This document shows positions 1-64,000 of a DNA stretch of 64,000 nucleotides, piece after piece. Position numbers and translations under genes: made by a program. The stretch comes from Candidatus Poribacteria bacterium (GTDB taxonomy: Bacteria > Poribacteria > WGA-4E > WGA-3G): the NCBI GenBank assembly GCA_964291315.2, contig OZ219753.1, forward strand, positions 2,688,001 to 2,752,000. The letters run 5' to 3'. Below the pieces are notes generated by a model, which worked only from the letters and a program-made list of their open reading frames with translations, ran no database searches and was not told where the DNA came from. How positions within the stretch are numbered: the first letter of the stretch is position 1; the number at the start of each line of letters is the position of its first letter.

Positions 1-3000
1 TTGAAATAATAAGAAACTCGATTACGAGATTGAAACAATCTATCGCGGTGAGATTGCCTTGCAGGTATTCGTTGACTTGAAATAATAAGAAACTCGATTA
101 CGAGATTGAAACTCGGTTGGCATGGTGGCTTCGTTGGTCAGATGCCATGCATGGCTTGAAATAATAAGAAACTCGATTACGAGATTGAAACGTCTGTCAA
201 ATGACTTTATTGGTTGTCCAATATTCCCTTGAAATAATAAGAAACTCGATTACGAGATTGAAACTGATTCGAAGTGAGTGGTAATCAATACAATCTTTTT
301 CTTCACTTGAAATAATAAGAAACTCGATTACGAGATTGAAACCAGTCCCAAAATCTCGAACATGTCTTCGAGTTCTTGCTTGAAATAATAAGAAACTCGA
401 TTACGAGATTGAAACATACGTGATTAAAAAGGTTCAGTAGGTGCGAGGTGTCTTGAAATAATAAGAAACTCGATTACGAGATTGAAACTGTATAAAGCCG
501 ATACGGCGCAGTTGTCGTGGCGTTTTGGACTTGAAATAATAAGAAACTCGATTACGAGATTGAAACAGTGTCCTACTGAATCCTAAACTTTCAATAACAT
601 TACGACTTGAAATAATAAGAAACTCGATTACGAGATTGAAACTATAGTGAGTAAAGCCTTTATGGTGGCGAGTTGACAAACTTGAAATAATAAGAAACTC
701 GATTACGAGATTGAAACTAATATATCTATAGAAAATCAAGACAAGGTAAGTCTACTTGAAATAATAAGAAACTCGATTACGAGATTGAAACTGTACTGCT
801 CACGCCGCCAATCTACTGCCTGTTTCCTTGAAATAATAAGAAACTCGATTACGAGATTGAAACATACGCTTGCTCATATATGCCAAAGATTGTGCCTTCT
901 AACTTGAAATAATAAGAAACTCGATTACGAGATTGAAACAATCAAGAAGACGCAGCGAAAGAAATACCGTGGCTTAAACTTGAAATAATAAGAAACTCGA
1001 TTACGAGATTGAAACTAATTATTATCAACAGAAAAAGGCGATGCCCGCACGCTTGAAATAATAAGAAACTCGATTACGAGATTGAAACTATGCAAAAACA
1101 GCGCTACGTTGTAGTACACGTATAAACTTGAAATAATAAGAAACTCGATTACGAGATTGAAACGTATGCTTTGCGCTATTGTTTTATATGCTTATATTAT
1201 CTTGAAATAATAAGAAACTCGATTACGAGATTGAAACGCTTCGCTGGTCAGATGCCCCGCACGGTTGCCTTCTTGAAATAATAAGAAACTCGATTACGAG
1301 ATTGAAACGTATAATATATCTTAAGAAAAAGACAAGGTAAGTCTATACTTGAAATAATAAGAAACTCGATTACGAGATTGAAACAAGGTCACTGTAGACG
1401 TAGCGGTATATCCAGTGATATCTTGAAATAATAAGAAACTCGATTACGAGATTGAAACTTCTCTGAAATACGATGTAAGTTCGGCTTTGATGCCGTCACT
1501 TGAAATAATAAGAAACTCGATTACGAGATTGAAACATATCCAGTCCAACCGACGGCATTCCCCAACCACCCCACTTGAAATAATAAGAAACTCGATTACG
1601 AGATTGAAACCGTATTTAAAACATTGGGGGGTTTGGGGGGGTTTCACTTGAAATAATAAGAAACTCGATTACGAGATTGAAACGATGAATTGATCCAACA
1701 TCAACTCATCGTTGAGACTGCTTGAAATAATAAGAAACTCGATTACGAGATTGAAACCTAAAAGATCGCCTTGCTCAATTTGAAAGCAGCAGCTTGAAAT
1801 AATAAGAAACTCGATTACGAGATTGAAACTTAAATGCCGCCCAAGTCGATCGTCCGGCCGTTTTGCTTGAAATAATAAGAAACTCGATTACGAGATTGAA
1901 ACTTTAGCGAAAGAAAAATAGGTATGGATACCACAGGGAACGCCCCTTGAAATAATAAGAAACTCGATTACGAGATTGAAACGCATCCAACCGACTTCGG
2001 ATAACAAAATACGGACTTTCCTTGAAATAATAAGAAACTCGATTACGAGATTGAAACTTTGATGCTAGAGATAGGGGGCATGCCGTGTTTGATTTCTTGA
2101 AATAATAAGAAACTCGATTACGAGATTGAAACTTATGCTTGCAAGGTTTGAGACGCTCATGAAGTTGCCGCTGACTTGAAATAATAAGAAACTCGATTAC
2201 GAGATTGAAACAATACAAGAGGGCGTCGTTTTAAACGATGTCCTCTCACCTAAGCTTGAAATAATAAGAAACTCGATTACGAGATTGAAACATACATATA
2301 GCAAAATTTATGCTATTGTAAAAATAGCACTTGAAATAATAAGAAACTCGATTACGAGATTGAAACAATAGCATTTTGCAAATTTTGTATAAGCGTTTGC
2401 TTATTCTTGAAATAATAAGAAACTCGATTACGAGATTGAAACTGAATTAGAATACACGACAGCAGACGAATCCCAAGAACTCTTGAAATAATAAGAAACT
2501 CGATTACGAGATTGAAACTTCAACGAGGCGGATGCCTTCGGGCATTTCCTCTCCTGCTTGAAATAATAAGAAACTCGATTACGAGATTGAAACTCTGGAG
2601 GCGTTTCGCATATCCTCGCAGGTGCTCTGCCTCGAACTTCTTGAAATAATAAGAAACTCGATTACGAGATTGAAACTTATTAGGCGAAGCAGAGCGTGTT
2701 CCCCCAACACCGACTTGAAATAATAAGAAACTCGATTACGAGATTGAAACATGGGGAGGGAGACGACTTGCCCTCCGTGCCGTCTCCTTGAAATAATAAG
2801 AAACTCGATTACGAGATTGAAACACATAGATACCGGCACCGATTGCACGGTGGCGGAACCTCCTTGAAACTTGAAATAATAAGAAACTCGATTACGAGAT
2901 TGAAACAAGTTCTTTGAGTTGGTCAGTCAATCGCTTCGGGCGTCCAACTTGAAATAATAAGAAACTCGATTACGAGATTGAAACCATGTTTCCAGTCTCT

Positions 3001-4790
3001 CCATACCTCTAAGATCTCACTTGAAATAATAAGAAACTCGATTACGAGATTGAAACCGAGTCAACGGACGGGAGACACAATTCCGAAGCAAACTTGAAAT
3101 AATAAGAAACTCGATTACGAGATTGAAACATGTATATCGTAGGTTATATCGGTGTACCTCCCAAAATACTTGAAATAATAAGAAACTCGATTACGAGATT
3201 GAAACTGTTGTGAGCGTAGTCTGAGAGCGTTGGCAGACTACTTGAAATAATAAGAAACTCGATTACGAGATTGAAACCTGTGTTGTGTGCCTCAACTATA
3301 TTTAGCATTTTTCTTGAAATAATAAGAAACTCGATTACGAGATTGAAACTTCATAGCGAAGACTTTAATAGAGACTCGGCCGTCCCCTTGAAATAATAAG
3401 AAACTCGATTACGAGATTGAAACGGTACTTTTTCGGATATAAAAGCCGTTTGGATGCGTCTTGAAATAATAAGAAACTCGATTACGAGATTGAAACGTAG
3501 TTTTCAATAAGCGAGTTGACATAGTTAACGATCTTGAAATAATAAGAAACTCGATTACGAGATTGAAACTTTTTTTTCTTTTCTTTCGCATCGGCTTTGA
3601 CCAACTTGAAATAATAAGAAACTCGATTACGAGATTGAAACCGGTCGTGCAAAACCTTGACGGCGATTAGAAAAGTCTTCTTGAAATAATAAGAAACTCG
3701 ATTACGAGATTGAAACTTGGATCATCTGGCTGTCCATGCCAGTCAGGGCGTTGACTTGAAATAATAAGAAACTCGATTACGAGATTGAAACCCTGAAGCA
3801 TCGCGAACACCCACGTTGTTACCCCGACACTTGAAATAATAAGAAACTCGATTACGAGATTGAAACCCTAAAAGCAGTGAAGGAAAATCATTTGAAGTGG
3901 CACTCTTGAAATAATAAGAAACTCGATTACGAGATTGAAACTGCTGGCATTGATGCGATTGGCTATTGCGAAGATTTCTCTTGAAATAATAAGAAACTCG
4001 ATTACGAGATTGAAACTTTTTGTAGGGCCTTTAATGGATCTTTTGCTTCTTTTCTTGAAATAATAAGAAACTCGATTACGAGATTGAAACAAATTCAATA
4101 GAGAAGTTATTGGCGTTTGTCACCCGATAACTTGAAATAATAAGAAACTCGATTACGAGATTGAAACGGTGGTTAATCCCATATCGTCCAGTTTGAATTT
4201 GACTTCGCTTGAAATAATAAGAAACTCGATTACGAGATTGAAACGACATGGTTGGGGATTTAACACAAGGGGGATTAACACTACTTGAAATAATAAGAAA
4301 CTCGATTACGAGATTGAAACGCTACCCTTTGCGAATTCGCAACCTGCGCCGATTGCCGCTTGAAATAATAAGAAACTCGATTACGAGATTGAAACTTGTT
4401 GTTCGCCCGCGGGTCCGGCCTGCGTCCTGTGCGCTTGAAATAATAAGAAACTCGATTACGAGATTGAAACTTATATGCTATATTGTCCGAAGTGTCGGCG
4501 TCATGCCCTTGAAATAATAAGAAACTCGATTACGAGATTGAAACTCTGTCCCTTCATTGTCACCGGTTGCACTCGTAGCGATGCCTTGAAATAATAAGAA
4601 ACTCGATTACGAGATTGAAACTCTAATGTCGTTGCCCGAATGTGTCGGCACAGGAACGGAGACTTGAAATAATAAGAAACTCGATTACGAGATTGAAACG
4701 CAGGGACAAAGCGGATGGAGGAGCAGGGAAAGAGACCTTGAAGGGAAAGAGACCTTGAAATAATAAGAAACTCGATTATGAAATTGAAGT
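1..4790 (+). CRISPR. CRISPR array, ~64 repeats (CTTGAAATAATAAGAAACTCGATTACGAGATTGAAAC, 37 bp) with ~34-46 bp spacers; trailer end, continues upstream of the window
   Basis: Identical 37-bp repeats with unique spacers, internal hairpin CTCG-ATTA-CGAG and a 3' ATTGAAAC handle. The last repeat (4754-4790) is degenerate, marking the trailer end. Confidence 0.99.
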
Positions 4791-5137
4791 AATTGTGTAG
4801 GTAGGTAGAAAGACCTTCAGTAGTGTCAGCAGTTTTCGGAGAACAGCCCAGTTTTCCCCGGGCTCGTGTTAGGTGGGTTTGTCGTAACGGCCTTCTGCGG
4901 ACCGATAGCGATTCTCTTCAGCGTGGAGCAGGATCGTATACCACGATTAATTTGTAGACCCATATAATAGATAAGGTTCCCTAACCTCAATGGACTTTTT
5001 TAGAACACTGATATAAAATGCGACCTACTACCAAGCAAAAGTCACCACTGAAAAGTTGATTAAAATCATCGCTGTCCTTTGCTTTCCAACTCTCTTGTAG
5101 AAACCAATTCTGCCGGCCACTGACAGCCGACACCCCT

Positions 5138-6217
5138 TCAATCTATCTCCCACTCCTTCAAACCGAGCGGTAGCGGGGCGGGACGTTCCGTTATGCTTTC
5201 TATCGCAACATGCTGTCCTGTTTCGGAAGATTTGTCAAAGGCGCACATCACCTCAAGCACGTGATACGCCAGCGCACCGCTTGCACGATGCATACGTCCC
5301 GATTGGATTGCCGACACCATATCAATAACGCCAATCATCCGGGCGTTGTTTGGAAAAGCAATTTCCTCTGTTGCCCAGTCACCACCTGCAGGACAGACAT
5401 TTACAGGACCGCCAAATCCGTTCGGATCAGGGACTGTCATTGACCCGGTCTCTCCGTAAATTTCAATGCAAGGTAGACTGTGCCGCCACATATCGAAACT
5501 CATAATCATTGTGATAAGCGCACCGTTCTGAAATTCAAGTATGCCGGTGAGATGTGTTGTGACTTTAACAGGAATACACAAGCCGCGGACGGCTTGACTC
5601 GTTGCCACGCGCTCTTCAAACGCTTTCGTCGTAATCGCTGCAACACGTTTGACCGGACCGAGGATATTAACAAGAGCTGTCACGTAGTAAGGTCCCATAT
5701 CTAACATCGGCCCCCCGCCGATGTCATAATAGAAAGCCGGGTTCGGATGCCAGCTTTCGTGTCCGTGGCCACACATAAATGCAGTGCCTGCAATGGGGCT
5801 GCCAATTTTTCCCGCATCCAGTGCTTGCCGTGATGTTTGGATTCCTGCCCCCAGGAAGGTATCCGGGGCCGAGCCGACGCGGAGTCCTTTTTCTGCTGCA
5901 GCGTCAATCAGCTGTTTCCCGCTTTCGACATCGACACCGAGCGACTTTTCACTGTAGACGTGTTTGCCCGCTTCTAAAACTTGCAAACCGACATCGACGT
6001 GTGCTCTCGGAATGGTGAGGTTAACGACCAATTCGATCTCCGGGTCTGTAAGCAGTTCCTCCACACTGCATGCGTGGGCACCGTATTTTTCGGCTTGTGC
6101 CTGTGCCGCCCCCATTCGGAGATCAGCACAGGCTTTAATCTCTAAGAGGTTCGTTTTTCGCGCCCCCTCAAAATAGGCACTGCTGATTGTTCCACAACCA
6201 ATAATTCCAATTTTCAT
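5138..6217 (-). CDS. Gfo/Idh/MocA family oxidoreductase
   Basis: N-terminal GIIGCGTIS Rossmann motif, GKHVYSEK, GGGPMLDMGPY. Confidence 0.92.
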   Translation of the reverse strand: MKIGIIGCGTISSAYFEGARKTNLLEIKACADLRMGAAQAQAEKYGAHACSVEELLTDPEIELVVNLTIPRAHVDVGLQVLEAGKHVYSEKSLGVDVESGKQLIDAAAEKGLRVGSAPDTFLGAGIQTSRQALDAGKIGSPIAGTAFMCGHGHESWHPNPAFYYDIGGGPMLDMGPYYVTALVNILGPVKRVAAITTKAFEERVATSQAVRGLCIPVKVTTHLTGILEFQNGALITMIMSFDMWRHSLPCIEIYGETGSMTVPDPNGFGGPVNVCPAGGDWATEEIAFPNNARMIGVIDMVSAIQSGRMHRASGALAYHVLEVMCAFDKSSETGQHVAIESITERPAPLPLGLKEWEID

Positions 6218-6344
6218 TATTATATGTGCCTTTCAAGAACTTTAGCGTAACGTAAACTCGATGTAGTGCAGCCAGATCTATATGTATATGGATTGAATCT
6301 ATGCACCACCGCGTGCCCAAAATGTAGCTTGTTCTTACGTAATG

Positions 6345-8315
<1,971 letters not shown>

Positions 8316-8548
8316 TCAGTTTATACTCATCTTCATCTGTCCATGCATCCATTCAAATTGTTGCAAGACATGCTTTTCGGACAGCAGTAGGATACGTTTC
8401 ATATCAAAAAAGAAAAACAGTGAAATTAAACTCTTCATATTTTGTTCTATTTAACATGTTAACACAAGTTCCATATTTTCGCAAATCGAAGGATAACGGC
8501 GACGGGGTTGTTCAGTTGACTGCCGAAAGCCGGTAATGCGAAAAATAG

Positions 8549-8577
8549 TTGACAGATTACAAATCTATTGTTACGCT
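8549..8577 (+). promoter_or_regulatory. putative sigma70 promoter for glcB
   Basis: TTGACA-17 bp-TACGCT upstream of glcB. Confidence 0.45.
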
Positions 8578-8718
8578 AATTGAAAATTAAGACACCGTTT
8601 GTTGTCCATGTAAAGATGCATCGGTTAACAGAAATATGCCCTTTGCCATGGAGCAAACCTACGTCTTGCAGTACGGGGAACCTGCAAGCAATGCCCTGCA
8701 GCCCCTCAAAATGGAGAA

Positions 8719-10908
8719 ATGAGCATGGGAAACCGGATAGAAGTCGGTGGCCTCAGAATAGATGAAGATTTATATGCGTTAGTGAGAGACGATATCGCGC
8801 CTGGTACCGGGATAGAAGCAGAGGACTTCTGGGAAGCATTCAGCGACATCGTTGAAACGTTCGCGCCAGAGAATAAGAAGCTCTTGGAAAAACGGGACGA
8901 TCTCCAGCAGCAGATTGACGCGTGGCATCTGGCACGCAAAGGTCAGCCGATTGACGGTGAAACGTATAAAACGTTTCTTGTCGATATAGGCTACCTGCTC
9001 CCTGAAGGACAAGACTTTGCTGTAATTACAGAGAATGTTGATACGGAGATTTCGCTCATCGCCGGTCCACAATTAGTCGTCCCGACTGATAACGCCCGCT
9101 ATGCCTTGAACGCTGCGAATGCGCGTTGGGGAAGCCTCTACGATGCACTCTACGGCACCGATGTGATTGATGAATCAGACGGGGCTACACGAGATGCTAT
9201 CTACAATCCTGTTCGCGGCGCGAAAGTCGTCGCGTATACCGAGCAGTTTTTAGATGAAATGACCGGGTTGGAAACTGGTAGCTTCTCTGACGTTACTCAG
9301 TTTTCCCTAGGAAATTTTCTTGGCGAGCAACGGTTACGCGCCACGCTCAGTGATGGCAGCGAGGTCGGATTAGCAGACCCTACCAAGTTCGTGGGTTTTA
9401 CAGAAAATAAAGGTGAACTGAGTGCCTTTCTGCTTCGGAACCACGGGCTTCACATCGAAGTTCGGATAGACCGAGAACATCCGGTCGGAAACACACATCC
9501 TGCTGGTGTCTACGATGTTATTCTTGAGTCGGCTATCACAACTATTCAAGATTGCGAAGATTCCGTCGCAGCTGTGGATGCAGCAGATAAAATGCGCGTT
9601 TATAGAAACTGGAACGGTATCATGAAAGGGACATTGCAGGCGACGTTTGAAAAAAACGGCAGGATGTTGACTCGTCGCCTCGCCTCCGATAAAACCTTTA
9701 CTGCACCTAACGGAGGCACATTGACGTTACCAGGCAGGAGCCTCCTTCTAATTCGGAATGTCGGACTCCACATGTACACAGATGCTGTCACAACTGCGGA
9801 AGGTGAGGAAATTCCGGAAGGCATCTTAGATGCAATGGTAACCTCCCTGGCGGCAATGCATGACATTCAACGAAATGGTCCCCACACGAACAGCAAAACG
9901 GGGAGTATCTACATCGTCAAACCCAAGTTCCACGGTCCCGAAGAAGTAGATATGACAGTTCGGATTTTTGGGTGGATAGAATCCGCACTCGGACTCCTAA
10001 CGAATACCATTAAAATTGGGATTATGGATGAGGAACGGCGGACGACTGTCAATCTCAAAGAGGCAATTCGGGTGGCACAAGAACGACTCGTCTTTATTAA
10101 CACAGGGTTCTTGGATAGAACCGGCGACGAAATCCATACAAGCATGGAAGCGGGACCCGTAATTCCGAAAATGGAGATTCGCGACGCATCTTGGATGCTT
10201 GCATACGAAGATTGGAATGTCGATGTCGGAATAGAAACTGATTTGCCTGGGACTGCTCAGATTGGAAAAGGGATGTGGACCAAACCCGATCAGATGGCAG
10301 AAATGATGGAAACAAAGGTGAATCATCCATTAGCCGGAGCGACCACGGCATGGGTGCCCTCTCCAACAGCAGCAACGCTTCATGCAATACACTACCACCG
10401 GGTTGACATCGCGAACCGGATACAGGAACTTTCCACAAGGCAACGCGCCAGTTTAGCGGAGCTGTTGAAACCACCTCTGTTAGAAAAACGCGTATTGCGA
10501 GTCGATGAAATTCAGCGTGAATTAGATAACAACGCCCAAGGTATCTTGGGATACGTTGTCCGGTGGGTGGATCAAGGTATCGGCTGCTCGAAAATCCTCG
10601 ATATTAACAACATCGGTTTGATGGAGGATCGGGCGACCCTCCGGATTTCGAGTCAACATATTGCTAATTGGCTCCACCATGGAATTGTTACGAAGGAGCA
10701 GGTAACCGAAACTTTCCAACGCATGGCAAGCATCGTTGACCAACAGAACTCCGGGGACCCGAGTTATCGGGACATGGCACCCAATTACGCCACAAGTGTG
10801 GCCTTCCAAGCTGCTTTAGACTTGGTTTTTAAGGGGTGCAAGCTCCCGAACGGATATACAGAATTTGTACTCCATCCGCGGCGGCGAGAAGTCAAGGCAG
10901 GTAGTTAA
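8719..10908 (+). CDS. glcB: malate synthase G
   Basis: [68 protein letters not shown]. Confidence 0.98.
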
Positions 10909-10916
10909 ACCGAATT

Positions 10917-10940
10917 AGGCGGGGCTTCTCAACCTCGCCT
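10917..10940. terminator. GC-rich hairpin (REP-like or terminator) between convergent genes
   Basis: AGGCGGGG-N8-CCTCGCCT followed by a T-rich tract. Confidence 0.5.
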
Positions 10941-11034
10941 CTCTTGGGTGTTTTTCGCTGTCTTTGTTCAATCCGCTCTACATCTGTTCCAATTCCCTAA
11001 AAACCAACAACTAACAACCGAGAGGCGACGGCTC

Positions 11035-11892
11035 TTACGAGTCCAACTTATAAAATCTGATGGCATTGTCGCGGAAGAGATTCTGTAACTCCTCAGGAGT
11101 GCAGCCTGAGACCGCCTTTTGTAAGGTCCGTACCCACCGCGGATAATCGGTCGCTTGTGTGGAAACAGGCCAGTCACTCCCGTATATGACGCGGTCGAAA
11201 CCGAAACAGGTGATGACATGCTCAATATACGGTTGTAGATCGGCGGGCGTCCATGCTTCAAAATCCGCTTCTGTTACCAATCCTGATATTTTGCAGTAGA
11301 CGTTCGGAAACCCTGCAAGCGTCCGAATTTCCTGTTTCCACGGATCAAACAGTTGGGCTTTGATGTTAGGTTTACCGATATGGTCTAAGATAAATTGTAC
11401 CTGTGGACACTGTTCTACAAGCCGAATCACATTGGCAAGTTGTGGATGAAAAATACAGATGTCGAAACTCAATTCGTAGCATGAGAGTTTTTTTACGCCG
11501 CTCATGAAGTCAGGCTGAACGCAGAAATCAATGCTTTCGGATTGAATGAGTCGGCGAACGCCTTTGACAAGTGGATTCTCTGCCAATGTCTCGACAAAAG
11601 GTGTGACCTGCTCCCCCTCTTCAAGGGGTGCCCACGCCACAATACCCTGAATCCGAGGTTCTACTGTTGTTGCAAACGAAGTAACCCATGTTGTCTCTCT
11701 CAAGCCATCATCGGGGTGTGTATCGCATTGTACAAAGACGATAGATTCAATATTCAGTTCGCCAGAGGCATCAACGTAATCTGTTAGGAGATACGGTCTA
11801 TTTAGGGAAGGGACTTCCGAAAGCCAAGGATACCTCAAGTGCTCTGGCTGCCATAAATGAACGTGTGTGTCGACGATTGGGAATTTCTCCAT
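11035..11892 (-). CDS. amidohydrolase family protein (L-fuconolactonase-like)
   Basis: IVDTHVHLW, LDHIGKP, CKISGL, YGSDWPV; ATG at 11892 preferred over the longer ORF start. Confidence 0.88.
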   Translation of the reverse strand: MEKFPIVDTHVHLWQPEHLRYPWLSEVPSLNRPYLLTDYVDASGELNIESIVFVQCDTHPDDGLRETTWVTSFATTVEPRIQGIVAWAPLEEGEQVTPFVETLAENPLVKGVRRLIQSESIDFCVQPDFMSGVKKLSCYELSFDICIFHPQLANVIRLVEQCPQVQFILDHIGKPNIKAQLFDPWKQEIRTLAGFPNVYCKISGLVTEADFEAWTPADLQPYIEHVITCFGFDRVIYGSDWPVSTQATDYPRWVRTLQKAVSGCTPEELQNLFRDNAIRFYKLDS

Positions 11893-12165
11893 CCCGTTAC
11901 TCCTGTTTCGTGTGCGGTTTCCGCCTATTTTAATCTTTCCTTTTGAAATTGTCAACCTTTTTTTAGGGAGGATATGGAAAGGTTTCGGCAGCGGATTTTC
12001 AAATTAGGATTTTCCGGCTCGTGAGTAACGTTCAGGGTTAATGGCTGGCGGCACCCCGGCCTCCGGCTGCTAATTACCAGCTATCAACCCGCTACTAATA
12101 AAGTGTGGCAAAAAGTCAGAGGATATGGTAAACTGATACATATTCCAAATGGAGGTGTTAAAAAT

Positions 12166-12969
12166 ATGGCAAAAAAATCTAGAATTGTTATGGTGGCGGG
12201 AAACGCAAGTCATGGCGGTGGATCGCATGAACATCCTGCTGGGTGTGCCTTTCTTGCAGATCAGTTGAACAAAAACCTGGAAGGGGTGGAAGCAGTAGTC
12301 TTGCAAGGGTGGCCCGCAGATCCAGCAACCTTCGCTGATACAAATGCTATTATTGTATATTCAGATGGTGGGGCCAAACATCTTAGTATTCCGCACCTTA
12401 ATCAAATCTCTGAATTAATGGAACAGGGCATAGGACTTGCAATGCTGCACTATGCAGTCGAGGTGCCGAAGGGGGAACCTGGGGACTGTTTCTTAGATTG
12501 GATTGGCGGATATTTTGAGACACATCTTTCGGTTAATCCATATTGGACTGCAACGTTTACTAGGTTTCCTGAACATCCGATAACGCGTGGAATGGAGCCT
12601 TTTTCGTTAGAGGACGAGTGGTATTATCACATGCGATTCCGTGAAAAAATGCAGGGTGTAACGCCGTTGTTGAGTGCAGTTGCACCTCTGTCAACGCTTG
12701 AAAGGCCTGATGGTCCACACAGTGGTAACCCGCATGTGCGCGCATCCGTCGCTAATGGTGAGCTACAACATTTGGCATGGTGCCTCGAGCGTGCAGATGG
12801 CGGACGTGGTCTCGGATTTACCGGCGGACATCTCCATCGGAATTGGGCGGATGATAGACTGCGTAAGTTTATCCTCAACGCAATCGCTTGGACAGCGAAA
12901 GTGGAAGTTCCAGAGGCTGGTATCTCTACGCCGACACCGACCGAGGCAGAATTGGAGGCGTATCTATAA
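12166..12969 (+). CDS. ThuA-like (class I glutamine amidotransferase-like) domain protein
   Basis: SHGGGSHEH, LHYAVEVP, HPITRG, DEWYYHMRF, GFTGGHLH; GGAGG RBS before ATG 12166. Confidence 0.85.
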   Translation: MAKKSRIVMVAGNASHGGGSHEHPAGCAFLADQLNKNLEGVEAVVLQGWPADPATFADTNAIIVYSDGGAKHLSIPHLNQISELMEQGIGLAMLHYAVEVPKGEPGDCFLDWIGGYFETHLSVNPYWTATFTRFPEHPITRGMEPFSLEDEWYYHMRFREKMQGVTPLLSAVAPLSTLERPDGPHSGNPHVRASVANGELQHLAWCLERADGGRGLGFTGGHLHRNWADDRLRKFILNAIAWTAKVEVPEAGISTPTPTEAELEAYL

Positions 12970-13026
12970 ACTGTGGCACTCTTCGATGAATGGAGCTGAC
13001 CCCTCTCCCGGCTAAGGAGGCAGAAT

Positions 13027-13881
13027 GTGAACGAAGCGTTACAAGATTATCTCTTCGACTTACAAGGCTATCTGGTTTTAGAACGTGCGATCTCGGAAGA
13101 ACATCTAGGAAAGATAAACGCTTGGATCGAGACACATTGGGATTACGTTGCGGAACCGTGGGAGAAAAATACAGAAGATAAACGGATCCCACGCTGGATT
13201 GGCAATATCGAGACGCATACCTATAACATCGAAAACGGTGTGAATTTTCAGAATATCATTGAAGGTGGAGAGGTCTTCGAGAAATTAATCGACTATCCGG
13301 CCTGGATTAATCTCGTGCGGAAATACATTCATGAAGTCAACGGACTCTCTATCCATGAGAATTTTCTTAACGTCCGCGGGCCCGGTGGTTTCATTCATAT
13401 CCACTGCGGTGGACACGTTCCGCTGAGTTATCTGACATTTCGCCAAGAGAACACAGGGGAATGGATGGTCGGACAAATCAACGTGCTTATGGCAGTTAAC
13501 GATATTGGACCGGGGGACGGGGCACCGGTGTTGGTGCCGGGAAGTCACAAATGTACAGAGATCCACCCGCGTTTGAAGGTTGATGGGAAAGGCTTAGTTT
13601 ATGACGGGGTGAGTGGCAAACCCGCAGGGACAGCCTTCGGCGCAAAGGAAATCTATCTCAAGGCAGGCGATGTCGTAATGTTCACGGATGCCATTACACA
13701 TGGATCAGCAGAACGGACCAACGAGGGATACCGTCGGTCAATTGTCTATCGTTACTCGCCAAGGTATGTTCGCGAGCGTTTTGATTACCCGCATTCAGAA
13801 GAGTTCTTGGCATGTTTGACACCGGATCAGCGGAAGATTATCCAGCCGACATCGGTACGTCGTCCACCACAAGTTATCTAA
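13027..13881 (+). CDS. phytanoyl-CoA dioxygenase (PhyH) family protein
   Basis: YLFDLQGYLVL start, VPGSHK, AGDVVMFTDAITHGS. Confidence 0.85.
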   Translation: MNEALQDYLFDLQGYLVLERAISEEHLGKINAWIETHWDYVAEPWEKNTEDKRIPRWIGNIETHTYNIENGVNFQNIIEGGEVFEKLIDYPAWINLVRKYIHEVNGLSIHENFLNVRGPGGFIHIHCGGHVPLSYLTFRQENTGEWMVGQINVLMAVNDIGPGDGAPVLVPGSHKCTEIHPRLKVDGKGLVYDGVSGKPAGTAFGAKEIYLKAGDVVMFTDAITHGSAERTNEGYRRSIVYRYSPRYVRERFDYPHSEEFLACLTPDQRKIIQPTSVRRPPQVI

Positions 13882-13969
13882 CGAATGAATTAATTGCATG
13901 ATTACCTTTGAAATCAAAGCGGCTTCTATAAGAAGATACTTCATTTTTCATCTTATCATCTAACAGGAT

Positions 13970-15484
13970 ATGAAAAAAGCAGAAAAAACGCTCTGGGGCG
14001 GACGTTTTAGCACAAGCCTCACCACAGAAACGATAGCCTTCACACACTCCATTAGAGCCGACTCCCGACTCATTGGGTACGATATCTGGGGGAGCCAGGT
14101 ACATGCTATTATGCTTGCTCAGCAAGAAATAATCTCCGATGCCGACCTACGCGAGATTTTACATTGGCTCCGAAAAGCTGAGGCGGATTTTCAGAACGGT
14201 GACTTTACGCTCGATCCGAATAAAGAAGACGTACACATGAATGTCGAATCTTACCTGATTGAGAATGCGGGGCGCGAGTGTGGTGGCAAACTCCATACAG
14301 CTCGTTCTCGCAATGATCAGGTACTCGTAGACGCGCATCTCTATATTCGGGAAGAAATCCTCCACGCCGAGAGTGGGATCGCAACAGTGTGTGATGCGCT
14401 CCTCCAAATTGCGAAAGCACATACTGATACTGTGATGCCGGGGTATACGCACACACAGCATGCGCAGCCGATTAGCCTCGGTTTTTGGGCAACGGCCTAT
14501 GTGAGCATGTTCCTCCGGGATCAGAAACGTCTGAAATCCGCATATGCACTTGCAAACATGAATCCGCTTGGAGCGTGTGCATTGGCGGGCACGACGTTCC
14601 GTATTGACCGAGAGTTGACAACAAAGCTCCTCGGTTTTGATGCACCGCACGAACACGCCCTTGATGTCATCAGCAGCCGAGATTTTATCGCAGAAACACT
14701 CTTTGCACTATCGTTGGTGATGGCAAACCTCTCACGGATTAGCGAGGAAATTGTCTATTGGACAACATACGAGTTTGGTATGGCGGTGCTCGACGACGCG
14801 TATAGTTTCGGGAGTTCAATTATGCCGCAGAAAAAGAACCCCGACATCGCTGAACTCACGCGAGGGCGTACAGGACGCGTCTACGGCGCATTACTTGACC
14901 TGTTGACAAACCTCAAAGGTTTACCGATGGGCTATAACCGCGATTTTCAGGAAGATAAACCGCCGCTCTGGGAAGCGTTTGATGTTGTGAAGGCATGCCT
15001 TGGAGTGCTACCTGAACTCCTCAAGACCACTGATTTCAAAACGGAGCGGATGGCGGAATTGGCGAACGCGAATTTCGCAACCGCAACTGAATTAGCCAAT
15101 TATCTCGTCAAAGAACGTCAGATGAGTTTTCGGGAGTGCCATGAAATCGTCGGATGGCTTGTCGGAGCACTCGTCGATCAAGAAAAAACGTTCTCCGATT
15201 GGGAATTGACACGAAACCTCTTAAAGCAGAGAAACATTGACATGTCTATTGAGGGGCTCAAGCAAATTCTGGATGCAGCGTCAGCAATTCAGAACAACCA
15301 AAGCCTTGGAGGCACATCGCCTAACGAGGTTCAGCGGATGATAGACAATTTTGAAGGGCAACTTAATAAAATTGTATCACGGATTTATACGTGTCAGATG
15401 CAAATTGAGGAGGCGCGCAGAAAGACGAGACAACTTGTTAGAAAGGCTTTGGACATGCGGGTTGTTTCTAAAAAAGGGAAATGA
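13970..15484 (+). CDS. argH: argininosuccinate lyase
   Basis: LWGGRF, LHTARSRNDQV, MPGYTHTQHAQP, GSSIMPQKKNPD. Confidence 0.97.
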   Translation: MKKAEKTLWGGRFSTSLTTETIAFTHSIRADSRLIGYDIWGSQVHAIMLAQQEIISDADLREILHWLRKAEADFQNGDFTLDPNKEDVHMNVESYLIENAGRECGGKLHTARSRNDQVLVDAHLYIREEILHAESGIATVCDALLQIAKAHTDTVMPGYTHTQHAQPISLGFWATAYVSMFLRDQKRLKSAYALANMNPLGACALAGTTFRIDRELTTKLLGFDAPHEHALDVISSRDFIAETLFALSLVMANLSRISEEIVYWTTYEFGMAVLDDAYSFGSSIMPQKKNPDIAELTRGRTGRVYGALLDLLTNLKGLPMGYNRDFQEDKPPLWEAFDVVKACLGVLPELLKTTDFKTERMAELANANFATATELANYLVKERQMSFRECHEIVGWLVGALVDQEKTFSDWELTRNLLKQRNIDMSIEGLKQILDAASAIQNNQSLGGTSPNEVQRMIDNFEGQLNKIVSRIYTCQMQIEEARRKTRQLVRKALDMRVVSKKGK

Positions 15485-16203
15485 CAAAATTGGAAAACAG
15501 ATTGATTGTTGCATTGGATACAGACGACGGTGAAGATATTGATGGGTTATCCGAGACGCTCATGGATATTGTCCCCTGGATTAAACTAGGCTTTCAAGCG
15601 TTCAGTACCCTTGGAGCCGAGGCATTTCCGTGGCTTAGTGGACGCGGACACAAGATATTTCTTGACCTGAAATTCCACGACATCCCAAACACAGTCGCCC
15701 GCGATGTCGGCACGATGACAAAACAGGGCGCACACATGATTAACATGCACGCCGCCGGTGGATTTGAGATGATGCAGGCTGCGAGGTATAGTGCGGATAA
15801 TGCGGCTTACGATGCTGGCATCCCGAAACCTATTCTTCTCGGCGTGACCATTTTGACAAGCATTGTCGAAACTGACTTTCAACAAAATTTCGGATCAGAA
15901 CGAAACCTTACGAAACAGGTCGTCTATCTTGCACAATTGGCGAAAGAAGCGGGATTGGATGGCGTTGTTGCGTCACCGTTGGAAATTGAACCGATTCGCA
16001 AAGCCTGCGGTGACGGGTTTTTAATTGTTACGCCAGGGATACGTCCGAAATCGGCGGTGAGTGGCGATCAACGCCGCATTACTACCCCCACAGAAGCGAT
16101 CCGGCGGGGGGCAAATTATATTGTCGTAGGCAGACCTATAATTGAGGCAGGGGATCCCTTGAAGGCTACTGAAATGATTCTTCAGGACATGAGAGAGGCA
16201 TAG
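15481..16203 (+). CDS. pyrF: orotidine-5'-phosphate decarboxylase
   Basis: LIVALD, FLDLKFHDIPNTV, VTPGIRP, VVGRPI. Confidence 0.97.
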   Translation: MTKLENRLIVALDTDDGEDIDGLSETLMDIVPWIKLGFQAFSTLGAEAFPWLSGRGHKIFLDLKFHDIPNTVARDVGTMTKQGAHMINMHAAGGFEMMQAARYSADNAAYDAGIPKPILLGVTILTSIVETDFQQNFGSERNLTKQVVYLAQLAKEAGLDGVVASPLEIEPIRKACGDGFLIVTPGIRPKSAVSGDQRRITTPTEAIRRGANYIVVGRPIIEAGDPLKATEMILQDMREA

Positions 16204-16207
16204 TACT

Positions 16208-17644
16208 ATGAACATCATCTGTATCTGTTTGGATACGTTTCGTGCGGACATCATCGGTGAAGGTAAGAAGTATAGTCACGTACAAACCCCGAATCTTGAT
16301 ACATTTGCATCTGAGAGTGTCCGTTTCACACGCGCATTTGGAGAGGGGCAACCGACGCTTCAGGTGCGACGCGCAAACTTCACCGGGATGCGGAGTTTTC
16401 CCTGGAAATACAATTTCGACCGGCGCGGACATTGGCATCATGCCCCCGGTTGGCACAAGATTCCACCGGAACAGGATACGCTCGCTGAGGTTCTACTCGA
16501 ACGCGGTTATCTCACCGCACTTATTGCAGATACCTATCATATGTTCAAGCCGACGATGAATTTCTCGCGTGGCTTTGCACATTTCGATTTTATCCGCGGG
16601 CAGGAATCTGACAACTGGCACAGCGGCGACCCGAGGTTGATTGAGGCACAACTCCGAAAACATGTCCGCGAACCAATCAATTGGCAGCGGCATGCTGGAC
16701 TCGTCAATTACTTGTTATCGCAGCGGCATCGACAGTCGGAAGCTGACTACAGTTGTGCGCGTGTTTTCCGCGCGGCATCTGATTGGCTTCAGGATAACTA
16801 CACCGTCGGCCCTTTCTTTCTTTGGGTAGACAGTTTCGACCCGCATGAGCCGTGGGATCCACCAAAATCATACGCTGATCTCTATTTTTCAGACTACTCC
16901 GGGAAGGACTTTATTATGGCCAGCAGCGCAAATGAAGGCGAAGGTCCTTCGGAAGATGAACGCCTCCGAATTGAGGCACTCTACCTCGGAGAAGTAACGT
17001 TTGTCGATAAATGGATCGGGGTGCTCCTCAACAAGATAGAACAACTGCGGATTCGCGACGATACGGTGGTTGTCTTGATCTCCGACCACGGTACTCAGCT
17101 CCGTGATCACGGAAGTTTCGGAAAGGGAGCAAACAAATTGCATCCGTTTAACACACAGCTGAACCTGATGATTCGACACCCGGAAGGTCCCAATGATAAG
17201 GAAATTTCCGCGTTTGTGCAAAACCACGACCTAATGCCGACGCTCCTAAACTTGCTTGATATTCCCTGTGGTTGGACAGATGGCGAGGACATGTGGCCGC
17301 TCGTCACACAAAAGAAAGCCTTCCTTCGAGAACGGGTTATCACAGGTTGGGCAAGCTTTATTATTGGAAACGCGAGAGGACGGGTCAGTGTACGCGATAA
17401 CCATTGGAACTTCTGTACATCGGTGGGTTATAAAGACGAGAAGGGTGATGAACTCTTTGATGTCCGCAACGATCCAGAGGAACAAGTGAACGTGGCGAGC
17501 GCACATCCGAAGGTTGTCACAGAGCGGCGACGAGATATTGAAGCATTAATCGGGCAACCCCTCCCGGGACATTTCATCGAAGTTTGTGACCCGGGGAACG
17601 CCCCAATGACGCAATGGCTCCAGCGGAAACTAGCAGAAATGTAA
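16208..17644 (+). CDS. sulfatase-like (alkaline phosphatase superfamily) hydrolase
   Basis: ICLDTFRAD, TPNLD, FDPHEPWDPP, SDHG; non-canonical nucleophile motif PTLQVRR. Confidence 0.88.
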   Translation: MNIICICLDTFRADIIGEGKKYSHVQTPNLDTFASESVRFTRAFGEGQPTLQVRRANFTGMRSFPWKYNFDRRGHWHHAPGWHKIPPEQDTLAEVLLERGYLTALIADTYHMFKPTMNFSRGFAHFDFIRGQESDNWHSGDPRLIEAQLRKHVREPINWQRHAGLVNYLLSQRHRQSEADYSCARVFRAASDWLQDNYTVGPFFLWVDSFDPHEPWDPPKSYADLYFSDYSGKDFIMASSANEGEGPSEDERLRIEALYLGEVTFVDKWIGVLLNKIEQLRIRDDTVVVLISDHGTQLRDHGSFGKGANKLHPFNTQLNLMIRHPEGPNDKEISAFVQNHDLMPTLLNLLDIPCGWTDGEDMWPLVTQKKAFLRERVITGWASFIIGNARGRVSVRDNHWNFCTSVGYKDEKGDELFDVRNDPEEQVNVASAHPKVVTERRRDIEALIGQPLPGHFIEVCDPGNAPMTQWLQRKLAEM

Positions 17645-17766
17645 AACACTTGATCTGATTTTCCGTTTGACATATAATACGTCAAACGGGTCATCAAAAA
17701 TCTATTATCCTGTTCGGCTTGCAAGCTAAGCCGAAATTCGTTATAGAAAATTTGAAGGGAAAAATT

Positions 17767-18540
17767 ATGGGAAGAAGACGATCCAGAGTGCAATATTGTA
17801 AAGGCGAATTGATTGAACGTGAGGACTTCTCTGAAGATTTGGCCGCGTTCAAATTTCGTGTTGATAAAAAATTACCATTTATACCCGGACAATACGCGAC
17901 GATCGGTTTTCAGGTCGACGGAAAGATTCTTCAACGTCCCTATTCTATTGTCTCCTCACCCCACGAACCGTTTATGGAGGTTTTCGTGGAATTGGTGCCG
18001 GAAGGTGAGACCACTCCACTGTTTTGGGAACTGAAATTAGGGGACAGTGTATTCTTTCGGGAACGTCTCGTCGGCAAGTTTGTCTTGGATACGGAGAGTG
18101 GAATGACGCGTCATGTTATGGCAGGTACCGTGACAGGCGCTGCACCGTATATTAGCATCGCCCGCACACAAAAAATAGAGCAAGAACAAGGGAAAATCAG
18201 CCCACATCAAATTTTAGCGATTGTAGGCGCGAGCCGCTCGTGGGAGCTTGGATATTACCTGGATGAACTCAATGAACTTGCTGCACAAGAGGAATGGTTC
18301 AGCTTCGTTCCAACAGTGAGTCGTCCCTGGGAGGATCCGGGCTGGCGAGGCGAGAGTGGACGTGCTGAAGATGTAATTCGGAAATATGGTGATCAACTCG
18401 GTTACGATCACACCAATGCTGTTGCCTACGCGTGCGGACATCCACAGATGATTGAAAATTCCAAATCTATCTGGGCACGTGCGCGTTTCCCTGAAGAGCG
18501 GATCAAAGAGGAAAAATTCTTCGTGATCAAAGAAGAGTAG
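17767..18540 (+). CDS. ferredoxin--NADP+ reductase family protein
   Basis: FIPGQY, RPYSIVSSP, TGAAPY, YACGHPQMI, EEKFF. Confidence 0.9.
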   Translation: MGRRRSRVQYCKGELIEREDFSEDLAAFKFRVDKKLPFIPGQYATIGFQVDGKILQRPYSIVSSPHEPFMEVFVELVPEGETTPLFWELKLGDSVFFRERLVGKFVLDTESGMTRHVMAGTVTGAAPYISIARTQKIEQEQGKISPHQILAIVGASRSWELGYYLDELNELAAQEEWFSFVPTVSRPWEDPGWRGESGRAEDVIRKYGDQLGYDHTNAVAYACGHPQMIENSKSIWARARFPEERIKEEKFFVIKEE

Positions 18541-18581
18541 TGATGTAGAAATCCACACTTAGACTTATAGCAAGCTGACCT

Positions 18582-18625
18582 AAATAGCGGCACTACGCGG
18601 GCGACTTCGCGGAATGCCGCTGTTT
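18582..18625. terminator. hairpin or terminator between convergent fpr-like and WD40 genes
   Basis: AAATAGCGGCA...TGCCGCTGTTT inverted repeat followed by T's. Confidence 0.55.
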
Positions 18626-18739
18626 CGTTTGGTCGGTATTATTCTACAATTCGAGGCAGTGTCTTGAGACTTTGCGCATTAGAATACGGATGACTCGAAG
18701 TCACAACACCTAGAACATCGCTTGCATTGTTACGAGGTC

Positions 18740-20509
18740 TCAGTCTATATCCATATTCCAAACTAGAATAGTACCGTCCTCGCTCCCACTGACAAGTGTA
18801 GTGTCATCCTCAGAAAAAATCAACGTTGTGATTTTTCTACTATGCTTAGCTGAAATTGATATTCTCTTATATGTGTTAATATTTAACAATGAGATTTGAC
18901 CTATTGCATCTCCGACCGCAAGAAATCGGGTAGAGGAAGAAAGCGCTAAGGCGGTAATTGAACTGAATGAACCTCTGTAATTCTTTACTTCTTGACCTGT
19001 AAGAGCATCCCACTGCCGGATGGTTCCATTTTCTTCACCACTGAAAAGGTGGGTGCCATCAGCAAAGAATGTCAGTGCTGCAATAGTGCCTTGAGAACCT
19101 CTAAGTTTTTTTAGCGTTTCCTTACTACCGATATCCAATAAATGAATTCTGCCATCCGCCCCACCGCTAGCGAGAGTGGTGCCAGCAGGTGAAAGTGCAA
19201 GTGCTGTGATACCGTGTGGGTTACCGGTCAACCATGTTTGCAAGCTACCATCGTTCGATACAAAAATAGTGCCGTCTTCACTGCCGCCGCTGACAAGGAT
19301 TTTACCACTTTTTGAGAAAGCAACTGCTTGTGTTAATCCTCTATGGTCCTCGAGTTTGGATAGCTGCCTACCTGTGCTTGCGTCCCATAAGCGGAGTTTG
19401 TTGTCTAACCCGGTTCCGCATGCAAGAACACGTTTGTCTTCTGTGTATGTCAAGGCTTTCACCCCGCCGGTATGTCCTGTGAGCACTAACCTTTCGCGAG
19501 CAAGAGGTATGTCCCATAAACGAATCGTGCCATCTAAACTACCGCTTGCAAGAGTCTTCCCGTCTGGTGACAATTCGAAAGTAGGGACTACATCTTTATG
19601 TCCTGTAAGGGTAGACGTGAGTTCACCTGTGTTGATGTTCCATACTCGAATTTCCTTGTCGGCTCCGCTGGTAGCAAAGCTGTGTCCATCTTTTAAGAAA
19701 TTTACCACGTGAACGGGGGTATTATATTTCTTAGGTTCAGTAAGTTTGCCACCTGTGACGAGATTCCATTCCATTACTCGAACTGTTCCATCCAGACCCG
19801 CGCTGATAACTTCTAGCCTTCTACCTTCTTGTGAGAAGTTAACCGCCCGGACCGAATCTGTATGCTCTTCAAACTTGTGGATTCTATCTCCGGTACGGGC
19901 ATACCAGACCTGAATTGTGCCATCCTCACTTCCACCAGCTATCGTGCTGTCATCTGACGAGAAGGCCAAGGTGTTAACGGTGTCGCTACACGGTAGGATT
20001 GCGATAAGTTTCTTGTTTTCAATAGTGGTGTGCGGATCCCATATTCGGATGGTTTTATCAGTGCTTCCACTAGCAAGCATGCTACCATCACGTGAGAATA
20101 TGACGGTATGAATTTCGCCAGTATGCCCTCTGAAAGTAGTTTGGGGATGTCGGTTATTGTTGTTATTAAGATTCCACAGCTTAACTGTCTGATCCGAGTG
20201 TGCAGCCGCAAGCATGAGGCCACCTGGAGAATATGAGACTGCATTAGCACCCCCTATAACCCCGGATAACATGGCTTGTTCTGTTCCTGTATGAACGTCG
20301 TAGATCCAAATACCAACGGTAGTTGCAACGGCTAATTGGTCACCGTAGGGAGAAAATTCTATGTCGTAAACCCACCCCTTGCCATAGCGGGCTGTTGCTT
20401 CTGGGGGTAAGGGCCATTCCGCAGAATTTTCTGCAATGAGGTTTGTTAAAAGACTTGTCATTAATAGAGAAATAACAATTAACAGATAGACATTTTTCAT
20501 TTGTTTCAT
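18740..20509 (-). CDS. secreted WD40-repeat (beta-propeller) protein
   Basis: Signal-peptide-like N-terminus and ~13-14 GH...WD repeats (e.g. LASGSLDGTIRLWD). Confidence 0.93.
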   Translation of the reverse strand: MKQMKNVYLLIVISLLMTSLLTNLIAENSAEWPLPPEATARYGKGWVYDIEFSPYGDQLAVATTVGIWIYDVHTGTEQAMLSGVIGGANAVSYSPGGLMLAAAHSDQTVKLWNLNNNNNRHPQTTFRGHTGEIHTVIFSRDGSMLASGSTDKTIRIWDPHTTIENKKLIAILPCSDTVNTLAFSSDDSTIAGGSEDGTIQVWYARTGDRIHKFEEHTDSVRAVNFSQEGRRLEVISAGLDGTVRVMEWNLVTGGKLTEPKKYNTPVHVVNFLKDGHSFATSGADKEIRVWNINTGELTSTLTGHKDVVPTFELSPDGKTLASGSLDGTIRLWDIPLARERLVLTGHTGGVKALTYTEDKRVLACGTGLDNKLRLWDASTGRQLSKLEDHRGLTQAVAFSKSGKILVSGGSEDGTIFVSNDGSLQTWLTGNPHGITALALSPAGTTLASGGADGRIHLLDIGSKETLKKLRGSQGTIAALTFFADGTHLFSGEENGTIRQWDALTGQEVKNYRGSFSSITALALSSSTRFLAVGDAIGQISLLNINTYKRISISAKHSRKITTLIFSEDDTTLVSGSEDGTILVWNMDID

Positions 20510-20612
20510 CTCCTTCTCGGATAGTTGATATGTAAACGGTGATTCGCGTTTCGTAATTTATTTTACCACGCGAATAAACCAAAATCAATCTTTACAAGTA
20601 TTCTTGAAGCTT

Positions 20613-22658
20613 CTACTCTAGATCTATGTACCCTTTAAGTCTAAGGGCCGGTTCATAATTTGGATCGATTCTTAAAGCGGATTCCGCAGCATCCATCGAC
20701 GCTTTAAATTCACCACGTTTTAAGTAAACAAGCGCGAGGTTGTAGTGTGCTTGCTTATAATTCTCATCAACCCTTATTGCCTTTTTAAGAGGTTCTATGG
20801 CTTCGATGGGCTTATTCCATTCAATATAAATCACACCCAAACGGCCGTGTGCTTCCTTAAAGTTAGGGTCGATATTGATGGCGTTTTCACATTCAGTGAT
20901 TGCCTTATCGTACTGCTCTTCATCCAAAAACGTCCGAGCACGATCGTAGTATATCTTTTTTATTTTTGATAAAAGTTCGTGAGCAGGTGGATAATCGTCG
21001 GCAATCTCTAACGCTTTTCTGCCTGCTTCTTCCGCTTTTTCAAGGTTACCTTTGCGACGGTATTCCCGACCTTCCTTGACATAAGCCTCTGGGTCGGGGA
21101 TTGGCGGGTCGGGAATCGGAGGCGGTTCTATTTTTTTCATTGGGTCGGGGATTGGCGGGCCGGGAATCGGAGGCGGTATTTCTGACAAAAGTTCGCGAGC
21201 AGGTTGATAATCGTTGTTAATCTTTAACGCTTTTCTTGCCATTTCTTCCGCTTTTTCAAAATCACCTTTGTGAAAGTAGGCCCAACCTATACTAACATAA
21301 GTCTCTAGTTTATTAATCGGCATACGAGTGAGCCATGCCTGAATTTCGTCATCATCGCTATCGGCATATTTCGCTTCGGCACTCTCAACCGTGTCGATTA
21401 CCAACTGCCATTTGGACTGATCGCCGTTTTCTGCCCAACTCTTGTATGTTAAAGATAAATAGTAATAGGTTTTAATAGCGTACGAGCTGCCTTCATAATC
21501 TTTGATAAGTCTTTTGAAGGCATCAACCGATTTACTAAATAGGTCCGGCTGATCCAGGAGAGCTGCTTGGTAATAACAATAGCCTCCCCAATAGAGCACG
21601 TAAATCACGTCATCAGCAGCGAGACGATTACTATTGGCGAGCTTCTCATAGATTTCGGCTGCCTCTAAGAATCGCTCTTGCAGCCGAAAAAGTCTCGCCT
21701 TCCAAAAGATCGGATCGATCGGATTGGGTGGTATTATGTCTTCTACATAACCCCGATCCGGGACAATGAAGGTGAGCTGGTACGCCCGATGAATTTCTAC
21801 TTTGCGTTTGTCGTCAGACGTACTATACATAGCTTCTTCGTAGTACTTTCGCGCGTTTACACGATCATTTGAATCAAGGTGAATTTCTGCCATTCCAACG
21901 TAAGCCTCAGTAACATATTCGCTGTCAGGGCATTGTGCAATGAGGTCCTCATAGCGTTCGTAAGAATCGTGGAACTTACGTTGTCTTCGTAAGTCGGATG
22001 CTTTGTTGTACATTGCCTCACAATTGACTGAAGGATCCAGTTTCTTAGTCAGTTCTGCAATCCGACTTTCTGCTGCCGATCTAAATCTGGACTGTGGAAA
22101 TTCATTAACAAGTCTTTGAAAGGTTTGCAGAGCTTCTTCACAGTTTTTCTGTTGATAGTTGATTTCTCCAATAACGTACAGTATTTCCGACATCCGACGG
22201 CTATTTGGAAATTCTTCTATGAACCAAGAAAATTTAGACTTTGCTTGATCGAGATCTCCGATTTTATAGAGAACTTCTGCCCAGAGGTAATTTAATTCTT
22301 CTCGATGTTTAGCAACATTTGTATCCAATACTACCTCTTTGATATGTGTGAGAGCGTTTTGGTAGTGTCTGATATCGCTCATTTTCTCGGCAAGTCCATA
22401 ATAGCATTGAGCGATTTTGAGGTTAACAAGGGTGGTAAAGTCTTTATCAATCCGCTCTATCTTGGCCCCGAATTTTTTTGACTCCTTGAGTGCCTCTTTG
22501 TATTTCGCGATTGCGTTTTTATAATCTGCCTGTTCGTACGAAACTTCAGCAGCTTCAAAAATCTGTTCTATCTTTTTCGTGCTACCTAATACAAGTGGAG
22601 ATATAAGGGCAAGTACCAAGGCGAATCCACCGATGATACCCCAAATTCTGTCGTTCAT
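20613..22658 (-). CDS. tetratricopeptide repeat protein with N-terminal TM/signal and Pro-rich linker
   Basis: Multiple TPRs (AHYNLALVY, BamD-like FP.S motifs), PPPIPDP repeats. Confidence 0.9.
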   Translation of the reverse strand: MNDRIWGIIGGFALVLALISPLVLGSTKKIEQIFEAAEVSYEQADYKNAIAKYKEALKESKKFGAKIERIDKDFTTLVNLKIAQCYYGLAEKMSDIRHYQNALTHIKEVVLDTNVAKHREELNYLWAEVLYKIGDLDQAKSKFSWFIEEFPNSRRMSEILYVIGEINYQQKNCEEALQTFQRLVNEFPQSRFRSAAESRIAELTKKLDPSVNCEAMYNKASDLRRQRKFHDSYERYEDLIAQCPDSEYVTEAYVGMAEIHLDSNDRVNARKYYEEAMYSTSDDKRKVEIHRAYQLTFIVPDRGYVEDIIPPNPIDPIFWKARLFRLQERFLEAAEIYEKLANSNRLAADDVIYVLYWGGYCYYQAALLDQPDLFSKSVDAFKRLIKDYEGSSYAIKTYYYLSLTYKSWAENGDQSKWQLVIDTVESAEAKYADSDDDEIQAWLTRMPINKLETYVSIGWAYFHKGDFEKAEEMARKALKINNDYQPARELLSEIPPPIPGPPIPDPMKKIEPPPIPDPPIPDPEAYVKEGREYRRKGNLEKAEEAGRKALEIADDYPPAHELLSKIKKIYYDRARTFLDEEQYDKAITECENAINIDPNFKEAHGRLGVIYIEWNKPIEAIEPLKKAIRVDENYKQAHYNLALVYLKRGEFKASMDAAESALRIDPNYEPALRLKGYIDLE

Positions 22659-22668
22659 CGTCGTCTCC

Positions 22669-24876
22669 TTATTCTTCCGGGTCCAGATCCTCCCGGGGCA
22701 TAATTTTTAAAGCGAATTTTTCCTGCAGAAGTTCTTTTTTTTCGAACCACCCGGTTTTTCCAAACAATTTAATTTTTAAGTCCACATCTCTTCCTTTTAC
22801 CTTGTCATCAGCGGTCATTCGGATGTTAATATCTTCCGCCGTATTTTTCCGAATTTTCCGAATTTTCACAAAATTATCAAAACTCACTCCTTTTATCTCT
22901 GAAGGTTCAAGTTTAATTTCAATATTACGCGCAGTTTTTCCGGCGTTTTGAATTTTAAACTTAAGAGAGGCATCTTCACTTGCATCAAGCCAACCGTTCC
23001 CTTTATCATCTAGTCTGATTTCTCCTACTGAGAGTTTTAGATTTGAGTTTGGCCACGGGATTATCTCAAACCTGACTTCGATAAAGATTCCGAGCAGGAC
23101 TATAACGCTTAAGATAGCAGCATAAGATAAGACTTTCTTACGAATTTTTTGGTTTTTCTTCATGCTTTTCGCAAGCTTTATGATTTGAAAGAGTTCGCGT
23201 GCTTGCTGATGATTTGGTTTGCGCTTTAGCACTTCGTCCACGGCGGCTTGAGCGTCGTCAAAGGCCTCTAATTCAAGGTAGGCCTGTCCTAATCCGTAGT
23301 GTGCCTCTATAGAATGAGGATCCGCCTTTATTACGCGTTTGAACGTGGCAGCTGCTTGATTATACTGCCCGTTGTTAAGAAAAAGTAACCCTCGTGCCAA
23401 GTCTTGTTTGGTATCCGGGGGATCCGCCGCCGGTGTACTTGCTGCCTTCGTTGGTGTGGATTGGCGTCCAATAGGAGGGCGCGCTTGTCTAATACCATCT
23501 AACAGGCGGTGTGCAGCTGGAGCATTATCATCAATCCTTAGGACAGCGTTTGCTGCACTCTCTGCCTCATCAAGTTGTCCCATTTCAAGGTAGAGTTCCG
23601 CCAAACACGTGTGAGCCGCTGCATAATTGGGATCCAAATCTATCGCCTTTCGGAACTCCGCGATCGCTTCTGTGTGCTTCTTCTCATTTCGATAGACGGT
23701 TCCCAACTCATAATGCATTTCCTGTTTCGGTTTTATACCGGATTGCGGGACTACAGATGTGCGTGATTCTGGCGGTTCTGGTGTCTCTGATATCTCCGTT
23801 TCCAAATATGTAAAACTGGGGTCAATCGCTTCCAAAAGGGAGCGTGCAGGTTGATAGTCGGCATCCAGTTTCAATGTTTCTGTCGCTGCCTCCCGTGCTT
23901 TTCCGAGTTCCTGTTGTCCGAGGTAAGCGACAGCAAGTGCGTGGCGTGCAGCTTTGTAAGTTGGATCCAGAGTTATCGTTTTCTGAAGTTCATCTACAGC
24001 ACGTGGGTACTCCTCCATTTTCAGGTAGGTTAACCCAAGCTTGTAATGCCCATTGGTAAAATTAGGATCAAGTACTATAGCCTGTTGGAAAGCTGCAGCA
24101 GCTTCGTCATAGTGTTCATCGTTGAGGCAAGCGATACCACTGTTATAGTGTGCCTGTTTTATTGTGTCTGCAAGCTCATGTGCAGGCTGGTAATCCGGGT
24201 CAAGTCTCAGTGTTTCCGTGACAGCATATGTGGCGGATTCCAAATTTCCTGATTTTTGGTAGGCGCTGGCAAGATTATAGTGAGCGCGCTTAAGATTCGG
24301 AGCGATGGCTATAGCACGCTCTAGGTGTGGTATCGCTTTGTCATATTCGCCCTGCTCGACGTAAGCGTATCCGAGGTTATAACGCGCGTCAACGAGATCT
24401 GGATCGTGGGTTATCGCGTTTTGCAAAGCATCAATTGCTTTCTGATACGCCTTCATACCGATATAGGCAGTACCGAGGTGGGCATGAATATGTGTGTTTT
24501 GAAGAGGGGAGGCCCGCGAACTATTCTCCAAGTCAGCATCAAGGTCGATAGCTTTCTGGAACGCTGCAACGGCTTCGGTATAACACTTCTCCTCTAAGTA
24601 GACCAAGCCTTTGTCCTGATATGCTTCTGTTATAGTGCCGTGGAGGAGTAAAGCGGGTTGGTGAGTCGCGTCAAGTTTCAATGCAGTTGTGACCGCGCTC
24701 TGTGCCTTCTCAAGTTCACCTTGTTCGAGGTAGGCACGACAGATTGCACAGCGTGCCGCTATAAAATTCTCATCCAATTTTATAGCGGCTTCAAATTCAG
24801 GGATTGCCCTATTGTAGTGTCCCGCTTCGAGATAAGCGATACCGAGGTTGTAGTGAGCCTCTCTTATAGCGTTCAT
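22669..24876 (-). CDS. tetratricopeptide repeat protein with C-terminal TM and small Ig/CARDB-like domain
   Basis: Many canonical TPRs (AHYNLG.AY, LDPDY..A); hydrophobic helix near residue 585. Confidence 0.9.
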   Translation of the reverse strand: MNAIREAHYNLGIAYLEAGHYNRAIPEFEAAIKLDENFIAARCAICRAYLEQGELEKAQSAVTTALKLDATHQPALLLHGTITEAYQDKGLVYLEEKCYTEAVAAFQKAIDLDADLENSSRASPLQNTHIHAHLGTAYIGMKAYQKAIDALQNAITHDPDLVDARYNLGYAYVEQGEYDKAIPHLERAIAIAPNLKRAHYNLASAYQKSGNLESATYAVTETLRLDPDYQPAHELADTIKQAHYNSGIACLNDEHYDEAAAAFQQAIVLDPNFTNGHYKLGLTYLKMEEYPRAVDELQKTITLDPTYKAARHALAVAYLGQQELGKAREAATETLKLDADYQPARSLLEAIDPSFTYLETEISETPEPPESRTSVVPQSGIKPKQEMHYELGTVYRNEKKHTEAIAEFRKAIDLDPNYAAAHTCLAELYLEMGQLDEAESAANAVLRIDDNAPAAHRLLDGIRQARPPIGRQSTPTKAASTPAADPPDTKQDLARGLLFLNNGQYNQAAATFKRVIKADPHSIEAHYGLGQAYLELEAFDDAQAAVDEVLKRKPNHQQARELFQIIKLAKSMKKNQKIRKKVLSYAAILSVIVLLGIFIEVRFEIIPWPNSNLKLSVGEIRLDDKGNGWLDASEDASLKFKIQNAGKTARNIEIKLEPSEIKGVSFDNFVKIRKIRKNTAEDINIRMTADDKVKGRDVDLKIKLFGKTGWFEKKELLQEKFALKIMPREDLDPEE

Positions 24877-25251
24877 TTCAATTAATAAAAAAAGATTTTT
24901 TATACGTGGCTAATATTAATTTTCCTTTGGGCTTATTATATCAGTTTTGCCTTATTTTTTTCAAGGGAAAAATTGTTGAGTAAGGTTCAATTCCGAGGTA
25001 TGATAGCGTCACGGTCTGGGATGAAACTCTCATGTATCCTGACTGGTATTTCCTATGCTGCGACGCTCCTTCCGCTTTTCCACGTCTGTACTCCAGGGGA
25101 AAACCCGGAAAAACCGATGTATTCGTTCATTTGGTAGAAGAACAGCCAAAGTCGGAAAACTGTGTTGGCAATAACACCTGTTTCATATAAGGTGCTTTCA
25201 CAATCTCAAGAACCGAATGATATAGGCGCTCGTATTATAAAATTTTTTCAC

Positions 25252-25281
25252 TTGACAAAGGCCTCTACAACCAATTAAAAT
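25252..25281 (+). promoter_or_regulatory. putative sigma70 promoter
   Basis: TTGACA-18 bp-TAAAAT upstream of the tyrA-cmk-plsC cluster. Confidence 0.45.
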
Positions 25282-25359
25282 GTAGTGAGTGGCGCTTACG
25301 TCCTACTTCGACCAATAGTTTTCTATAGGTTGGATATAGAACAAACTGAGCGTCGACTG

Positions 25360-25695
25360 CGCGCGATAATATATTTGATCTTGCCGATTCTGCATCGCCG
25401 TTCCCTATGAAGATCGCGAAGATTTGATAACGCTCGTTGAATAATACACACAGAGCCTGGAAGTAGAAACAGGGGCGCAGTCAATTATCGAACTAAGCGA
25501 GAGACGCGGGGAAAGGTATCGGGAGACGCGCGCAAAACGGAAGGCAATCCTCAAATTACTACGTTTCCGATTTGGTTCAATGCCTGACTCAGTAGCAGAT
25601 AAGATTGCCCTAACCGGAAGCCTCTCGCGTCTGGATTGCTCTTCGAGAAGACTCTGACTGCCGAGATCCTTGACGAGACTGATTTTCAAGCTTAG
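25360..25695 (+). pseudogene. degraded C-terminal fragment of an Rpn/YhgA-like (DUF4351-type) putative transposase/nuclease
   Basis: Manual translation across frameshifts and a stop: AIIYLILPILHRR/YEDREDLITLVE*YTQSLEVETGAQSIIELSERRGE...AKRKAILKLLRFRFGSMPDSVADKIALTGSLSRLD/LFEKTLTAEILDE. Confidence 0.65.
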
Positions 25696-25730
25696 GAGGA
25701 GTAACAGCCTGTTTGAGGGTATCTCATTAT

Positions 25731-26618
25731 ATGTTTACAGATTTGCGGCAACTTCCACGAATTACAATATGGGGAGTCGGTTTAATCGGAGGGTCGCTTG
25801 GGCTTGCCCTCAAGAAAAATGGATTTCGGGGACAACGCATCGGATTAGGACGGAACATAGGTAGGCTTGAAAAGGCACTAGCACGCGATGCCGTTGATGT
25901 AGTGACAACAGAGATAGCGGGGGGTATCGGCGAGAGCGACCTTGTTGTACTCTGTGCGCCCGTCGAATCGATTCCGACTTTGGTGAAGCGTATTGCGCAA
26001 TCTGTTGGATCCCAGGGAAAACGTATTGTGCTGACGGATGCAGGTAGTACGAAAGCTGTCTTAGTGGAATCAGTTGAAGAATGTTTGCATGCACACGGTT
26101 CGGATACTCTCACATTTATAGGGGCACATCCGATGGCCGGTTCCCATGAAACCGGCGTTGGTGCAGCACGAGAAACGCTTTTTGAAAACGCGAAGTGCAT
26201 CTTGACGCCAACAGAAAACAGTGATTCTGATGCGTTCCGGTTAGTTAAAAACCTATGGGAATTCGTCGGATCAGTGCCGTATGTGCTTTCACCCGAAACG
26301 CATGACCGTCTCATCGGTGCAGCAAGTCATCTTCCACACCTCGTTGCAAGTATACTCGCGAATACCGTTGCGAATGTAGAAACGGAAAATGGCAAAGCCT
26401 TGGACTTCACTGCCACGGGCTTTCGGGATACTACCCGCATCGCCGCAGGCTCGCCGGACTTATGGACTGGCATTTTTACGCAAAACAGTGAGGTCCTCTT
26501 ATCACTAATTGATGATATCGTTGCTAATTTAATAGAATTTAAAACCTTACTTCAGGCAGAAAATCTTACAGAAATTGAACGCTTGCTTTTCGAAGCAGAG
26601 ATCATCGTTAAAAAGTAA
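25731..26618 (+). CDS. tyrA: prephenate/arogenate dehydrogenase
   Basis: GVGLIGGS, TDAGSTK, HPMAGS, SHLPH, GFRDTTRIA. Confidence 0.93.
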   Translation: MFTDLRQLPRITIWGVGLIGGSLGLALKKNGFRGQRIGLGRNIGRLEKALARDAVDVVTTEIAGGIGESDLVVLCAPVESIPTLVKRIAQSVGSQGKRIVLTDAGSTKAVLVESVEECLHAHGSDTLTFIGAHPMAGSHETGVGAARETLFENAKCILTPTENSDSDAFRLVKNLWEFVGSVPYVLSPETHDRLIGAASHLPHLVASILANTVANVETENGKALDFTATGFRDTTRIAAGSPDLWTGIFTQNSEVLLSLIDDIVANLIEFKTLLQAENLTEIERLLFEAEIIVKK

Positions 26619-26643
26619 AGTGTAGACAAATGTTAGGGAGCTC

Positions 26644-27321
26644 ATGAAAAAGATTGGATCTCAGGTCATAATTGCAATAGATGGCCCCGCGGGGTCTGGA
26701 AAAAGTACAGTGGCTCGACGCATCGCAGAAAGACTCGGATTGCTTTATCTGGATTCTGGGGCGATGTACCGAGCTGTAACTTTATTGGCAATAGAAGATA
26801 GACTTGCGGCGGATAGCCTGAAGTTGGTTGAGAAGGTAAAGGCGTGTTATATTGATTTCACAGATAACGGCAAAACGATTTTACTGAACTCTGAAGATGT
26901 ATCTGTCCAGATCCGAACGCCAAAAGTCAATAGATTGGTAGCAGACGTTGCAAAAATCCCAGAGATTCGCCATGAAATTGTGAAACACCAACAACGGCTC
27001 GGCGCAGAAGGGAACATCATTGCTGAAGGTAGAGATTTGACGACTATTGTTTTTCCTAAAGCTGATTTTAAGTTTTACCTTGATGCTTCTGTCGGCGTGC
27101 GTGCGAAACGGAGGCTCGCCGAGCTCCACGCGCAAAGTGTAGATACGACGTTGGCAGCGGTTAAAGCAGAAATTCGTGAGCGAGACGAAAAAGATACAAC
27201 ACGAAAACACAGCCCGCTCCGTGCTGCTGACGATGCGATTATCGTCGACACAACAAATAAAACTATTAACGAAGTGGTTGACTTTGTAGTTGCCCGGGTC
27301 TGTAGCGCCGAAGAAAAATGA
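26644..27321 (+). CDS. cmk: cytidylate kinase
   Basis: IAIDGPAGSGKSTVA, YLDSGAMYRA, EGRD. Confidence 0.96.
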   Translation: MKKIGSQVIIAIDGPAGSGKSTVARRIAERLGLLYLDSGAMYRAVTLLAIEDRLAADSLKLVEKVKACYIDFTDNGKTILLNSEDVSVQIRTPKVNRLVADVAKIPEIRHEIVKHQQRLGAEGNIIAEGRDLTTIVFPKADFKFYLDASVGVRAKRRLAELHAQSVDTTLAAVKAEIRERDEKDTTRKHSPLRAADDAIIVDTTNKTINEVVDFVVARVCSAEEK

Positions 27322-27357
27322 TAATGGAGGACAGGTTTTTCACTCCAGTCTATTTTT

Positions 27358-28002
27358 ATGTGGTATACCAATAATCAATTCTGGACACCTCGGTCAGTCT
27401 ATCGATGGGGGCATCGACTCACGAATCTTTTCTGTAAAACTATCGGGCATCTTGAGGTTCGCGGGGTCGAGCATATTCCGAGAGAGGGCGGGGTATTGCT
27501 TGTTTCAAATCATGTAAGTTTCCTTGATCCAGTGATTGTTGGTTCCGCCGCAAGTCGTGAAACCCATTTCATGGCGCGCAGTAGCGCGTTCGACATCCCG
27601 GGCTTGGGGAAACTCATTTCTATTTACAACGCCTATCCTGTGAATCGGGGGGCACCGGACTTAGGGGCGTTACGAAAAACGATCTCGCTCTTACAAGCCG
27701 GTAAGGTTGTGCTTATCTTTCCTGAAGGCACTCGTAGTGTTGATGGAAGGCTAGGGAAGGCGCACGACGGTGCCTGTTTTATTGCTCATCGAGCCGGCGT
27801 GCCCACTATTCCCGTTTTTCACAGTGGCGCAGAACGAGTGTTGCCGCGCAATAGTAGACGGCTACGCAGATCAAAGTTAATCGTTACCTTCGGAGAACCA
27901 CTCGAACTGACCACCGAGGGATTCGAGACGAGACGGAAGATGTACGAACAGATGGGCAATCAGATGATGGAGGCAATTGCAGCTTTGCGGGTAAAGGTTT
28001 AG
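27358..28002 (+). CDS. plsC: 1-acyl-sn-glycerol-3-phosphate acyltransferase
   Basis: SNHVSFLDP (HX4D), IFPEGTRS; follows cmk. Confidence 0.9.
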   Translation: MWYTNNQFWTPRSVYRWGHRLTNLFCKTIGHLEVRGVEHIPREGGVLLVSNHVSFLDPVIVGSAASRETHFMARSSAFDIPGLGKLISIYNAYPVNRGAPDLGALRKTISLLQAGKVVLIFPEGTRSVDGRLGKAHDGACFIAHRAGVPTIPVFHSGAERVLPRNSRRLRRSKLIVTFGEPLELTTEGFETRRKMYEQMGNQMMEAIAALRVKV

Positions 28003-29093
28003 CTCGCCGGGTTCGCGAGAATCAGTAAAACGTCTCCCTCTTGGACTTGATAGCTTTTGCCCTCGGATCTCAGTAGTCCCCTGTTTCGGGCTTCCGGGTA
28101 ACTGCCACATACAATTAAGTCTTCCCAATTAATCGTCTCCGAACGGATAAAGGCGTTCGCAAAATCGGTATGGATACGTCCTGCTGCATCGACAGCAGTT
28201 CCGCCTGCTTGCAGCATCCATGCTCTTGCCTCGGCTGGATTAACGGAGAAGAATGTGATTAATCCTAATAACTGATATGAGGTCCGGATAAACCGCTCTA
28301 AGGCAGATTCGCTTAACCCTAATGCTTCTATGAAAACCGCTGTATCCGCTTCGTCAAGTTGTGAGAGTTCCATTTCTAACTGTGCAGCGAGAACGATGAC
28401 TGATGTTTGCGGCTCAGCCTCGTACTTCGTGAAATGCTTGAGAATATCATCAGCCGTATCCAATTGCGTTTCATCGATATTGCAGACCAGCAACAGCGGT
28501 TTCTGTGTCAAGAATCCGTAACCGCGTATGAATTTCTCTTCAGTGGCAGATAGGTTAAGGACACGAAGCGGTCTTCCGCCCTCTAAGGTTTTCTGACACA
28601 CTTCTAAGAGCCGGATTTCACTTTGAAGTTCTGGTAGTTTTTGGTTCTGATATTGCTTGTAAAGTCGGGTAAGTTTACCTTCAACAATCTGTAAGTCGGC
28701 AAATATGAACTCAAGGGAGATGCTTTCGATATCTCGTTCTGGATCAACGCTTCCGTCGATATGTGGAACTTTATCATCTTCAAAGAGTCTAACAACATGT
28801 GCAAGGGCATCGACTGTGCGGAGTGCGGCAAGCGTTCCAGAATCTAATTCTGCTTGCTCGATGTCTGTCTTAGTTACACCAGCGACATCTACATAGTCAA
28901 TTGCAGCAGGTGTTACTTTTTTAGATCGAAAGGTTTCCGCCAACCGTTCCAACCGTTTATCTGGAATATTGGCGGTCCTGAGGTTCACATGCCCACGGCT
29001 TGTATAGCCGCCGGTTTCTGCATCGGAGTGGGCTAAAGTGTTAAAGACCGTCGTTTTTCCGACTTGCGGTCTACCTACAATACCTATTTTCAT
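27999..29093 (-). CDS. ychF: redox-regulated ATPase YchF (Obg family)
   Basis: [37 protein letters not shown]. Confidence 0.92.
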
Positions 29094-29134
29094 TTTTTTT
29101 TATTTTCCCAGCAAGATTCAGGTAGATATTAGCA

Positions 29135-29160
29135 CTCACGAGGTTCGGAAACCTCGCGAG
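29135..29160. repeat. REP-like palindrome
   Basis: CTCACGAGGTT-CGGA-AACCTCGCGAG; shares the AACCTCGC arm with the 10917-10940 hairpin. Confidence 0.45.
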
Positions 29161-29306
29161 TAGCGGCGACGTGTTTTGTTTTAGATTTTACCATATAGGA
29201 AGTTACTCCTACTGCCCGCACTTGGTAGAAAAATTTGTTGGCGACATCCGTATAAAGTGGTAATATAACAGCTAGATACAGAATCCAAATCGGAGGTAAA
29301 TCGAAT

Positions 29307-29696
29307 ATGGATGCTCGAGAAGGGAAATGGAAACGGTACCTTGTCAAAGGTTTGATTGTCCTATTGATCCTCACAGTATGCCTTGCGGTTTTGCAATGGT
29401 TTATTATCAAAGAATTATTTGGTTTTGGCACAGATATGGTAAAAGACGCGTTGATCCGACAGGCACCAGAAGGAGTGGATCGGTACGACATTGAGGCAAC
29501 GTTTGACCGAGTGAAAGCTGCCGGTATGCAGCTGCCGTTCAGTTTCCTCACTGGAAAGATCAATCTCCGTAAGATCAGAGCCGTCGGTGAGTACACCATA
29601 GAAGCCAATAAGGACGAAGCTTGGGATGCTGAGGAGATTAACACGCTTCTGCGGATGATGAATGCCTCTGTCGGATTCAAAGGAGGGATCGAGTAA
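29307..29696 (+). CDS. hypothetical membrane-anchored protein
   Basis: GGAGG RBS, N-terminal hydrophobic helix, co-oriented with the downstream gene. Confidence 0.75.
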   Translation: MDAREGKWKRYLVKGLIVLLILTVCLAVLQWFIIKELFGFGTDMVKDALIRQAPEGVDRYDIEATFDRVKAAGMQLPFSFLTGKINLRKIRAVGEYTIEANKDEAWDAEEINTLLRMMNASVGFKGGIE

Positions 29697-29730
29697 TTTG
29701 CAATATCGTTTTGTAAACAACAGATAAAAA

Positions 29731-30489
29731 ATGCAAACACACATAATACCTCCTTATGAAAAATTCGCTTATGCCTATGACCGGATGATGAAGAATGTAA
29801 ATTATACGCGCTGGACGCATTACATTGAGTCGATTTTTGATAGGTATGATTGTAAACCGCGTAACGTCCTCGATTTGGCATGCGGAACATGCGCTCTGAC
29901 GATACAGCTGGCCCTAAAGGACTATAAAATGACAGGGGTGGACAGAGCAGCCGGCATGCTGGAGATCGCTAAGGAAAAAGCTGCAACCCACAACCTGAAT
30001 ATTAAATTGCATCATGGCGATATGCGCGATTTCCAGTTGAACCAGCGGTTCGACGCGATCCTCTGCACCTATGATAGCATTAACTACGCCTATGATGAGA
30101 GCGAATTAAGCGATATCTTTGAACGTGTCGCTGAACATCTTGAACCGGGGGGCTTGTTCATCTTTGACGTGACGACGGAACGTAACATCGTTGAGCATTT
30201 TCACAACAAAACGTTTGCCGCAAATCATGAGGATTATACCTATATTTGGAAAAATAACTACCTCTATCACAGCAAAATGTGCAGGACATTCTTAACCTTT
30301 TTTATTCGTGAGGGCGAATTATTTCGACGCTATGAGGAGGTACATCAGCAACGTATCTATGAGGTTCCTGTTGTTAATGATCTCCTCAAAAAAGCTGGTT
30401 ACGAGCCACTAGGGGCTTACGATATGTATACTTTTAGTCGTTGGAATCGCCATTCAGATCGGATTAATTTTACTGCGTGTTTGATGTGA
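29731..30489 (+). CDS. class I SAM-dependent methyltransferase
   Basis: VLDLACGT, GDMRDF, LEPGGLFIFDV. Confidence 0.92.
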   Translation: MQTHIIPPYEKFAYAYDRMMKNVNYTRWTHYIESIFDRYDCKPRNVLDLACGTCALTIQLALKDYKMTGVDRAAGMLEIAKEKAATHNLNIKLHHGDMRDFQLNQRFDAILCTYDSINYAYDESELSDIFERVAEHLEPGGLFIFDVTTERNIVEHFHNKTFAANHEDYTYIWKNNYLYHSKMCRTFLTFFIREGELFRRYEEVHQQRIYEVPVVNDLLKKAGYEPLGAYDMYTFSRWNRHSDRINFTACLM

Positions 30490-30497
30490 AAGCACGT

Positions 30498-31550
30498 TTA
30501 CAACCCTTGGGCGATGAGATCTCCGACTTCTTCCGTAGTATGGCCCATGCGTCCGGCAGCGAGGTCTTTGATTTTACCGCTGGCGAGCAGATCCCCGATC
30601 GACTTATCCACCTTTGCAGCTGCGTCTGCATATCCGAGATGATCTAACATCATTCCTGCTGCGCCTATTGCTGCGATCGGATTAATCTGATTTTTACCGG
30701 TATAGCGTGGTGCGGAGCCGTGAATCGGTTCAAACATAGCGACGCTCTCAGGGTTGAGATTCCCCGATGCTGCGACTCCCATGCCGCCTTGAATCATTGC
30801 ACCGAGATCGGTGATAATGTCTCCAAACATATTGCATGTTACAATGACATCGAACCACTCAGGGTTTTTCACCATCCACATTGTCGTCGCGTCGACAAAA
30901 GCATATTCCTTTTTGATGCCCGGATAATCTTCTCCAACTTCGTCAAAGACACGTCGCCATAGGTCATGAGCGTAGGTGAGCACGTTTGCCTTATCGCAAA
31001 GCGTCAACGTATTTTCTTTATTCCGCTTTTCGGTGAGTTCATAAGCATAGCGGACACAACGCTCGACGCCTTTGTAGGTGTTAATCATCTCCTGAATAGC
31101 GACTTCATCACGCGTCCCGCGTTTTAGGAACCCGCCTATTCCGGCGTATAAACCTTCAGTATTTTCACGAACGATGATGAAATCAATATCTTCGGGCCCT
31201 TTATCTTTTAGAGGTGTAGGCACGCCGGAATAAAGTTTAACGGGACGTAGGTTGATATAAAGATCGAGTTCAAATCGGACCTTTAGCAGGATACCTTTCT
31301 CTAAAATACCGGGTTTGACCTCTGGGTGTCCGATAGCACCCAGGTAAATAGCATCGAGGCCGCGGAGTTCTTCTAAAACCGAATCAGGTAACACTTCCCC
31401 GGTATCAAGATATCGGTCGCCACCGACATCGTATTCTACCGTTTCATACTGTATTCCTGCTTGTGCAGCTGCTGCCCCGAAGACTTTCATTGCTTCGCGC
31501 GTCACTTCGGGGCCGATTCCATCGCCTGGAATAAGACCGATTTTATGCAT
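30498..31550 (-). CDS. leuB: 3-isopropylmalate dehydrogenase
   Basis: [40 protein letters not shown]. Confidence 0.88.
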
Positions 31551-31788
31551 AAGTTTTCTCCAAATGTTAGGGTCATAAATTTAGGTGTAGTTTGAAACGC
31601 CGGAATCCGGCCCCTTACTGGGAACGGGTAAACTTGCTCTAAAAAAGTAGACTTCTAACATTTTACTACATCTGACATAATATTGCAAATTAGGTGTCCT
31701 TGCTTGAAATTGGTGTTTCTCAAAAATTGAAAGCATGCTATAATGATTATCTACATCGCAATGTATTCTAAGGTATGGGAGCAACACA

Positions 31789-32841
31789 TTGATTAGCGAA
31801 ACCCGTCTAAAGACAATTCTCAATCGATTTCGCGAGCAGCGTATTCTTGTCATAGGAGATTTTTACCTAGATGCCTATTGGTACATAGACAAAACACGGT
31901 CTACGTTGTCTTTAGAAACTCCGTGGCATACCAATCCGGTGGTTGAGCAACGCTATAGTCCCGGGGCGGCTGGGACGGTCACAAATAATCTGAAGGCGTT
32001 GAATGTAGGGAGTGTCTACACACTGGGTGCCATAGGTAGAGACGGATTTGGGGGAACGCTGCTGGATCACTTAAAGGCGAATGGATGCCTTACCGATTTC
32101 ATGATAGAGGTGCCGAATTGGGTTACACCAACTTATCTCAAACCGATACATCGCGGTTATGAAGCGCTGGAAACAGAGGGACCCCGGTTCGATATTGAGA
32201 ACCAATCCGCAATGACAGCAGGCGTTGAAGGTACAGTGATAGATGCTCTACAAACCTGTCTTCCGCTTGTTGACGGTATAATTGTCGGAGATCAGGTGCC
32301 TCGCGAGAATTTAGGTGTTATTACTAATCGTGTGAGAGAAAAATTGTGTGAATTGGCATTGGCGTTCCCTGAAAAGGTTTTTTTCGCAGATTCCCGCACA
32401 CGGATTGGTAGGTACCGAAATGTAATTATTAAGCCAAACCGATTTGAAGCAAAGCAGGCTATTGATCCGGATTGGAGTGGACTGGAAGTTGACATAGAAG
32501 CGGCGAAACAGTGTGCTGTGGCACTTGCTGAACAGACACAAGACACGGTATACGTTACCCTCGGGGAAAACGGCATCCTTGTCTACTATGAAGGGAAATT
32601 TACGCATATGCCAGGCATTGCTGTCGAGAGTGAGGTTGATCCCGTTGGAGCAGGCGATAGTGTCACAGCAGGCCTTGTTGCAACGCTCTGTAGTCTGCCT
32701 GCTTCGCAAAAGAGTGGAGCTATTGAGGCAGCTTATGTTGGAAATTTGGTAGCGTCAATTACCGTTACCAAAATCGGGACGACCGGTACAGCGTCACCAG
32801 AAGAGATTCTGGAACGCCATAGGAGCCATGTGAGTCCATGA
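31789..32841 (+). CDS. PfkB-family kinase (HldE/RfaE kinase-domain-like)
   Basis: ILVIGDFYLD, PGAAGTV, KPNRFEA, VDPVGAGDS. Confidence 0.88.
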   Translation: MISETRLKTILNRFREQRILVIGDFYLDAYWYIDKTRSTLSLETPWHTNPVVEQRYSPGAAGTVTNNLKALNVGSVYTLGAIGRDGFGGTLLDHLKANGCLTDFMIEVPNWVTPTYLKPIHRGYEALETEGPRFDIENQSAMTAGVEGTVIDALQTCLPLVDGIIVGDQVPRENLGVITNRVREKLCELALAFPEKVFFADSRTRIGRYRNVIIKPNRFEAKQAIDPDWSGLEVDIEAAKQCAVALAEQTQDTVYVTLGENGILVYYEGKFTHMPGIAVESEVDPVGAGDSVTAGLVATLCSLPASQKSGAIEAAYVGNLVASITVTKIGTTGTASPEEILERHRSHVSP

Positions 32842-33608
32842 ATGTCTTTGAGGCAATAATCCAGCGCCGGAGTCATCGCGGAACATTTCAGGAACGCTTA
32901 ATAGAAAGAGACGATCTTGAGAAACTGATTGAAGCTGCGCGCTGGACACCTTCGCCGTTTAATGTTCAACCTTGGGAACTAGTGTTAATTCAAGAGACAG
33001 AAGGAAAGGTTGTGCTCGCTGAGCTGACGGAGCGAGCTGTGATTGATCAGTTCAAGGATGCCCAGTTTCTTGATGATAACAGCCGTTGGATGCGTCTTAC
33101 GGAAACAGAGCAGCAGGAACAGGGAGACGGGGTGCTGCTCACGGAACACGTTTCACTACCTAAGCCGCTTCAAAACGCTCCAGAGAAAGTCTTGCAGGAG
33201 CTTTTGAAAAATGCAAAGTCGTTTACGCTTTTAGGACATTTGGGTGTAGGAAAGATACCCGCTAAGGAAATTTCGATGCAAGTGCGCGAGGCACCCCTTC
33301 TTATACTAGTTGCGATGAATTGCAAGAGGCGCCCGCCCGGTGAAGGTGGGACCCGCTGGATGTGGTTAAGTATGGGAATGCTAATTCAAAACATCCTTCT
33401 CACTGCGACTGCACTAGGTGTCGGTGTGCAGTTTGTCAGTGCTCCTTTAGAACGTCCAGCAGATCGTGAACAGGTCCGCCAAGTTTTCAATATTCCTGTT
33501 TTTCATGAAGTAATTACACTTCTCAGGCTGGGGTATGTTGAGGAGGAAACTGGAAACTCTGTCCGGTTGCCGACATCAAAATTTGTACATTTTGAAAAAA
33601 TAAAGTAG
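32838..33608 (+). CDS. nitroreductase family protein
   Basis: RRSHR, AARWTPSPFNVQPW, QNILLTATALG. Confidence 0.88.
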   Translation: MNVFEAIIQRRSHRGTFQERLIERDDLEKLIEAARWTPSPFNVQPWELVLIQETEGKVVLAELTERAVIDQFKDAQFLDDNSRWMRLTETEQQEQGDGVLLTEHVSLPKPLQNAPEKVLQELLKNAKSFTLLGHLGVGKIPAKEISMQVREAPLLILVAMNCKRRPPGEGGTRWMWLSMGMLIQNILLTATALGVGVQFVSAPLERPADREQVRQVFNIPVFHEVITLLRLGYVEEETGNSVRLPTSKFVHFEKIK

Positions 33609-33667
33609 CCGTTGTATTCTGTTGATATAGGCGGGCAGAGGCCCCGCCTCGACGTGGAACTAATAGA

Positions 33668-33790
33668 CTAAGATGGGCGATTTTGAAATAGTTCTTTCAA
33701 TGCTGCTTTCCTCTTTTTCAGGCGGCGTTGTTGACGTTGACGGATTTGCGTCCGGCGCCGGACCTGCCCACTTTTACTGCGTGGCATCAT
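33668..33790 (-). CDS. small basic protein, 40 aa (not in the ORF track)
   Basis: MMPRSKSGQVRRRTQIRQRQQRRLKKRKAALKELFQNRPS*; AGGAGG RBS overlapping the end of the upstream gene. Confidence 0.65.
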   Translation of the reverse strand: MMPRSKSGQVRRRTQIRQRQQRRLKKRKAALKELFQNRPS

Positions 33791-33791
33791 T

Positions 33792-35024
33792 TTACCTCCT
33801 TTCTTCGATCGTTTTGGCGAGGTACATGAGCTCCGATGTGCACCGGGCTTCTACCTCTGCCATCGCAACGCTGAGTTCTGCTTCCGAGCGAGCGTGTAGC
33901 TGGAGTCGTTCTTCGGTGATTTTGACATAGCGCTCGTTCTCTATATCGACGAATTCAATCTGTTCTTTGTTTTCGTTTACCAAAGCGTAACTTAAGAGAC
34001 CATTCTGTGAGGATTCTTCATCTGCCGGTCCTTCGAAGCAATCTTTTATCGCTAGCCCGTTGAAATTTTTGTAGAGCGCCCGAGCCGGAAGTTTATCAGG
34101 CAACAGACACACCGGCTGCGATGCTGTGTCTGGAATAGATTTTTCGGAATTTGTAAGCGTTTCTGGATTTTGAATTGTTTCGGTTGTTTCCTTACGACTC
34201 AATTCTCCGGGAGGAGATAAGGCATGCTGCGCAGAGATTTCCGTTGCGGATTCAGTATCCTCATTTCTTTCGCGTTTATTATTTACGCTAGTTTCTGAAA
34301 GGATAGGAATCTGTTGTGATGGATCAGGTTCTGAATCTTCGTTTTCCAATACGTCCGAAAGAACCTCCTTGACCCCGTCACGCCAGTCGGTAATTATTTC
34401 CTGTTCCTCGACTAGCACGCGCAGCGTTTCGATCCCGATAGCCTGAATCATTGGGTGAAACGCGAGTATCTTAGGCGGTGCCACCTCAAAAAGGGAGCGG
34501 TTAACATAAGCTGCTTCGGCGAGATTTCGCTTGCCAGTTAGCTTGAGCCGGGTTTCACAGGCAGTGAGTGCTTGGCACAAGCGTCGCATAAATTCGGGTG
34601 TAACTAGGTGCGGGAGCACCTTTACCTGGAAGCTTTCACCTGTCTGTTCCGGTTCTGGCTTTGAAATGAATTGCCCGATGATTGCTGAGTCTTCGTCCAA
34701 CACCTTTGTTTCGGGAACTAGGTTTTCATCAATTGATGGATCTGTCGGAGCATCTGAACCGTCTATGTCCTGAGCGCCGAGTAATTCAATTACCTGCGTG
34801 TACATCTGTTCAGGATCGAAAAGGACTCCTTCAAACTCAGGCTCGAGCAGCAATTCTCGACTCAGTGAGATGCAAGCATGTAAATGCTCTTCCTCCGATT
34901 TTTCGTAAGGAAGTCTACGTTGCTTTTCAACAGCAGTCCGCTTTTGTCTAGATTTTTTGTTCCGATTTCGCTTTTCACGTTTCCGTGCCACATTCGCGGA
35001 ACGGGTTCTCTTTTTTTTAGCCAT
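33792..35024 (-). CDS. hypothetical protein (basic N-terminus, acidic body)
   Basis: 410-aa ORF with no recognisable motif. Confidence 0.75.
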   Translation of the reverse strand: MAKKKRTRSANVARKREKRNRNKKSRQKRTAVEKQRRLPYEKSEEEHLHACISLSRELLLEPEFEGVLFDPEQMYTQVIELLGAQDIDGSDAPTDPSIDENLVPETKVLDEDSAIIGQFISKPEPEQTGESFQVKVLPHLVTPEFMRRLCQALTACETRLKLTGKRNLAEAAYVNRSLFEVAPPKILAFHPMIQAIGIETLRVLVEEQEIITDWRDGVKEVLSDVLENEDSEPDPSQQIPILSETSVNNKRERNEDTESATEISAQHALSPPGELSRKETTETIQNPETLTNSEKSIPDTASQPVCLLPDKLPARALYKNFNGLAIKDCFEGPADEESSQNGLLSYALVNENKEQIEFVDIENERYVKITEERLQLHARSEAELSVAMAEVEARCTSELMYLAKTIEERR

Positions 35025-35329
35025 AGTAATGTATTTTCGCTATTACTAACGTAGTTATGTTCTAACGAATAGATGTTCCGTATTCCAAACAGCATGCAGT
35101 ATCAAATTTGACACACTGTTTTTTAAGTATATACCAACATATCTTCCTTGTCAAGTCTAAATTTATGGGTGTTTGCAGTTATTTACAGAAACCTGAAGTT
35201 TCCATCCTTGTGGTGTTAGGTTAACACTCGTTGTACTTGGTATCTTCTGTGTGTCTATTTTCACAATAAGCAGTTTAGTAGAACGCGTTTAGTCCGGGCG
35301 ATTGATTTTGTGTCAGGTTCAAATAAAAC

Positions 35330-35358
35330 TTGACATTATGCATTATTTGCTATAAAAT
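35330..35358 (+). promoter_or_regulatory. putative sigma70 promoter of the GrpE/Hsp70/J-like operon
   Basis: TTGACA-17 bp-TAAAAT. Confidence 0.55.
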
Positions 35359-35626
35359 AGTGTGATTTTAAAAAAAATTGGGGGAGGCCAAAAAGATCGG
35401 TAACGCCGTTGTCCGAAAGAAAATGAAAGGGTTGATCTGGCTTATACCCACGGTTTTTGCTTATTCAGAGATGAACCACATGTTTATCAAGGCAGCGTTA
35501 TTGTATGGACAATGGCCGAATCGCGGTTTATTCTATAAGAATTAACACGGATCCCTAAGAACTAGGTGGTTGTGATATAAACTTAATCTCTAAATCCTGT
35601 CTTTTTGGACAGAGGAGGTAATTGCT

Positions 35627-36412
35627 TTGAACTCGGAATTTACAGAACAGCAACGGCAAGGGTTGGAATCGATGGAACAATTGCTGCCGAAGCTGGTATC
35701 AATGGAGCAAGAAATGTCTGCTTTGCGTGAGCTGTTTACAAAGCAGCTCGCCCGCAACCAGCGGCATCAGCAGATGTTCGACGCGGTCTATAAAGAAATG
35801 AAAGCGTATAAGGATGACAGATTCCGTGAAATATTTCACAAACCTGTTATCAATAACTTAATTCGACTCTACGATAACTTTAAGGAGGTAGAATCACAAC
35901 TGCGGGACCTCAAAGAGGTGTCCGGAGCTGATGGATCAGAGGTTAACATCGGTGACCTCATCGTATCTGTTTTTAACGATAGGCCCGAAAAAGAGCAGAA
36001 GAAACTGCTTAAGCAGGTTAAGTCTGCAAGGTCTGTTAAAAGTTTAGCAGAAAGACTGCAATCCATTCAGGAAAACTCTAAAGAGGTTCAACCAAAGTCT
36101 CAGGTGGGCCTGTCTCAATTTCAGAAGAATTTGGAAAACGTCCGTGTTCAATTGGAAGAGGTGTTATGTCGCATGGAGGTTACCCCTTATACCGAGCATC
36201 CAGAGAGACTTAATATGGAAATGCACCAAACCGTTGACACGATAGAGACCGATGACCCTGATAAGGATGAAGTCGTCGTTGAGATACGTAAGTCTGGATT
36301 CAAGTGGCGTGAACAGATATTTCGCCTAGAAGAGGTGATAATCTACCGCTATAAATCCGCTACAGGGGAATCGTCAAAAACAGTTGACGAAAAGTCAACA
36401 AAAGGAGAATAA
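35627..36412 (+). CDS. grpE: GrpE-like nucleotide exchange factor
   Basis: Coiled-coil N-half; C-terminal LNMEMHQTV...VVEIRKSGF.W....FRLEEV (GrpE beta domain); AGGAGG RBS; directly upstream of Hsp70. Confidence 0.8.
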   Translation: MNSEFTEQQRQGLESMEQLLPKLVSMEQEMSALRELFTKQLARNQRHQQMFDAVYKEMKAYKDDRFREIFHKPVINNLIRLYDNFKEVESQLRDLKEVSGADGSEVNIGDLIVSVFNDRPEKEQKKLLKQVKSARSVKSLAERLQSIQENSKEVQPKSQVGLSQFQKNLENVRVQLEEVLCRMEVTPYTEHPERLNMEMHQTVDTIETDDPDKDEVVVEIRKSGFKWREQIFRLEEVIIYRYKSATGESSKTVDEKSTKGE

Positions 36413-36416
36413 ACTG

Positions 36417-38042
36417 ATGGGTAAAGTTGTTGGTATCGATTTAGGCACGACCTTTTCTGCGATCGCACACGTTAACGACTATGCACAAGCAGAAATTGTC
36501 CCGAATAAGCAGAATGAGCGCACTACGCCCTCCGTGATACTATTTCAAGACGATAATGTTGTCGTTGGGAAAATAGCCAAGGCTCAGGCAAAGGCGATGC
36601 CCGAACAGATCGTCGAGTTCGTCAAACGCGAGATGGGGAAACAGAAGGGAGCCGGTGAAAACGAATTTTGCCGTGAGTTTAATGGCAAATCATATTCGGC
36701 TGAAGAACTCTCCGCACAGATTTTGCTAAAACTTAAACAGGATGCGGAGGCACATCTTGGCACAGAGATCACTGACGCTGTCATTACAGTCCCGGCCTAT
36801 TTCAAAGACGCGGAGCGGAGTGCCACACGACTCGCTGGGGAAATTGCCGGACTGAACGTCTTACAAGTTGTCAATGAACCGACCGCCGCCGCGCTCGCTT
36901 ACGGTCTTGATCTACAGAACAGCGGTCAGACCGTGTTCGTCTTTGACCTGGGTGGTGGAACGTTCGACGTAACGATCATGAAGGTCTCCGGTTCGGAGTT
37001 AAGAATGATTGCGACGGATGGAGACAGCCGCCTCGGTGGGAAGGACTGGGACGATGAAATAATTAAGTATGTTGCTGAGAAATTCGAAATAGAGCACGGT
37101 TCCAATCCCTTAGACGACAACTACACGTATCAAGATATCCAATCTGAAGCTATTCAAGCAAAGGAACATTTGACAGAACTTGAAACAACACGCATCGTTT
37201 TCAACTACGAAGGTAAGAGTAGTAATGTGGAGTTGACGCGTGAGAAGTTTGAGGAACTCACTGCAGATCTCCTTGGGAGGTGTAGGGCCACGTGTGAACA
37301 CGTTCTCTCAGAAGCCAAAATGACGTGGGAAGATATTAATACGGTGTTGTTGGTTGGTGGTTCCACCCGGATGCCGATGGTGCGAAAGATGATTGCTGAG
37401 ATCAGCGGTAAAGAAATTAACCCGACGGAGGTCAATCTAGATGAGGTGGTTGCACACGGGGCTGCTATCTATGGAACCCTCCGCCAGATTGAGGAGGTGA
37501 TAATTGACAAAACTTCTGAAACAGCCACGGAAGAAGATATTTCGGAAGCTGTCAAGGATAAGTTCATCAATGATTCTGACGAAACCGTAATAGCGGTGTT
37601 TGATCGCGCCACACATAACCTTGGATTGACTGTAAGCAAAACAGTCGATAAAAAAAGGAAGGTATACACTCATGTGATGATTCCCAAAATGACCCCCGTT
37701 CCATGTGAGATAACAAGAGATTCGTTTGGAACACTAGAGGACAATCAACAAGGTGTCTTAATCAATGTTTTTCAGGGACTCGAACATAACAAACTTATAG
37801 AGGAAATACCTGACTTTGAAAACCATAGAATAGGTAAAACCACCCTTAAACTACCGCCTAACTTACCGAAAGGAACTCCCATTAAAGTTACCTTTGAGTA
37901 TAACCGTGATCAAACGCTTGAGGTAACTGCGGAGGGACCTAATAATAGTAGCATAGATATAACGATTGATCGTAAGACCCTCAATAAAGAGCAAGTTACT
38001 GAAGCAACCACAAACCTCCAAGAAAATTTGAAGGTTAAATAG
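36417..38042 (+). CDS. Hsp70/DnaK-family protein, short paralog lacking the helical lid
   Basis: GIDLGTT, TVPAYF, NEPTAAA, FDLGGGTFD, LVGGSTRMP; ends at ~541 aa. Confidence 0.95.
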   Translation: MGKVVGIDLGTTFSAIAHVNDYAQAEIVPNKQNERTTPSVILFQDDNVVVGKIAKAQAKAMPEQIVEFVKREMGKQKGAGENEFCREFNGKSYSAEELSAQILLKLKQDAEAHLGTEITDAVITVPAYFKDAERSATRLAGEIAGLNVLQVVNEPTAAALAYGLDLQNSGQTVFVFDLGGGTFDVTIMKVSGSELRMIATDGDSRLGGKDWDDEIIKYVAEKFEIEHGSNPLDDNYTYQDIQSEAIQAKEHLTELETTRIVFNYEGKSSNVELTREKFEELTADLLGRCRATCEHVLSEAKMTWEDINTVLLVGGSTRMPMVRKMIAEISGKEINPTEVNLDEVVAHGAAIYGTLRQIEEVIIDKTSETATEEDISEAVKDKFINDSDETVIAVFDRATHNLGLTVSKTVDKKRKVYTHVMIPKMTPVPCEITRDSFGTLEDNQQGVLINVFQGLEHNKLIEEIPDFENHRIGKTTLKLPPNLPKGTPIKVTFEYNRDQTLEVTAEGPNNSSIDITIDRKTLNKEQVTEATTNLQENLKVK

Positions 38043-38066
38043 GGAAAAGCGTTGGTAACAGCTGCT

Positions 38067-38110
38067 GTGTCACAAGGTGAGGTTGTTGCCGCACCCTTAC
38101 CTTGTGACGC
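38067..38110. other. intergenic stem-loop
   Basis: GTCACAAGGTGAGG-N12-CCTTACCTTGTGAC. Confidence 0.6.
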
Positions 38111-38140
38111 GCATCCCCCTAATTGCAAAAGGAGTAGTAG

Positions 38141-39229
38141 GTGTCTAAACGAGATGATTTTACCACTATCATTAAAACGTTGAAAAAAGCATTGCCTAGT
38201 ATTACCGATGACCAATATAAAAGGTTGGTCAGGCAAGGCATGCATGACTACGGACTCTCCCAGGATGAGGCAGAGCGGATCATCAAAAAAGAGGTAGGCC
38301 TGATTATTGGGAAAGTGGTAAATCATTTTCAGGAGTTAGGGCTCACAATTGATGACCTGAAAAACCTGAGTGAAGACGAAATCGAAAAACTTGTTCAGGC
38401 TAAGTATGATCTCCTTTATAAGCAGGCAAGAATTAGCGCCAATCCCAGGAATGCTGAGAAACAGGCAGCGTTGAATGCGGCAAGGGATACGCTACTTGAT
38501 CCACAGAGGCGGCAGGAACACATTCAACTCCTTGAGCGGCAGAAAACGTCTTCCAACACCGAGGATGGAAACTCTCAGAAACGCAGTAGCACAGACGTGA
38601 GAGCTATCTTCAAGTTCGGGAAGGTAGCGGCTATTTTAGCAATTCTTGCTTTTCTGCTCTTATTGGGACTTGGACTTGATAACATTATCAAAAATTCGAA
38701 AACACAACCCCACGCTACAGAATTCCAAGAAGGCAAGCCTGCAACCGTACTACGCGCACGTCGTACTGGGGCAGGCACAACGGGCTCGCCAGCAAAGCCT
38801 CAGATCGATCCCACAACGGTGGTGGCCGTTATTGAAACGGCAAAGGGCACTATTGAATTTGAATTTCTTGCAACTGAAGCACCCGAAACTTCCAAGAATT
38901 TCATTAAGAACGCCCAAGTCATGTATTATAAAGGCGAGAAGTTTAATCGCGCAGAAGAACTTCTCGTCCAAGCAGGATCGAATCTCGCCGCCGGAGACAC
39001 ACTTCCAATTGAGAACGGTTCGCAACAGATGTCGCGGGGCGTTGTCGCCCTAGCGAAAGAAGAAGGGGCGAGTGTCTCCTATGTGTCAGAATTCTTTATC
39101 TGTCGAGGCGATGTTATTCTTGACAGTGATTACACCATTTTCGGAAACGTCGTCAGCGGTATGGAGGTCGTTGACAGAATCACCGTTGGCGACGCAATTA
39201 TGAACATTACTATTCGAGAGAAAGAGTAA
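38141..39229 (+). CDS. J-domain-like / TM / cyclophilin-type PPIase fusion protein
   Basis: NHFQELGL...LNAARDTLLDPQRRQEH (J-like, no HPD); TM VAAILAILAFLLLLGLGL; IETAKGTIEFE..APETSKNF..YTIFGNVVSGMEVVDRI. Confidence 0.8.
   Translation: MSKRDDFTTIIKTLKKALPSITDDQYKRLVRQGMHDYGLSQDEAERIIKKEVGLIIGKVVNHFQELGLTIDDLKNLSEDEIEKLVQAKYDLLYKQARISANPRNAEKQAALNAARDTLLDPQRRQEHIQLLERQKTSSNTEDGNSQKRSSTDVRAIFKFGKVAAILAILAFLLLLGLGLDNIIKNSKTQPHATEFQEGKPATVLRARRTGAGTTGSPAKPQIDPTTVVAVIETAKGTIEFEFLATEAPETSKNFIKNAQVMYYKGEKFNRAEELLVQAGSNLAAGDTLPIENGSQQMSRGVVALAKEEGASVSYVSEFFICRGDVILDSDYTIFGNVVSGMEVVDRITVGDAIMNITIREKE
38246..38724 (+). repeat. near-identical direct repeat, copy 1 (J-like + TM module)
   Basis: Matches 40549-41027 with only about 2 differences seen by eye. 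Confidence 0.9.
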
Positions 39230-39240
39230 TGGATATCGGC

Positions 39241-39288
39241 TAGCAGTTAGCAGATAGCGGTTGGCAAATCAGAAACTGCTAACTGCTA
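39241..39288. repeat. heptamer-based inverted repeat
   Basis: TAGCAGTTAGCAG...CTGCTAACTGCTA, perfect 13-bp arms. Confidence 0.7.
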
Positions 39289-39361
39289 AGACCGATTTGT
39301 GAAGTTTATGTTTTTTCGAACTCTCGTTTAATTGTATATTTTGTTATAAATGGAGGCATAT

Positions 39362-39568
39362 ATGTCTTTAACTGTTACTCGAACGGCGCGTCCAAGCCCC
39401 GTCTGGCAGGAAAGTTACGTGCGCGTCAAAAAAGGGCAACGTCTCATTATTGATGCAGAGGGCGCGTGGTCCCCGGATCTGCAAAATCGGACCGGATGGT
39501 GCGGCGGAGATGGGGTGCCTAAGACCCCAGGCTCCAACGGTTATCTATTACCCGGCACAAATAGTTGA
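39362..39568 (+). pseudogene. truncated N-terminal fragment of a PA-IL/LecA-like lectin-fold protein
   Basis: GGAGG RBS; WQESYVRVKKGQRLIIDAEGAWS...CGGDG...LPGTN, then a stop exactly where the FGE-module linker begins in another frame. Confidence 0.5.
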
Positions 39569-40379
39569 TGAAAACCCTCAAAAATGGAGTAGCAGAGACA
39601 CGCAAGCCCTCGACACCGCAGTCTCAGGGATGGTATTGATCCCATCGGGCACCTTTCGGATGGGCAGCACCACAGGCGATGCCAATGAACGCCCTGTTCA
39701 CACTGTCACTTTAGATGCGTTTTATATGGATACACACGAAGTAACAAACGCAGAATACGTCAAATTTCTCAATGCTATGGGCAGACATGCAAATGCCGGC
39801 CGTCCATGGCTGGCTATCTGGAAGAGTGGTGTGCGCATTGAGCGTTTAGGTGGAACGTATCGCCCAAAGGCGGGGTATGCGGATCATCCTGTTGTTCATG
39901 TGAGCTGGTATGGTGCGATGGCTTATGCTGCCTGGGTAGGCAAGCGTCTGCCGACCGAGGCGGAGTGGGAGTATGCCGCACGCGGTGGGTTAGCAGGGAA
40001 GGAATATCCTTGGGACGACACGATTGACAGCACGCGGGCAAACTACAACGATAATGTCGGTAGTACGACAGCAGTTGGCAGTTATGATGCGAACGGGTAT
40101 GGTCTGTATGATATGGCGGGGAATGTCTGGGAATGGTGTCTGGATGCGTACAACAAACACTTCTATACCATTTCATCTGCCTGTAATCCGCTATCGGGGC
40201 CGTCCAGGATTGATTGGTTATTGAGAAACTATACAAATGTTGAGTCTAATCGCGTCTTGCGTGGCGGATCTTGGTACAGTACAGCGCAAAAGGTACGAGT
40301 TGCCTATCGCTACAAATCTTCTCCTGCGCGCACGAACGTCAGTGTCGGTTTTCGTTGTGCAAGTTCTGTATCCGCTTGA
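39564..40379 (+). CDS. orphan FGE-sulfatase/SUMF1 (C-type lectin fold) domain; headless module, possible internal ATG at 39630
   Basis: MVLIPSGTFRMG, RLPTEAEWEYAARGG, GLYDMAGNVWEWC, RVLRGGSW...GFRC. Confidence 0.8.
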   Translation, partial: VDENPQKWSSRDTQALDTAVSGMVLIPSGTFRMGSTTGDANERPVHTVTLDAFYMDTHEVTNAEYVKFLNAMGRHANAGRPWLAIWKSGVRIERLGGTYRPKAGYADHPVVHVSWYGAMAYAAWVGKRLPTEAEWEYAARGGLAGKEYPWDDTIDSTRANYNDNVGSTTAVGSYDANGYGLYDMAGNVWEWCLDAYNKHFYTISSACNPLSGPSRIDWLLRNYTNVESNRVLRGGSWYSTAQKVRVAYRYKSSPARTNVSVGFRCASSVSA

Positions 40380-40443
40380 ACCTTTACTTTACTCCCTGTG
40401 GCACAGATGGACAGTTTATGCTACAGATTATAAGGAGTAGCAC

Positions 40444-43400
40444 ATGTCTAAACGAGATGATTTTACCATTTTTATTCAGGGATGGAAAAAAGCTGCCCCT
40501 AATATTACTGTTGACCAATACAAAGGGTTAATCAGGCAAGGCATACACGACTACGGACTCTCCCAGGATGAGGCAGAGCGGATCATCAAAAAAGAGGTAG
40601 GCCTGATTATTGGGAAAGCGGTAAATCATTTTCAGGAGTTAGGGCTCACAATTGATGACCTGAAAAACCTGAGTGAAGACGAAATCGAAAAACTTGTTCA
40701 GGCTAAGTATGATCTCCTTTATAAGCAGGCAAGAATTAGCGCCAATCCCAGGAATGCTGAGAAACAGGCAGCGTTGAATGCGGCAAGGGATACGCTACTT
40801 GATCCACAGAGGCGGCAGGAACACATTCAACTCCTTGAGCGGCAGAAAACGTCTTCCAACACCGAGGATGGAAACTCTCAGAAACGCAGTAGCACAGACG
40901 TGAGAGCTATCTTCAAGTTCGGGAAGGTAGCGGCTATTTTAGCAATTCTTGCTTTTCTGCTCTTATTGGGACTTGGACTTGATAACATTATCAAAAATTC
41001 GAAAACACAACCCCACACTACAGAATTTGTTGATGATTCGCCGAAGGGGTCTTCGGGCACCGCAGCAATCTCAGAGAGGTCTGCATCCTCTACACAGCAG
41101 GAAACTTCTTCCAGCACGGACGATGGAAACCGACAGAAACGCAATAGCAGAGACGCGCTAACCCCCGAACCCCCAGTCTCAGGGATGGTATTGATCCCAT
41201 CGGGCACCTTTCGGATGGGCAGCACCACAGGTGATGCCAATGAACGCCCTGTTCACACTGTTACTGTAGATGCGTTTTATATGGATACGCACGAAGTAAC
41301 AAACGCACAATACGCCGATTTTCTTAATGCTATGGGCAGACATGCAGATGCGGGTCATACGTGGTTGGCTCTCGGTAGCCGTGGTGCACACATTGAGCGT
41401 TTAGGTGGAACGTATCGCCCGAAGGCGGGGTATGCGGATCATCCTGTTGTTCGTGTGAGTTGGTATGGTGCGATGGCATATGCGAAGTGGGCAGGCAAGC
41501 GCCTGCCTACCGAGGCGGAGTGGGAATACGCCGCACGCGGCGGCGAGTCGGGTCTGAAGTATCCCTGGGGAAACACGATTGACAGCACACGGGCAAACTA
41601 CGACAGAAATGTCGGTGAGACGACAAGAGTAGGGCATTATGGTGCAAATAGCTATGGTCTGTATGACATGGTCGGAAATGTCTATGAATGGTGCTTAGAT
41701 GCATATAATAGAGACTCCTATGCCAGTTATCCTGCCCGTAATCCGCTATCGGGTGCGTTTAGTATTCATTGGCTATCAGATAATTATACAGAGATTAAGT
41801 CTAGACGCGTCTTGCGTGGCGGATCTTGGCTCAGTGAAGCTCAGTACGTGCGGGTCGCCAACCGCTTTGACTATACGCCGACGAGCACGTCCCTCTTCAC
41901 AGGCTTTCGTTGCGCAAGGTCTGCATCCTCTACACAACAGGAAACCCCTCCCAGCCCGGACGATGAAAACCCTCAAAAATGGAGTAGCAGAGACGCGCAA
42001 CCCTCCGACCCATCAGTCTCAGGGATGGTATTGATCCCATCGGGCACCTTTCGGATGGGCAGCACCACAGGTGATGCCAATGAACGCCCTGTTCACACTG
42101 TTACTGTAGATGCGTTTTATATGGATACACACGAAGTAACAAACGCACAATACGCGGACTTTCTTAATGCTATGGGTAGACATGCAGATGCGGGTCATAC
42201 GTGGTTGGCTCTCGGTAGCCGTGGTGCACACATTGAGCGTTTAGGCGGAACGTATCGTGTGAAAGCAGGGTATGCGGATCATCCTGTTGTTCGTGTGAGT
42301 TGGTATGGTGCAATGGCATATGCGAAGTGGGCAGGCAAGCGTCTGCCGACGGAGGCGGAGTGGGAGTATGCTGCGCGCGGCGGCAAGTCGGGTCTGAAGT
42401 ATCCGTGGGGAAACACGATTGACAGCTGGCATGCGAACTACGACAGAAATATCGGTAAGACAACAAGAGTAGGGCATTATGGTGCAAATAGCTATGGTCT
42501 GTATGACATGGTCGGAAATGTCTACGAATGGTGCTTAGATGCATATAATAGAGACTCCTATGCTAGTTCTCCTGCTCACAATCCAGGTACGTTTAGTATT
42601 CAGTGGCTGTTAGATAATTATACAGAGATTAAGTCTGACCGCGTCTTGCGTGGCGGCTCCTGGGCCGGTTCAGCATGGCTCGTGCGTGTTGCCAATCGTG
42701 GCAGCTTTTCGCCTTGGATAACGGGCGCCGGCCTCGGTTTCCGTTGTGTAAGGTCTGTATCTCTTACGCGGCAGGAAACACCTCCCAGCCCGGATGATGA
42801 AAACTCTCAAAAATGGAGTAGCAGAGACGTGCTAACCCCCGCCCCCCCAGTCTCAGATATGGTATTGATCCCATCGGGCACCTTCCAGATGGGCAGCACC
42901 ACAGGTGATGCCAATGAACGTCCTGTTCACACTGTTACTGTAGATGCGTTTTATATGGATACGCACGAAGTGACGAACGCAGAATACGCCGCGTTCCTCA
43001 ATGCGAAGGGAAAACACACAGACGCTGGCAAGACTTGGTTGTTTATCGGTAGCAGTGGTGCACGCATTGAGCGTTTAGGTGGAACGTATCGCCCAAAGAC
43101 AGGGTATGCGGATCATCCTGTTGTTTATGTGAGCTGGTATGGTGCGATGGCGTATGCGAAGTGGAAGGGCAAGCGGCTGCCGACGGAAGCAGAGTGGGAA
43201 TACGCTGCTCGCGGCGGATTAGCAGGCAAACTTTATCCCTGGGGCGACACCGTAGACTCCAGCCGTGCGAACTATGATTGGAACGTCGGTAGGACAACGG
43301 CAGGCGGTGCGTATGCTGCGAACGATTACGGTCTGTATGATATGGTCGGAAATGTTTCGGAGTGGTGTCTGGATGCGTATGATAGCGCCTTCTATACCAG

Positions 43401-45282
43401 TTATCCTGCCCATAATCCGCTATCGGGTGCGTCTAGTATCCAGTGGCTGTTAGATAATTATACAGAGATTAAGTCTGACCGCGTCTTGCGTGGCGGCTCC
43501 TGGGCCAGTTTAGCAGGGCTTGTACGGGTTGCCAACCGCAGTAACTTTTCGCCTGGGGTAACGAGCTCCGTCTTCGGTTTCCGTTGTGTAAAGCCTGTAT
43601 CTCTTACGCGGCAGGAAACCCCTCCCAGCCCGGACGATGAAAACCCTCAAAAATGGAGTAGCAGAGACGCGCAACCCTTCGACACCGCAGTCTCAGGGAT
43701 GGTATTGATCCCATCGGGCACCTTTCGGATGGGCAGCACCACAGGTGATGCGGATGAACGCCCTGTTCACACTGTCACTTTAGATGCGTTTTATATGGAT
43801 ACATACGAAGTGACGAACGCAGAATACGCCGATTTTCTTAATGCTATGGGCAGACATGCCGATGCGGGTCATACGTGGTTAAATATGGATAGCGGCGGTG
43901 TACGCATCGAGCGTTTGGGCGGAACGTATCGTGTGAAAGCGGGGTATGCGGATCATCCTGTTGTTCATGTGAGTTGGTATGGTGCAATGGCATATGCGAA
44001 GTGGAAGGGCAAGCGCCTGCCTACCGAGGCGGAGTGGGAGTATGCAGCACGCGGCGGCAAGTCGGGTCTGAAGTATCCCTGGGGAAACACGATTGACAGC
44101 ACGCATGCAAACTACGGCAGAAATGTCGGTAAGACAACAAGAGTAGGGCATTATGGTGCAAATAGCTATGGTCTGTATGACATGGTCGGAAATGTCTATG
44201 AATGGTGCTTAGATGCATATAATAGAGACTCCTATGCTAGTTCTCCTGCTCACAATCCTGGAGCGTCTAGTATTCATTGGCTATTAGATAATTATGCAAA
44301 GGTTGAGTCTCAACGCGTCTTGCGCGGCGGATCTTGGCTCAGTGAAGCTCAGTACGTGCGGGTCGCCTACCGCAACTACTATACGCCGACGAGCACGTCC
44401 TTCTTCACAGGCTTTCGTTGTGCAAGGTCTGCATCCTCTACACAACAGGAAACCTCTTCCAACACGGACAATAGAAACTATCAGAAACGTAGCAGCAGAG
44501 ACGCGCAACCCTCCGACCCATCAGTCTCAGGGATGGTATTGATCCCATCGGGCACCTTTCGGATGGGCAGCACCACAGGTGATGCGGATGAAAGCCCTAT
44601 TCACACTGTCACTTTAGATGCGTTTTATATGGATACACACGAAGTAACAAACGCAGAATACGCGGATTTTCTTAATGCTATGGGCAGACATGCAGATGCA
44701 GGCCATACATGGCTGGCTATCTGGAAGAGTGGTGTGCGCATTGAGCCTTTAGATAGAACGTATCGTGTGAAAGCGGGGTATGCGGATCATCCTGTTGTTC
44801 ATGTGAGTTGGTATGGTGCGATGGCGTATGCTGCGTGGGCGGGCAAGCGCCTGCCTACCGAGGCGGAGTGGGAATATGCCGCACGCGGCGGCAAGTCGGG
44901 TCTGAAGTATCCGTGGGGAAACACGATTGACAGCACGCAGGCGAGATACGCTAGAAAGACCCGTAGTCCGACAGCGGTAGGGCGTTATGCTGCGAACGGG
45001 TATGGTCTGTATGATATGGTCGGAAATGTCTGGGAGTGGTGTCTGGATGCGTATGACAAAAACTTCTATACCATTTCACCTACTTCTAATCCGCTATCGG
45101 GCGCGTCTAGTATTCAGTGGCTGTTAGATAATTATGCAGAGATTAAGTCTAGACGCGTCTTGCGTGGCGGCTCCTGGGAAAATACAGCGGGAAACGTGCG
45201 GGCCGCCTTCCGCTTTTATGATACGCCGACGAGCACGTTCCCCGTCACCGGTTTCCGTTGTGCAAGGTCTGTATCGCCTTGA
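40444..45282 (+). CDS. J-like / TM / 5x FGE-sulfatase (CLec-fold) protein; probable DGR-type variable protein
   Basis: Same N-terminal module as the 38141 gene; five domains starting at 41185, 42025, 42859, 43699, 44533, each ending in RVLRGGSW...GFRC. Confidence 0.93.
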   Translation: MSKRDDFTIFIQGWKKAAPNITVDQYKGLIRQGIHDYGLSQDEAERIIKKEVGLIIGKAVNHFQELGLTIDDLKNLSEDEIEKLVQAKYDLLYKQARISANPRNAEKQAALNAARDTLLDPQRRQEHIQLLERQKTSSNTEDGNSQKRSSTDVRAIFKFGKVAAILAILAFLLLLGLGLDNIIKNSKTQPHTTEFVDDSPKGSSGTAAISERSASSTQQETSSSTDDGNRQKRNSRDALTPEPPVSGMVLIPSGTFRMGSTTGDANERPVHTVTVDAFYMDTHEVTNAQYADFLNAMGRHADAGHTWLALGSRGAHIERLGGTYRPKAGYADHPVVRVSWYGAMAYAKWAGKRLPTEAEWEYAARGGESGLKYPWGNTIDSTRANYDRNVGETTRVGHYGANSYGLYDMVGNVYEWCLDAYNRDSYASYPARNPLSGAFSIHWLSDNYTEIKSRRVLRGGSWLSEAQYVRVANRFDYTPTSTSLFTGFRCARSASSTQQETPPSPDDENPQKWSSRDAQPSDPSVSGMVLIPSGTFRMGSTTGDANERPVHTVTVDAFYMDTHEVTNAQYADFLNAMGRHADAGHTWLALGSRGAHIERLGGTYRVKAGYADHPVVRVSWYGAMAYAKWAGKRLPTEAEWEYAARGGKSGLKYPWGNTIDSWHANYDRNIGKTTRVGHYGANSYGLYDMVGNVYEWCLDAYNRDSYASSPAHNPGTFSIQWLLDNYTEIKSDRVLRGGSWAGSAWLVRVANRGSFSPWITGAGLGFRCVRSVSLTRQETPPSPDDENSQKWSSRDVLTPAPPVSDMVLIPSGTFQMGSTTGDANERPVHTVTVDAFYMDTHEVTNAEYAAFLNAKGKHTDAGKTWLFIGSSGARIERLGGTYRPKTGYADHPVVYVSWYGAMAYAKWKGKRLPTEAEWEYAARGGLAGKLYPWGDTVDSSRANYDWNVGRTTAGGAYAANDYGLYDMVGNVSEWCLDAYDSAFYTSYPAHNPLSGASSIQWLLDNYTEIKSDRVLRGGSWASLAGLVRVANRSNFSPGVTSSVFGFRCVKPVSLTRQETPPSPDDENPQKWSSRDAQPFDTAVSGMVLIPSGTFRMGSTTGDADERPVHTVTLDAFYMDTYEVTNAEYADFLNAMGRHADAGHTWLNMDSGGVRIERLGGTYRVKAGYADHPVVHVSWYGAMAYAKWKGKRLPTEAEWEYAARGGKSGLKYPWGNTIDSTHANYGRNVGKTTRVGHYGANSYGLYDMVGNVYEWCLDAYNRDSYASSPAHNPGASSIHWLLDNYAKVESQRVLRGGSWLSEAQYVRVAYRNYYTPTSTSFFTGFRCARSASSTQQETSSNTDNRNYQKRSSRDAQPSDPSVSGMVLIPSGTFRMGSTTGDADESPIHTVTLDAFYMDTHEVTNAEYADFLNAMGRHADAGHTWLAIWKSGVRIEPLDRTYRVKAGYADHPVVHVSWYGAMAYAAWAGKRLPTEAEWEYAARGGKSGLKYPWGNTIDSTQARYARKTRSPTAVGRYAANGYGLYDMVGNVWEWCLDAYDKNFYTISPTSNPLSGASSIQWLLDNYAEIKSRRVLRGGSWENTAGNVRAAFRFYDTPTSTFPVTGFRCARSVSP
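40549..41027 (+). repeat. near-identical direct repeat, copy 2 (J-like + TM module)
   Basis: Matches 38246-38724. Confidence 0.9.
41098..45282 (+). repeat. tandem intragenic repeat, 5 units of 834-840 bp
   Basis: GTCTCAG(G/A)ATGGTATTGATCCCATCGGGCACCTT-type start recurs with periods 840/834/840/834. Confidence 0.95.
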
Positions 45283-45699
45283 TTCTGAATCGCAGATGAA
45301 ATCGACGAAAGGCGCGGAAAATACAATCCGGGGCGTGATGGCAGGTAGCCTTCTACTGACGACTATCACCCCCCTTTATTTATCGCTGGCTCTCTATCTT
45401 TAGAATGGAACCTCCTATTCCCGGCCACACATTATACCCTCCCCCCGGCAAAACAGCCCTCATGAAACCCTACTGAGACGCATTAAATACTGAAACGGAC
45501 AAAACAGAGCATATCTATAGATGTCATGATCCAACTAAGACGCTGCGCATGTTTAAATTTTTTCCAGAAAACAGTTCGCGAGGCTCAGAGATCCCTCGGA
45601 CAGAAGCTCTGAATGCTCCCTCGTTAGTTTTTTCTATTGCACCTGTTCACACAATATGCTAAATTAAAATGATATTTGAATCCAGAGGAGGACTATTAA

Positions 45700-46263
45700 A
45701 TGCGTCGAAATTACATAATCGTTTGCACGATGGGGGTACTTGTAGCCGCCGCCATCGCTCTGAATATCAACAACGTCGAAAGTCAAAGCGATATGATACA
45801 ACGGGGAAAATACCTCGTCGACACAGTCGGAGCATGCGGGCATTGTCACACGCCCCGTGCTGGTGCTGAATATGACATGGAGATGTACCTTGCTGGGCAT
45901 CCCGCGAATGCTTCATATCCACGCTACAACTTTAGCATGATGCAACAAGGAATTTTTCTTCTGACATCCCCGCAAATGAGTGCGTTTTCCGGTCCGTTCG
46001 GAACCACTTTCGCGTCAAACCTTACGCCCGACAATCAAACAGGATTAGGCGAATGGACGGAGGAGATGTTCATTAACGCAATGCGCACGGGACATCATCA
46101 AGGCGACACGAGCAATCGGAAGATCTTCCCGCCAATGCCGATAAAGCATTATGCTGAAATGAATGAGAGTGATCTCAAGGCAATTTGGGCGTATCTCAGG
46201 AGTGTTAAGCCAGTTAAAAATGAGGTGAATCCGCCGTTGAATCAGCGAGGGCGTCCATACTAA
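45700..46263 (+). CDS. c-type cytochrome (single CxxCH), exported
   Basis: Signal peptide, RGKYLV...CGHCHTPR, SNLTPD..TGLGEWT, PPMP. Confidence 0.9.
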   Translation: MRRNYIIVCTMGVLVAAAIALNINNVESQSDMIQRGKYLVDTVGACGHCHTPRAGAEYDMEMYLAGHPANASYPRYNFSMMQQGIFLLTSPQMSAFSGPFGTTFASNLTPDNQTGLGEWTEEMFINAMRTGHHQGDTSNRKIFPPMPIKHYAEMNESDLKAIWAYLRSVKPVKNEVNPPLNQRGRPY

Positions 46264-46402
46264 TTAGTCTTTAGCCGTTAGCGTGTTCCGCTCTCGGCTG
46301 CTAGGAATCCATTTGTAGCGATCAAGACCTTTTAACTGTCACATGCCTCGCTGACCTCTAAAGGTTACTTCGGGGCAACTCAAAAATTGGGAGACACACT
46401 TT

Positions 46403-47473
46403 ATGAGATCAGAGGAAAAAACTGTTCGAATTGCAGTTGTCGGCATGGGAATCGGGAGACCTAATGGTGCAGCGCTCGCCAGAAATGCCCGAGGCGAGGT
46501 CGTCGCGCTCTGTGACTTGGTTGAGGACCGGATGCAGGCCTTCGCTAAAGATTTACCGGGCGATGTCAAATTCTATACAGACTACAAAGAGATGTGCAGA
46601 GCAGGTGACATCGACGCGGTGTTTGTCGGAACCCCAAATCAGTGGCATGTTCCGATAGCATTAGAAGCGGTGCGGCACGGTAAACATGTGATGGTAACCA
46701 AGCCGCTTGCGGATTCTGAGAGTGCTGCGGAAGAACTGGTTGCGGAAGCCGAGTCGGCTGGGGTCATCAATATGATGTCGCTCTCTACACGCTTCGGCGA
46801 CACTTGCCAACACCTCGGTAACCTTGGGCGTGCCGACTATTTTGGAGAACTTTACTATGCGCGCGCTCGGAGTATCCGTCGTAACGGCATCCCTGCCTGG
46901 AATCTCGGCTTCATCAAGAAGGGCGGTGGTGCCTTCCGGGATATGGGTGTGCATGTGCTTGATGCTGTGTGGTGGATTCTCGGATTGCCGAAGCCTGTTT
47001 CAGTGCTTGGGGCGGCTGGCGCAAAATTTGGACCGCGCGGACGTGGTTACTGGAATCGCAACCGACCTCCGAGGGAAACGTATGAACAGTATGAATCAGA
47101 CGACTACGCCGGCGGCTTCATTACCTTCGAAAATGGAATTGGCTTACAAGTAGAAAGTTTCTGGGCATCCCATCAACCCGATGAATTTCAGATAGAGCTT
47201 TTTGGTACGGAAGCGGGGGCAACGATGAGTCCTCTGCGTCTCTATCGGACTGACGAATCTGGGATGTCCGAGGATATAAGTGTTAATCTGCCGCCGGGCA
47301 AATATAGCGAGGCGTGGGATGCTATTGCAGATCATTTCATCGAGTGCATTTTAGACGGTGTAACCTGTCAGGCGCCGCTTCGTCATGGACTGATTGTCCA
47401 ACAGATGATGGAAGGTTTGCTTAAAAGTGCTGAGACAGGGCGCGAAGTTCAGATTCAAGCGGCAGAGGTTTAA
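46403..47473 (+). CDS. Gfo/Idh/MocA family oxidoreductase
   Basis: IAVVGMGIG, GKHVMVTKP, GGGAFRDMGVH. Confidence 0.92.
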   Translation: MRSEEKTVRIAVVGMGIGRPNGAALARNARGEVVALCDLVEDRMQAFAKDLPGDVKFYTDYKEMCRAGDIDAVFVGTPNQWHVPIALEAVRHGKHVMVTKPLADSESAAEELVAEAESAGVINMMSLSTRFGDTCQHLGNLGRADYFGELYYARARSIRRNGIPAWNLGFIKKGGGAFRDMGVHVLDAVWWILGLPKPVSVLGAAGAKFGPRGRGYWNRNRPPRETYEQYESDDYAGGFITFENGIGLQVESFWASHQPDEFQIELFGTEAGATMSPLRLYRTDESGMSEDISVNLPPGKYSEAWDAIADHFIECILDGVTCQAPLRHGLIVQQMMEGLLKSAETGREVQIQAAEV

Positions 47474-47476
47474 GAA

Positions 47477-48202
47477 ATGGGCTTTGACATAGGAACGCTC
47501 CGCAACAATTTTGCAAAGGACGGTTTTGCTATCGCGCCGAACTTGTTCACGGATAGCGAAGTCCAACAGCTTAAATTAGAATGTATCGACATTCTGGCAG
47601 CTGTTAAAGCTGAAACAGGTGCAGAAGTTGGACATGGTGTTTATGTCGGTTTGGCTGCGCGAAGTTCTGTTTTTCGAACCGCAGTAGGCGATGAGCGGTT
47701 ACTCGATATCTTAGGTGGCATCCTCGCCCCGGATATCGAATTTCTGAGTGATAAAGTAGTTTTCAAGAATGAATCGATGACATTTGCAAGCCCATGGCAC
47801 CAAGATTGGCACTATTGGCACGGGGCGCACAAGCTCTCTATCTGGGTGGCGCTGGATGATGCTACTGTTGAAAATGGATGCCTCAAGCTCCTCCCTGGCT
47901 CACACAAAACTGCTATTGTCCACGACGGGGATGCTAGCGACGGGAATGGGTTCGGGAATCGGCTCCGTCCTGGGGCGGTTGATGAAAGTCTGGCTGTCAC
48001 GGCAGAAATTGCAGCAGGAGGTGCTGTCTTTTTCCATGATTTGACGTTGCATGCCAGTCATCCTAATCGTTCTGGCGAAGAACGTTGGGTATGGATTCCC
48101 ACGTATCGTGATGCAAAAGTGGAAGACAACGATTATCCGTGGGCCGTTGCGTCAAAAGTTTTGCGCGGTGAAAAACTGTCTGAACCCGGATCCGGCAAAT
48201 AA
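47477..48202 (+). CDS. phytanoyl-CoA dioxygenase (PhyH) family protein
   Basis: PWHQD, WVALDDATVENGCL..LPGSH, LHASHPN. Confidence 0.92.
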   Translation: MGFDIGTLRNNFAKDGFAIAPNLFTDSEVQQLKLECIDILAAVKAETGAEVGHGVYVGLAARSSVFRTAVGDERLLDILGGILAPDIEFLSDKVVFKNESMTFASPWHQDWHYWHGAHKLSIWVALDDATVENGCLKLLPGSHKTAIVHDGDASDGNGFGNRLRPGAVDESLAVTAEIAAGGAVFFHDLTLHASHPNRSGEERWVWIPTYRDAKVEDNDYPWAVASKVLRGEKLSEPGSGK

Positions 48203-48273
48203 GAAGATGGCAGCGATTTTTTATGGCAGCCCGGAATTTTCGTTTACTTTGAAGAAGAACAAAAGGAGAAACT

Positions 48274-49128
48274 ATGTTTAAAAATCTGAATACTGGTGCA
48301 ATTGGTATCCGAGCAGACATGATGGAAGGTTTAGCCTTAGCGAAAAACGCTGGTTTTGAAGGGCTCGATTTGAACATTGACGAAGCCGGTCGACTTGTAC
48401 AAGAACGTTCTGTTCAGTACGTGAAAGACCTATGGGCAGAGGCGGGTATCGCCATGGGCGGATGGGGATTTGGTGTCAATTGGCGGGGCCACGACGCTGA
48501 TTATTACGCCGGCTTAGCGCGGCTTCCTGAACGCGCGGCTCTCGCTGCTGAACTCGGCTGTTATCGGACGACTACGGTTGTCGGCCCCGCTTCAAATGAG
48601 ATGACGTATCAGGAAAACTGGGATTTTTCTGTCAAACGTCTTCGTCTGGTCGCTGAGATCCTCGGAGACCACGGGCATTTAGTCGGACTTGAGTTCATTG
48701 GGCCTGCAACGAGCCGCAAAGGCTCAAAGTACCTTTTCGCCTATTCAATGGATGCGATGTTGGGACTTGCTGCAGCGATCGGAACAGGCAACGTCGGGTT
48801 ACTCTTCGATACATGGCACTGGTATACCTGCCGTTCTGCTATGGATGATGTCCGCAAGCTTTCTGCGTCGGATGTGGTTTACGTCCACATCAACGATGCC
48901 CCCGCCGGAATTGACCCGTATGATCAGATTGATAACATTAGGTGTCTTCCTGCGGAAACAGGCGTAATTCCACTGACGGAATTGATGCAAATTCTGGCTG
49001 AAACCGGTTATGAAGGTCCGGTGACACCTGAACCCTTCAGTCAAAAAGTAAATAGTATGGAACCGGCACATGCGGCGAAATCGACTGCGGAATCATTAGC
49101 TCACGTCTGGAAAAACGCAGGCCTATAG
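48274..49128 (+). CDS. sugar phosphate isomerase/epimerase (xylose isomerase-like TIM barrel)
   Basis: GLEFIG, FDTWHW, VHINDA, GYEGPVTPEPF. Confidence 0.88.
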   Translation: MFKNLNTGAIGIRADMMEGLALAKNAGFEGLDLNIDEAGRLVQERSVQYVKDLWAEAGIAMGGWGFGVNWRGHDADYYAGLARLPERAALAAELGCYRTTTVVGPASNEMTYQENWDFSVKRLRLVAEILGDHGHLVGLEFIGPATSRKGSKYLFAYSMDAMLGLAAAIGTGNVGLLFDTWHWYTCRSAMDDVRKLSASDVVYVHINDAPAGIDPYDQIDNIRCLPAETGVIPLTELMQILAETGYEGPVTPEPFSQKVNSMEPAHAAKSTAESLAHVWKNAGL

Positions 49129-49161
49129 GCGACTACGTGTTCTGTTAGAAAGAGATAAACT

Positions 49162-49965
49162 ATGCGACTTATTGATAAAGAGCGCATTCTTGCAATGACG
49201 CACCTGTGGAAAGGTGAACGGTTTCCTGATGGGCGACCGCGTGTTCCGGATGACATTCTTCAACGGATGAAGGCGATCCGTATTGAACAAGCGTGGGGCG
49301 TTCTCAACAGCAACGACTACACATTCCAATTTGCTGGCGATTGGATGAATCTTCACCCGGATCGGGTGCTTGTGGGTAGGGCGGTGACGTGTGCTTTTGT
49401 GCCGATTCGTCCTGACTTTAACGATGCTATTTCGGCGCAAGGTGAGAAAGATGGGTGCGTTGGCGGGCAGAACTCATGGGTCATCGACACCCTCGTCCGC
49501 GATGATGTTGTCGTGGTTGACCTTTTTGGTAAAGTTAAAGATGGCACTTTTGCGGGCGATAATCTTGGCAATTCCATCTATGCGAAAACAGGGACTGGAA
49601 TGGTCATTGATGGCGGTATCCGAGACCTAGACGGTATTTATGAACTGCCTAATTTTGCGACGTTCGTGCGGGGCGTGGATCCGACAGGCATTGCAAACGT
49701 CACGCTGACGGGTATTAATATCCCGATCCGCATCGGGGAGGCAACAGTTTTACCGGGCGATGTGGTTTTGGGAAGACGTGGGGGTGTTATCTTTATTCCG
49801 CCGCACTACGCGCGGCAGGTAGTTGAACGCGGTGAAGAGGTGGCACTCCGAGACCGATTCGGGCATCAACGGCTGCGCGAAGGTGCATACACGCCGGGTG
49901 AGATAGATAGGAAATGGTCTGAGGAGATCGAGGCAGATTTTGAGAAATGGCGTGAAGGAGAATAA
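49162..49965 (+). CDS. RraA/HMG aldolase family protein
   Basis: LVGRAVT, GDNL, VIDGGIRD, VLPGDVV. Confidence 0.85.
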   Translation: MRLIDKERILAMTHLWKGERFPDGRPRVPDDILQRMKAIRIEQAWGVLNSNDYTFQFAGDWMNLHPDRVLVGRAVTCAFVPIRPDFNDAISAQGEKDGCVGGQNSWVIDTLVRDDVVVVDLFGKVKDGTFAGDNLGNSIYAKTGTGMVIDGGIRDLDGIYELPNFATFVRGVDPTGIANVTLTGINIPIRIGEATVLPGDVVLGRRGGVIFIPPHYARQVVERGEEVALRDRFGHQRLREGAYTPGEIDRKWSEEIEADFEKWREGE

Positions 49966-50028
49966 GAGCTCGGTATCATCGTTAGGGAAGCATGTGTCCT
50001 GGTTTTTGTATGTGGAGTCAACCTGCTG

Positions 50029-50805
50029 TTACATGCGTCTCGCTTTGATGGCATACATGGGCCAGGAAAAATAGAAGTCATCGCCCGCTGGACGGACTGT
50101 GTAGTATTCTCGCGCTTCCTCAGAGGAAAGCTGGGTGAACGCGTTACGGATTTCCTGCACGATCTTCGGTGAGTTATCTTTTGGACGCACCCACCAGAGA
50201 AAAGACATCTGTGCGTTTCGCACATGTGCTGTTTTCTCAAGTGACAATCCAGCGTTTGTAATCATCAGGTCCCATTGAGATGGTGGATACCCGTAGACGT
50301 GAGAGTTGTCCCGGAGTTTCTCCACGCGATTCTGCCACGTTATTAACTTTTCCGATTCAGGTGAAACGGAATCTACCATGCAGAAGAGTCCATTTGTGCG
50401 TAAAACTCGATGCACTTCACTCAGGAAGGCAGTGACATCTTGGAAATGATGTGGGGCAATTCGGCAGGTTACTAAGTCTAACGACGCGTCAGTAAACGGT
50501 AGTGCCTCAGCAGCGGCGATAGAAAAAGTAAGGTTTTTCATGGTTTTTTCTTCTGATATTTCAGCTGCTTTCGCGACCATCTCCGGTGTTAGGTCGGTGG
50601 CAATCATATATGCGACCCTCGGTGCAAGCTTAAACGCCGTGAATCCCGTGCCTGTTGCAACATCTAACGCCCGTTCTGTGCCCTGAGGCTCGGCGAAATC
50701 GAGGATGATGTCTAAGGTGTCGCCCTGGGCATGTGCGCTGCTTTCTGCGTAATAGGTTGCATGTTGGCTAAACTGCTTTTGGACTGCGGTGTGTATAGAT
50801 TTCAT
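50029..50805 (-). CDS. class I SAM-dependent methyltransferase
   Basis: LDVATGTG, AEALPF, CRIAPHHF. Confidence 0.92.
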   Translation of the reverse strand: MKSIHTAVQKQFSQHATYYAESSAHAQGDTLDIILDFAEPQGTERALDVATGTGFTAFKLAPRVAYMIATDLTPEMVAKAAEISEEKTMKNLTFSIAAAEALPFTDASLDLVTCRIAPHHFQDVTAFLSEVHRVLRTNGLFCMVDSVSPESEKLITWQNRVEKLRDNSHVYGYPPSQWDLMITNAGLSLEKTAHVRNAQMSFLWWVRPKDNSPKIVQEIRNAFTQLSSEEAREYYTVRPAGDDFYFSWPMYAIKARRM

Positions 50806-50943
50806 AGGAATTGTCAGTAATTAGTTATCGGCAACCGGTTAAGGTTCTCTGTTTTAACAATCCACTGTAGCTTTAAGCAAGGGCTGGAGGCAGCGGTTGC
50901 GTTGTTAAAGGCAAGCCTCCTTCGTTGAAGGGAGTGTTGTATA

Positions 50944-52047
50944 TCAGTTGAAAAGAATAACACCTCGGGCATTTTCGCCGGCTTCCATGTGTACGAACGC
51001 CTCATTAATCTGATCAAGTCTATAGTGTCGTGTAATCAATTCATCTAGCTTCAATTTACCCTCGGTATAGAGATCGAGAAGTTTCGGCATATCCACTCTC
51101 GGTTGGCAGGACCCGTAAAATGAACCGATCAGTCGCTTTTCGGTTGTAACGAGGTGTTGTGCCGGAATGCTGACTTCTGATTGATGATGTGCTATTCCGA
51201 CAATAACGGCTGTGCCAGCTGCACGGACCATATTGTAGGCTTGCAGAATAGTTTTCGGATTCCCGATTACCTCAAAGGCGTAGTCTACTCCCAGGGTGTC
51301 TGTCAATTCATGGACTGCCTCGACTGGATCGCCTGCTGAGGCGTTAACGGTATCGGTTGCCCCAAAATTTTTCGCAAAGTCAAGTTTTTTTTCTGTAATA
51401 TCGATAGCGATAATTTGTTTGGCTTCTGCGATGGCTGCCCCCTGAATTACATTCAAACCGACACCCCCGGTCCCTATAACTGCCACGGAACTCCCCGGTT
51501 CCACTTTCGCGGTATTCAAGACGGCACCCACGCCTGTCGTTACAGCGCATCCCACGAGTGCGGCTTTTTCTAGTGGGTGGTGTTTATCGATTTTGACGAG
51601 ATTTTGCTGGGGGACAACCATGTACTCGGACATGGTTGCGATCCGTGCCATTTGGAGGATTCCATCACCTGAGCTATTATGAAGGCGATAGGTACTATCT
51701 AATTGGAAACCTCGTGGTATATCGTAACTTTCACAGAGGCAAACTTTCCCCATCTGACACAGGCGGCAGGTGCCACAATAGCTGACAAAAGACAAGATCA
51801 CATGGTCACCCGGGCGGAACCCGGTTACCTGGTCGCCGACTTGTTCAATAACGCCTGCGCCTTCATGTCCAAGCGCTACGGCTGCATTGTAGTAGATAGC
51901 GCCGGTGACGACTGACAGATCAGAGTGGCAGACGCCACTCGCGGCAGTTCGGACAAGTACCTCACTCGCCTTTGGTTCATCTAATTCAAGCTCTTCAACA
52001 ACGACGGGTTGATTGTGTTGATACATGACAGCAGCGTGTGTTTTCAT
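50944..52047 (-). CDS. Zn-dependent alcohol dehydrogenase
   Basis: GVCHSD, GHEGAG, CxxCxxC..C, GCAVTTGVG, GTGGVG. Confidence 0.94.
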   Translation of the reverse strand: MKTHAAVMYQHNQPVVVEELELDEPKASEVLVRTAASGVCHSDLSVVTGAIYYNAAVALGHEGAGVIEQVGDQVTGFRPGDHVILSFVSYCGTCRLCQMGKVCLCESYDIPRGFQLDSTYRLHNSSGDGILQMARIATMSEYMVVPQQNLVKIDKHHPLEKAALVGCAVTTGVGAVLNTAKVEPGSSVAVIGTGGVGLNVIQGAAIAEAKQIIAIDITEKKLDFAKNFGATDTVNASAGDPVEAVHELTDTLGVDYAFEVIGNPKTILQAYNMVRAAGTAVIVGIAHHQSEVSIPAQHLVTTEKRLIGSFYGSCQPRVDMPKLLDLYTEGKLKLDELITRHYRLDQINEAFVHMEAGENARGVILFN

Positions 52048-52076
52048 GTTTCCCCTTGTTCTCCGCGATAATGTGT

Positions 52077-52307
52077 TTACAATATAGACTCCAGATACTT
52101 TCTTGCTTTTTGCATGGCTTCCACTCGATTCGACTCACCTTCGTATACAATTGACAGACATCCGTTATAGCCGACTCCTTGCAAAATGTCTAAGCTAAGG
52201 GGATAATTTAACCACTCCTCTACGCCGCTATGGATTTGATAAAACTTTGTGCGGACGTAAGCTGTTGTATTTCTCACGTTGAGGGACATTGTGCCCAATT
52301 TCATCAT
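52077..52307 (-). pseudogene. internally deleted remnant of a sugar phosphate isomerase/epimerase (TIM barrel)
   Basis: MKLGTMSLN N-terminus joined directly to a C-terminal VRTKFY...GYNGCLSIVYEG segment; only 76 aa. Confidence 0.55.
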
Positions 52308-52362
52308 CCCCGCGTTTTCCTTTTCTCATTCGAATACTGGCAGGCTCAGTGATTATCAATTT

Positions 52363-53226
52363 TCAGCAGTCTTCCTCATCGGTTGTAATTTCGTCTTGTT
52401 CTTGAAGCGAGATTCTCGTCTGCTGGTTCAATCCTATGAGAAATTTTCGTAAGACGTGTTGAAGATCCTGGAGTTGATGCCGATCTGTTTCGAGGTACTG
52501 GATTCGGTCCCCCCAGGTTTCTAAATGAGTGATTCGCTCTAGAATATCTTCGAGCAGGTTATGTATTTGGCGAAACTGCTGCTGTTCGTCTTGCAGCTGC
52601 TGGACCTTGTTTATTACTACGCCGAGGTGTTTCTGAGTCTGATTCAATTCTTTCTGGAGGTTTTGTGTAAAAGAGATTAGGTTTTCGATCGTGTTTGTAG
52701 TTCTATAAATTGGTTTATTTGGAGTTGGGTTCCCTCTTTGCCCTGTTAGCTGCTGGGGTCTGTTTCCGGAAAGTGGTCTTGTAGTTTGAGCATCTGTGCC
52801 GTTAGGAATCTCGGCATTTGGTTTTCCAGAGATCCCTAACAACTTAATTTGATAGGAAAAGCGCGTATACGGTTCTCTGCGCTCCATATATGTGATTTGT
52901 ACTCGAAGTTCTTGGTTGACCGGTAGTGCGTTCAGCCGGCTATGGATATTCCGGATAACGACTTCATTGTAATTGAAGGCCTCGTTTTTTTTCGGGTTCA
53001 AACGTCGAAGATAATGATAGAGCTCCAAACCGTCGGTGCTTTCTCGTTCTAGCCCTTCTGTCGTTAAAACAGCGACCACCTCTGGATTATCAGCATCAGA
53101 AGTGGTATGACTATCAGGAACAACAATATCCAGTGGTACCTCTCCTCGAATCGCCTTCATCCCGATAATCCAATTGGTTGCTGATGTCCGCCTGCTGTAC
53201 GCGATGAAATCGTAATGAACGGCCAT
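52363..53226 (-). CDS. hypothetical protein with C-terminal coiled coil
   Basis: 287-aa ORF; Q/L heptad-rich C-half. Confidence 0.7.
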   Translation of the reverse strand: MAVHYDFIAYSRRTSATNWIIGMKAIRGEVPLDIVVPDSHTTSDADNPEVVAVLTTEGLERESTDGLELYHYLRRLNPKKNEAFNYNEVVIRNIHSRLNALPVNQELRVQITYMERREPYTRFSYQIKLLGISGKPNAEIPNGTDAQTTRPLSGNRPQQLTGQRGNPTPNKPIYRTTNTIENLISFTQNLQKELNQTQKHLGVVINKVQQLQDEQQQFRQIHNLLEDILERITHLETWGDRIQYLETDRHQLQDLQHVLRKFLIGLNQQTRISLQEQDEITTDEEDC

Positions 53227-53359
53227 AATTTTCTCTTTAGTATAAATGTACTTTATAGAAACAGAAAAATTTCACGATAGCGACATTTCTTAGTAACGTT
53301 TCCTTAGTGTGGATCGGGGCCTTTCTGAATAAATAGGGAAATAGGTCCATTCTATCCTG

Positions 53360-54193
53360 CTATACCTTTAACCTCAACATAACCTGTGCCAGTTCGGGAA
53401 TCCCGGAAGTACCGATGCCTTCAACAGCAAATGAGGCTACGCAATGTGCAAAGTTTAATGCCCTCTCTATGGATCGATTTTGGTAATAGTCAATCAAAAA
53501 AGAGGTTGCAAAGACATCGCCTGCGCCTGTAGGGTCAATTTCTGTTGCGGGATACGCTTTGGATTCCAAGCGTGTGCCATTCTGAAAAAGCGTTGCGCCT
53601 CTTGCGCCTTGCGTGAGCACAGTGATTGGAACCAATCGGATATACTTTTCTAACTCATCCGGGTAGGCGCGTACATCCTCATCACTGAGGATTAAGACAT
53701 CAATGCATGGTAAAATATCTTCGGCGGTTGCCCAACGTTTTGCCTCAACTTTCCCGCTTTTGTCCCACTGCCGGAGCCAGCCTTGTGGGGTGGCGCCTAT
53801 TAGAGTGTGTTTGCCGAAACGGTGAACGAGGTCTGCGGAAACCTCATCTGCGATGGGGCACAAGTAAACGATATTACTCGTACACCACTCGCTTGGAACA
53901 TCAGCTTGCTTTAGTTCTCTTGCTGCCCCTAGGACGAACTGTTGTCTGCGTCCGTTTTCATCGTATAAATTATCAAAAATTGTTGTTTCAGGGGAATCGC
54001 GATAAACGGTCTGTATACCATCCAATAGAGGGTTTAGCTGGTCAAAATTCGCGCTAACTGCTGTGACTGCTCGGGCGTGATGCCCTAGGTTTCGTGCGGT
54101 TAGTGTTGAATAGGAAGCAGATCCACCCAGAATATAACCGTTTGGGGAAACATCATAACAAAAATGTCCGACTGATAAAAACGTTACCGCCAT
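53360..54193 (-). CDS. PfkB family carbohydrate kinase
   Basis: LGGSASY, IDPTGAGDVFA. Confidence 0.92.
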   Translation of the reverse strand: MAVTFLSVGHFCYDVSPNGYILGGSASYSTLTARNLGHHARAVTAVSANFDQLNPLLDGIQTVYRDSPETTIFDNLYDENGRRQQFVLGAARELKQADVPSEWCTSNIVYLCPIADEVSADLVHRFGKHTLIGATPQGWLRQWDKSGKVEAKRWATAEDILPCIDVLILSDEDVRAYPDELEKYIRLVPITVLTQGARGATLFQNGTRLESKAYPATEIDPTGAGDVFATSFLIDYYQNRSIERALNFAHCVASFAVEGIGTSGIPELAQVMLRLKV

Positions 54194-54216
54194 CGAAGAA
54201 GTATGTCCTTTTCAGG

Positions 54217-54549
54217 TTATAATTGAAAAACAAGCTCCATTCGTGCCCACCACTCGTCTGGTTCTGCTTCTGCCACGGGTTCTTGGAAAGTCCGCATCAA
54301 CTTGTCCCAGGTTTTGCATTTTGGGTTTTCCTTGAGATAGCGCGGAAAATCTCGATCTATATGAAAATTATCGACTGTTTCCATCGTCATAAACAGACGG
54401 CATCCTAATAGGTAGATGTTCATCTTGGTTATACCGACTGCTTTCAAGGCATCGACGACCTCCGGCCAGGCATCGTGGTGATATGCTTTATATGCCTCAA
54501 TGAGAGCTGGATCGTTTTTTAGATTTAAGGTTAAACCGTAGTGCTTCAT
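54217..54549 (-). CDS. L-rhamnose/L-fucose mutarotase family protein
   Basis: LKNDP.LIEAYKAYH..WPEV, W..MELVFQL. Confidence 0.88.
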   Translation of the reverse strand: MKHYGLTLNLKNDPALIEAYKAYHHDAWPEVVDALKAVGITKMNIYLLGCRLFMTMETVDNFHIDRDFPRYLKENPKCKTWDKLMRTFQEPVAEAEPDEWWARMELVFQL

Positions 54550-55143
54550 TTTAGGTCTCTAACGTCTTTCGGATTATTTCCACGTGATCAAACGCGAATG
54601 AGGGAACCTTGAAAACACAAATGTTTATATTTTACTCAACGGTGGATGCTGTTGGCCTGTGAAACTTGCAATATCGGCGCGGGAGCAGCAAGGCTAGTGT
54701 AGTGGTAATAAAACATTTTATTTTCAAAATCCCGTTTCGGTTGATATATGCCACAAGGTCCTTATAAAGCAACTCGGATCGATTGCGTCTATAAGTAAAA
54801 GGGCAATCGACATATTCTGTCATTTTAATTCTGCATAGATACTACTTTATAGCATACTACATTTTAACATTTCTGTCAACTTTTTTCTAAATAATTCGTT
54901 ATTTTGTTGTATCAGCATACCCGATTGTTAAAGCGGGTGGATTTTTGCAGTTCTCCTGCGCGCAACCAAAATACATGTCACATTCGCCTGCGACTTTCCG
55001 GGGTGATCCTTGTGTTACGTGCAATCTCGGCATGTGTCTTAGTGCAATTTGGCTTTCGACAAGAACCGTTACAAATGAGCGTTGGTTGGATGTTCGTTTG
55101 TAGCCTGTGCCGCCTCTACATTCTAAACCCGGAAGATTGGGGC

Positions 55144-55172
55144 TTGACACCCGGACGTGACAGTGCTATAAT
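55144..55172 (+). promoter_or_regulatory. consensus sigma70 promoter
   Basis: TTGACA-17 bp-TATAAT upstream of the vWA gene. Confidence 0.75.
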
Positions 55173-55237
55173 AAGGTTTATCATTATGGGCTTTTCACAA
55201 AATTCAAGCCTTACAGCGATGAACGCACGGAACTGAC

Positions 55238-56323
55238 ATGAGAGTCCGCATCAGGAAAAATATCCCAAAAGCCCTTATTGTTTCTATTGGGCTTCATATT
55301 CTGCTGTTTTTGATGCTGAGAGCCTTGCACCGGCAAGCCCCGGACCGGCATTTTGAAACAGGCGTGGCATTCGATATCGCAGAAATTCGCTTGAGGACTC
55401 CTCGCCTGCCGATGAAAAAACCTCCTCATATGCCTCTAAAGTCGCTGGTGCTTCCTGAAGCCATGCCAAAGCGGACACAGGTTCTGAAGATCAAGGCTCC
55501 ATCGATCCAACGGCAGCTAACATCCGTAGTCCATCAAGAGGTACGCCTCGACTTGCAAACGCCAGAAATTTCTGCATCGACACACTTTGAGGGACGTATG
55601 CCCGGTAAAGGTCTGCAAGCCACACCTGTATCTGGTAATAGCGGTGGCATCGGGATTGGATCGGGCTCGGCTATTTTCGGTAGTCATGGTAAGTCGGGTA
55701 GCGAGAGGAGCAGATTTACGGTTGAGACCGGGGTGCAACCCGCTTCGGATGTTGAAGGTTTAACACTTCCTGATCTTGCGCTAAATAGGATTGCCAAACA
55801 CATTGTTGCGAATAGAGAGACGAATCTCATCGACATCGTCTTTATTATTGATGGTAGTGGCAGCATGAAAAATGACGTTGACGCAGTCCGCGAGCATCTT
55901 AACAGTATGACTGATCAGTTTGGCAACGCAGGCATTGATTTCACGATCGGCATCGTTGCCTTTCGAGATGGGACTGGATATAGTCTTCTCGGGTTCGACT
56001 TTGAAGTGGTTCCGCAGACTCGCTCAACTGCTCATATTAAGAAAGTCTTGGCACAACTTAAATTCCGGGGCGATGAAAACGGTTTGGATGCCCTTATCCG
56101 TGCAGCTGATGAAGTAACGTTTAGGAACGGGGCTGAAGTTCATTTCATTTTCGTCACAGACGAGTATGTGAGCGGTGCCTATTCTTCAATAGATGTAATG
56201 GTGAAGATGAAAACTGCAAGGATCAAAGTAGACGTTATTGGGCGGGATGAACCTTTCCAGAAGTTTATTGCGAAAACCACCGGGGGCCTATGGTTGCCCA
56301 TTTCAAGTCTCTCAATCCAATAA
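55238..56323 (+). CDS. membrane-anchored vWA domain protein
   Basis: N-terminal SIGLHILL TM; DIVFIIDGSGSM MIDAS motif; FVTDE. Confidence 0.88.
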   Translation: MRVRIRKNIPKALIVSIGLHILLFLMLRALHRQAPDRHFETGVAFDIAEIRLRTPRLPMKKPPHMPLKSLVLPEAMPKRTQVLKIKAPSIQRQLTSVVHQEVRLDLQTPEISASTHFEGRMPGKGLQATPVSGNSGGIGIGSGSAIFGSHGKSGSERSRFTVETGVQPASDVEGLTLPDLALNRIAKHIVANRETNLIDIVFIIDGSGSMKNDVDAVREHLNSMTDQFGNAGIDFTIGIVAFRDGTGYSLLGFDFEVVPQTRSTAHIKKVLAQLKFRGDENGLDALIRAADEVTFRNGAEVHFIFVTDEYVSGAYSSIDVMVKMKTARIKVDVIGRDEPFQKFIAKTTGGLWLPISSLSIQ

Positions 56324-56361
56324 GATCATAGGGATGCTGCAACTTAAAAGGTTGTGGAACA

Positions 56362-57900
56362 ATGCGTAAGAAGGAAACGCGCTACGCTGTTAGTTTAGGG
56401 TTACTTTTTCTTGCTGTGGGCAGTTACACTGCTGTCCATCATGAGATGTGGCGCGATGAAATTCAGGCATGGCTCCTTGCGCGCGATAGCAGCTCGGTCT
56501 TTGAACTCTTTACACACCTCAAGTATGAAGGGCATCCGGGCTTGTGGCATCTTACGCTTATGCCGCTTACCCGCATCACACCTGCTCCTGTCATTATGCA
56601 GGTTTTTCATCTCTTAATCGCAGTGCTTACTGTCTACCTTTTTGTTCGGTATGCGCCTTTCAATCGTTTCCAAAAATTCCTTTTCTGCTTTGGCTATTTT
56701 GTGGTTTATGAATATGCCATTCTTGCGCGAAATTATGCATTAGGGTTTCTCCTAATAACGATCTTATGTATACTTTTCAGCAAACGTTACAGACACTTCA
56801 TTTGGATCGGTTGCGTGCTGTTTCTACTTGCGCATACGAGTGTTCATGCGTTAATTCTTACTCTATCGATAGGGTTGGCACTTTGCTTCGAATATTTCTG
56901 GCGTAACCGTTTTTTTAAATCGGTCACTGAAGAGATTCAGGCGATAAAAGATAAGAGGCCTATCTGGATCGGTTTTGCGCTTATAGGTATTGGTATCATT
57001 ACATCAGTCTTGCAACTGAATCCCCCTTCAGATACCGGTTTTGCTGTTGAATGGAAGTTCACCTATGACTTGGGCGAAGTCGGCAAGGTTATCAAACTTG
57101 TTTCTCGTGCGCTGCTTCCGATTCCAGCGTTCTCGCTTAATTTTTGGAATAAGCATCAATTAGAAACGTACACCTTTTTCCAATCCATCCAAGTTCCATT
57201 CTGTTGTTTTCTTATAGTTTGTAGTATCCTTTTTCTTTTTAGGCGTCCCACTGCTCTTTTTATATATCTGTTGGCGACCTTGGGCCTTCTAGTATTTTTC
57301 TATATAAAATATTACGGTAGCATGCGTCATCATGGATTCCTATTCATCACATTTCTCATGACGTGTTGGATTCAGAAAGATTGCCCCGGGATAACTTTCC
57401 ACTTCAAAAACCTAAATGTGTTCCTCACACGTCTGTTTTCGGGGTTTGTCACCTTTATTTTTTTCTGCCAGTTTATTGGAGGGGTAACGGCAATCATACT
57501 GGAGGAACGTTATGTGTTTTCATACGGGAAACAGGTAGCTGAATATATCAGGGCAAAAGGTATTGAAGACCTGACGATGGTAGGGGAGCGTGATTTTGCT
57601 GCGAGCACGATTGTCGGGTATCTCGAAAAAGATGAGATTTACTATGTACAGGGTAGTCGGTTCGGTTCCTTCGTCAAATGGGACAGTGCTCGCATGCCGA
57701 ATGTTAGGGTACCAAACGACCAGGTGCTTGAGGAGGCGAATACCCTAAGGACACGAACATCTCAGGATATTCTAATTATTATGAACCGCTCTTTGGCCCC
57801 GAACCTGATTACGCAACATAATCTTACTGTTTTAGGGGAGTTCACAGGTTCGATCGTTAATGATGAAGGTTTCTATCTGTATCTAATGCCTGGGATTTGA
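56362..57900 (+). CDS. polytopic membrane protein (GT-C glycosyltransferase-like)
   Basis: HEMWRDEIQAW, YEGHPGLW, many TM helices. Confidence 0.75.
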   Translation: MRKKETRYAVSLGLLFLAVGSYTAVHHEMWRDEIQAWLLARDSSSVFELFTHLKYEGHPGLWHLTLMPLTRITPAPVIMQVFHLLIAVLTVYLFVRYAPFNRFQKFLFCFGYFVVYEYAILARNYALGFLLITILCILFSKRYRHFIWIGCVLFLLAHTSVHALILTLSIGLALCFEYFWRNRFFKSVTEEIQAIKDKRPIWIGFALIGIGIITSVLQLNPPSDTGFAVEWKFTYDLGEVGKVIKLVSRALLPIPAFSLNFWNKHQLETYTFFQSIQVPFCCFLIVCSILFLFRRPTALFIYLLATLGLLVFFYIKYYGSMRHHGFLFITFLMTCWIQKDCPGITFHFKNLNVFLTRLFSGFVTFIFFCQFIGGVTAIILEERYVFSYGKQVAEYIRAKGIEDLTMVGERDFAASTIVGYLEKDEIYYVQGSRFGSFVKWDSARMPNVRVPNDQVLEEANTLRTRTSQDILIIMNRSLAPNLITQHNLTVLGEFTGSIVNDEGFYLYLMPGI

Positions 57901-58055
57901 TACGAATTTCTTGCTGTAGAAGTGCATTTCCGAAAGCAATTTTGCTTATGTAGCACGCGAGGAAACTTTTGTTTGACAGAATCTGCAACAAATGATACTA
58001 TATTAAAAATTATTGTTGCCAAAGATGCGTTAACAAATGGAGAATGTTCTAATAC

Positions 58056-58658
58056 ATGCCAAAACGTAGAAGGAAGTCCAAAAATACATCTACCTCGGAT
58101 GTGGGCGGAGAAGATAGTGTGGTGTTGCGTGAGACAGCTCCGCTGCAATTGTGCTATTACGGTGATCCTGCTCTCCGCAAAAAAGCGGAGCCGGTGGCAG
58201 AGATCACGGATGCGGAACGTCAACTTGCTGAAGACATGTTGATGACGCTGGAGGCTACAGGCAACGGTATCGGACTCGCAGCGACGCAGGTTGGTGTTTT
58301 GAAGAGACTCATCATTGTCGATATTGGGGAGGAAGACGACGAGGACTATGAGCCTTTAGTGCTGTTTAACCCGGAAATTCTAAGTTCCGAGGGAGAAGTT
58401 GTTACTGAGGAAGGGTGTCTAAGCATACCTGATGTGACAGCGGATGTCAAACGGCCAGAGCGAATTGTTGTTGAAGGGGTTGATCCGCAAAGTAAGAGTG
58501 TTCATATTGAATCCGACGGTTTATTAGCGCGTGTCCTCCAACATGAGATCGATCATCTCAACGGTGTGCTCTTTATTGATCGGATTAGTGGATTAAAACG
58601 ACGGTTGCTCAGCGATGAACTGTTGAGAATCCAGCAAGCTGAACGGCCTTATCCGTAA
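58056..58658 (+). CDS. def: peptide deformylase
   Basis: GIGLAATQVG, EGCLS, QHEIDHL. Confidence 0.97.
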   Translation: MPKRRRKSKNTSTSDVGGEDSVVLRETAPLQLCYYGDPALRKKAEPVAEITDAERQLAEDMLMTLEATGNGIGLAATQVGVLKRLIIVDIGEEDDEDYEPLVLFNPEILSSEGEVVTEEGCLSIPDVTADVKRPERIVVEGVDPQSKSVHIESDGLLARVLQHEIDHLNGVLFIDRISGLKRRLLSDELLRIQQAERPYP

Positions 58659-58762
58659 TTTGGTTTGCTGTTTTAGTGGTAGGGCGCTGAATTGCGTCTG
58701 CTGTCACATAAAAGGAGGCTACTTCGGCGCAACTTGTAGGCCGCAGCTTGCTATTGAGAAAT

Positions 58763-59629
58763 ATGCCAAAAGTGAAACTTGATCCTATTCTACAAACGAA
58801 ACTTGAAGAACTCTATACGCGTCTGCGCGCTTACAAGCGAGTTATTGTTGCCTTTTCCGGGGGTGTTGATAGCACATTTCTTGCGGAGGCGGCCCAACAT
58901 GTATTGGAGGATGATGCTCTTGCTGTTACTGCTATCTCGGATTCCTATCCGGTTCGGGAAATGAGAGCGGCTCAGGAGATTGCCAAGCAGATTGGGATCC
59001 GCTTTGAAACGGTTAATACGCGCGAATTAGATCTTGAAGGTTACGCAAGCAATCCAACGAATCGGTGTTTTTTCTGTAAAACAGAATTGTTTGATAAACT
59101 CCGTCCGATTGCTGAAAAGTATGATGTTGGCACGATCGTCTATGGGGCTATTCCGGACGATGTGGGTGACCATCGTCCGGGAATGGATGCGGCGAAAAAG
59201 ATGGGTATCCGAGCCCCTTTGATTGATGCAAACTTGACGAAGGCGGAGATACGTGAGATTTCAAAAGTGTGGGACCTTCCTACGTGGGATAAACCGGCGT
59301 TTGCTTGTCTTTCCTCACGGTTCCCGTACGGCATGCGGATTACCCGTGAATTGCTAAGGCAGGTGGATGCTGCTGAGCAATTTCTTTACGATTTGGGTAT
59401 CCGTCAGTTCCGCGTTCGCCACCACGGCGAGCTTGCTCGAATTGAACTTGAAGCGGAAGAGATCTCGCGCCTGCTCTCAAAAACGGTGCGTCGTGACATT
59501 AGTTTGCATTTTAAAATGCTTGGATACGTCTATGTTACGCTCGACTTGCAGGGGTATCGTTCTGGTAGTCTTAACGAGGGATTAAGATTTCTTGAAATAA
59601 AAAATAGCGGTCAACAGCTGCCGGATTGA
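58763..59629 (+). CDS. larE: ATP-dependent sacrificial sulfur transferase LarE family
   Basis: AFSGGVDS, CFFCK, HRPG, ACLSSRFPYG, RVRHHG, GYRSGSLN. Confidence 0.9.
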   Translation: MPKVKLDPILQTKLEELYTRLRAYKRVIVAFSGGVDSTFLAEAAQHVLEDDALAVTAISDSYPVREMRAAQEIAKQIGIRFETVNTRELDLEGYASNPTNRCFFCKTELFDKLRPIAEKYDVGTIVYGAIPDDVGDHRPGMDAAKKMGIRAPLIDANLTKAEIREISKVWDLPTWDKPAFACLSSRFPYGMRITRELLRQVDAAEQFLYDLGIRQFRVRHHGELARIELEAEEISRLLSKTVRRDISLHFKMLGYVYVTLDLQGYRSGSLNEGLRFLEIKNSGQQLPD

Positions 59630-59835
59630 TTGTATTAAAATGTATTGACCTCAAAGATGTTATCGTAATCATTACGGCATAGCCGGTTCATATAATGAGT
59701 TTTGCTGGTAACATTTTGCTTTTAGAGCTTGTTCTGAAATGGAAGAGGCGACTAAAATAGAGCTGATTGCAACTGAGTCTGTTAGTGAAAAGCGAGATTT
59801 AAGATAATAGGAATAACTACATATAAACATTTGAT

Positions 59836-61170
59836 ATGCCTAACCAGCAAAGACAACAACTTTTCGGTGTAGACACTTTCAGTTGGGAAAAGTGGGATGC
59901 TTGTACGCACTGTGGGCTCTGCCTGCCGACTTGTCCTACCTATCGGGAATTAGGTTTAGAAACAGATTCTCCAAGGGGCAGGCTCTACCTGATGGGAAGC
60001 GCTTTTAAGACTGAAGGTGCCACGCCGCTCAATGAAGAATGGTCAGAATACATTTATCGGTGTTTAGACTGCCGTGCATGTGAAACTGCCTGCCCTTCTG
60101 GTGTTCATTTTGGGGTGCTTCTTGAAGAGGCGCGTGCTATATACGAGCAGAACGCTCCGCGTTCAGCAGCTTACCGCTTCTGGTCGAACCTTGTTTTCAA
60201 GCAAATTCTGCCAAATAAAGAACGGTTAGATATGATTTTTGAGTTGATGTGGGTGTATCAACGTCTCGGTATCCGATGGTTTTTGCAAAAGATAGGTATT
60301 TTGAAGCTAATGGGCCGCCTTGGACAAATGGAATCGCTGCTTCCGTCGATTCCTTCGCCTCAATTGAAATACACAATACGTGATATTACCGCTGCTGAAG
60401 GTGAAACGCGCTATCGTGTTGGCTTCATACCGGGGTGCATCATGAACCAGGTCTTCACAGAAACAAATGTCGCGACTATTCGCGTTTTAACAAAAAATGG
60501 ATGTGAGGTCGTTACCCCTCGGCAGCAGACGTGTTGTGGTGCGTTGCATCTGCACAACGGCGTGAGAGATGTCGCTACAGTGCTTGCTAAGCAGAATATT
60601 GATGCTTTTGAAAGTGAGAGTTTGGATGCTATTATCATCAATTCTGCAGGTTGTGGTGCTACACTTAAGGAATACGAAGTCCTCTTAGAAAATGATGCGG
60701 TTTACGCTGAGAAAGCGAAACGTTTCAGCCGTCAGATGCGCGATATCAGCGAATTCTTAGCGGAAATTGAGATGGTGCCGCCGATAGGGAAAATTGAGAA
60801 ACGGGTCACTTATGATGAACCGTGTCATCTTCTTCACGGTCAGGGCGTTCGAACACAACCGCGCAAGGTTCTCCAATCGATCCCTGGCCTTGAGTTGATT
60901 GCGTTGACGGAGGCGGAGTGGTGCTGTGGGAGTGCGGGAATTTATAATATTACACACCCTGAACTTTCACAAGAGATTCTGGCACATAAAATGGCTCACA
61001 TTGCGGAGACCGGTGCAGACATCGTAGCGACTGGAAATCCGGGGTGTTTACTTCAGATTCAGCTAGGTATCCAAAAATATAAATTGCCGATGCAGGCGAT
61101 GCATCCTGTTAATCTCTTAGACTATGCTTATCAAGGTATCGCCCCGGAGGACTTTTTGTCTAAACAGTAG
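59836..61170 (+). CDS. glcF: glycolate oxidase Fe-S subunit-like (Fe-S oxidoreductase)
   Basis: CTHCGLCLPTCPTY, SPRGR, CLDCRACETACPSGV, two CCG domains. Confidence 0.82.
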   Translation: MPNQQRQQLFGVDTFSWEKWDACTHCGLCLPTCPTYRELGLETDSPRGRLYLMGSAFKTEGATPLNEEWSEYIYRCLDCRACETACPSGVHFGVLLEEARAIYEQNAPRSAAYRFWSNLVFKQILPNKERLDMIFELMWVYQRLGIRWFLQKIGILKLMGRLGQMESLLPSIPSPQLKYTIRDITAAEGETRYRVGFIPGCIMNQVFTETNVATIRVLTKNGCEVVTPRQQTCCGALHLHNGVRDVATVLAKQNIDAFESESLDAIIINSAGCGATLKEYEVLLENDAVYAEKAKRFSRQMRDISEFLAEIEMVPPIGKIEKRVTYDEPCHLLHGQGVRTQPRKVLQSIPGLELIALTEAEWCCGSAGIYNITHPELSQEILAHKMAHIAETGADIVATGNPGCLLQIQLGIQKYKLPMQAMHPVNLLDYAYQGIAPEDFLSKQ

Positions 61171-61290
61171 TCTGTTAGGGTTATTGTGAAACGACACAAG
61201 TTAAAATAGCGTCTTATAGTATAGAATACAAATCTAATCCCGACACGCGATGGGGATCGATCATTTTATTGTGAGACAGAAGTTAAAATA

Positions 61291-61869
61291 ATGTTTCTAT
61301 CAGATGAAGATATTATTAAGTATATGGATGCGGGGAAAATTGAGATCACTCCGGCACCTGATTGGGAAACACAACTCGGTAGCTGCTCGATCGATTTTAG
61401 GTTGAGCAATACATTTCGTGTGTTTGAGCACAGCAAACATCCTTACATTGATCTACGTAGCGAAATTGACACGAGTGACTTGATGCGAAGAGTTGATGTT
61501 CCGGATGGAGATGCCTTCACGATACAACCCGGTGAGCTTGTGCTTGCAGCAACACAAGAGAGACTTACATTAGCAAACGATGTGATGGCACGGCTTGAAG
61601 GCAGGAGTAGTTTAGCGCGCCTCGGTATTATCGTTCACAGTACTGCGGGCCTTTTCGATCCGGGGTGGGTAGGTACTCCGACGCTGGAGTTAGGCAATCT
61701 GGGGCGTATGCCGGTTAAATTATATCCAGGTATGCGGATCTGCGCTTTTACTTTCGCGCAGCTTTCTTCGCCGGCGCGTGTTCCCTACCCGCTGAAACCA
61801 ACGAACAAATATGCAGGTCAAGAGGGTGCAGAGACGAGTCGCTTCAATAAAGATGCTGAGTTCATTTAG
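61291..61869 (+). CDS. dcd: dCTP deaminase
   Basis: SIDFRL, EGRSSLARLG, AGLFDPGW, TLELGN. Confidence 0.95.
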   Translation: MFLSDEDIIKYMDAGKIEITPAPDWETQLGSCSIDFRLSNTFRVFEHSKHPYIDLRSEIDTSDLMRRVDVPDGDAFTIQPGELVLAATQERLTLANDVMARLEGRSSLARLGIIVHSTAGLFDPGWVGTPTLELGNLGRMPVKLYPGMRICAFTFAQLSSPARVPYPLKPTNKYAGQEGAETSRFNKDAEFI

Positions 61870-61922
61870 CCCCGGAGTTGGTTAAGCGATGTGCGGTGCT
61901 CGATAGCGTCTGTCCGCAACTG

Positions 61923-61962
61923 TGCGCGGAAAATAGGCAACATTATGCCCAATAATTTAGCA
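61923..61962 (+). promoter_or_regulatory. two tandem NtrC-type enhancer sites
   Basis: TGC-N11-GCA at 61923-61939 and 61946-61962, ~140-175 bp upstream of a sigma54 motif. Confidence 0.6.
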
Positions 61963-62097
61963 AAATTTCATGTTTTTTATATAGCGTGTGGGTATGATAT
62001 TGGGACAGCGGTTGGTTTCGCGCGGCGAAACCGCTGTAATTCACGAATTTTAAATGAAAATTGACTGTTTTTCCTGATTAACCAGAGCAATGCCGAT

Positions 62098-62113
62098 TGG
62101 CATAAATTTTGCT
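62098..62113 (+). promoter_or_regulatory. sigma54 (-24/-12) promoter of glnA
   Basis: TGGCATAAATTTTGCT (GG-N10-GC). Confidence 0.7.
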
Positions 62114-62322
62114 CATCTATCCGATTAAGATACTCGTCAAGTGGTATAATTTGCGCGTTCATATTGACGGAATCTAAGGACATTTCGGAATTATTGAAAC
62201 CTCTTAAGGGGGCCGGGGCGCGTTGTTTCGGTTTTCTTCTGGCGTTTCTTACGGTTTTAGCCTTGGTCTTTGGGACCGGGGTAATTTTGATAGCAAGTAC
62301 ACCGAATAGGAGGGTATATTAG

Positions 62323-63738
62323 ATGACACCAAGTGAGGTGGTCGCATTTGCAAAAGAAAATGGTGTTAAAATAGTTGATCTCAAATTCATGGATATGCCG
62401 GGAATGTGGCAACACTTTTCACTGATGGCGGGTGAGTTGGACGAAGGTATCTTTGAAGAAGGCATCGGCTTCGACGGCTCCAGTATCCGTGGTTTTCAGG
62501 CGATTAATGAGAGCGATATGCTGCTCTTTCCGGATCCAGCGACTGCTCTGATTGACCCGGTCTGCAAGGTGCCGACACTGAGTATCACATGTAACATCAA
62601 AGACCCAATTACATTGGAGAATTACACGCGTGATGTTCGGCATATTGCACAGAAAGCAGAGGCGTATCTTCAGTCTACAGGGATCGCGGATATAAGTTAT
62701 TGGGGTCCAGAGGCAGAGTTTTATCTTCTCAACGACATCCGCTACGGTCAAAACCAATATTCGGGCTTCTACTCGGTCGATTCTGTGGAAGGTAGTTGGA
62801 ACTCGGGTCGCGAAGAGAATCCAAACCTTGGTTACAAGCCGCGTTATAAAGAGGGGTATTTCCCGGTACCGCCGTCCGACACACTTCAAGACCTGCGGTC
62901 TGAGATTTGTTTGAAGTTGATGGAAGCTGGCATCGATGTGGAAGTTCACCACCATGAGGTGGGGACTGCAGGTCAAGGCGAAATTGATATTCGTTTTGAT
63001 ACATTGACTGTGGTTGGCGATAAGCTTGCGTTATACAAGTATATTGTCAAAAATGTGGCGCGTGCTAATAATTTAGTTGCTACTTTCATGCCGAAACCGC
63101 TTTTCCAAGACAATGGTTCTGGGATGCATGTACACCAGAGTCTCTGGAAAAACGGCAAGAACCTTTTCTACGATCCACAAGGTTACTCACTTCTCAGCGA
63201 GACGGCTCTCTATTACATTGGCGGTTTGCTGAGGCATGCTCGTTCGCTTTGTGCAATTATTGCCCCGACGACTAATTCCTACAAGCGTTTAGTTCCAGGG
63301 TACGAAGCCCCGGTTAATATTGCTTACTCTCAACGGAATCGTAGTGCTTGTGTGCGTATCCCGGTTTACTCGAAGAGCGAGAAGGCGAAGCGGGTTGAAT
63401 TCCGGACGCCGGATCCGTCTTGTAATCCATATCTTGCGTTTAGTGCGCTGCTCATGGCAGGGCTTGATGGCATCCAGAACCGTATCCACCCTGGTGATCC
63501 GTTGGATAAAGACCTCTATGATCTTGAGCCGGAAGAAATAGCGGACATTGAGTCAACGCCGCCGTCTCTCGGAGATTCACTTGATGCGTTAGAAGACGAC
63601 CACGAGTACCTGCTCAAGGGGGATGTGTTCACGCAAGATGTCTTGGATGTTTGGATCGATTACAAACGTGAGAACGAGGTTGATGCCCTAAATATGCGGC
63701 CCCACCCGTATGAGTTCTACCTCTATCATGATATTTAG
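62323..63738 (+). CDS. glnA: glutamine synthetase type I
   Basis: [44 protein letters not shown]. Confidence 0.98.
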
Positions 63739-63855
63739 CCTGAGGGAGCGAAGTTGTTAAGGAACAGACTGCGGGGCGGATACGGGAATCCGCCCTCGAC
63801 ACTTATCCCGATCTCCCGATAAGTCTAGAGAGCAGAGATTGCTAGCTCTGATTGA

Positions 63856-64000
<145 letters not shown>

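What the first reader, a model, noticed from the sequence alone, without database searches (positions are those of the whole stretch)
35330..45282. Dedicated GrpE / lid-less Hsp70 / J-like membrane-receptor operon with exchangeable, diversified C-terminal domains
Seen: one promoter-like motif precedes co-oriented genes for a GrpE-like protein, an Hsp70, and two proteins that share an N-terminal J-like domain and one TM helix. One ends in a cyclophilin domain, the other in five FGE/CLec domains. No complete CIRCE is visible upstream. Established: Hsp70, a J protein and GrpE form a functional triad, and FGE-sulfatase/CLec domains are ligand-binding scaffolds and common DGR targets. Inference: this is not housekeeping DnaK. 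It may be a private chaperone or ATPase switch coupled to transmembrane sensors whose outward-facing domains recognise variable ligands (host, phage or kin), i.e. a candidate recognition, signalling or conflict system that I do not recognise as described.
Basis: partly seen in the sequence, partly recalled or inferred. Interest (0 to 1): 0.92.

Follow-up and report, generated by a model that had tools for sequence, protein, structure and literature searches.

The report
Private lid-less Hsp70 with J-like adaptors
This bacterium carries a second, private Hsp70 chaperone set whose J-like partner proteins end in ligand-binding domains instead of normal co-chaperone parts; the set recurs as a unit in related genomes and may be a new kind of recognition machine.

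Summary
Window 35627-45282 (+) encodes a GrpE-like protein, a lid-less Hsp70, and two proteins whose first 200 residues are 92% identical. That shared part is a helical subdomain, a J-fold domain and one hydrophobic helix. One protein ends in cyclophilin, the other in five non-catalytic FGE/C-lectin domains. An orphan FGE ORF lies between them.

The genome has a canonical DnaK/DnaJ/GrpE set elsewhere. The J-like domain lacks HPD and carries a conserved xPR instead. Its Hsp70 has Q where DnaK has the Arg that I recall as the partner of the HPD Asp.

The J-like module and this Hsp70 co-occur in 60 of 176 genomes of the phylum. They are adjacent in 14 of 16 loci picked by the module and 10 of 10 picked by the Hsp70.

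- Most relatives carry soluble arrays of up to 13 J-like genes fused to FGE, WD40 or ankyrin domains. Only a window-like subtype spans the membrane.
- The cyclophilin gene is a recent chimera.
- The FGE tips carry a fossil DGR-type pattern, but they are not clean targets of the genome's DGR.

Best reading: an Hsp70 switch or clamp aimed by sensor-bearing J-like adaptors. Function is untested. I rate it a new variant of a known kind.

The parts
35330..35358 (+). Promoter-like site TTGACA-17-TAAAAT in the 603-nt gap upstream of the GrpE-like gene
   Evidence: 11 of 12 matches, the best + strand site in 35000-45800. The number of sites in the region is at chance level (14 found, 14.1 expected), so this is a candidate only.
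35627..36412 (+). GrpE-like nucleotide exchange factor (261 aa from a TTG start; the true start may lie further in)
   Evidence: PF01025, E 4.1e-9, residues 123-239 matching profile positions 50-163 of 165; it is the genome's second GrpE match, and the canonical GrpE lies at C4:1481233-1481715. Orthologues precede the short Hsp70 in 9 of 16 and 9 of 10 sampled loci.
36417..38042 (+). Lid-less Hsp70 (541 aa): intact ATPase motifs, an insertion of about 27 residues before the interdomain linker, a diverged beta substrate-binding domain, and only a short helix after it
   Evidence: PF00012 positions 1-514 of 599; alignment with 16 orthologues and the genome's canonical DnaK; the NBD scores 286 bits to solved DnaK but the SBD only 16 bits. 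Q replaces the Arg four residues before the NEP motif in 25 of 26 short Hsp70s.
38141..38311 (+). N-terminal three-helix subdomain (residues 1-57) of the shared module, copy 1
   Evidence: AF2 model with helices 3-17, 23-37 and 41-51; only generic three-helix matches (Z about 5); window-like relatives lack this subdomain.
38312..38545 (+). J-like domain (residues 58-135), copy 1; HPD is replaced by N-P-R (P102, R103)
   Evidence: the profile's best PDB hits are Jac1 and HscB (E 0.0065-0.04). Foldseek's top rows are J domains (probability 0.96-1.0, E 0.2-1). J domains score Z 6-9.2. R103 and P102 are at least 90% conserved.
38624..38677 (+). Predicted single transmembrane helix of copy 1; more basic residues lie on the N-terminal side, so N-in/C-out is likely
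   Evidence: Sequence. The Kyte-Doolittle 19-residue mean is 2.59 for the identical segment of copy 2. No dedicated topology predictor was available.
38141..39229 (+). J-like-TM-cyclophilin gene, a recent chimera
   Evidence: 38129-38724 is 95.5% identical to 40432-41027. Window 38726-39563 is 98% identical to C4:3119566-3120403 (- strand), a native lipoprotein cyclophilin; a 111-nt contig of run X1 bridges 38684-38794 with no differences.
38726..39563 (+). 838-nt captured segment: the 3' part of a native cyclophilin gene, its intergenic spacer and the first roughly 200 nt of the next gene
   Evidence: BLASTN 97.97% over 838 nt to C4:3119566-3120403. The donor ORFs are listed.
39450..40379 (+). 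Orphan FGE unit (309-aa ORF) with no J-like module. Its first 114 nt belong to the captured segment, read in another frame
   Evidence: PF03781, E 1.8e-69, residues 59-304; breakpoint at 39563/39564; it is in register with the five units of the next gene.
40444..45282 (+). J-like-TM-5xFGE protein (1612 aa)
   Evidence: five PF03781 stretches; units spaced 834/840 nt at 84-93% identity; the module profile scores E 3.1e-57; no catalytic Cys pair in any unit.
40251..40377 (+). VR-like hypervariable tip of the orphan FGE unit. The equivalent tips of the five other units lie at 41806-41931, 42639-42761, 43479-43601, 44314-44439 and 45154-45280
   Evidence: BLASTN to the genome's DGR template repeats; mismatches at A positions 17-27 of 33-35 and at non-A positions 8-13 of 79-82; variable columns 33 of 40 at template-A against 33 of 100 at non-A positions (Fisher p = 9e-8).

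Best explanation
The locus is a private, second Hsp70 machine. It consists of a GrpE-like exchange factor, a lid-less Hsp70 with an intact ATPase, and J-like adaptor proteins.

The adaptors' J-fold domain has lost HPD and carries a conserved xPR instead. Their C-terminal ends are interchangeable binding domains: non-catalytic FGE/C-lectin, WD40 and ankyrin in relatives, plus a recently captured cyclophilin here.

In this genome the two adaptors are probably single-pass membrane proteins. The J-like part would sit in the cytoplasm and the FGE or cyclophilin domains outside.

Inferred mechanism: the variable domain binds a specific ligand. The J-like domain holds or regulates the partner Hsp70, which cycles with its own GrpE. 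The result is an ATP-driven switch or clamp aimed at defined targets or sites. This would parallel the MoxR-vWA and STAND systems that use the same sensor domains.

Shown: the gene content, the folds, the linkage and co-occurrence, the loss of catalytic FGE residues, and the HPD / Arg-to-Gln pairing. Inferred: binding, topology, and any role in surveillance or conflict.
For: Private set.
- A canonical DnaK (895 bits) lies elsewhere in the genome, and this Hsp70 scores 392 bits.
- A canonical GrpE and three or four Pfam DnaJ proteins also lie elsewhere.
- Pfam and NCBIfam report no J-domain match in either adaptor.

J fold.
- The module profile's best PDB hits are Jac1 and HscB, E 0.0065-0.04.
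- The AF2 model has mean pLDDT 77.
- Most of Foldseek's top 30 rows are J domains (probability 0.82-1.0, E 0.2-1.3).
- VIA-align gives J domains Z 6-9.2, including HscB 1fpo at Z 7.6, rmsd 2.5 A over 67 residues.

Matched changes in the pair.
- None of 110 module ORFs has HPD in its first 260 residues, and xPR predominates.
- 25 of 26 array-linked short Hsp70s have Q (one has H) at the Arg four residues before NEP.
- All 6 upstream Hsp70 paralogues (four confirmed Hsp70-vWA fusions) and the canonical DnaK keep R.

Linkage.
- The module occurs in 61 of 176 genomes of the phylum and the Hsp70 C-terminal half in 60 of 176.
- All 60 Hsp70-positive genomes are among the 61. One genome (G130) has the module only, and 115 have neither.
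- Within the window's own genus, 21 of 64 have the module and 20 of 64 the Hsp70.
- The Hsp70 lies directly upstream of the adaptor genes in 14 of 16 loci chosen by the module and 10 of 10 chosen by the Hsp70.

Exchangeable ends.
- FGE in 16 of 43, ankyrin in 9 of 43 and WD40 in 2 of 43 scanned homologues.
- WD40 and ankyrin adaptors sit inside the arrays.

Binding rather than enzymatic role.
- 0 of 48 relatives' FGE tips and 0 of 6 window tips have the catalytic Cys pair (the motif was recalled).

Conflict-type neighbours in window-like loci.
- Hsp70-vWA fusions and secreted caspase-PEGA-FGE genes lie next to the GrpE-like gene.

Complex prediction: weak support.
- Score 0.45; the best of 3 controls scored 0.00.
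- The mark was reached by 58 of 80 solved complexes and 2 of 110 mismatched pairs.
- A passing score of 0.60 or under was seen in only 7 of those 80 solved complexes, and in both mismatched pairs that passed.
- The runs agree in at least 86% of contacts, and the partner's pLDDT is at least 77.
- A DnaK-J-domain complex is already solved (5NRO appears), so this pass may only reflect likeness.
Against: - No effector (nuclease, pore-former, active protease) lies in the window's operon, and no output can be named.
- In the soluble arrays the orthologous FGE tips are conserved across species. For example, the first array gene carries the same tip in 7 of the sampled loci. That looks like a stable repertoire, not fast arms-race evolution.
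- The arrays sit in conserved synteny with sulfatase, GH95 and UxuA genes. Part of the 'linkage' could therefore be shared ancestry within one family.
- The genomes compared are kin, so the co-occurrence counts are not independent.
- J-like domains without HPD, such as Pam16 (recalled), may not stimulate the ATPase.
- The complex prediction gave only weak support.
- Membrane topology rests on a hydropathy scan alone.
- PADLOC has no model for any component; the only hit was the Hsp70 to PDC-M61B at E 4.4e-4.
- No expression data were available.
Confidence: 0.55

Rival explanations
1. Dedicated folding or quality-control chaperone. The J-like module is a cis-acting tag that recruits the private Hsp70 to help its own aggregation-prone beta-rich or repeat domain (C-lectin, WD40 propeller, ankyrin) fold or stay soluble. 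No external ligand is sensed.
For: The attached domains are all repeat-rich or beta-rich. The orthologous tips are conserved across species. No effector gene lies in the operon. This genome has 43 ORFs with 67 FGE domains, so folding demand is plausible.
Against: Forty of the 43 FGE ORFs in this genome lack the module; only the two window genes carry it. They evidently fold without it, and most have N-terminal signal-like segments. In the window proteins the FGE domains are predicted to lie outside the membrane, out of reach of a cytoplasmic Hsp70. Many genomes of the same genus lack the whole set (43 of 64 lack the module and 44 of 64 the Hsp70).
Confidence: 0.18
2. Trafficking system. The conserved N-terminal module is a recognition tag for export or delivery of eukaryote-like repeat proteins to a host. 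The Hsp70 and GrpE-like proteins act as the secretion chaperone, as in polymorphic effector families with a constant N-terminus and variable C-terminus.
For: The architecture is a constant N-terminus with a variable C-terminus in tandem arrays of up to 13 genes. Ankyrin and WD40 ends occur. The closest named homologues come from Candidatus Poribacteria metagenome-assembled genomes; I recall these as sponge symbionts in which such repeat proteins are discussed as host-directed.
Against: No secretion-channel or translocon gene is conserved beside the arrays. The constant part folds as a J domain. Window-like adaptors are integral membrane proteins.
Confidence: 0.1
3. Active DGR target. The FGE units of the window genes are currently being rewritten by the genome's diversity-generating retroelements, so the locus is a hypervariable receptor.
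For: The genome has two 368-aa reverse transcriptase frames, each beside a template-like repeat; the one on contig C3 is AAC-rich. Nearby FGE tips differ from that template almost only at A positions: 17-25 of 35 at A against 1-3 of 82-86 at non-A. Among the six window units, variable columns fall at template-A positions in 33 of 40 cases against 33 of 100 at non-A positions (p = 9e-8).
Against: Window tips differ from the template at 8-13 of 79-82 non-A positions (10-16%), against 1-3.5% for the clean targets. No closer template exists in the genome. The retroelements lie about 2.2 Mb away or on another contig. The same codons would also vary under ordinary diversifying selection.
Confidence: 0.08
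4. Sulfatase maturation. The FGE domains are true formylglycine-generating enzymes, and the Hsp70 holds unfolded sulfatases for modification.
For: A sulfatase gene (PF00884, E 1.4e-64) lies two genes upstream of the Hsp70 in the soluble-array loci. Pfam assigns the domains to FGE-sulfatase.
Against: 0 of 54 tips have the catalytic Cys pair (the motif was recalled). WD40, ankyrin and cyclophilin ends replace FGE in the same slot. The window locus has no sulfatase neighbour.
Confidence: 0.04

Closest known systems
Canonical DnaK-DnaJ-GrpE chaperone triad
   Same: An Hsp70 with conserved ATPase motifs, a GrpE-family exchange factor and a partner with a J fold, encoded together.
   Different: The Hsp70 has no helical lid, its SBD is diverged (16 bits to solved DnaK) and it has Q at the conserved Arg. 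The J-like domain has no HPD, no G/F region, no zinc finger and no DnaJ C-terminal domain. Up to 13 adaptor genes accompany each Hsp70. No CIRCE is present. The genome has the canonical set as well.
HscA-HscB (Ssq1-Jac1) specialised Hsp70/J pair
   Same: A dedicated Hsp70 works with a client-specific J protein. The module profile's best PDB sequence hits are Jac1 and HscB, and HscB 1fpo scores Z 7.6.
   Different: No isc genes are nearby. The NCBIfam HscA score is 322 against a cut-off of 708. HscB keeps HPD (recalled). HscA does not need GrpE (recalled), whereas a GrpE-like gene is present here.
GAP1-N2 GTPase-centric conflict systems with HSP70, GrpE and DnaJ- or TPR-fused FNIII proteins (Kaur et al. 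2020, PMC7159879; passages read)
   Same: A non-housekeeping HSP70 plus GrpE, with a J-domain fused to a repeat or binding module, proposed as a threshold-setting chaperone in a conflict system.
   Different: Pfam found no GTPase in the window's neighbours. That theme is reported mainly in actinobacteria and firmicutes. The partner there is FNIII rather than FGE, WD40 or ankyrin. A degenerate J domain and tandem arrays are not described in the passages I read. The paper's source data (supplements) could not be opened.
Lid-less DnaK-like domains fused to EACC1-protease defence modules (bioRxiv 2025, PMC12642450; passages read)
   Same: A DnaK-like protein about 50% identical to DnaK that lacks the lid helices, proposed to sense rather than refold. 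A caspase-domain gene lies beside the GrpE-like gene in window-like relatives.
   Different: Here the Hsp70 stands alone with its own GrpE-like and J-like partners. No EACC1 or protease is fused, and none lies in the window. Supplementary Fig. 12 of that preprint could not be seen.
MoxR-vWA ternary systems and STAND/Avs receptors with FGE ('FGS'), WD40 or repeat sensors (PMC7159879; PMC13581612)
   Same: They use the same sensor vocabulary. They follow the same syntax, with FGS always C-terminal. The FGE tips are related to DGR variable regions.
   Different: The NTPase here is an Hsp70, not an AAA+ or STAND protein. It is coupled in trans through a J-like domain rather than by fusion.

Membership tests
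DnaK/Hsp70 (canonical) | Actin-like nucleotide-binding domain with the catalytic motifs | tested here: met
   PF00012, E 1.3e-120. GIDLGTT, DLGGGTFD, NEPTAAALAYG and VGGSTRMP are conserved in the alignment with the canonical DnaK.
DnaK/Hsp70 (canonical) | C-terminal alpha-helical lid over the substrate-binding domain | tested here: not met
   The Pfam match ends at profile position 514 of 599. The alignment ends about 80 columns before the canonical DnaK. NCBIfam DnaK scores 409 against a cut-off of 648.
J-domain protein (DnaJ/Hsp40) | Four-helix J fold | tested here: met
   Foldseek top rows are J domains with probability 0.96-1.0, though E is 0.2-1. VIA-align gives Z 6-9.2 over 59-88 residues. 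These values are modest for a small helical domain.
J-domain protein (DnaJ/Hsp40) | HPD tripeptide between helices II and III | tested here: not met
   The window has N-P-R. None of 110 module ORFs has HPD in the first 260 residues. P102 and R103 are at least 90% conserved. PF00226 does not detect the module.
GrpE | GrpE dimerisation helix plus C-terminal beta domain | tested here: met
   PF01025 scores 36.8 bits against a cut-off of 25.8, covering profile positions 50-163 of 165. The NCBIfam GrpE equivalog scores only 21 against a cut-off of 176, so this is a divergent member.
HscA/HscB | Hsp70 reaching the HscA equivalog score; isc gene context | tested here: not met
   TIGR01991 scores 322 against a cut-off of 708. 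No Fe-S assembly genes are among the neighbours.
Formylglycine-generating enzyme (catalytic FGE) | Pair of catalytic cysteines just after the GGS[WY] motif (recalled from human SUMF1) | tested here: not met
   0 of 48 tips in relatives and 0 of 6 in the window match GGSxxCxxxxC.
DGR variable-region target | A template repeat that differs from the variable region almost only at adenines | tested here: not met
   Non-A mismatches are 8-13 of 79-82 for window tips, against 1-3 of 82-86 for tips beside the reverse transcriptases. A strong A bias remains.
DGR variable-region target | Reverse transcriptase and template in the same locus | tested here: not met
   The PF00078 matches are at C4:495366-496007 and C3:32128-32769 only. 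The window is C4:2688001-2752000.
GAP1-N2 GTPase / HSP70 / GrpE systems (Kaur et al. 2020) | A GAP1-N2 protein and its TRAFAC GTPase encoded beside HSP70 and GrpE | tested here: inconclusive
   Pfam found no GTPase in 30498-50805. GAP1-N2 may not be in Pfam, and the 410-aa upstream ORF has no family.
EACC1-protease-DnaK-like modules (PMC12642450) | Lid-less DnaK-like domain fused to a protease with an adjacent EACC1 gene | tested here: not met
   The window Hsp70 carries no domain other than PF00012 and overlapping actin-fold matches. No EACC1 search was possible with these libraries. A separate caspase-PEGA-FGE gene occurs in relatives only.
Known anti-phage defence systems (PADLOC-DB 2.0) | A match to a defence-system protein model | tested here: not met
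   Only the Hsp70 hit a model: PDC-M61B at E 4.4e-4, 17 bits. The other four proteins had no match.

The most novel reading that the evidence does not exclude
An Hsp70-centred innate recognition system. Germline arrays of J-like-sensor fusions (C-lectin/FGE tips descended from DGR-diversified cassettes, WD40 propellers, ankyrin) act as pattern receptors. They hand bound foreign or host proteins to an orthogonal, lid-less Hsp70 that cannot cross-talk with the housekeeping DnaJ and DnaK; its Arg-to-Gln change is matched to HPD-to-xPR in the adaptors. The Hsp70 ATPase cycle, reset by its own GrpE, would take the place of the STAND or MoxR NTPase. In the membrane-spanning subtype found in this window, the same logic would couple recognition outside the cell to Hsp70 recruitment inside.
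Probability: 0.3. Interest if true: 0.85.

Novelty: new variant of a known kind. Interest (0 to 1): 0.7.

Why it matters
Hsp70 specificity is normally set by J proteins, but bacteria are thought to have only a handful of them. Here one lineage has built a separate Hsp70/NEF pair. Its partners have a rewired contact motif, number up to 13 adaptor genes per genome, and carry the sensor domains otherwise seen on bacterial NLR-like and MoxR-vWA immune systems.

If the pair proves orthogonal to DnaK/DnaJ, it is a natural example of an insulated, programmable chaperone circuit. It would also offer a testable case of how the J-Hsp70 interface can be re-coded.

If the adaptors bind phage or host molecules, it would add a chaperone-based branch to prokaryotic immunity or symbiosis factors.

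The window also records domain capture in action: a native cyclophilin has been spliced behind the J-like anchor. The FGE tips retain a fossil DGR-type pattern.

Tried and rejected
- Sulfatase-maturation reading: rejected because no FGE tip has the catalytic Cys pair.
- 'Only DnaK of the genome': rejected.
- CIRCE: none in the window.
- Rfam at gathering thresholds: no RNA family in the window.
- PADLOC: no meaningful hit.
- The 410-aa ORF at 33792-35024 (- strand): no Pfam or NCBIfam family, no homologue in any fetched locus and no other copy in the genome. I treat it as unrelated.
- Flanking genes conserved in relatives (UxuA-like, Laminin_G_3, sulfatase, GH95): absent from the window locus, so I read them as synteny.
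- Expression: no RNA holder was listed for 35600-41200, so nothing can be said.
- Read laying: only short contigs were available. The second breakpoint (39563/39564) was not bridged by any listed piece; 69 pieces were not shown. One X1 contig that matches 38765-39563 with 12 differences continues into the donor locus, as expected for the paralogue. X1 may be the sample the window was assembled from, so its support for the first junction is not independent.
- Literature: six searches found no paper describing Hsp70/GrpE with J-like-FGE/WD40/ankyrin arrays.
  - 'Hsp70 + GrpE + FGE-sulfatase' returned 0 papers.
  - The Poribacteria single-cell genomics paper PMC3909097 (search listing only) has 0 occurrences of Hsp70.
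  - PMC10907252 (search listing only) has 0 occurrences of Hsp70.
  - The J-protein census preprint 10.1101/2022.02.28.482344 (passages only) has 0 occurrences of sulfatase, WD40 or ankyrin.
  - Supplements were closed, so architectures listed only there may have been missed.
- The hydropathy threshold (19-residue Kyte-Doolittle mean of at least 2.0) is crude. No TMHMM-type tool was available.

Full report
**What is there.** On the + strand the window carries five ORFs of 200 aa or more between 35627 and 45282.
- 35627-36412: a GrpE-like protein (PF01025, E 4.1e-9).
- ORF 36384-38042: an Hsp70. It matches PF00012 only up to profile position 514 of 599, so the helical lid is missing. Orthologues start at the ATG at 36417.
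- 38141-39229: a 362-aa protein ending in a cyclophilin domain.
- 39450-40379: a 309-aa ORF that is one FGE-sulfatase domain.
- 40444-45282: a 1612-aa protein with five FGE-sulfatase domains.

The 362-aa and 1612-aa proteins share 183 of their first 200 residues. The six FGE units form a family spaced 834/840 nt apart. A TTGACA-17-TAAAAT site lies at 35330-35358, but such sites are no more frequent in the region than in shuffles. No CIRCE-like site exists in the window (the consensus was recalled).

**It is not the housekeeping chaperone.** The genome (4.40 Mb in 4 contigs, 95% complete) has a full-length DnaK at C4:1389870-1391657 (895 bits, against 392 bits for the window copy). It also has a canonical GrpE next to a 379-aa DnaJ, plus further Pfam-detectable J proteins. 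PF00226 does not detect the window's shared module.

**The shared module.** A search of 1.84 billion representative proteins with residues 1-160 found only 71 proteins at E <= 0.001 (60 at E <= 1e-10). Nearly all matched at their N-terminus.
- A profile of 18 members has Jac1 and HscB as its best PDB sequence hits (E 0.0065-0.04). The Jac1 'HHPD' loop aligns to the family's 'glPR'.
- An AlphaFold2 model (mean pLDDT 77) shows a three-helix subdomain (residues 1-57) followed by a helical domain (58-138).
- Most of Foldseek's top 30 PDB rows are J domains (probability 0.82-1.0, rmsd 2.2-3 A over about 70 columns), but E is only 0.2-1.3.
- An all-against-representatives search gives J domains Z 6-9.2 in the top rows, including HscB 1fpo (Z 7.6) and Jac1 3uo3 (Z 6.1).
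- The tool notes that Z under 8 is common for helical domains. The fold call therefore rests on three methods agreeing, not on any single score.
- The HPD tripeptide is absent. The window has N-P-R, P102 and R103 are at least 90% conserved, and none of 110 module ORFs from fetched loci has HPD in its first 260 residues.

**The Hsp70.** The ATPase motifs are conserved. About 27 residues are inserted between the NBD and a recognisable interdomain linker (VTVTD or AVFD, against LLLD in DnaK). The beta substrate-binding domain is retained but diverged: the NBD scores 286 bits to solved DnaK and the SBD only 16 bits. The chain ends after one short helix.
- Four residues before the catalytic NEP motif, the genome's canonical DnaK and the solved DnaK shown have Arg.
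- In E. coli numbering I recall this as R167, the partner of the HPD Asp.
- 25 of 26 adaptor-linked short Hsp70s have Gln there, and one has His.
- All 6 upstream Hsp70 paralogues in the same loci keep Arg. Four of the six were confirmed as Hsp70-vWA fusions or checked by Pfam.
- Loss of HPD in the adaptors and loss of this Arg in their Hsp70 thus go together. That is the pattern expected of a re-coded, insulated interface. This is inference; no contacts were measured.
- Complex prediction gave weak support. The score was 0.45 and the best of 3 controls scored 0.00. The mark was reached by 58 of 80 solved complexes and 2 of 110 mismatched pairs. A passing score of 0.60 or under was seen in only 7 of those 80 solved complexes and in both mismatches that passed. 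The runs agree in at least 86% of contacts, and the partner's pLDDT is at least 77. A DnaK-J complex is already solved, so the pass may only reflect likeness.

**Linkage in other genomes.** In 176 species genomes of the phylum, the module profile hits 61, the window's genome included. Excluding that genome, hits fall in family f1 at 58 of 111, the window's genus at 21 of 64, and a sister genus at 34 of 40.
- The C-terminal half of the short Hsp70, at E <= 1e-30, hits 60 genomes.
- All 60 are among the 61. One genome has the module only, and 115 have neither.
- These genomes are kin, so the table is not a statistical test. The patchy presence within one genus does show that the two components are kept or lost together.
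- I fetched 20 regions (16 distinct loci) around module hits, chosen from genomes with long contigs. The short Hsp70 (58-62% identical) lies immediately upstream of the adaptor genes in 14 of 16. A GrpE-like gene precedes it in 9 of 16.
- The two exceptions are an array whose Hsp70 sits elsewhere on the chromosome (G103) and one orphan adaptor.
- In 10 further loci chosen by the best Hsp70 matches, a J-like gene follows the Hsp70 in 10 of 10, and a GrpE-like gene is present in 9 of 10.

**Two subtypes.**
- Soluble arrays are the commoner form. GrpE and Hsp70 are followed by 1-13 tandem genes of about 410-490 aa, each consisting of the full module plus one binding domain. Only 3 of 94 such ORFs have a strongly hydrophobic segment. 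The ends are FGE, seven-bladed WD40 or ankyrin.
- The window's Hsp70 and GrpE are closest to a second subtype (63-66% and 39-57% identical). There the partner starts directly with the J-like domain and has no three-helix subdomain.
- In that subtype, 5 of 10 loci encode a protein of about 1000 aa with a hydrophobic helix near residue 480-510 and a C-terminal FGE domain. Others encode J-like proteins with a late helix, followed by separate signal- or anchor-bearing FGE proteins. Their neighbours include Hsp70-vWA fusions and secreted caspase-PEGA-FGE proteins.
- The window is a hybrid: the full module, a helix straight after it, then the outward domains.
- Among the 71 database representatives, 17 have such a helix.

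**The C-terminal domains.** None of the 48 FGE tips in relatives, and none of the 6 in the window, has the catalytic Cys pair of true formylglycine-generating enzymes (the motif was recalled). They are the GGSW...R...P...GFRC type known from DGR variable regions.
- The genome has two 368-aa reverse transcriptase frames, each beside a template-like repeat. The one on contig C3 is AAC-rich. FGE tips beside them differ from that template at 17-25 of 35 adenines but at only 1-3 of 82-86 other positions.
- The window's six tips differ at 17-27 of 33-35 adenines and at 8-13 of 79-82 other positions.
- Among the six units, 33 of 40 template-A columns vary, against 33 of 100 non-A columns (Fisher p = 9e-8).
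- I read this as descent from DGR-diversified cassettes followed by drift. Selection on the same binding-site codons would give a similar picture. The tips are not clean current targets.
- In the soluble arrays, orthologous tips are conserved across species, which suggests a fixed repertoire.
- This genome holds 43 ORFs with 67 FGE domains. Most have an N-terminal signal-like segment, so an outward location for the window's FGE domains would match how this genome usually places them.

**The cyclophilin gene is a recent chimera.**
- Window 38129-38724 is 95.5% identical to the 5' end of the 5xFGE gene (40432-41027).
- Window 38726-39563 is 98% identical to C4:3119566-3120403 (- strand). That stretch is the 3' part of a native cyclophilin gene with a signal peptide and lipobox, its spacer, and the first roughly 200 nt of the next gene.
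- At 39564 the sequence rejoins an FGE unit at its linker. This leaves the orphan FGE ORF.
- The fusion is in frame. A 111-nt short-read contig bridges 38684-38794 without a difference, possibly from the sample of origin.
- The cyclophilin end is thus an example of domain capture behind the J-like anchor, not a conserved design. That a periplasmic enzyme was captured fits a C-out topology.

**How it most likely works.**
- Shown: a second Hsp70 with an intact ATPase, its own exchange factor, and J-fold partners that carry binding domains. They are inherited together.
- Inferred: the J-like domain docks the Hsp70 through a re-coded contact. The variable domain chooses the target or place. GrpE resets the cycle. 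A lid-less Hsp70 would bind and release quickly (passage in PMC12642450).
- The sensor vocabulary (FGE, WD40, ankyrin, with vWA, caspase and Sel1 as neighbours) is that of the MoxR-vWA and STAND conflict systems. So is the rule that FGE sits C-terminal (PMC7159879; PMC13581612). This favours a recognition or surveillance role.
- Against that role: no effector gene is present, and the array tips are conserved across species.
- I put 0.55 on 'adaptor-targeted private Hsp70 switch or clamp', 0.18 on a cis-chaperoning role, 0.10 on trafficking, 0.08 on an active DGR target and 0.04 on sulfatase maturation.

**Novelty.** The closest items in print that I could find are:
- the HSP70/GrpE/DnaJ-FNIII theme of GAP1-N2 GTPase systems (PMC7159879; passages read);
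- lid-less DnaK-like domains fused to EACC1-protease modules (PMC12642450; passages read).

Neither passage describes an HPD-less J family, its matched Hsp70 change, or tandem adaptor arrays. Six literature searches found nothing closer. Supplements were closed, and earlier findings of this scan could not be consulted. Public records name the homologous Hsp70s only 'Hsp70 family protein', 'molecular chaperone DnaK' or 'hypothetical protein', several of them from Candidatus Poribacteria metagenome-assembled genomes. I rate it a new variant of a known kind, with interest 0.7.

Noticed in passing
window 76-4699: A CRISPR array. It has 62 identical copies of a 37-nt repeat spaced about 72-83 nt apart. 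This explains the low-GC (36-38%), ORF-poor start of the window. The next genes (5138-10908) are metabolic rather than cas: GFO/IDH/MocA oxidoreductase, ThiC and malate synthase.
   Followed up: partly
G000 C4:493319-501466 and C3:29313-34822 (outside the window): Two DGR-like loci, each with a 368-aa reverse transcriptase frame and flanking FGE genes. The C3 template (about C3:31737-31846) is AAC-rich with clean A-only differences to nearby tips. The C4 copy of the template region (C4:496289-496415) has lost many of its adenines, as if the template itself had decayed or been overwritten.
   Followed up: partly
G000 whole genome: 43 ORFs carry 67 FGE-sulfatase domains. Most have an N-terminal signal-like hydrophobic segment and a leader of about 360 aa before the first FGE. 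In relatives, proteins of this size beside the GrpE-like gene are caspase-PEGA-FGE.
   Followed up: partly
window 18740-24876 (- strand): A 589-aa WD40 protein and two large TPR proteins (681 and 735 aa) lie in a row. These are eukaryote-like repeat proteins without the J-like module.
   Followed up: no
L057:7518-9596, L062:6141-8222 (relatives): Hsp70-vWA fusion proteins (about 690-710 aa) are encoded directly upstream of the GrpE-like gene in some window-like loci. They keep the Arg that the short Hsp70 has lost. In L064 the upstream Hsp70 paralogue (599 aa) instead has a C-terminal hydrophobic segment at about residue 536.
   Followed up: partly
L040:9558-10457 and equivalents in L053-L055: In several same-genus soluble-array loci no GrpE-like gene was found with this query. 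An ankyrin-only ORF of about 300 aa occupies the position upstream of the Hsp70.
   Followed up: no
window 35278-35491: Part of the 603-nt gap upstream of the GrpE-like gene is a dispersed repeat: 78% identical over 218 nt to C3:199594-199810, with shorter matches elsewhere in the genome.
   Followed up: no
G000 C4:3119395-3119778 (donor locus, - strand): The gene downstream of the donor cyclophilin encodes a 127-aa protein. Its first roughly 200 nt were carried into the window at 39358-39563. Its family was not examined.
   Followed up: no

Follow-up and report, generated by a model that had tools for sequence, protein, structure and literature searches.

Two published reports, in the excerpts compared here, describe DGR targets in which three diversified FGE/CLec domains stand in tandem (PMC5758913, PMC10907252). 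In Thiohalocapsa PB-PSB1, the DGR 4/5 targets contain three tandem VR-bearing CLec domains per gene and are diversified in trans (PMC10907252). The locus analysed below resembles that system, as excerpted, in combining tandem CLec domains in one ORF, each ended by a variable region (VR), with an RT and a template repeat (TR) elsewhere in the genome; duplicated, partly degraded cassettes and uneven VR activity within one target add to the likeness. The Thiohalocapsa VRs match their remote TR perfectly at non-adenine positions, whereas those examined here deviate at 8-13 of 79; diversification there was measured in metagenomes, whereas our array is known from assembled contigs alone; and three domains are combined there with vWA, whereas our array has five and a J-like N-terminus.

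Two other described systems, again as excerpted, are similar in part. Cyanobacterial CLec paralogues (PMC7517822) are DGR-diversified CLec modules that have been duplicated and dispersed within the genome, with remote paralogues of graded TR similarity and, in some genomes, duplicate cassettes; they belong to another phylum, have kinase or orthocaspase N-terminal partners, and their matches are reported only near gene 3' termini, whereas four of our VRs are internal. The DGR of Treponema denticola (TvpA, up to seven non-adjacent targets) also has FGE-sulfatase-type CLec targets, some of them separated from the RT by hundreds of kb or more, and in one isolate a remote VR fits the TR of another strain better than its own and is, in this sense, stranded; these targets are single-domain, unlike our array (PMC5758913, PMC4891356). 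The survey rule in PMC5758913, as excerpted, admits only A-to-N differences between VR and TR, with minor exceptions; all six VRs reported here also differ at other sites and fall outside this rule, VR5 and VR2 as borderline cases. Publications already exist on remote targets, on tandem CLec VRs and on graded paralogues. What is new is the example from a Poribacteria-related genome, and no paper on DGRs in Poribacteria or sponge symbionts was found in the literature searched.

The locus lies in a 64,000-nt stretch of contig OZ219753.1 of a Candidatus Poribacteria bacterium (the window) and comprises two lectin ORFs with the following context:

35627-36412, forward strand: GrpE-like ORF, upstream of the lectin ORFs
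36384-38042, forward strand: Hsp70 ORF, upstream of the lectin ORFs
38141-39229, forward strand: 362-aa paralogue of the 1612-aa ORF, 94% identical to it in the J-like N-terminus and also carrying the hydrophobic stretch
39450..40379, forward strand: 309-aa ORF with one FGE-sulfatase/CLec domain (PF03781, E 1.8e-69)
40444..45282, forward strand: 1612-aa ORF with a J-like N-terminus, a hydrophobic stretch and five tandem FGE-sulfatase/CLec domains (PF03781, five stretches)
40444..40863, forward strand: predicted J-domain-like fold of the first 140 residues of the 1612-aa ORF (pLDDT 89.5)

The upstream same-strand context as a whole spans 35627..39229 on the forward strand, and its 362-aa member has a cyclophilin domain where the 1612-aa ORF has lectin domains. 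The five lectin domains of the latter are separated by linkers rich in Ser, Thr, Pro and Asp, and its hydrophobic stretch, read by eye, covers residues ~157-179. No Pfam family was found for the N-terminal 250 residues. The predicted structure of the N-terminus points to a J-domain: such domains occupy most of the best 50 ranks of a structure search, at E 0.14 to ~2 and over ~66-82 aligned columns, with none of these 50 at E <= 0.001, and the protein atlas gave a weak lead to a 'J domain-containing' entry (score 0.77). The HPD position is not conserved, being NPR in the 1612-aa ORF and RPD in the consensus of relatives. The 309-aa ORF opens with a linker-like sequence, is devoid of an obvious signal peptide or anchor, and may be a truncated terminal domain. 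Among solved chains, formylglycine-generating enzymes come closest to it (E 1e-38), and TvpA (2y3c) matches at E 2.7e-14.

PF03781 spans each of the six domains as far as the GFRC motif, and every one of these CLec/FGE-sulfatase folds has its VR at the C-terminal end. In an alignment with a solved FGE, the two catalytic cysteines of the enzyme fall within the stretch taken up by the VR; both are absent in the window domains. Each domain is closed by a 112-nt VR, one in the 309-aa ORF and five in the 1612-aa ORF. The VRs are given below with their mismatches to the TR identified elsewhere in the genome, where core denotes the 40 non-adenine sites of the mutable part of the VR/TR:

VR1, 40251..40362, forward strand, C-terminus of the 309-aa ORF: 17 of 33 adenine, 13 of 79 non-adenine and 9 of 40 core sites
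VR2, 41806..41917, forward strand, internal to the 1612-aa ORF: 19 of 33 adenine, 9 of 79 non-adenine and 3 of 40 core sites; near-copy of VR5
VR3, 42640..42751, forward strand, internal: 25 of 33 adenine, 11 of 79 non-adenine and 7 of 40 core sites; related to VR4
VR4, 43480..43591, forward strand, internal: 22 of 33 adenine, 12 of 79 non-adenine and 8 of 40 core sites
VR5, 44314..44425, forward strand, internal: 18 of 33 adenine, 8 of 79 non-adenine and 2 of 40 core sites; the most TR-like of the six
VR6, 45154..45265, forward strand, C-terminus of the 1612-aa ORF: 18 of 33 adenine, 9 of 79 non-adenine and 6 of 40 core sites

A preliminary description made from the window had placed six VRs at these starts; a pattern search matches them exactly, the alignment is in register, and the four example codon columns given there are VR codons 29, 30, 23 and 10, with the bases stated. 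Its proposal that codon positions 1-2 vary and position 3 is steadier holds against the TR: at the 12 AAC/AAT codons of the TR, the third base equals that of the TR in 57 of 72 cases across the six VRs, and the first two bases do so in 48 of 144. The enrichment of differences at adenine columns, also expected there, was found both among the six copies (30 of 33 TR-adenine columns variable vs 25 of 79 others; Fisher p = 4e-9) and in every VR compared with the TR (Fisher p 3e-4 to 5e-10). Across the repeat unit, mean pairwise difference is highest in the VR (0.35-0.39, vs 0.02-0.31 in the domain body). Some of the likeness between VRs and TR reflects protein constraint, because codons under strong conservation (RVLRGGSW, GFRC) contribute to the non-adenine sites.

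The window was described as lacking both an RT and a TR, and this is borne out. An RVT_1 profile search of the genome gave two matches (79.3 and 78.1 bits), both outside the window and one in each of two cassettes, and among 40 TR-like matches in the genome none inside the window is adenine-rich. The predicted template was to be sought near an RT and Avd, and is indeed found in a bAvd-RT-TR arrangement on contig C3:

C3 cassette, in order: 463-aa FGE target, bAvd (PF22296), RT (PF00078), TR
C3:31735-31846: intact TR, 112 nt with 33 adenines

The template deduced from the VRs equals this TR at 18 of 20 codons, the misses being at third positions (CCA for CCG, TTT for TTC). On C3, the ORF matching bAvd (PF22296, E 2.2e-21) is 115 aa long and immediately precedes the RT. 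The RT ORF (352 aa; PF00078, E 2.3e-21) carries IGNLTSQ, presumably the DGR-type RT motif, and is 39-83% identical to 80 RT loci found in other genomes with the same search. Rfam gave 0 matches on the C3 cassette. With RT, Avd and an adenine-rich TR accompanied by a cognate VR, the genome holds a complete DGR. A second cassette, on the window's own contig ~2.2 Mb upstream, is 97.15% identical to the C3 cassette over 3824 nt. Relative to the TR, 15 and 23 adenine sites are changed in the two cognate VRs, with 1-2 mismatches at the 79 non-adenine sites and 0 in the core; between the two, 26 of the 33 adenine sites and 3 of the other 79 differ, and the DGR was therefore active after the cassette duplication.

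Other lectin domains of the genome provide a scale for the window VRs. We obtained 38 VR-like BLAST rows, tabulated the 31 ungapped ones and left out 7 that were gapped or misregistered, six of which were re-aligned with gaps (C4:2076350 was left out). Six VRs have 0 core mismatches to the TR (C4:494579, C3:227110, C4:500492, C3:33448, C4:501338 and C4:1233679) and C1:562165 has a single one; core mismatches number 9-17 in the 11 paralogues that have diverged most, and 2, 3, 6, 7, 8 and 9 in the window VRs. That four of the latter are internal to one polypeptide, as the preliminary description stated, was confirmed; its judgement that this is unusual is weakened by TR-perfect VRs internal to other tandem arrays of this genome (C4:500492, C4:1233679) and by the published tandem targets in the excerpts compared (PMC5758913, PMC10907252).

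The TRs of seven Poribacteria records and one uncultured-bacterium MAG differ from the present TR at 4-22 of 79 non-adenine sites (4-15 of 79 for the Poribacteria records alone). The cassette VRs of these relatives carry nearly the non-adenine states of their own TRs, with 0-1 mismatches where counted directly; following their diverged TRs in this way, they indicate that live VRs are held close to the TR by homing. Among all these TRs, the genome's own fits best for three of the six window VRs and is tied with that of the nearest relative for two, whereas for VR1 the nearest relative's TR fits better by one site; all other TRs fit worse. A hybrid repeat on contig C4 was tried as a template and rejected, with 15-22 of 92 non-adenine mismatches to the window VRs. 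Two genomes with the J-like family (G008 and G076) yielded no close TR and no RT. No close orthologue of the array was found among 40 related genomes, where the best matches are ~70% identical, so that orthologous VRs could not be compared.

The window domains bear traces of exchange among themselves. VR2 and VR5 agree at 85% of adenine sites (28 of 33), VR3 and VR4 at 73%, and VR6 with VR2 or VR5 at 55-58%, whereas agreement between pairs of the seven TR-matching VRs averages 0.32 (range 0.19-0.50); the window pairs were therefore copied as DNA and not independently written. Core non-adenine states are also shared, by VR3 and VR4 (CCT, xTA, GTA) and likewise by VR2 and VR5. Similarity of the domain bodies is uncorrelated with that of the VRs (Spearman -0.15), and domain 3 is a recombination mosaic that passes from D2/D5-like to D4-like sequence ~60 nt upstream of VR3.

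DGR origin of the window VRs is strongly supported. Our preferred reading, to which we assign a probability of about 0.62, is that they are former DGR products that were later copied by DNA recombination, are drifting and are no longer rewritten. All six would derive from the genome's own TR, mutagenized specifically at adenines during retrohoming into the loop region at the C-terminus of FGE-sulfatase/C-type-lectin domains. After writing, the domains would have been multiplied and shuffled as DNA by tandem duplication, unequal crossing-over or gene conversion, and ordinary substitutions would have gathered in them with no further overwriting, making the array a set of frozen, recombined ligand-binding variants on one membrane-anchored protein and not a current DGR target. 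The TR, RT and Avd, the adenine-site bias, the non-adenine decay, the substitutions shared within pairs and the mosaic are observed; how the events followed one another, and that homing into the window VRs has ceased, we infer. The preliminary description had offered remote targets of a trans-acting DGR or stored products of past retrohoming; the stored products are favoured and the live targets less so, because the window VRs have 8-13 of 79 non-adenine mismatches (0-4 in TR-tracking VRs) and include two pairs with shared adenine-site substitutions.

It is possible, although unlikely, that some or all window VRs, VR5, VR2 and VR6 especially, are live remote targets occasionally rewritten in trans by the C3 cassette, with non-adenine mismatches that are tolerated or fall outside the replaced tract. 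The RT/Avd/TR cassette is intact and its cognate VRs show activity after cassette duplication; this cassette and the TR-perfect internal VRs make trans-homing into such arrays evidently possible in this genome, and trans-diversified tandem CLec VRs are documented in another organism in the excerpt compared (PMC10907252). Surveys might accept the 2-3 of 40 core mismatches of VR5 and VR2 as 'minor exceptions' (PMC5758913, as excerpted), but the core is overwritten by homing and yet all six VRs have mismatches in it, and the adenine-site states common to VR2 and VR5 persist despite a difference of ~10% between their domain bodies. The conserved 3' flank (GGTCTGTATC...) is largely retained in VR3 and VR6, that of VR6 being the nearest among window VRs to the flank of the cognate VRs; against this, every window VR departs in its 3' 16 nt from both the TR and the cognate VRs, at 1-3 of 15 sites (0 from the TR in four cognate-type VRs), and a GC-rich hairpin of 8-11 bp is present after 3 of the 7 TR-matching VRs but after none of the 6 window VRs. 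Target recognition at the 3' end, by an IMH-like TR match and a downstream hairpin, is known only from other DGRs (PMC3240598, as excerpted). Two runs of one study hold this stretch, both as assembled contigs, in fragmented pieces with heavy paralogue cross-mapping. Four contigs of run X1 span VR1, VR3, VR4 and VR6 with 0 differences, which weighs weakly against live targets, as contigs drop rare variants. In one contig of run X2, the final 73 nt of VR6 and the flank downstream, with 2 differences, are linked to another domain body and 25 further letters that do not belong to this locus. Metagenome scans gave 0 matches for an exact 36-nt pattern just downstream of VR6 and, for the J-like N-terminus as protein query, 598 pattern matches, 0 of them confirmed.

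Two further explanations place the source of the VRs elsewhere. We consider it improbable that they were never written from this TR lineage, in which case NNC/NNT would be an old family-wide feature of copies that diverged by ordinary mutation under diversifying selection on binding loops. The footprint is partly family-wide and old, because third-position pyrimidines occupy 10-12 of the 12 AAY-equivalent codons in each of the 31 ungapped paralogues, even in those with 20-25 non-adenine mismatches; of 60 genomes sampled from the genus, 18 have the J-like-plus-FGE family and only 6 a DGR RT; in two relatives with both, the J-like-locus domains differ from their own TR at 21-27 of 78-80 non-adenine sites; and differences within the window pairs are only mildly adenine-enriched (5 of 33 adenine vs 3 of 79 other sites for VR2/VR5, 9 of 33 vs 8 of 79 for VR3/VR4). 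Yet the window VRs stand well within the gradient towards the TR, with 2-9 core mismatches vs 9-17 in distant paralogues, they match its choice of C or T at most third positions, they fit best to the own TR or that of the nearest relative, and a template deduced from them alone is nearly the real one. It is very improbable that the VRs are maintained by another TR, accompanied or not by a second RT, that is absent from the assembly (95% complete, 4 contigs). Such a TR could supply the core non-adenine states shared within the two pairs, but copying at the DNA level explains these more simply; no further adenine-rich TR-like segment is present among the 40 genome matches, the only two RVT_1 matches lie in the known cassettes, and the C4 hybrid repeat fits worse.

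The locus illustrates how a DGR template, worked out from nothing but its products, can be traced to a site megabases distant. It is distinctly unlikely that the five-domain protein is a live or intermittently fed trans-target, in which DGR writing is combined with cassette-like recombination between tandem domains. If it were, one membrane-anchored polypeptide with five separately diversifiable lectin sites would constitute a two-tier diversification system, linked, in this sponge-associated lineage, with a dedicated Hsp70/GrpE/J-domain module, and a live array would be the largest multi-VR target, three tandem domains being the maximum in the compared reports, as excerpted. This one genome holds a graded series from TR-perfect to fully decayed VRs, in at least 31 lectin-domain copies, which may be used to ask how long unrewritten DGR products persist and how recombination redistributes them.

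The DGR origin proposed in the preliminary description for six variable regions (VRs) of the window is correct, and their template is present in the same genome. We consider the VRs to be former DGR products that are now frozen, recombined and drifting, and assign this reading a probability of roughly 0.6. The conserved VR start was matched by a pattern search at exactly the six positions originally noted (VR1 to VR6, 112 nt each, at 40251, 41806, 42640, 43480, 44314 and 45154).

Features of the window array
39450-40379, plus strand: 309-aa ORF, one FGE-sulfatase domain (PF03781, Pfam, E 1.8e-69), VR1 at its C-terminal end
40444-45282, plus strand: 1612-aa ORF adjoining the 309-aa ORF, five FGE-sulfatase domains (PF03781, Pfam), VR2 to VR5 internal and VR6 at the C-terminus
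42580-42640: recombination breakpoint in the tandem array, partner change of domain 3

The 309-aa ORF has a TTG start and an opening sequence (39450-39630) resembling the inter-domain linkers of the 1612-aa ORF; no signal peptide or anchor is evident, and stop codons separate it from the cyclophilin ORF. The ORF may represent a terminal domain that was left stranded.

The window corresponds to positions 2688001-2752000 of contig C4. RVT_1 matches were found at only two places in the 4.4-Mb genome, C3:32128-32769 and C4:495366-496007; these and the genome-wide TR-like matches bear out that the window contains neither RT nor template. Both are present in the C3 cassette.

The C3 cassette, in order
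Gene 1: FGE-sulfatase target, 463 aa, VR at the C-terminus
Gene 2: bAvd, 115 aa (PF22296, E 2.2e-21)
Gene 3: RT, 352 aa (PF00078, E 2.3e-21), with IGNLTSQ, which we take to be a DGR-type motif
Element 4, after the RT (C3:31735-31846): template repeat (TR), a 112-nt non-coding repeat with 33 adenines
Last: two more FGE genes, each single-domain

The TR reads TGG AAC AAT ACA GCA CAG AAC ... GCC AAC CGC AAC AAC AAT ACG CCA ACG AAC ACG AAC AAC AAC AAC GGT TTT CGT, and 18 of the 20 codons that had been predicted from the VRs agree with it, both misses being at third positions. The C4 cassette is 97.15% identical to the C3 cassette over 3824 nt, and their cognate VRs differ at 26/33 adenine sites and 3/79 others; thus, the element was active after the cassette duplication. 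The C4 repeat (C4:496289-496400, outside the window; 6290-6401 of the surrounding locus, L034) is a TR/VR hybrid. Throughout the 5' flank and the first 54 nt it is identical to the C3 TR; from position 55 on, 13 adenines are substituted and all non-adenine sites are unchanged, and the 3' flank, of VR type, is in frame with a two-domain FGE ORF of 540 aa into which it continues. Either the TR underwent recombination with an internal VR, or it was itself turned into a homing target; the C4 cassette probably relies on the TR of C3. Between FGE genes near this cassette lie genes for a thermolysin-type M4 peptidase and for emfourin, an M4 inhibitor (L034 8025-9447; C4:498024-499446). In the two single-domain FGE genes that immediately follow the C3 TR, the VRs (C3:29330-29451 and C3:30468-30589, on the minus strand and not in the window) are identical, with one non-adenine mismatch to the TR and one extra codon; the genes are duplicates, their VRs not independently rewritten.

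The six window VRs align to one another without gaps and form the most variable portion of the repeat unit. The variability noted from the sequence is confirmed, and the differences among the VRs are concentrated at template adenines: 30/33 TR-adenine columns are variable, compared with 25/79 other columns (Fisher p = 4e-9), so the variability is not due to chance. The four codon columns originally offered as examples are VR codons 29, 30, 23 and 10, with the letters as quoted.

Mismatches to the TR in each window VR number 17-25/33 at adenine sites and 8-13/79 at non-adenine sites. When the latter were divided into 5' flank (24), mutable core (40) and 3' flank (15), core mismatches from VR1 to VR6 numbered 9, 3, 7, 8, 2 and 6. 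Elsewhere in the genome, six VRs have no core mismatch and C1:562165 has one, and the most diverged paralogues (n=11) have 9-17. Seven gapped or misregistered rows were excluded from the 31-row VR tables, and six of these were re-aligned separately; gapped re-alignment gave 1-3 non-adenine mismatches and a 3-nt insertion in three further cassette-adjoining VRs. Two VRs with no core mismatches, C4:500492 and C4:1233679, are internal in multi-domain ORFs, as linker sequence follows each. The TR has 12 AAC/AAT codons, and at 10-12 of their third positions every one of the 31 ungapped FGE-domain ends of the genome has a pyrimidine, even paralogues with 20-25 non-adenine mismatches; a DGR-type codon footprint, or a constraint mimicking one, is thus family-wide. 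A GC-rich hairpin (3-nt loop, 8-11-bp stem) starts about 42 nt after three TR-matching VRs (downstream of C4:494690, C3:33448 and C3:227221), and was not found after the other four TR-matching VRs or any window VR.

The RT is 78-83% identical to those of seven Candidatus or uncultured Poribacteria records and 65% identical to that of one further uncultured-bacterium locus. The TRs of these eight loci differ from this genome's TR at 4-22/79 non-adenine sites (4-15 for the seven Poribacteria records). At non-adenine sites, the relatives' cassette VRs depart from it in nearly the same way as the TRs of their own loci (by direct count against the own TR, one mismatch in genome G067 and none in G021 and G011), indicating that live VRs stay in step while TRs drift between species. 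The distance of the window VRs from the TR is about that between TRs of different species of the genus. Their best-fitting TR is their own in three cases and tied with the nearest relative's in two; for VR1, the nearest relative's fits better by one site, and all remaining TRs fit the window VRs worse. In related genome G060, only the last 78 RT residues were found (G060:C31:69927-70160; 72% identity, in a 103-aa open frame), apparently a remnant of an RT.

Within the array, the share of adenine sites in agreement is 85% for VR2/VR5, 73% for VR3/VR4, 55-58% for VR6 with VR2 or VR5, and 21-42% for the remaining window pairs, against a reference level of 0.19-0.50 (mean 0.32) among the seven TR-matching VRs. 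Agreement above this level identifies VR2/VR5, VR3/VR4 and, partly, VR6 as DNA copies rather than independent homing products. Similarity of domain bodies and of VRs is uncorrelated (Spearman -0.15). A sliding comparison showed that domain 3 switches from domain 2/5-like to domain 4-like about 60 nt upstream of VR3, with 85-100% identity to domain 2 upstream of the breakpoint and, beyond it and including the VR, 80-93% identity to domain 4, a signature of unequal crossing-over or gene conversion.

Live targeting of the window VRs in trans, for which VR5, VR2 or VR6 would be the most plausible candidates, appears unlikely. Excerpts of PMC5758913 describe remote targets more than 100 kb from the RT, the acceptance of targets with A-to-N differences only, minor exceptions allowed, and one target with three tandem FGE-sulfatase domains, apparently all diversified; in an excerpt of PMC10907252, three tandem CLec VRs diversified in trans match perfectly at non-adenine positions. 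Differences within the copied pairs are mildly enriched at adenines (VR2/VR5, 5/33 vs 3/79 other sites; VR3/VR4, 9/33 vs 8/79), a pattern adequately accounted for by relaxed or diversifying selection on codons of the binding loops, and these later differences are far below the 50-80% turnover from one homing event. The excerpts also report degraded duplicate cassettes (PMC10907252) and dispersed CLec paralogues with graded TR/VR homology (PMC7517822). Our literature search on DGRs in Poribacteria or sponge symbionts and on Poribacteria FGE-sulfatase proteins found no paper on the subject in the collection covered. The array is of a known kind, in a lineage for which no published report was found.

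The stretch is contained in only two runs, both of one study, both in contig form, whose contigs on the array region are fragmented and cross-map between paralogues. Run X2 comes from a second sample that bears the same organism label; one of its contigs (aligned to 40100-40264 and 45193-45400) has a different domain body (25 differences/165 nt) and 25 other letters joined to a stretch, with 2 differences, made up of VR6's final 73 nt and the adjoining flank. This suggests rearrangement of the array from one sample to another, with no change in the 3' part of VR6. Two metagenome scans, with the exact 36-nt pattern just 3' of VR6 and with the J-like N-terminus as protein, gave no confirmed match, and across 40 related genomes the best matches to the array reach about 70% identity, none an orthologous locus.

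Among solved chains, the lectin domains come closest to formylglycine-generating enzymes (E 1e-38); Treponema TvpA (2y3c) matches at E 2.7e-14. In the alignment to the enzyme, the VR replaces a segment with two cysteines, presumably catalytic, and for this reason the domains are probably binding modules rather than enzymes. Tandem FGE arrays occur widely: a threshold of E <= 1e-50 gave 1150 proteins (886-2821 aa) similar to the array, several with 99% coverage of it.

The N-terminal 140 residues of the 1612-aa protein have a predicted fold (pLDDT 89.5) for which J-domains dominate the 50 best ranks, each a weak match (E 0.14 to ~2), none of the 50 reaching E <= 0.001; a hydrophobic stretch, read by eye, follows. 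The J-like domain lacks the conserved HPD, with NPR in the 1612-aa protein and RPD in the relatives' consensus. Of 60 sampled genomes of the genus, 18 have the J-like-plus-FGE family and 6 the DGR RT, one of these as a fragment. In two of those that have both, domains of the J-like locus and the genome's own TR disagree at 21-27 of 78-80 non-adenine sites, so loci of this type do not in general serve as DGR targets. On the strand of the array, its upstream neighbours are a GrpE-like ORF, an Hsp70 ORF and a paralogue that shares the J-like N-terminus but has a cyclophilin domain. Positions 35627-45282 encode, on one strand, GrpE-like and Hsp70 proteins and two membrane-anchored J-like proteins, one with a cyclophilin domain at its end and one with five lectin domains. 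Together they may constitute an Hsp70 module dedicated to extracytoplasmic binding proteins.
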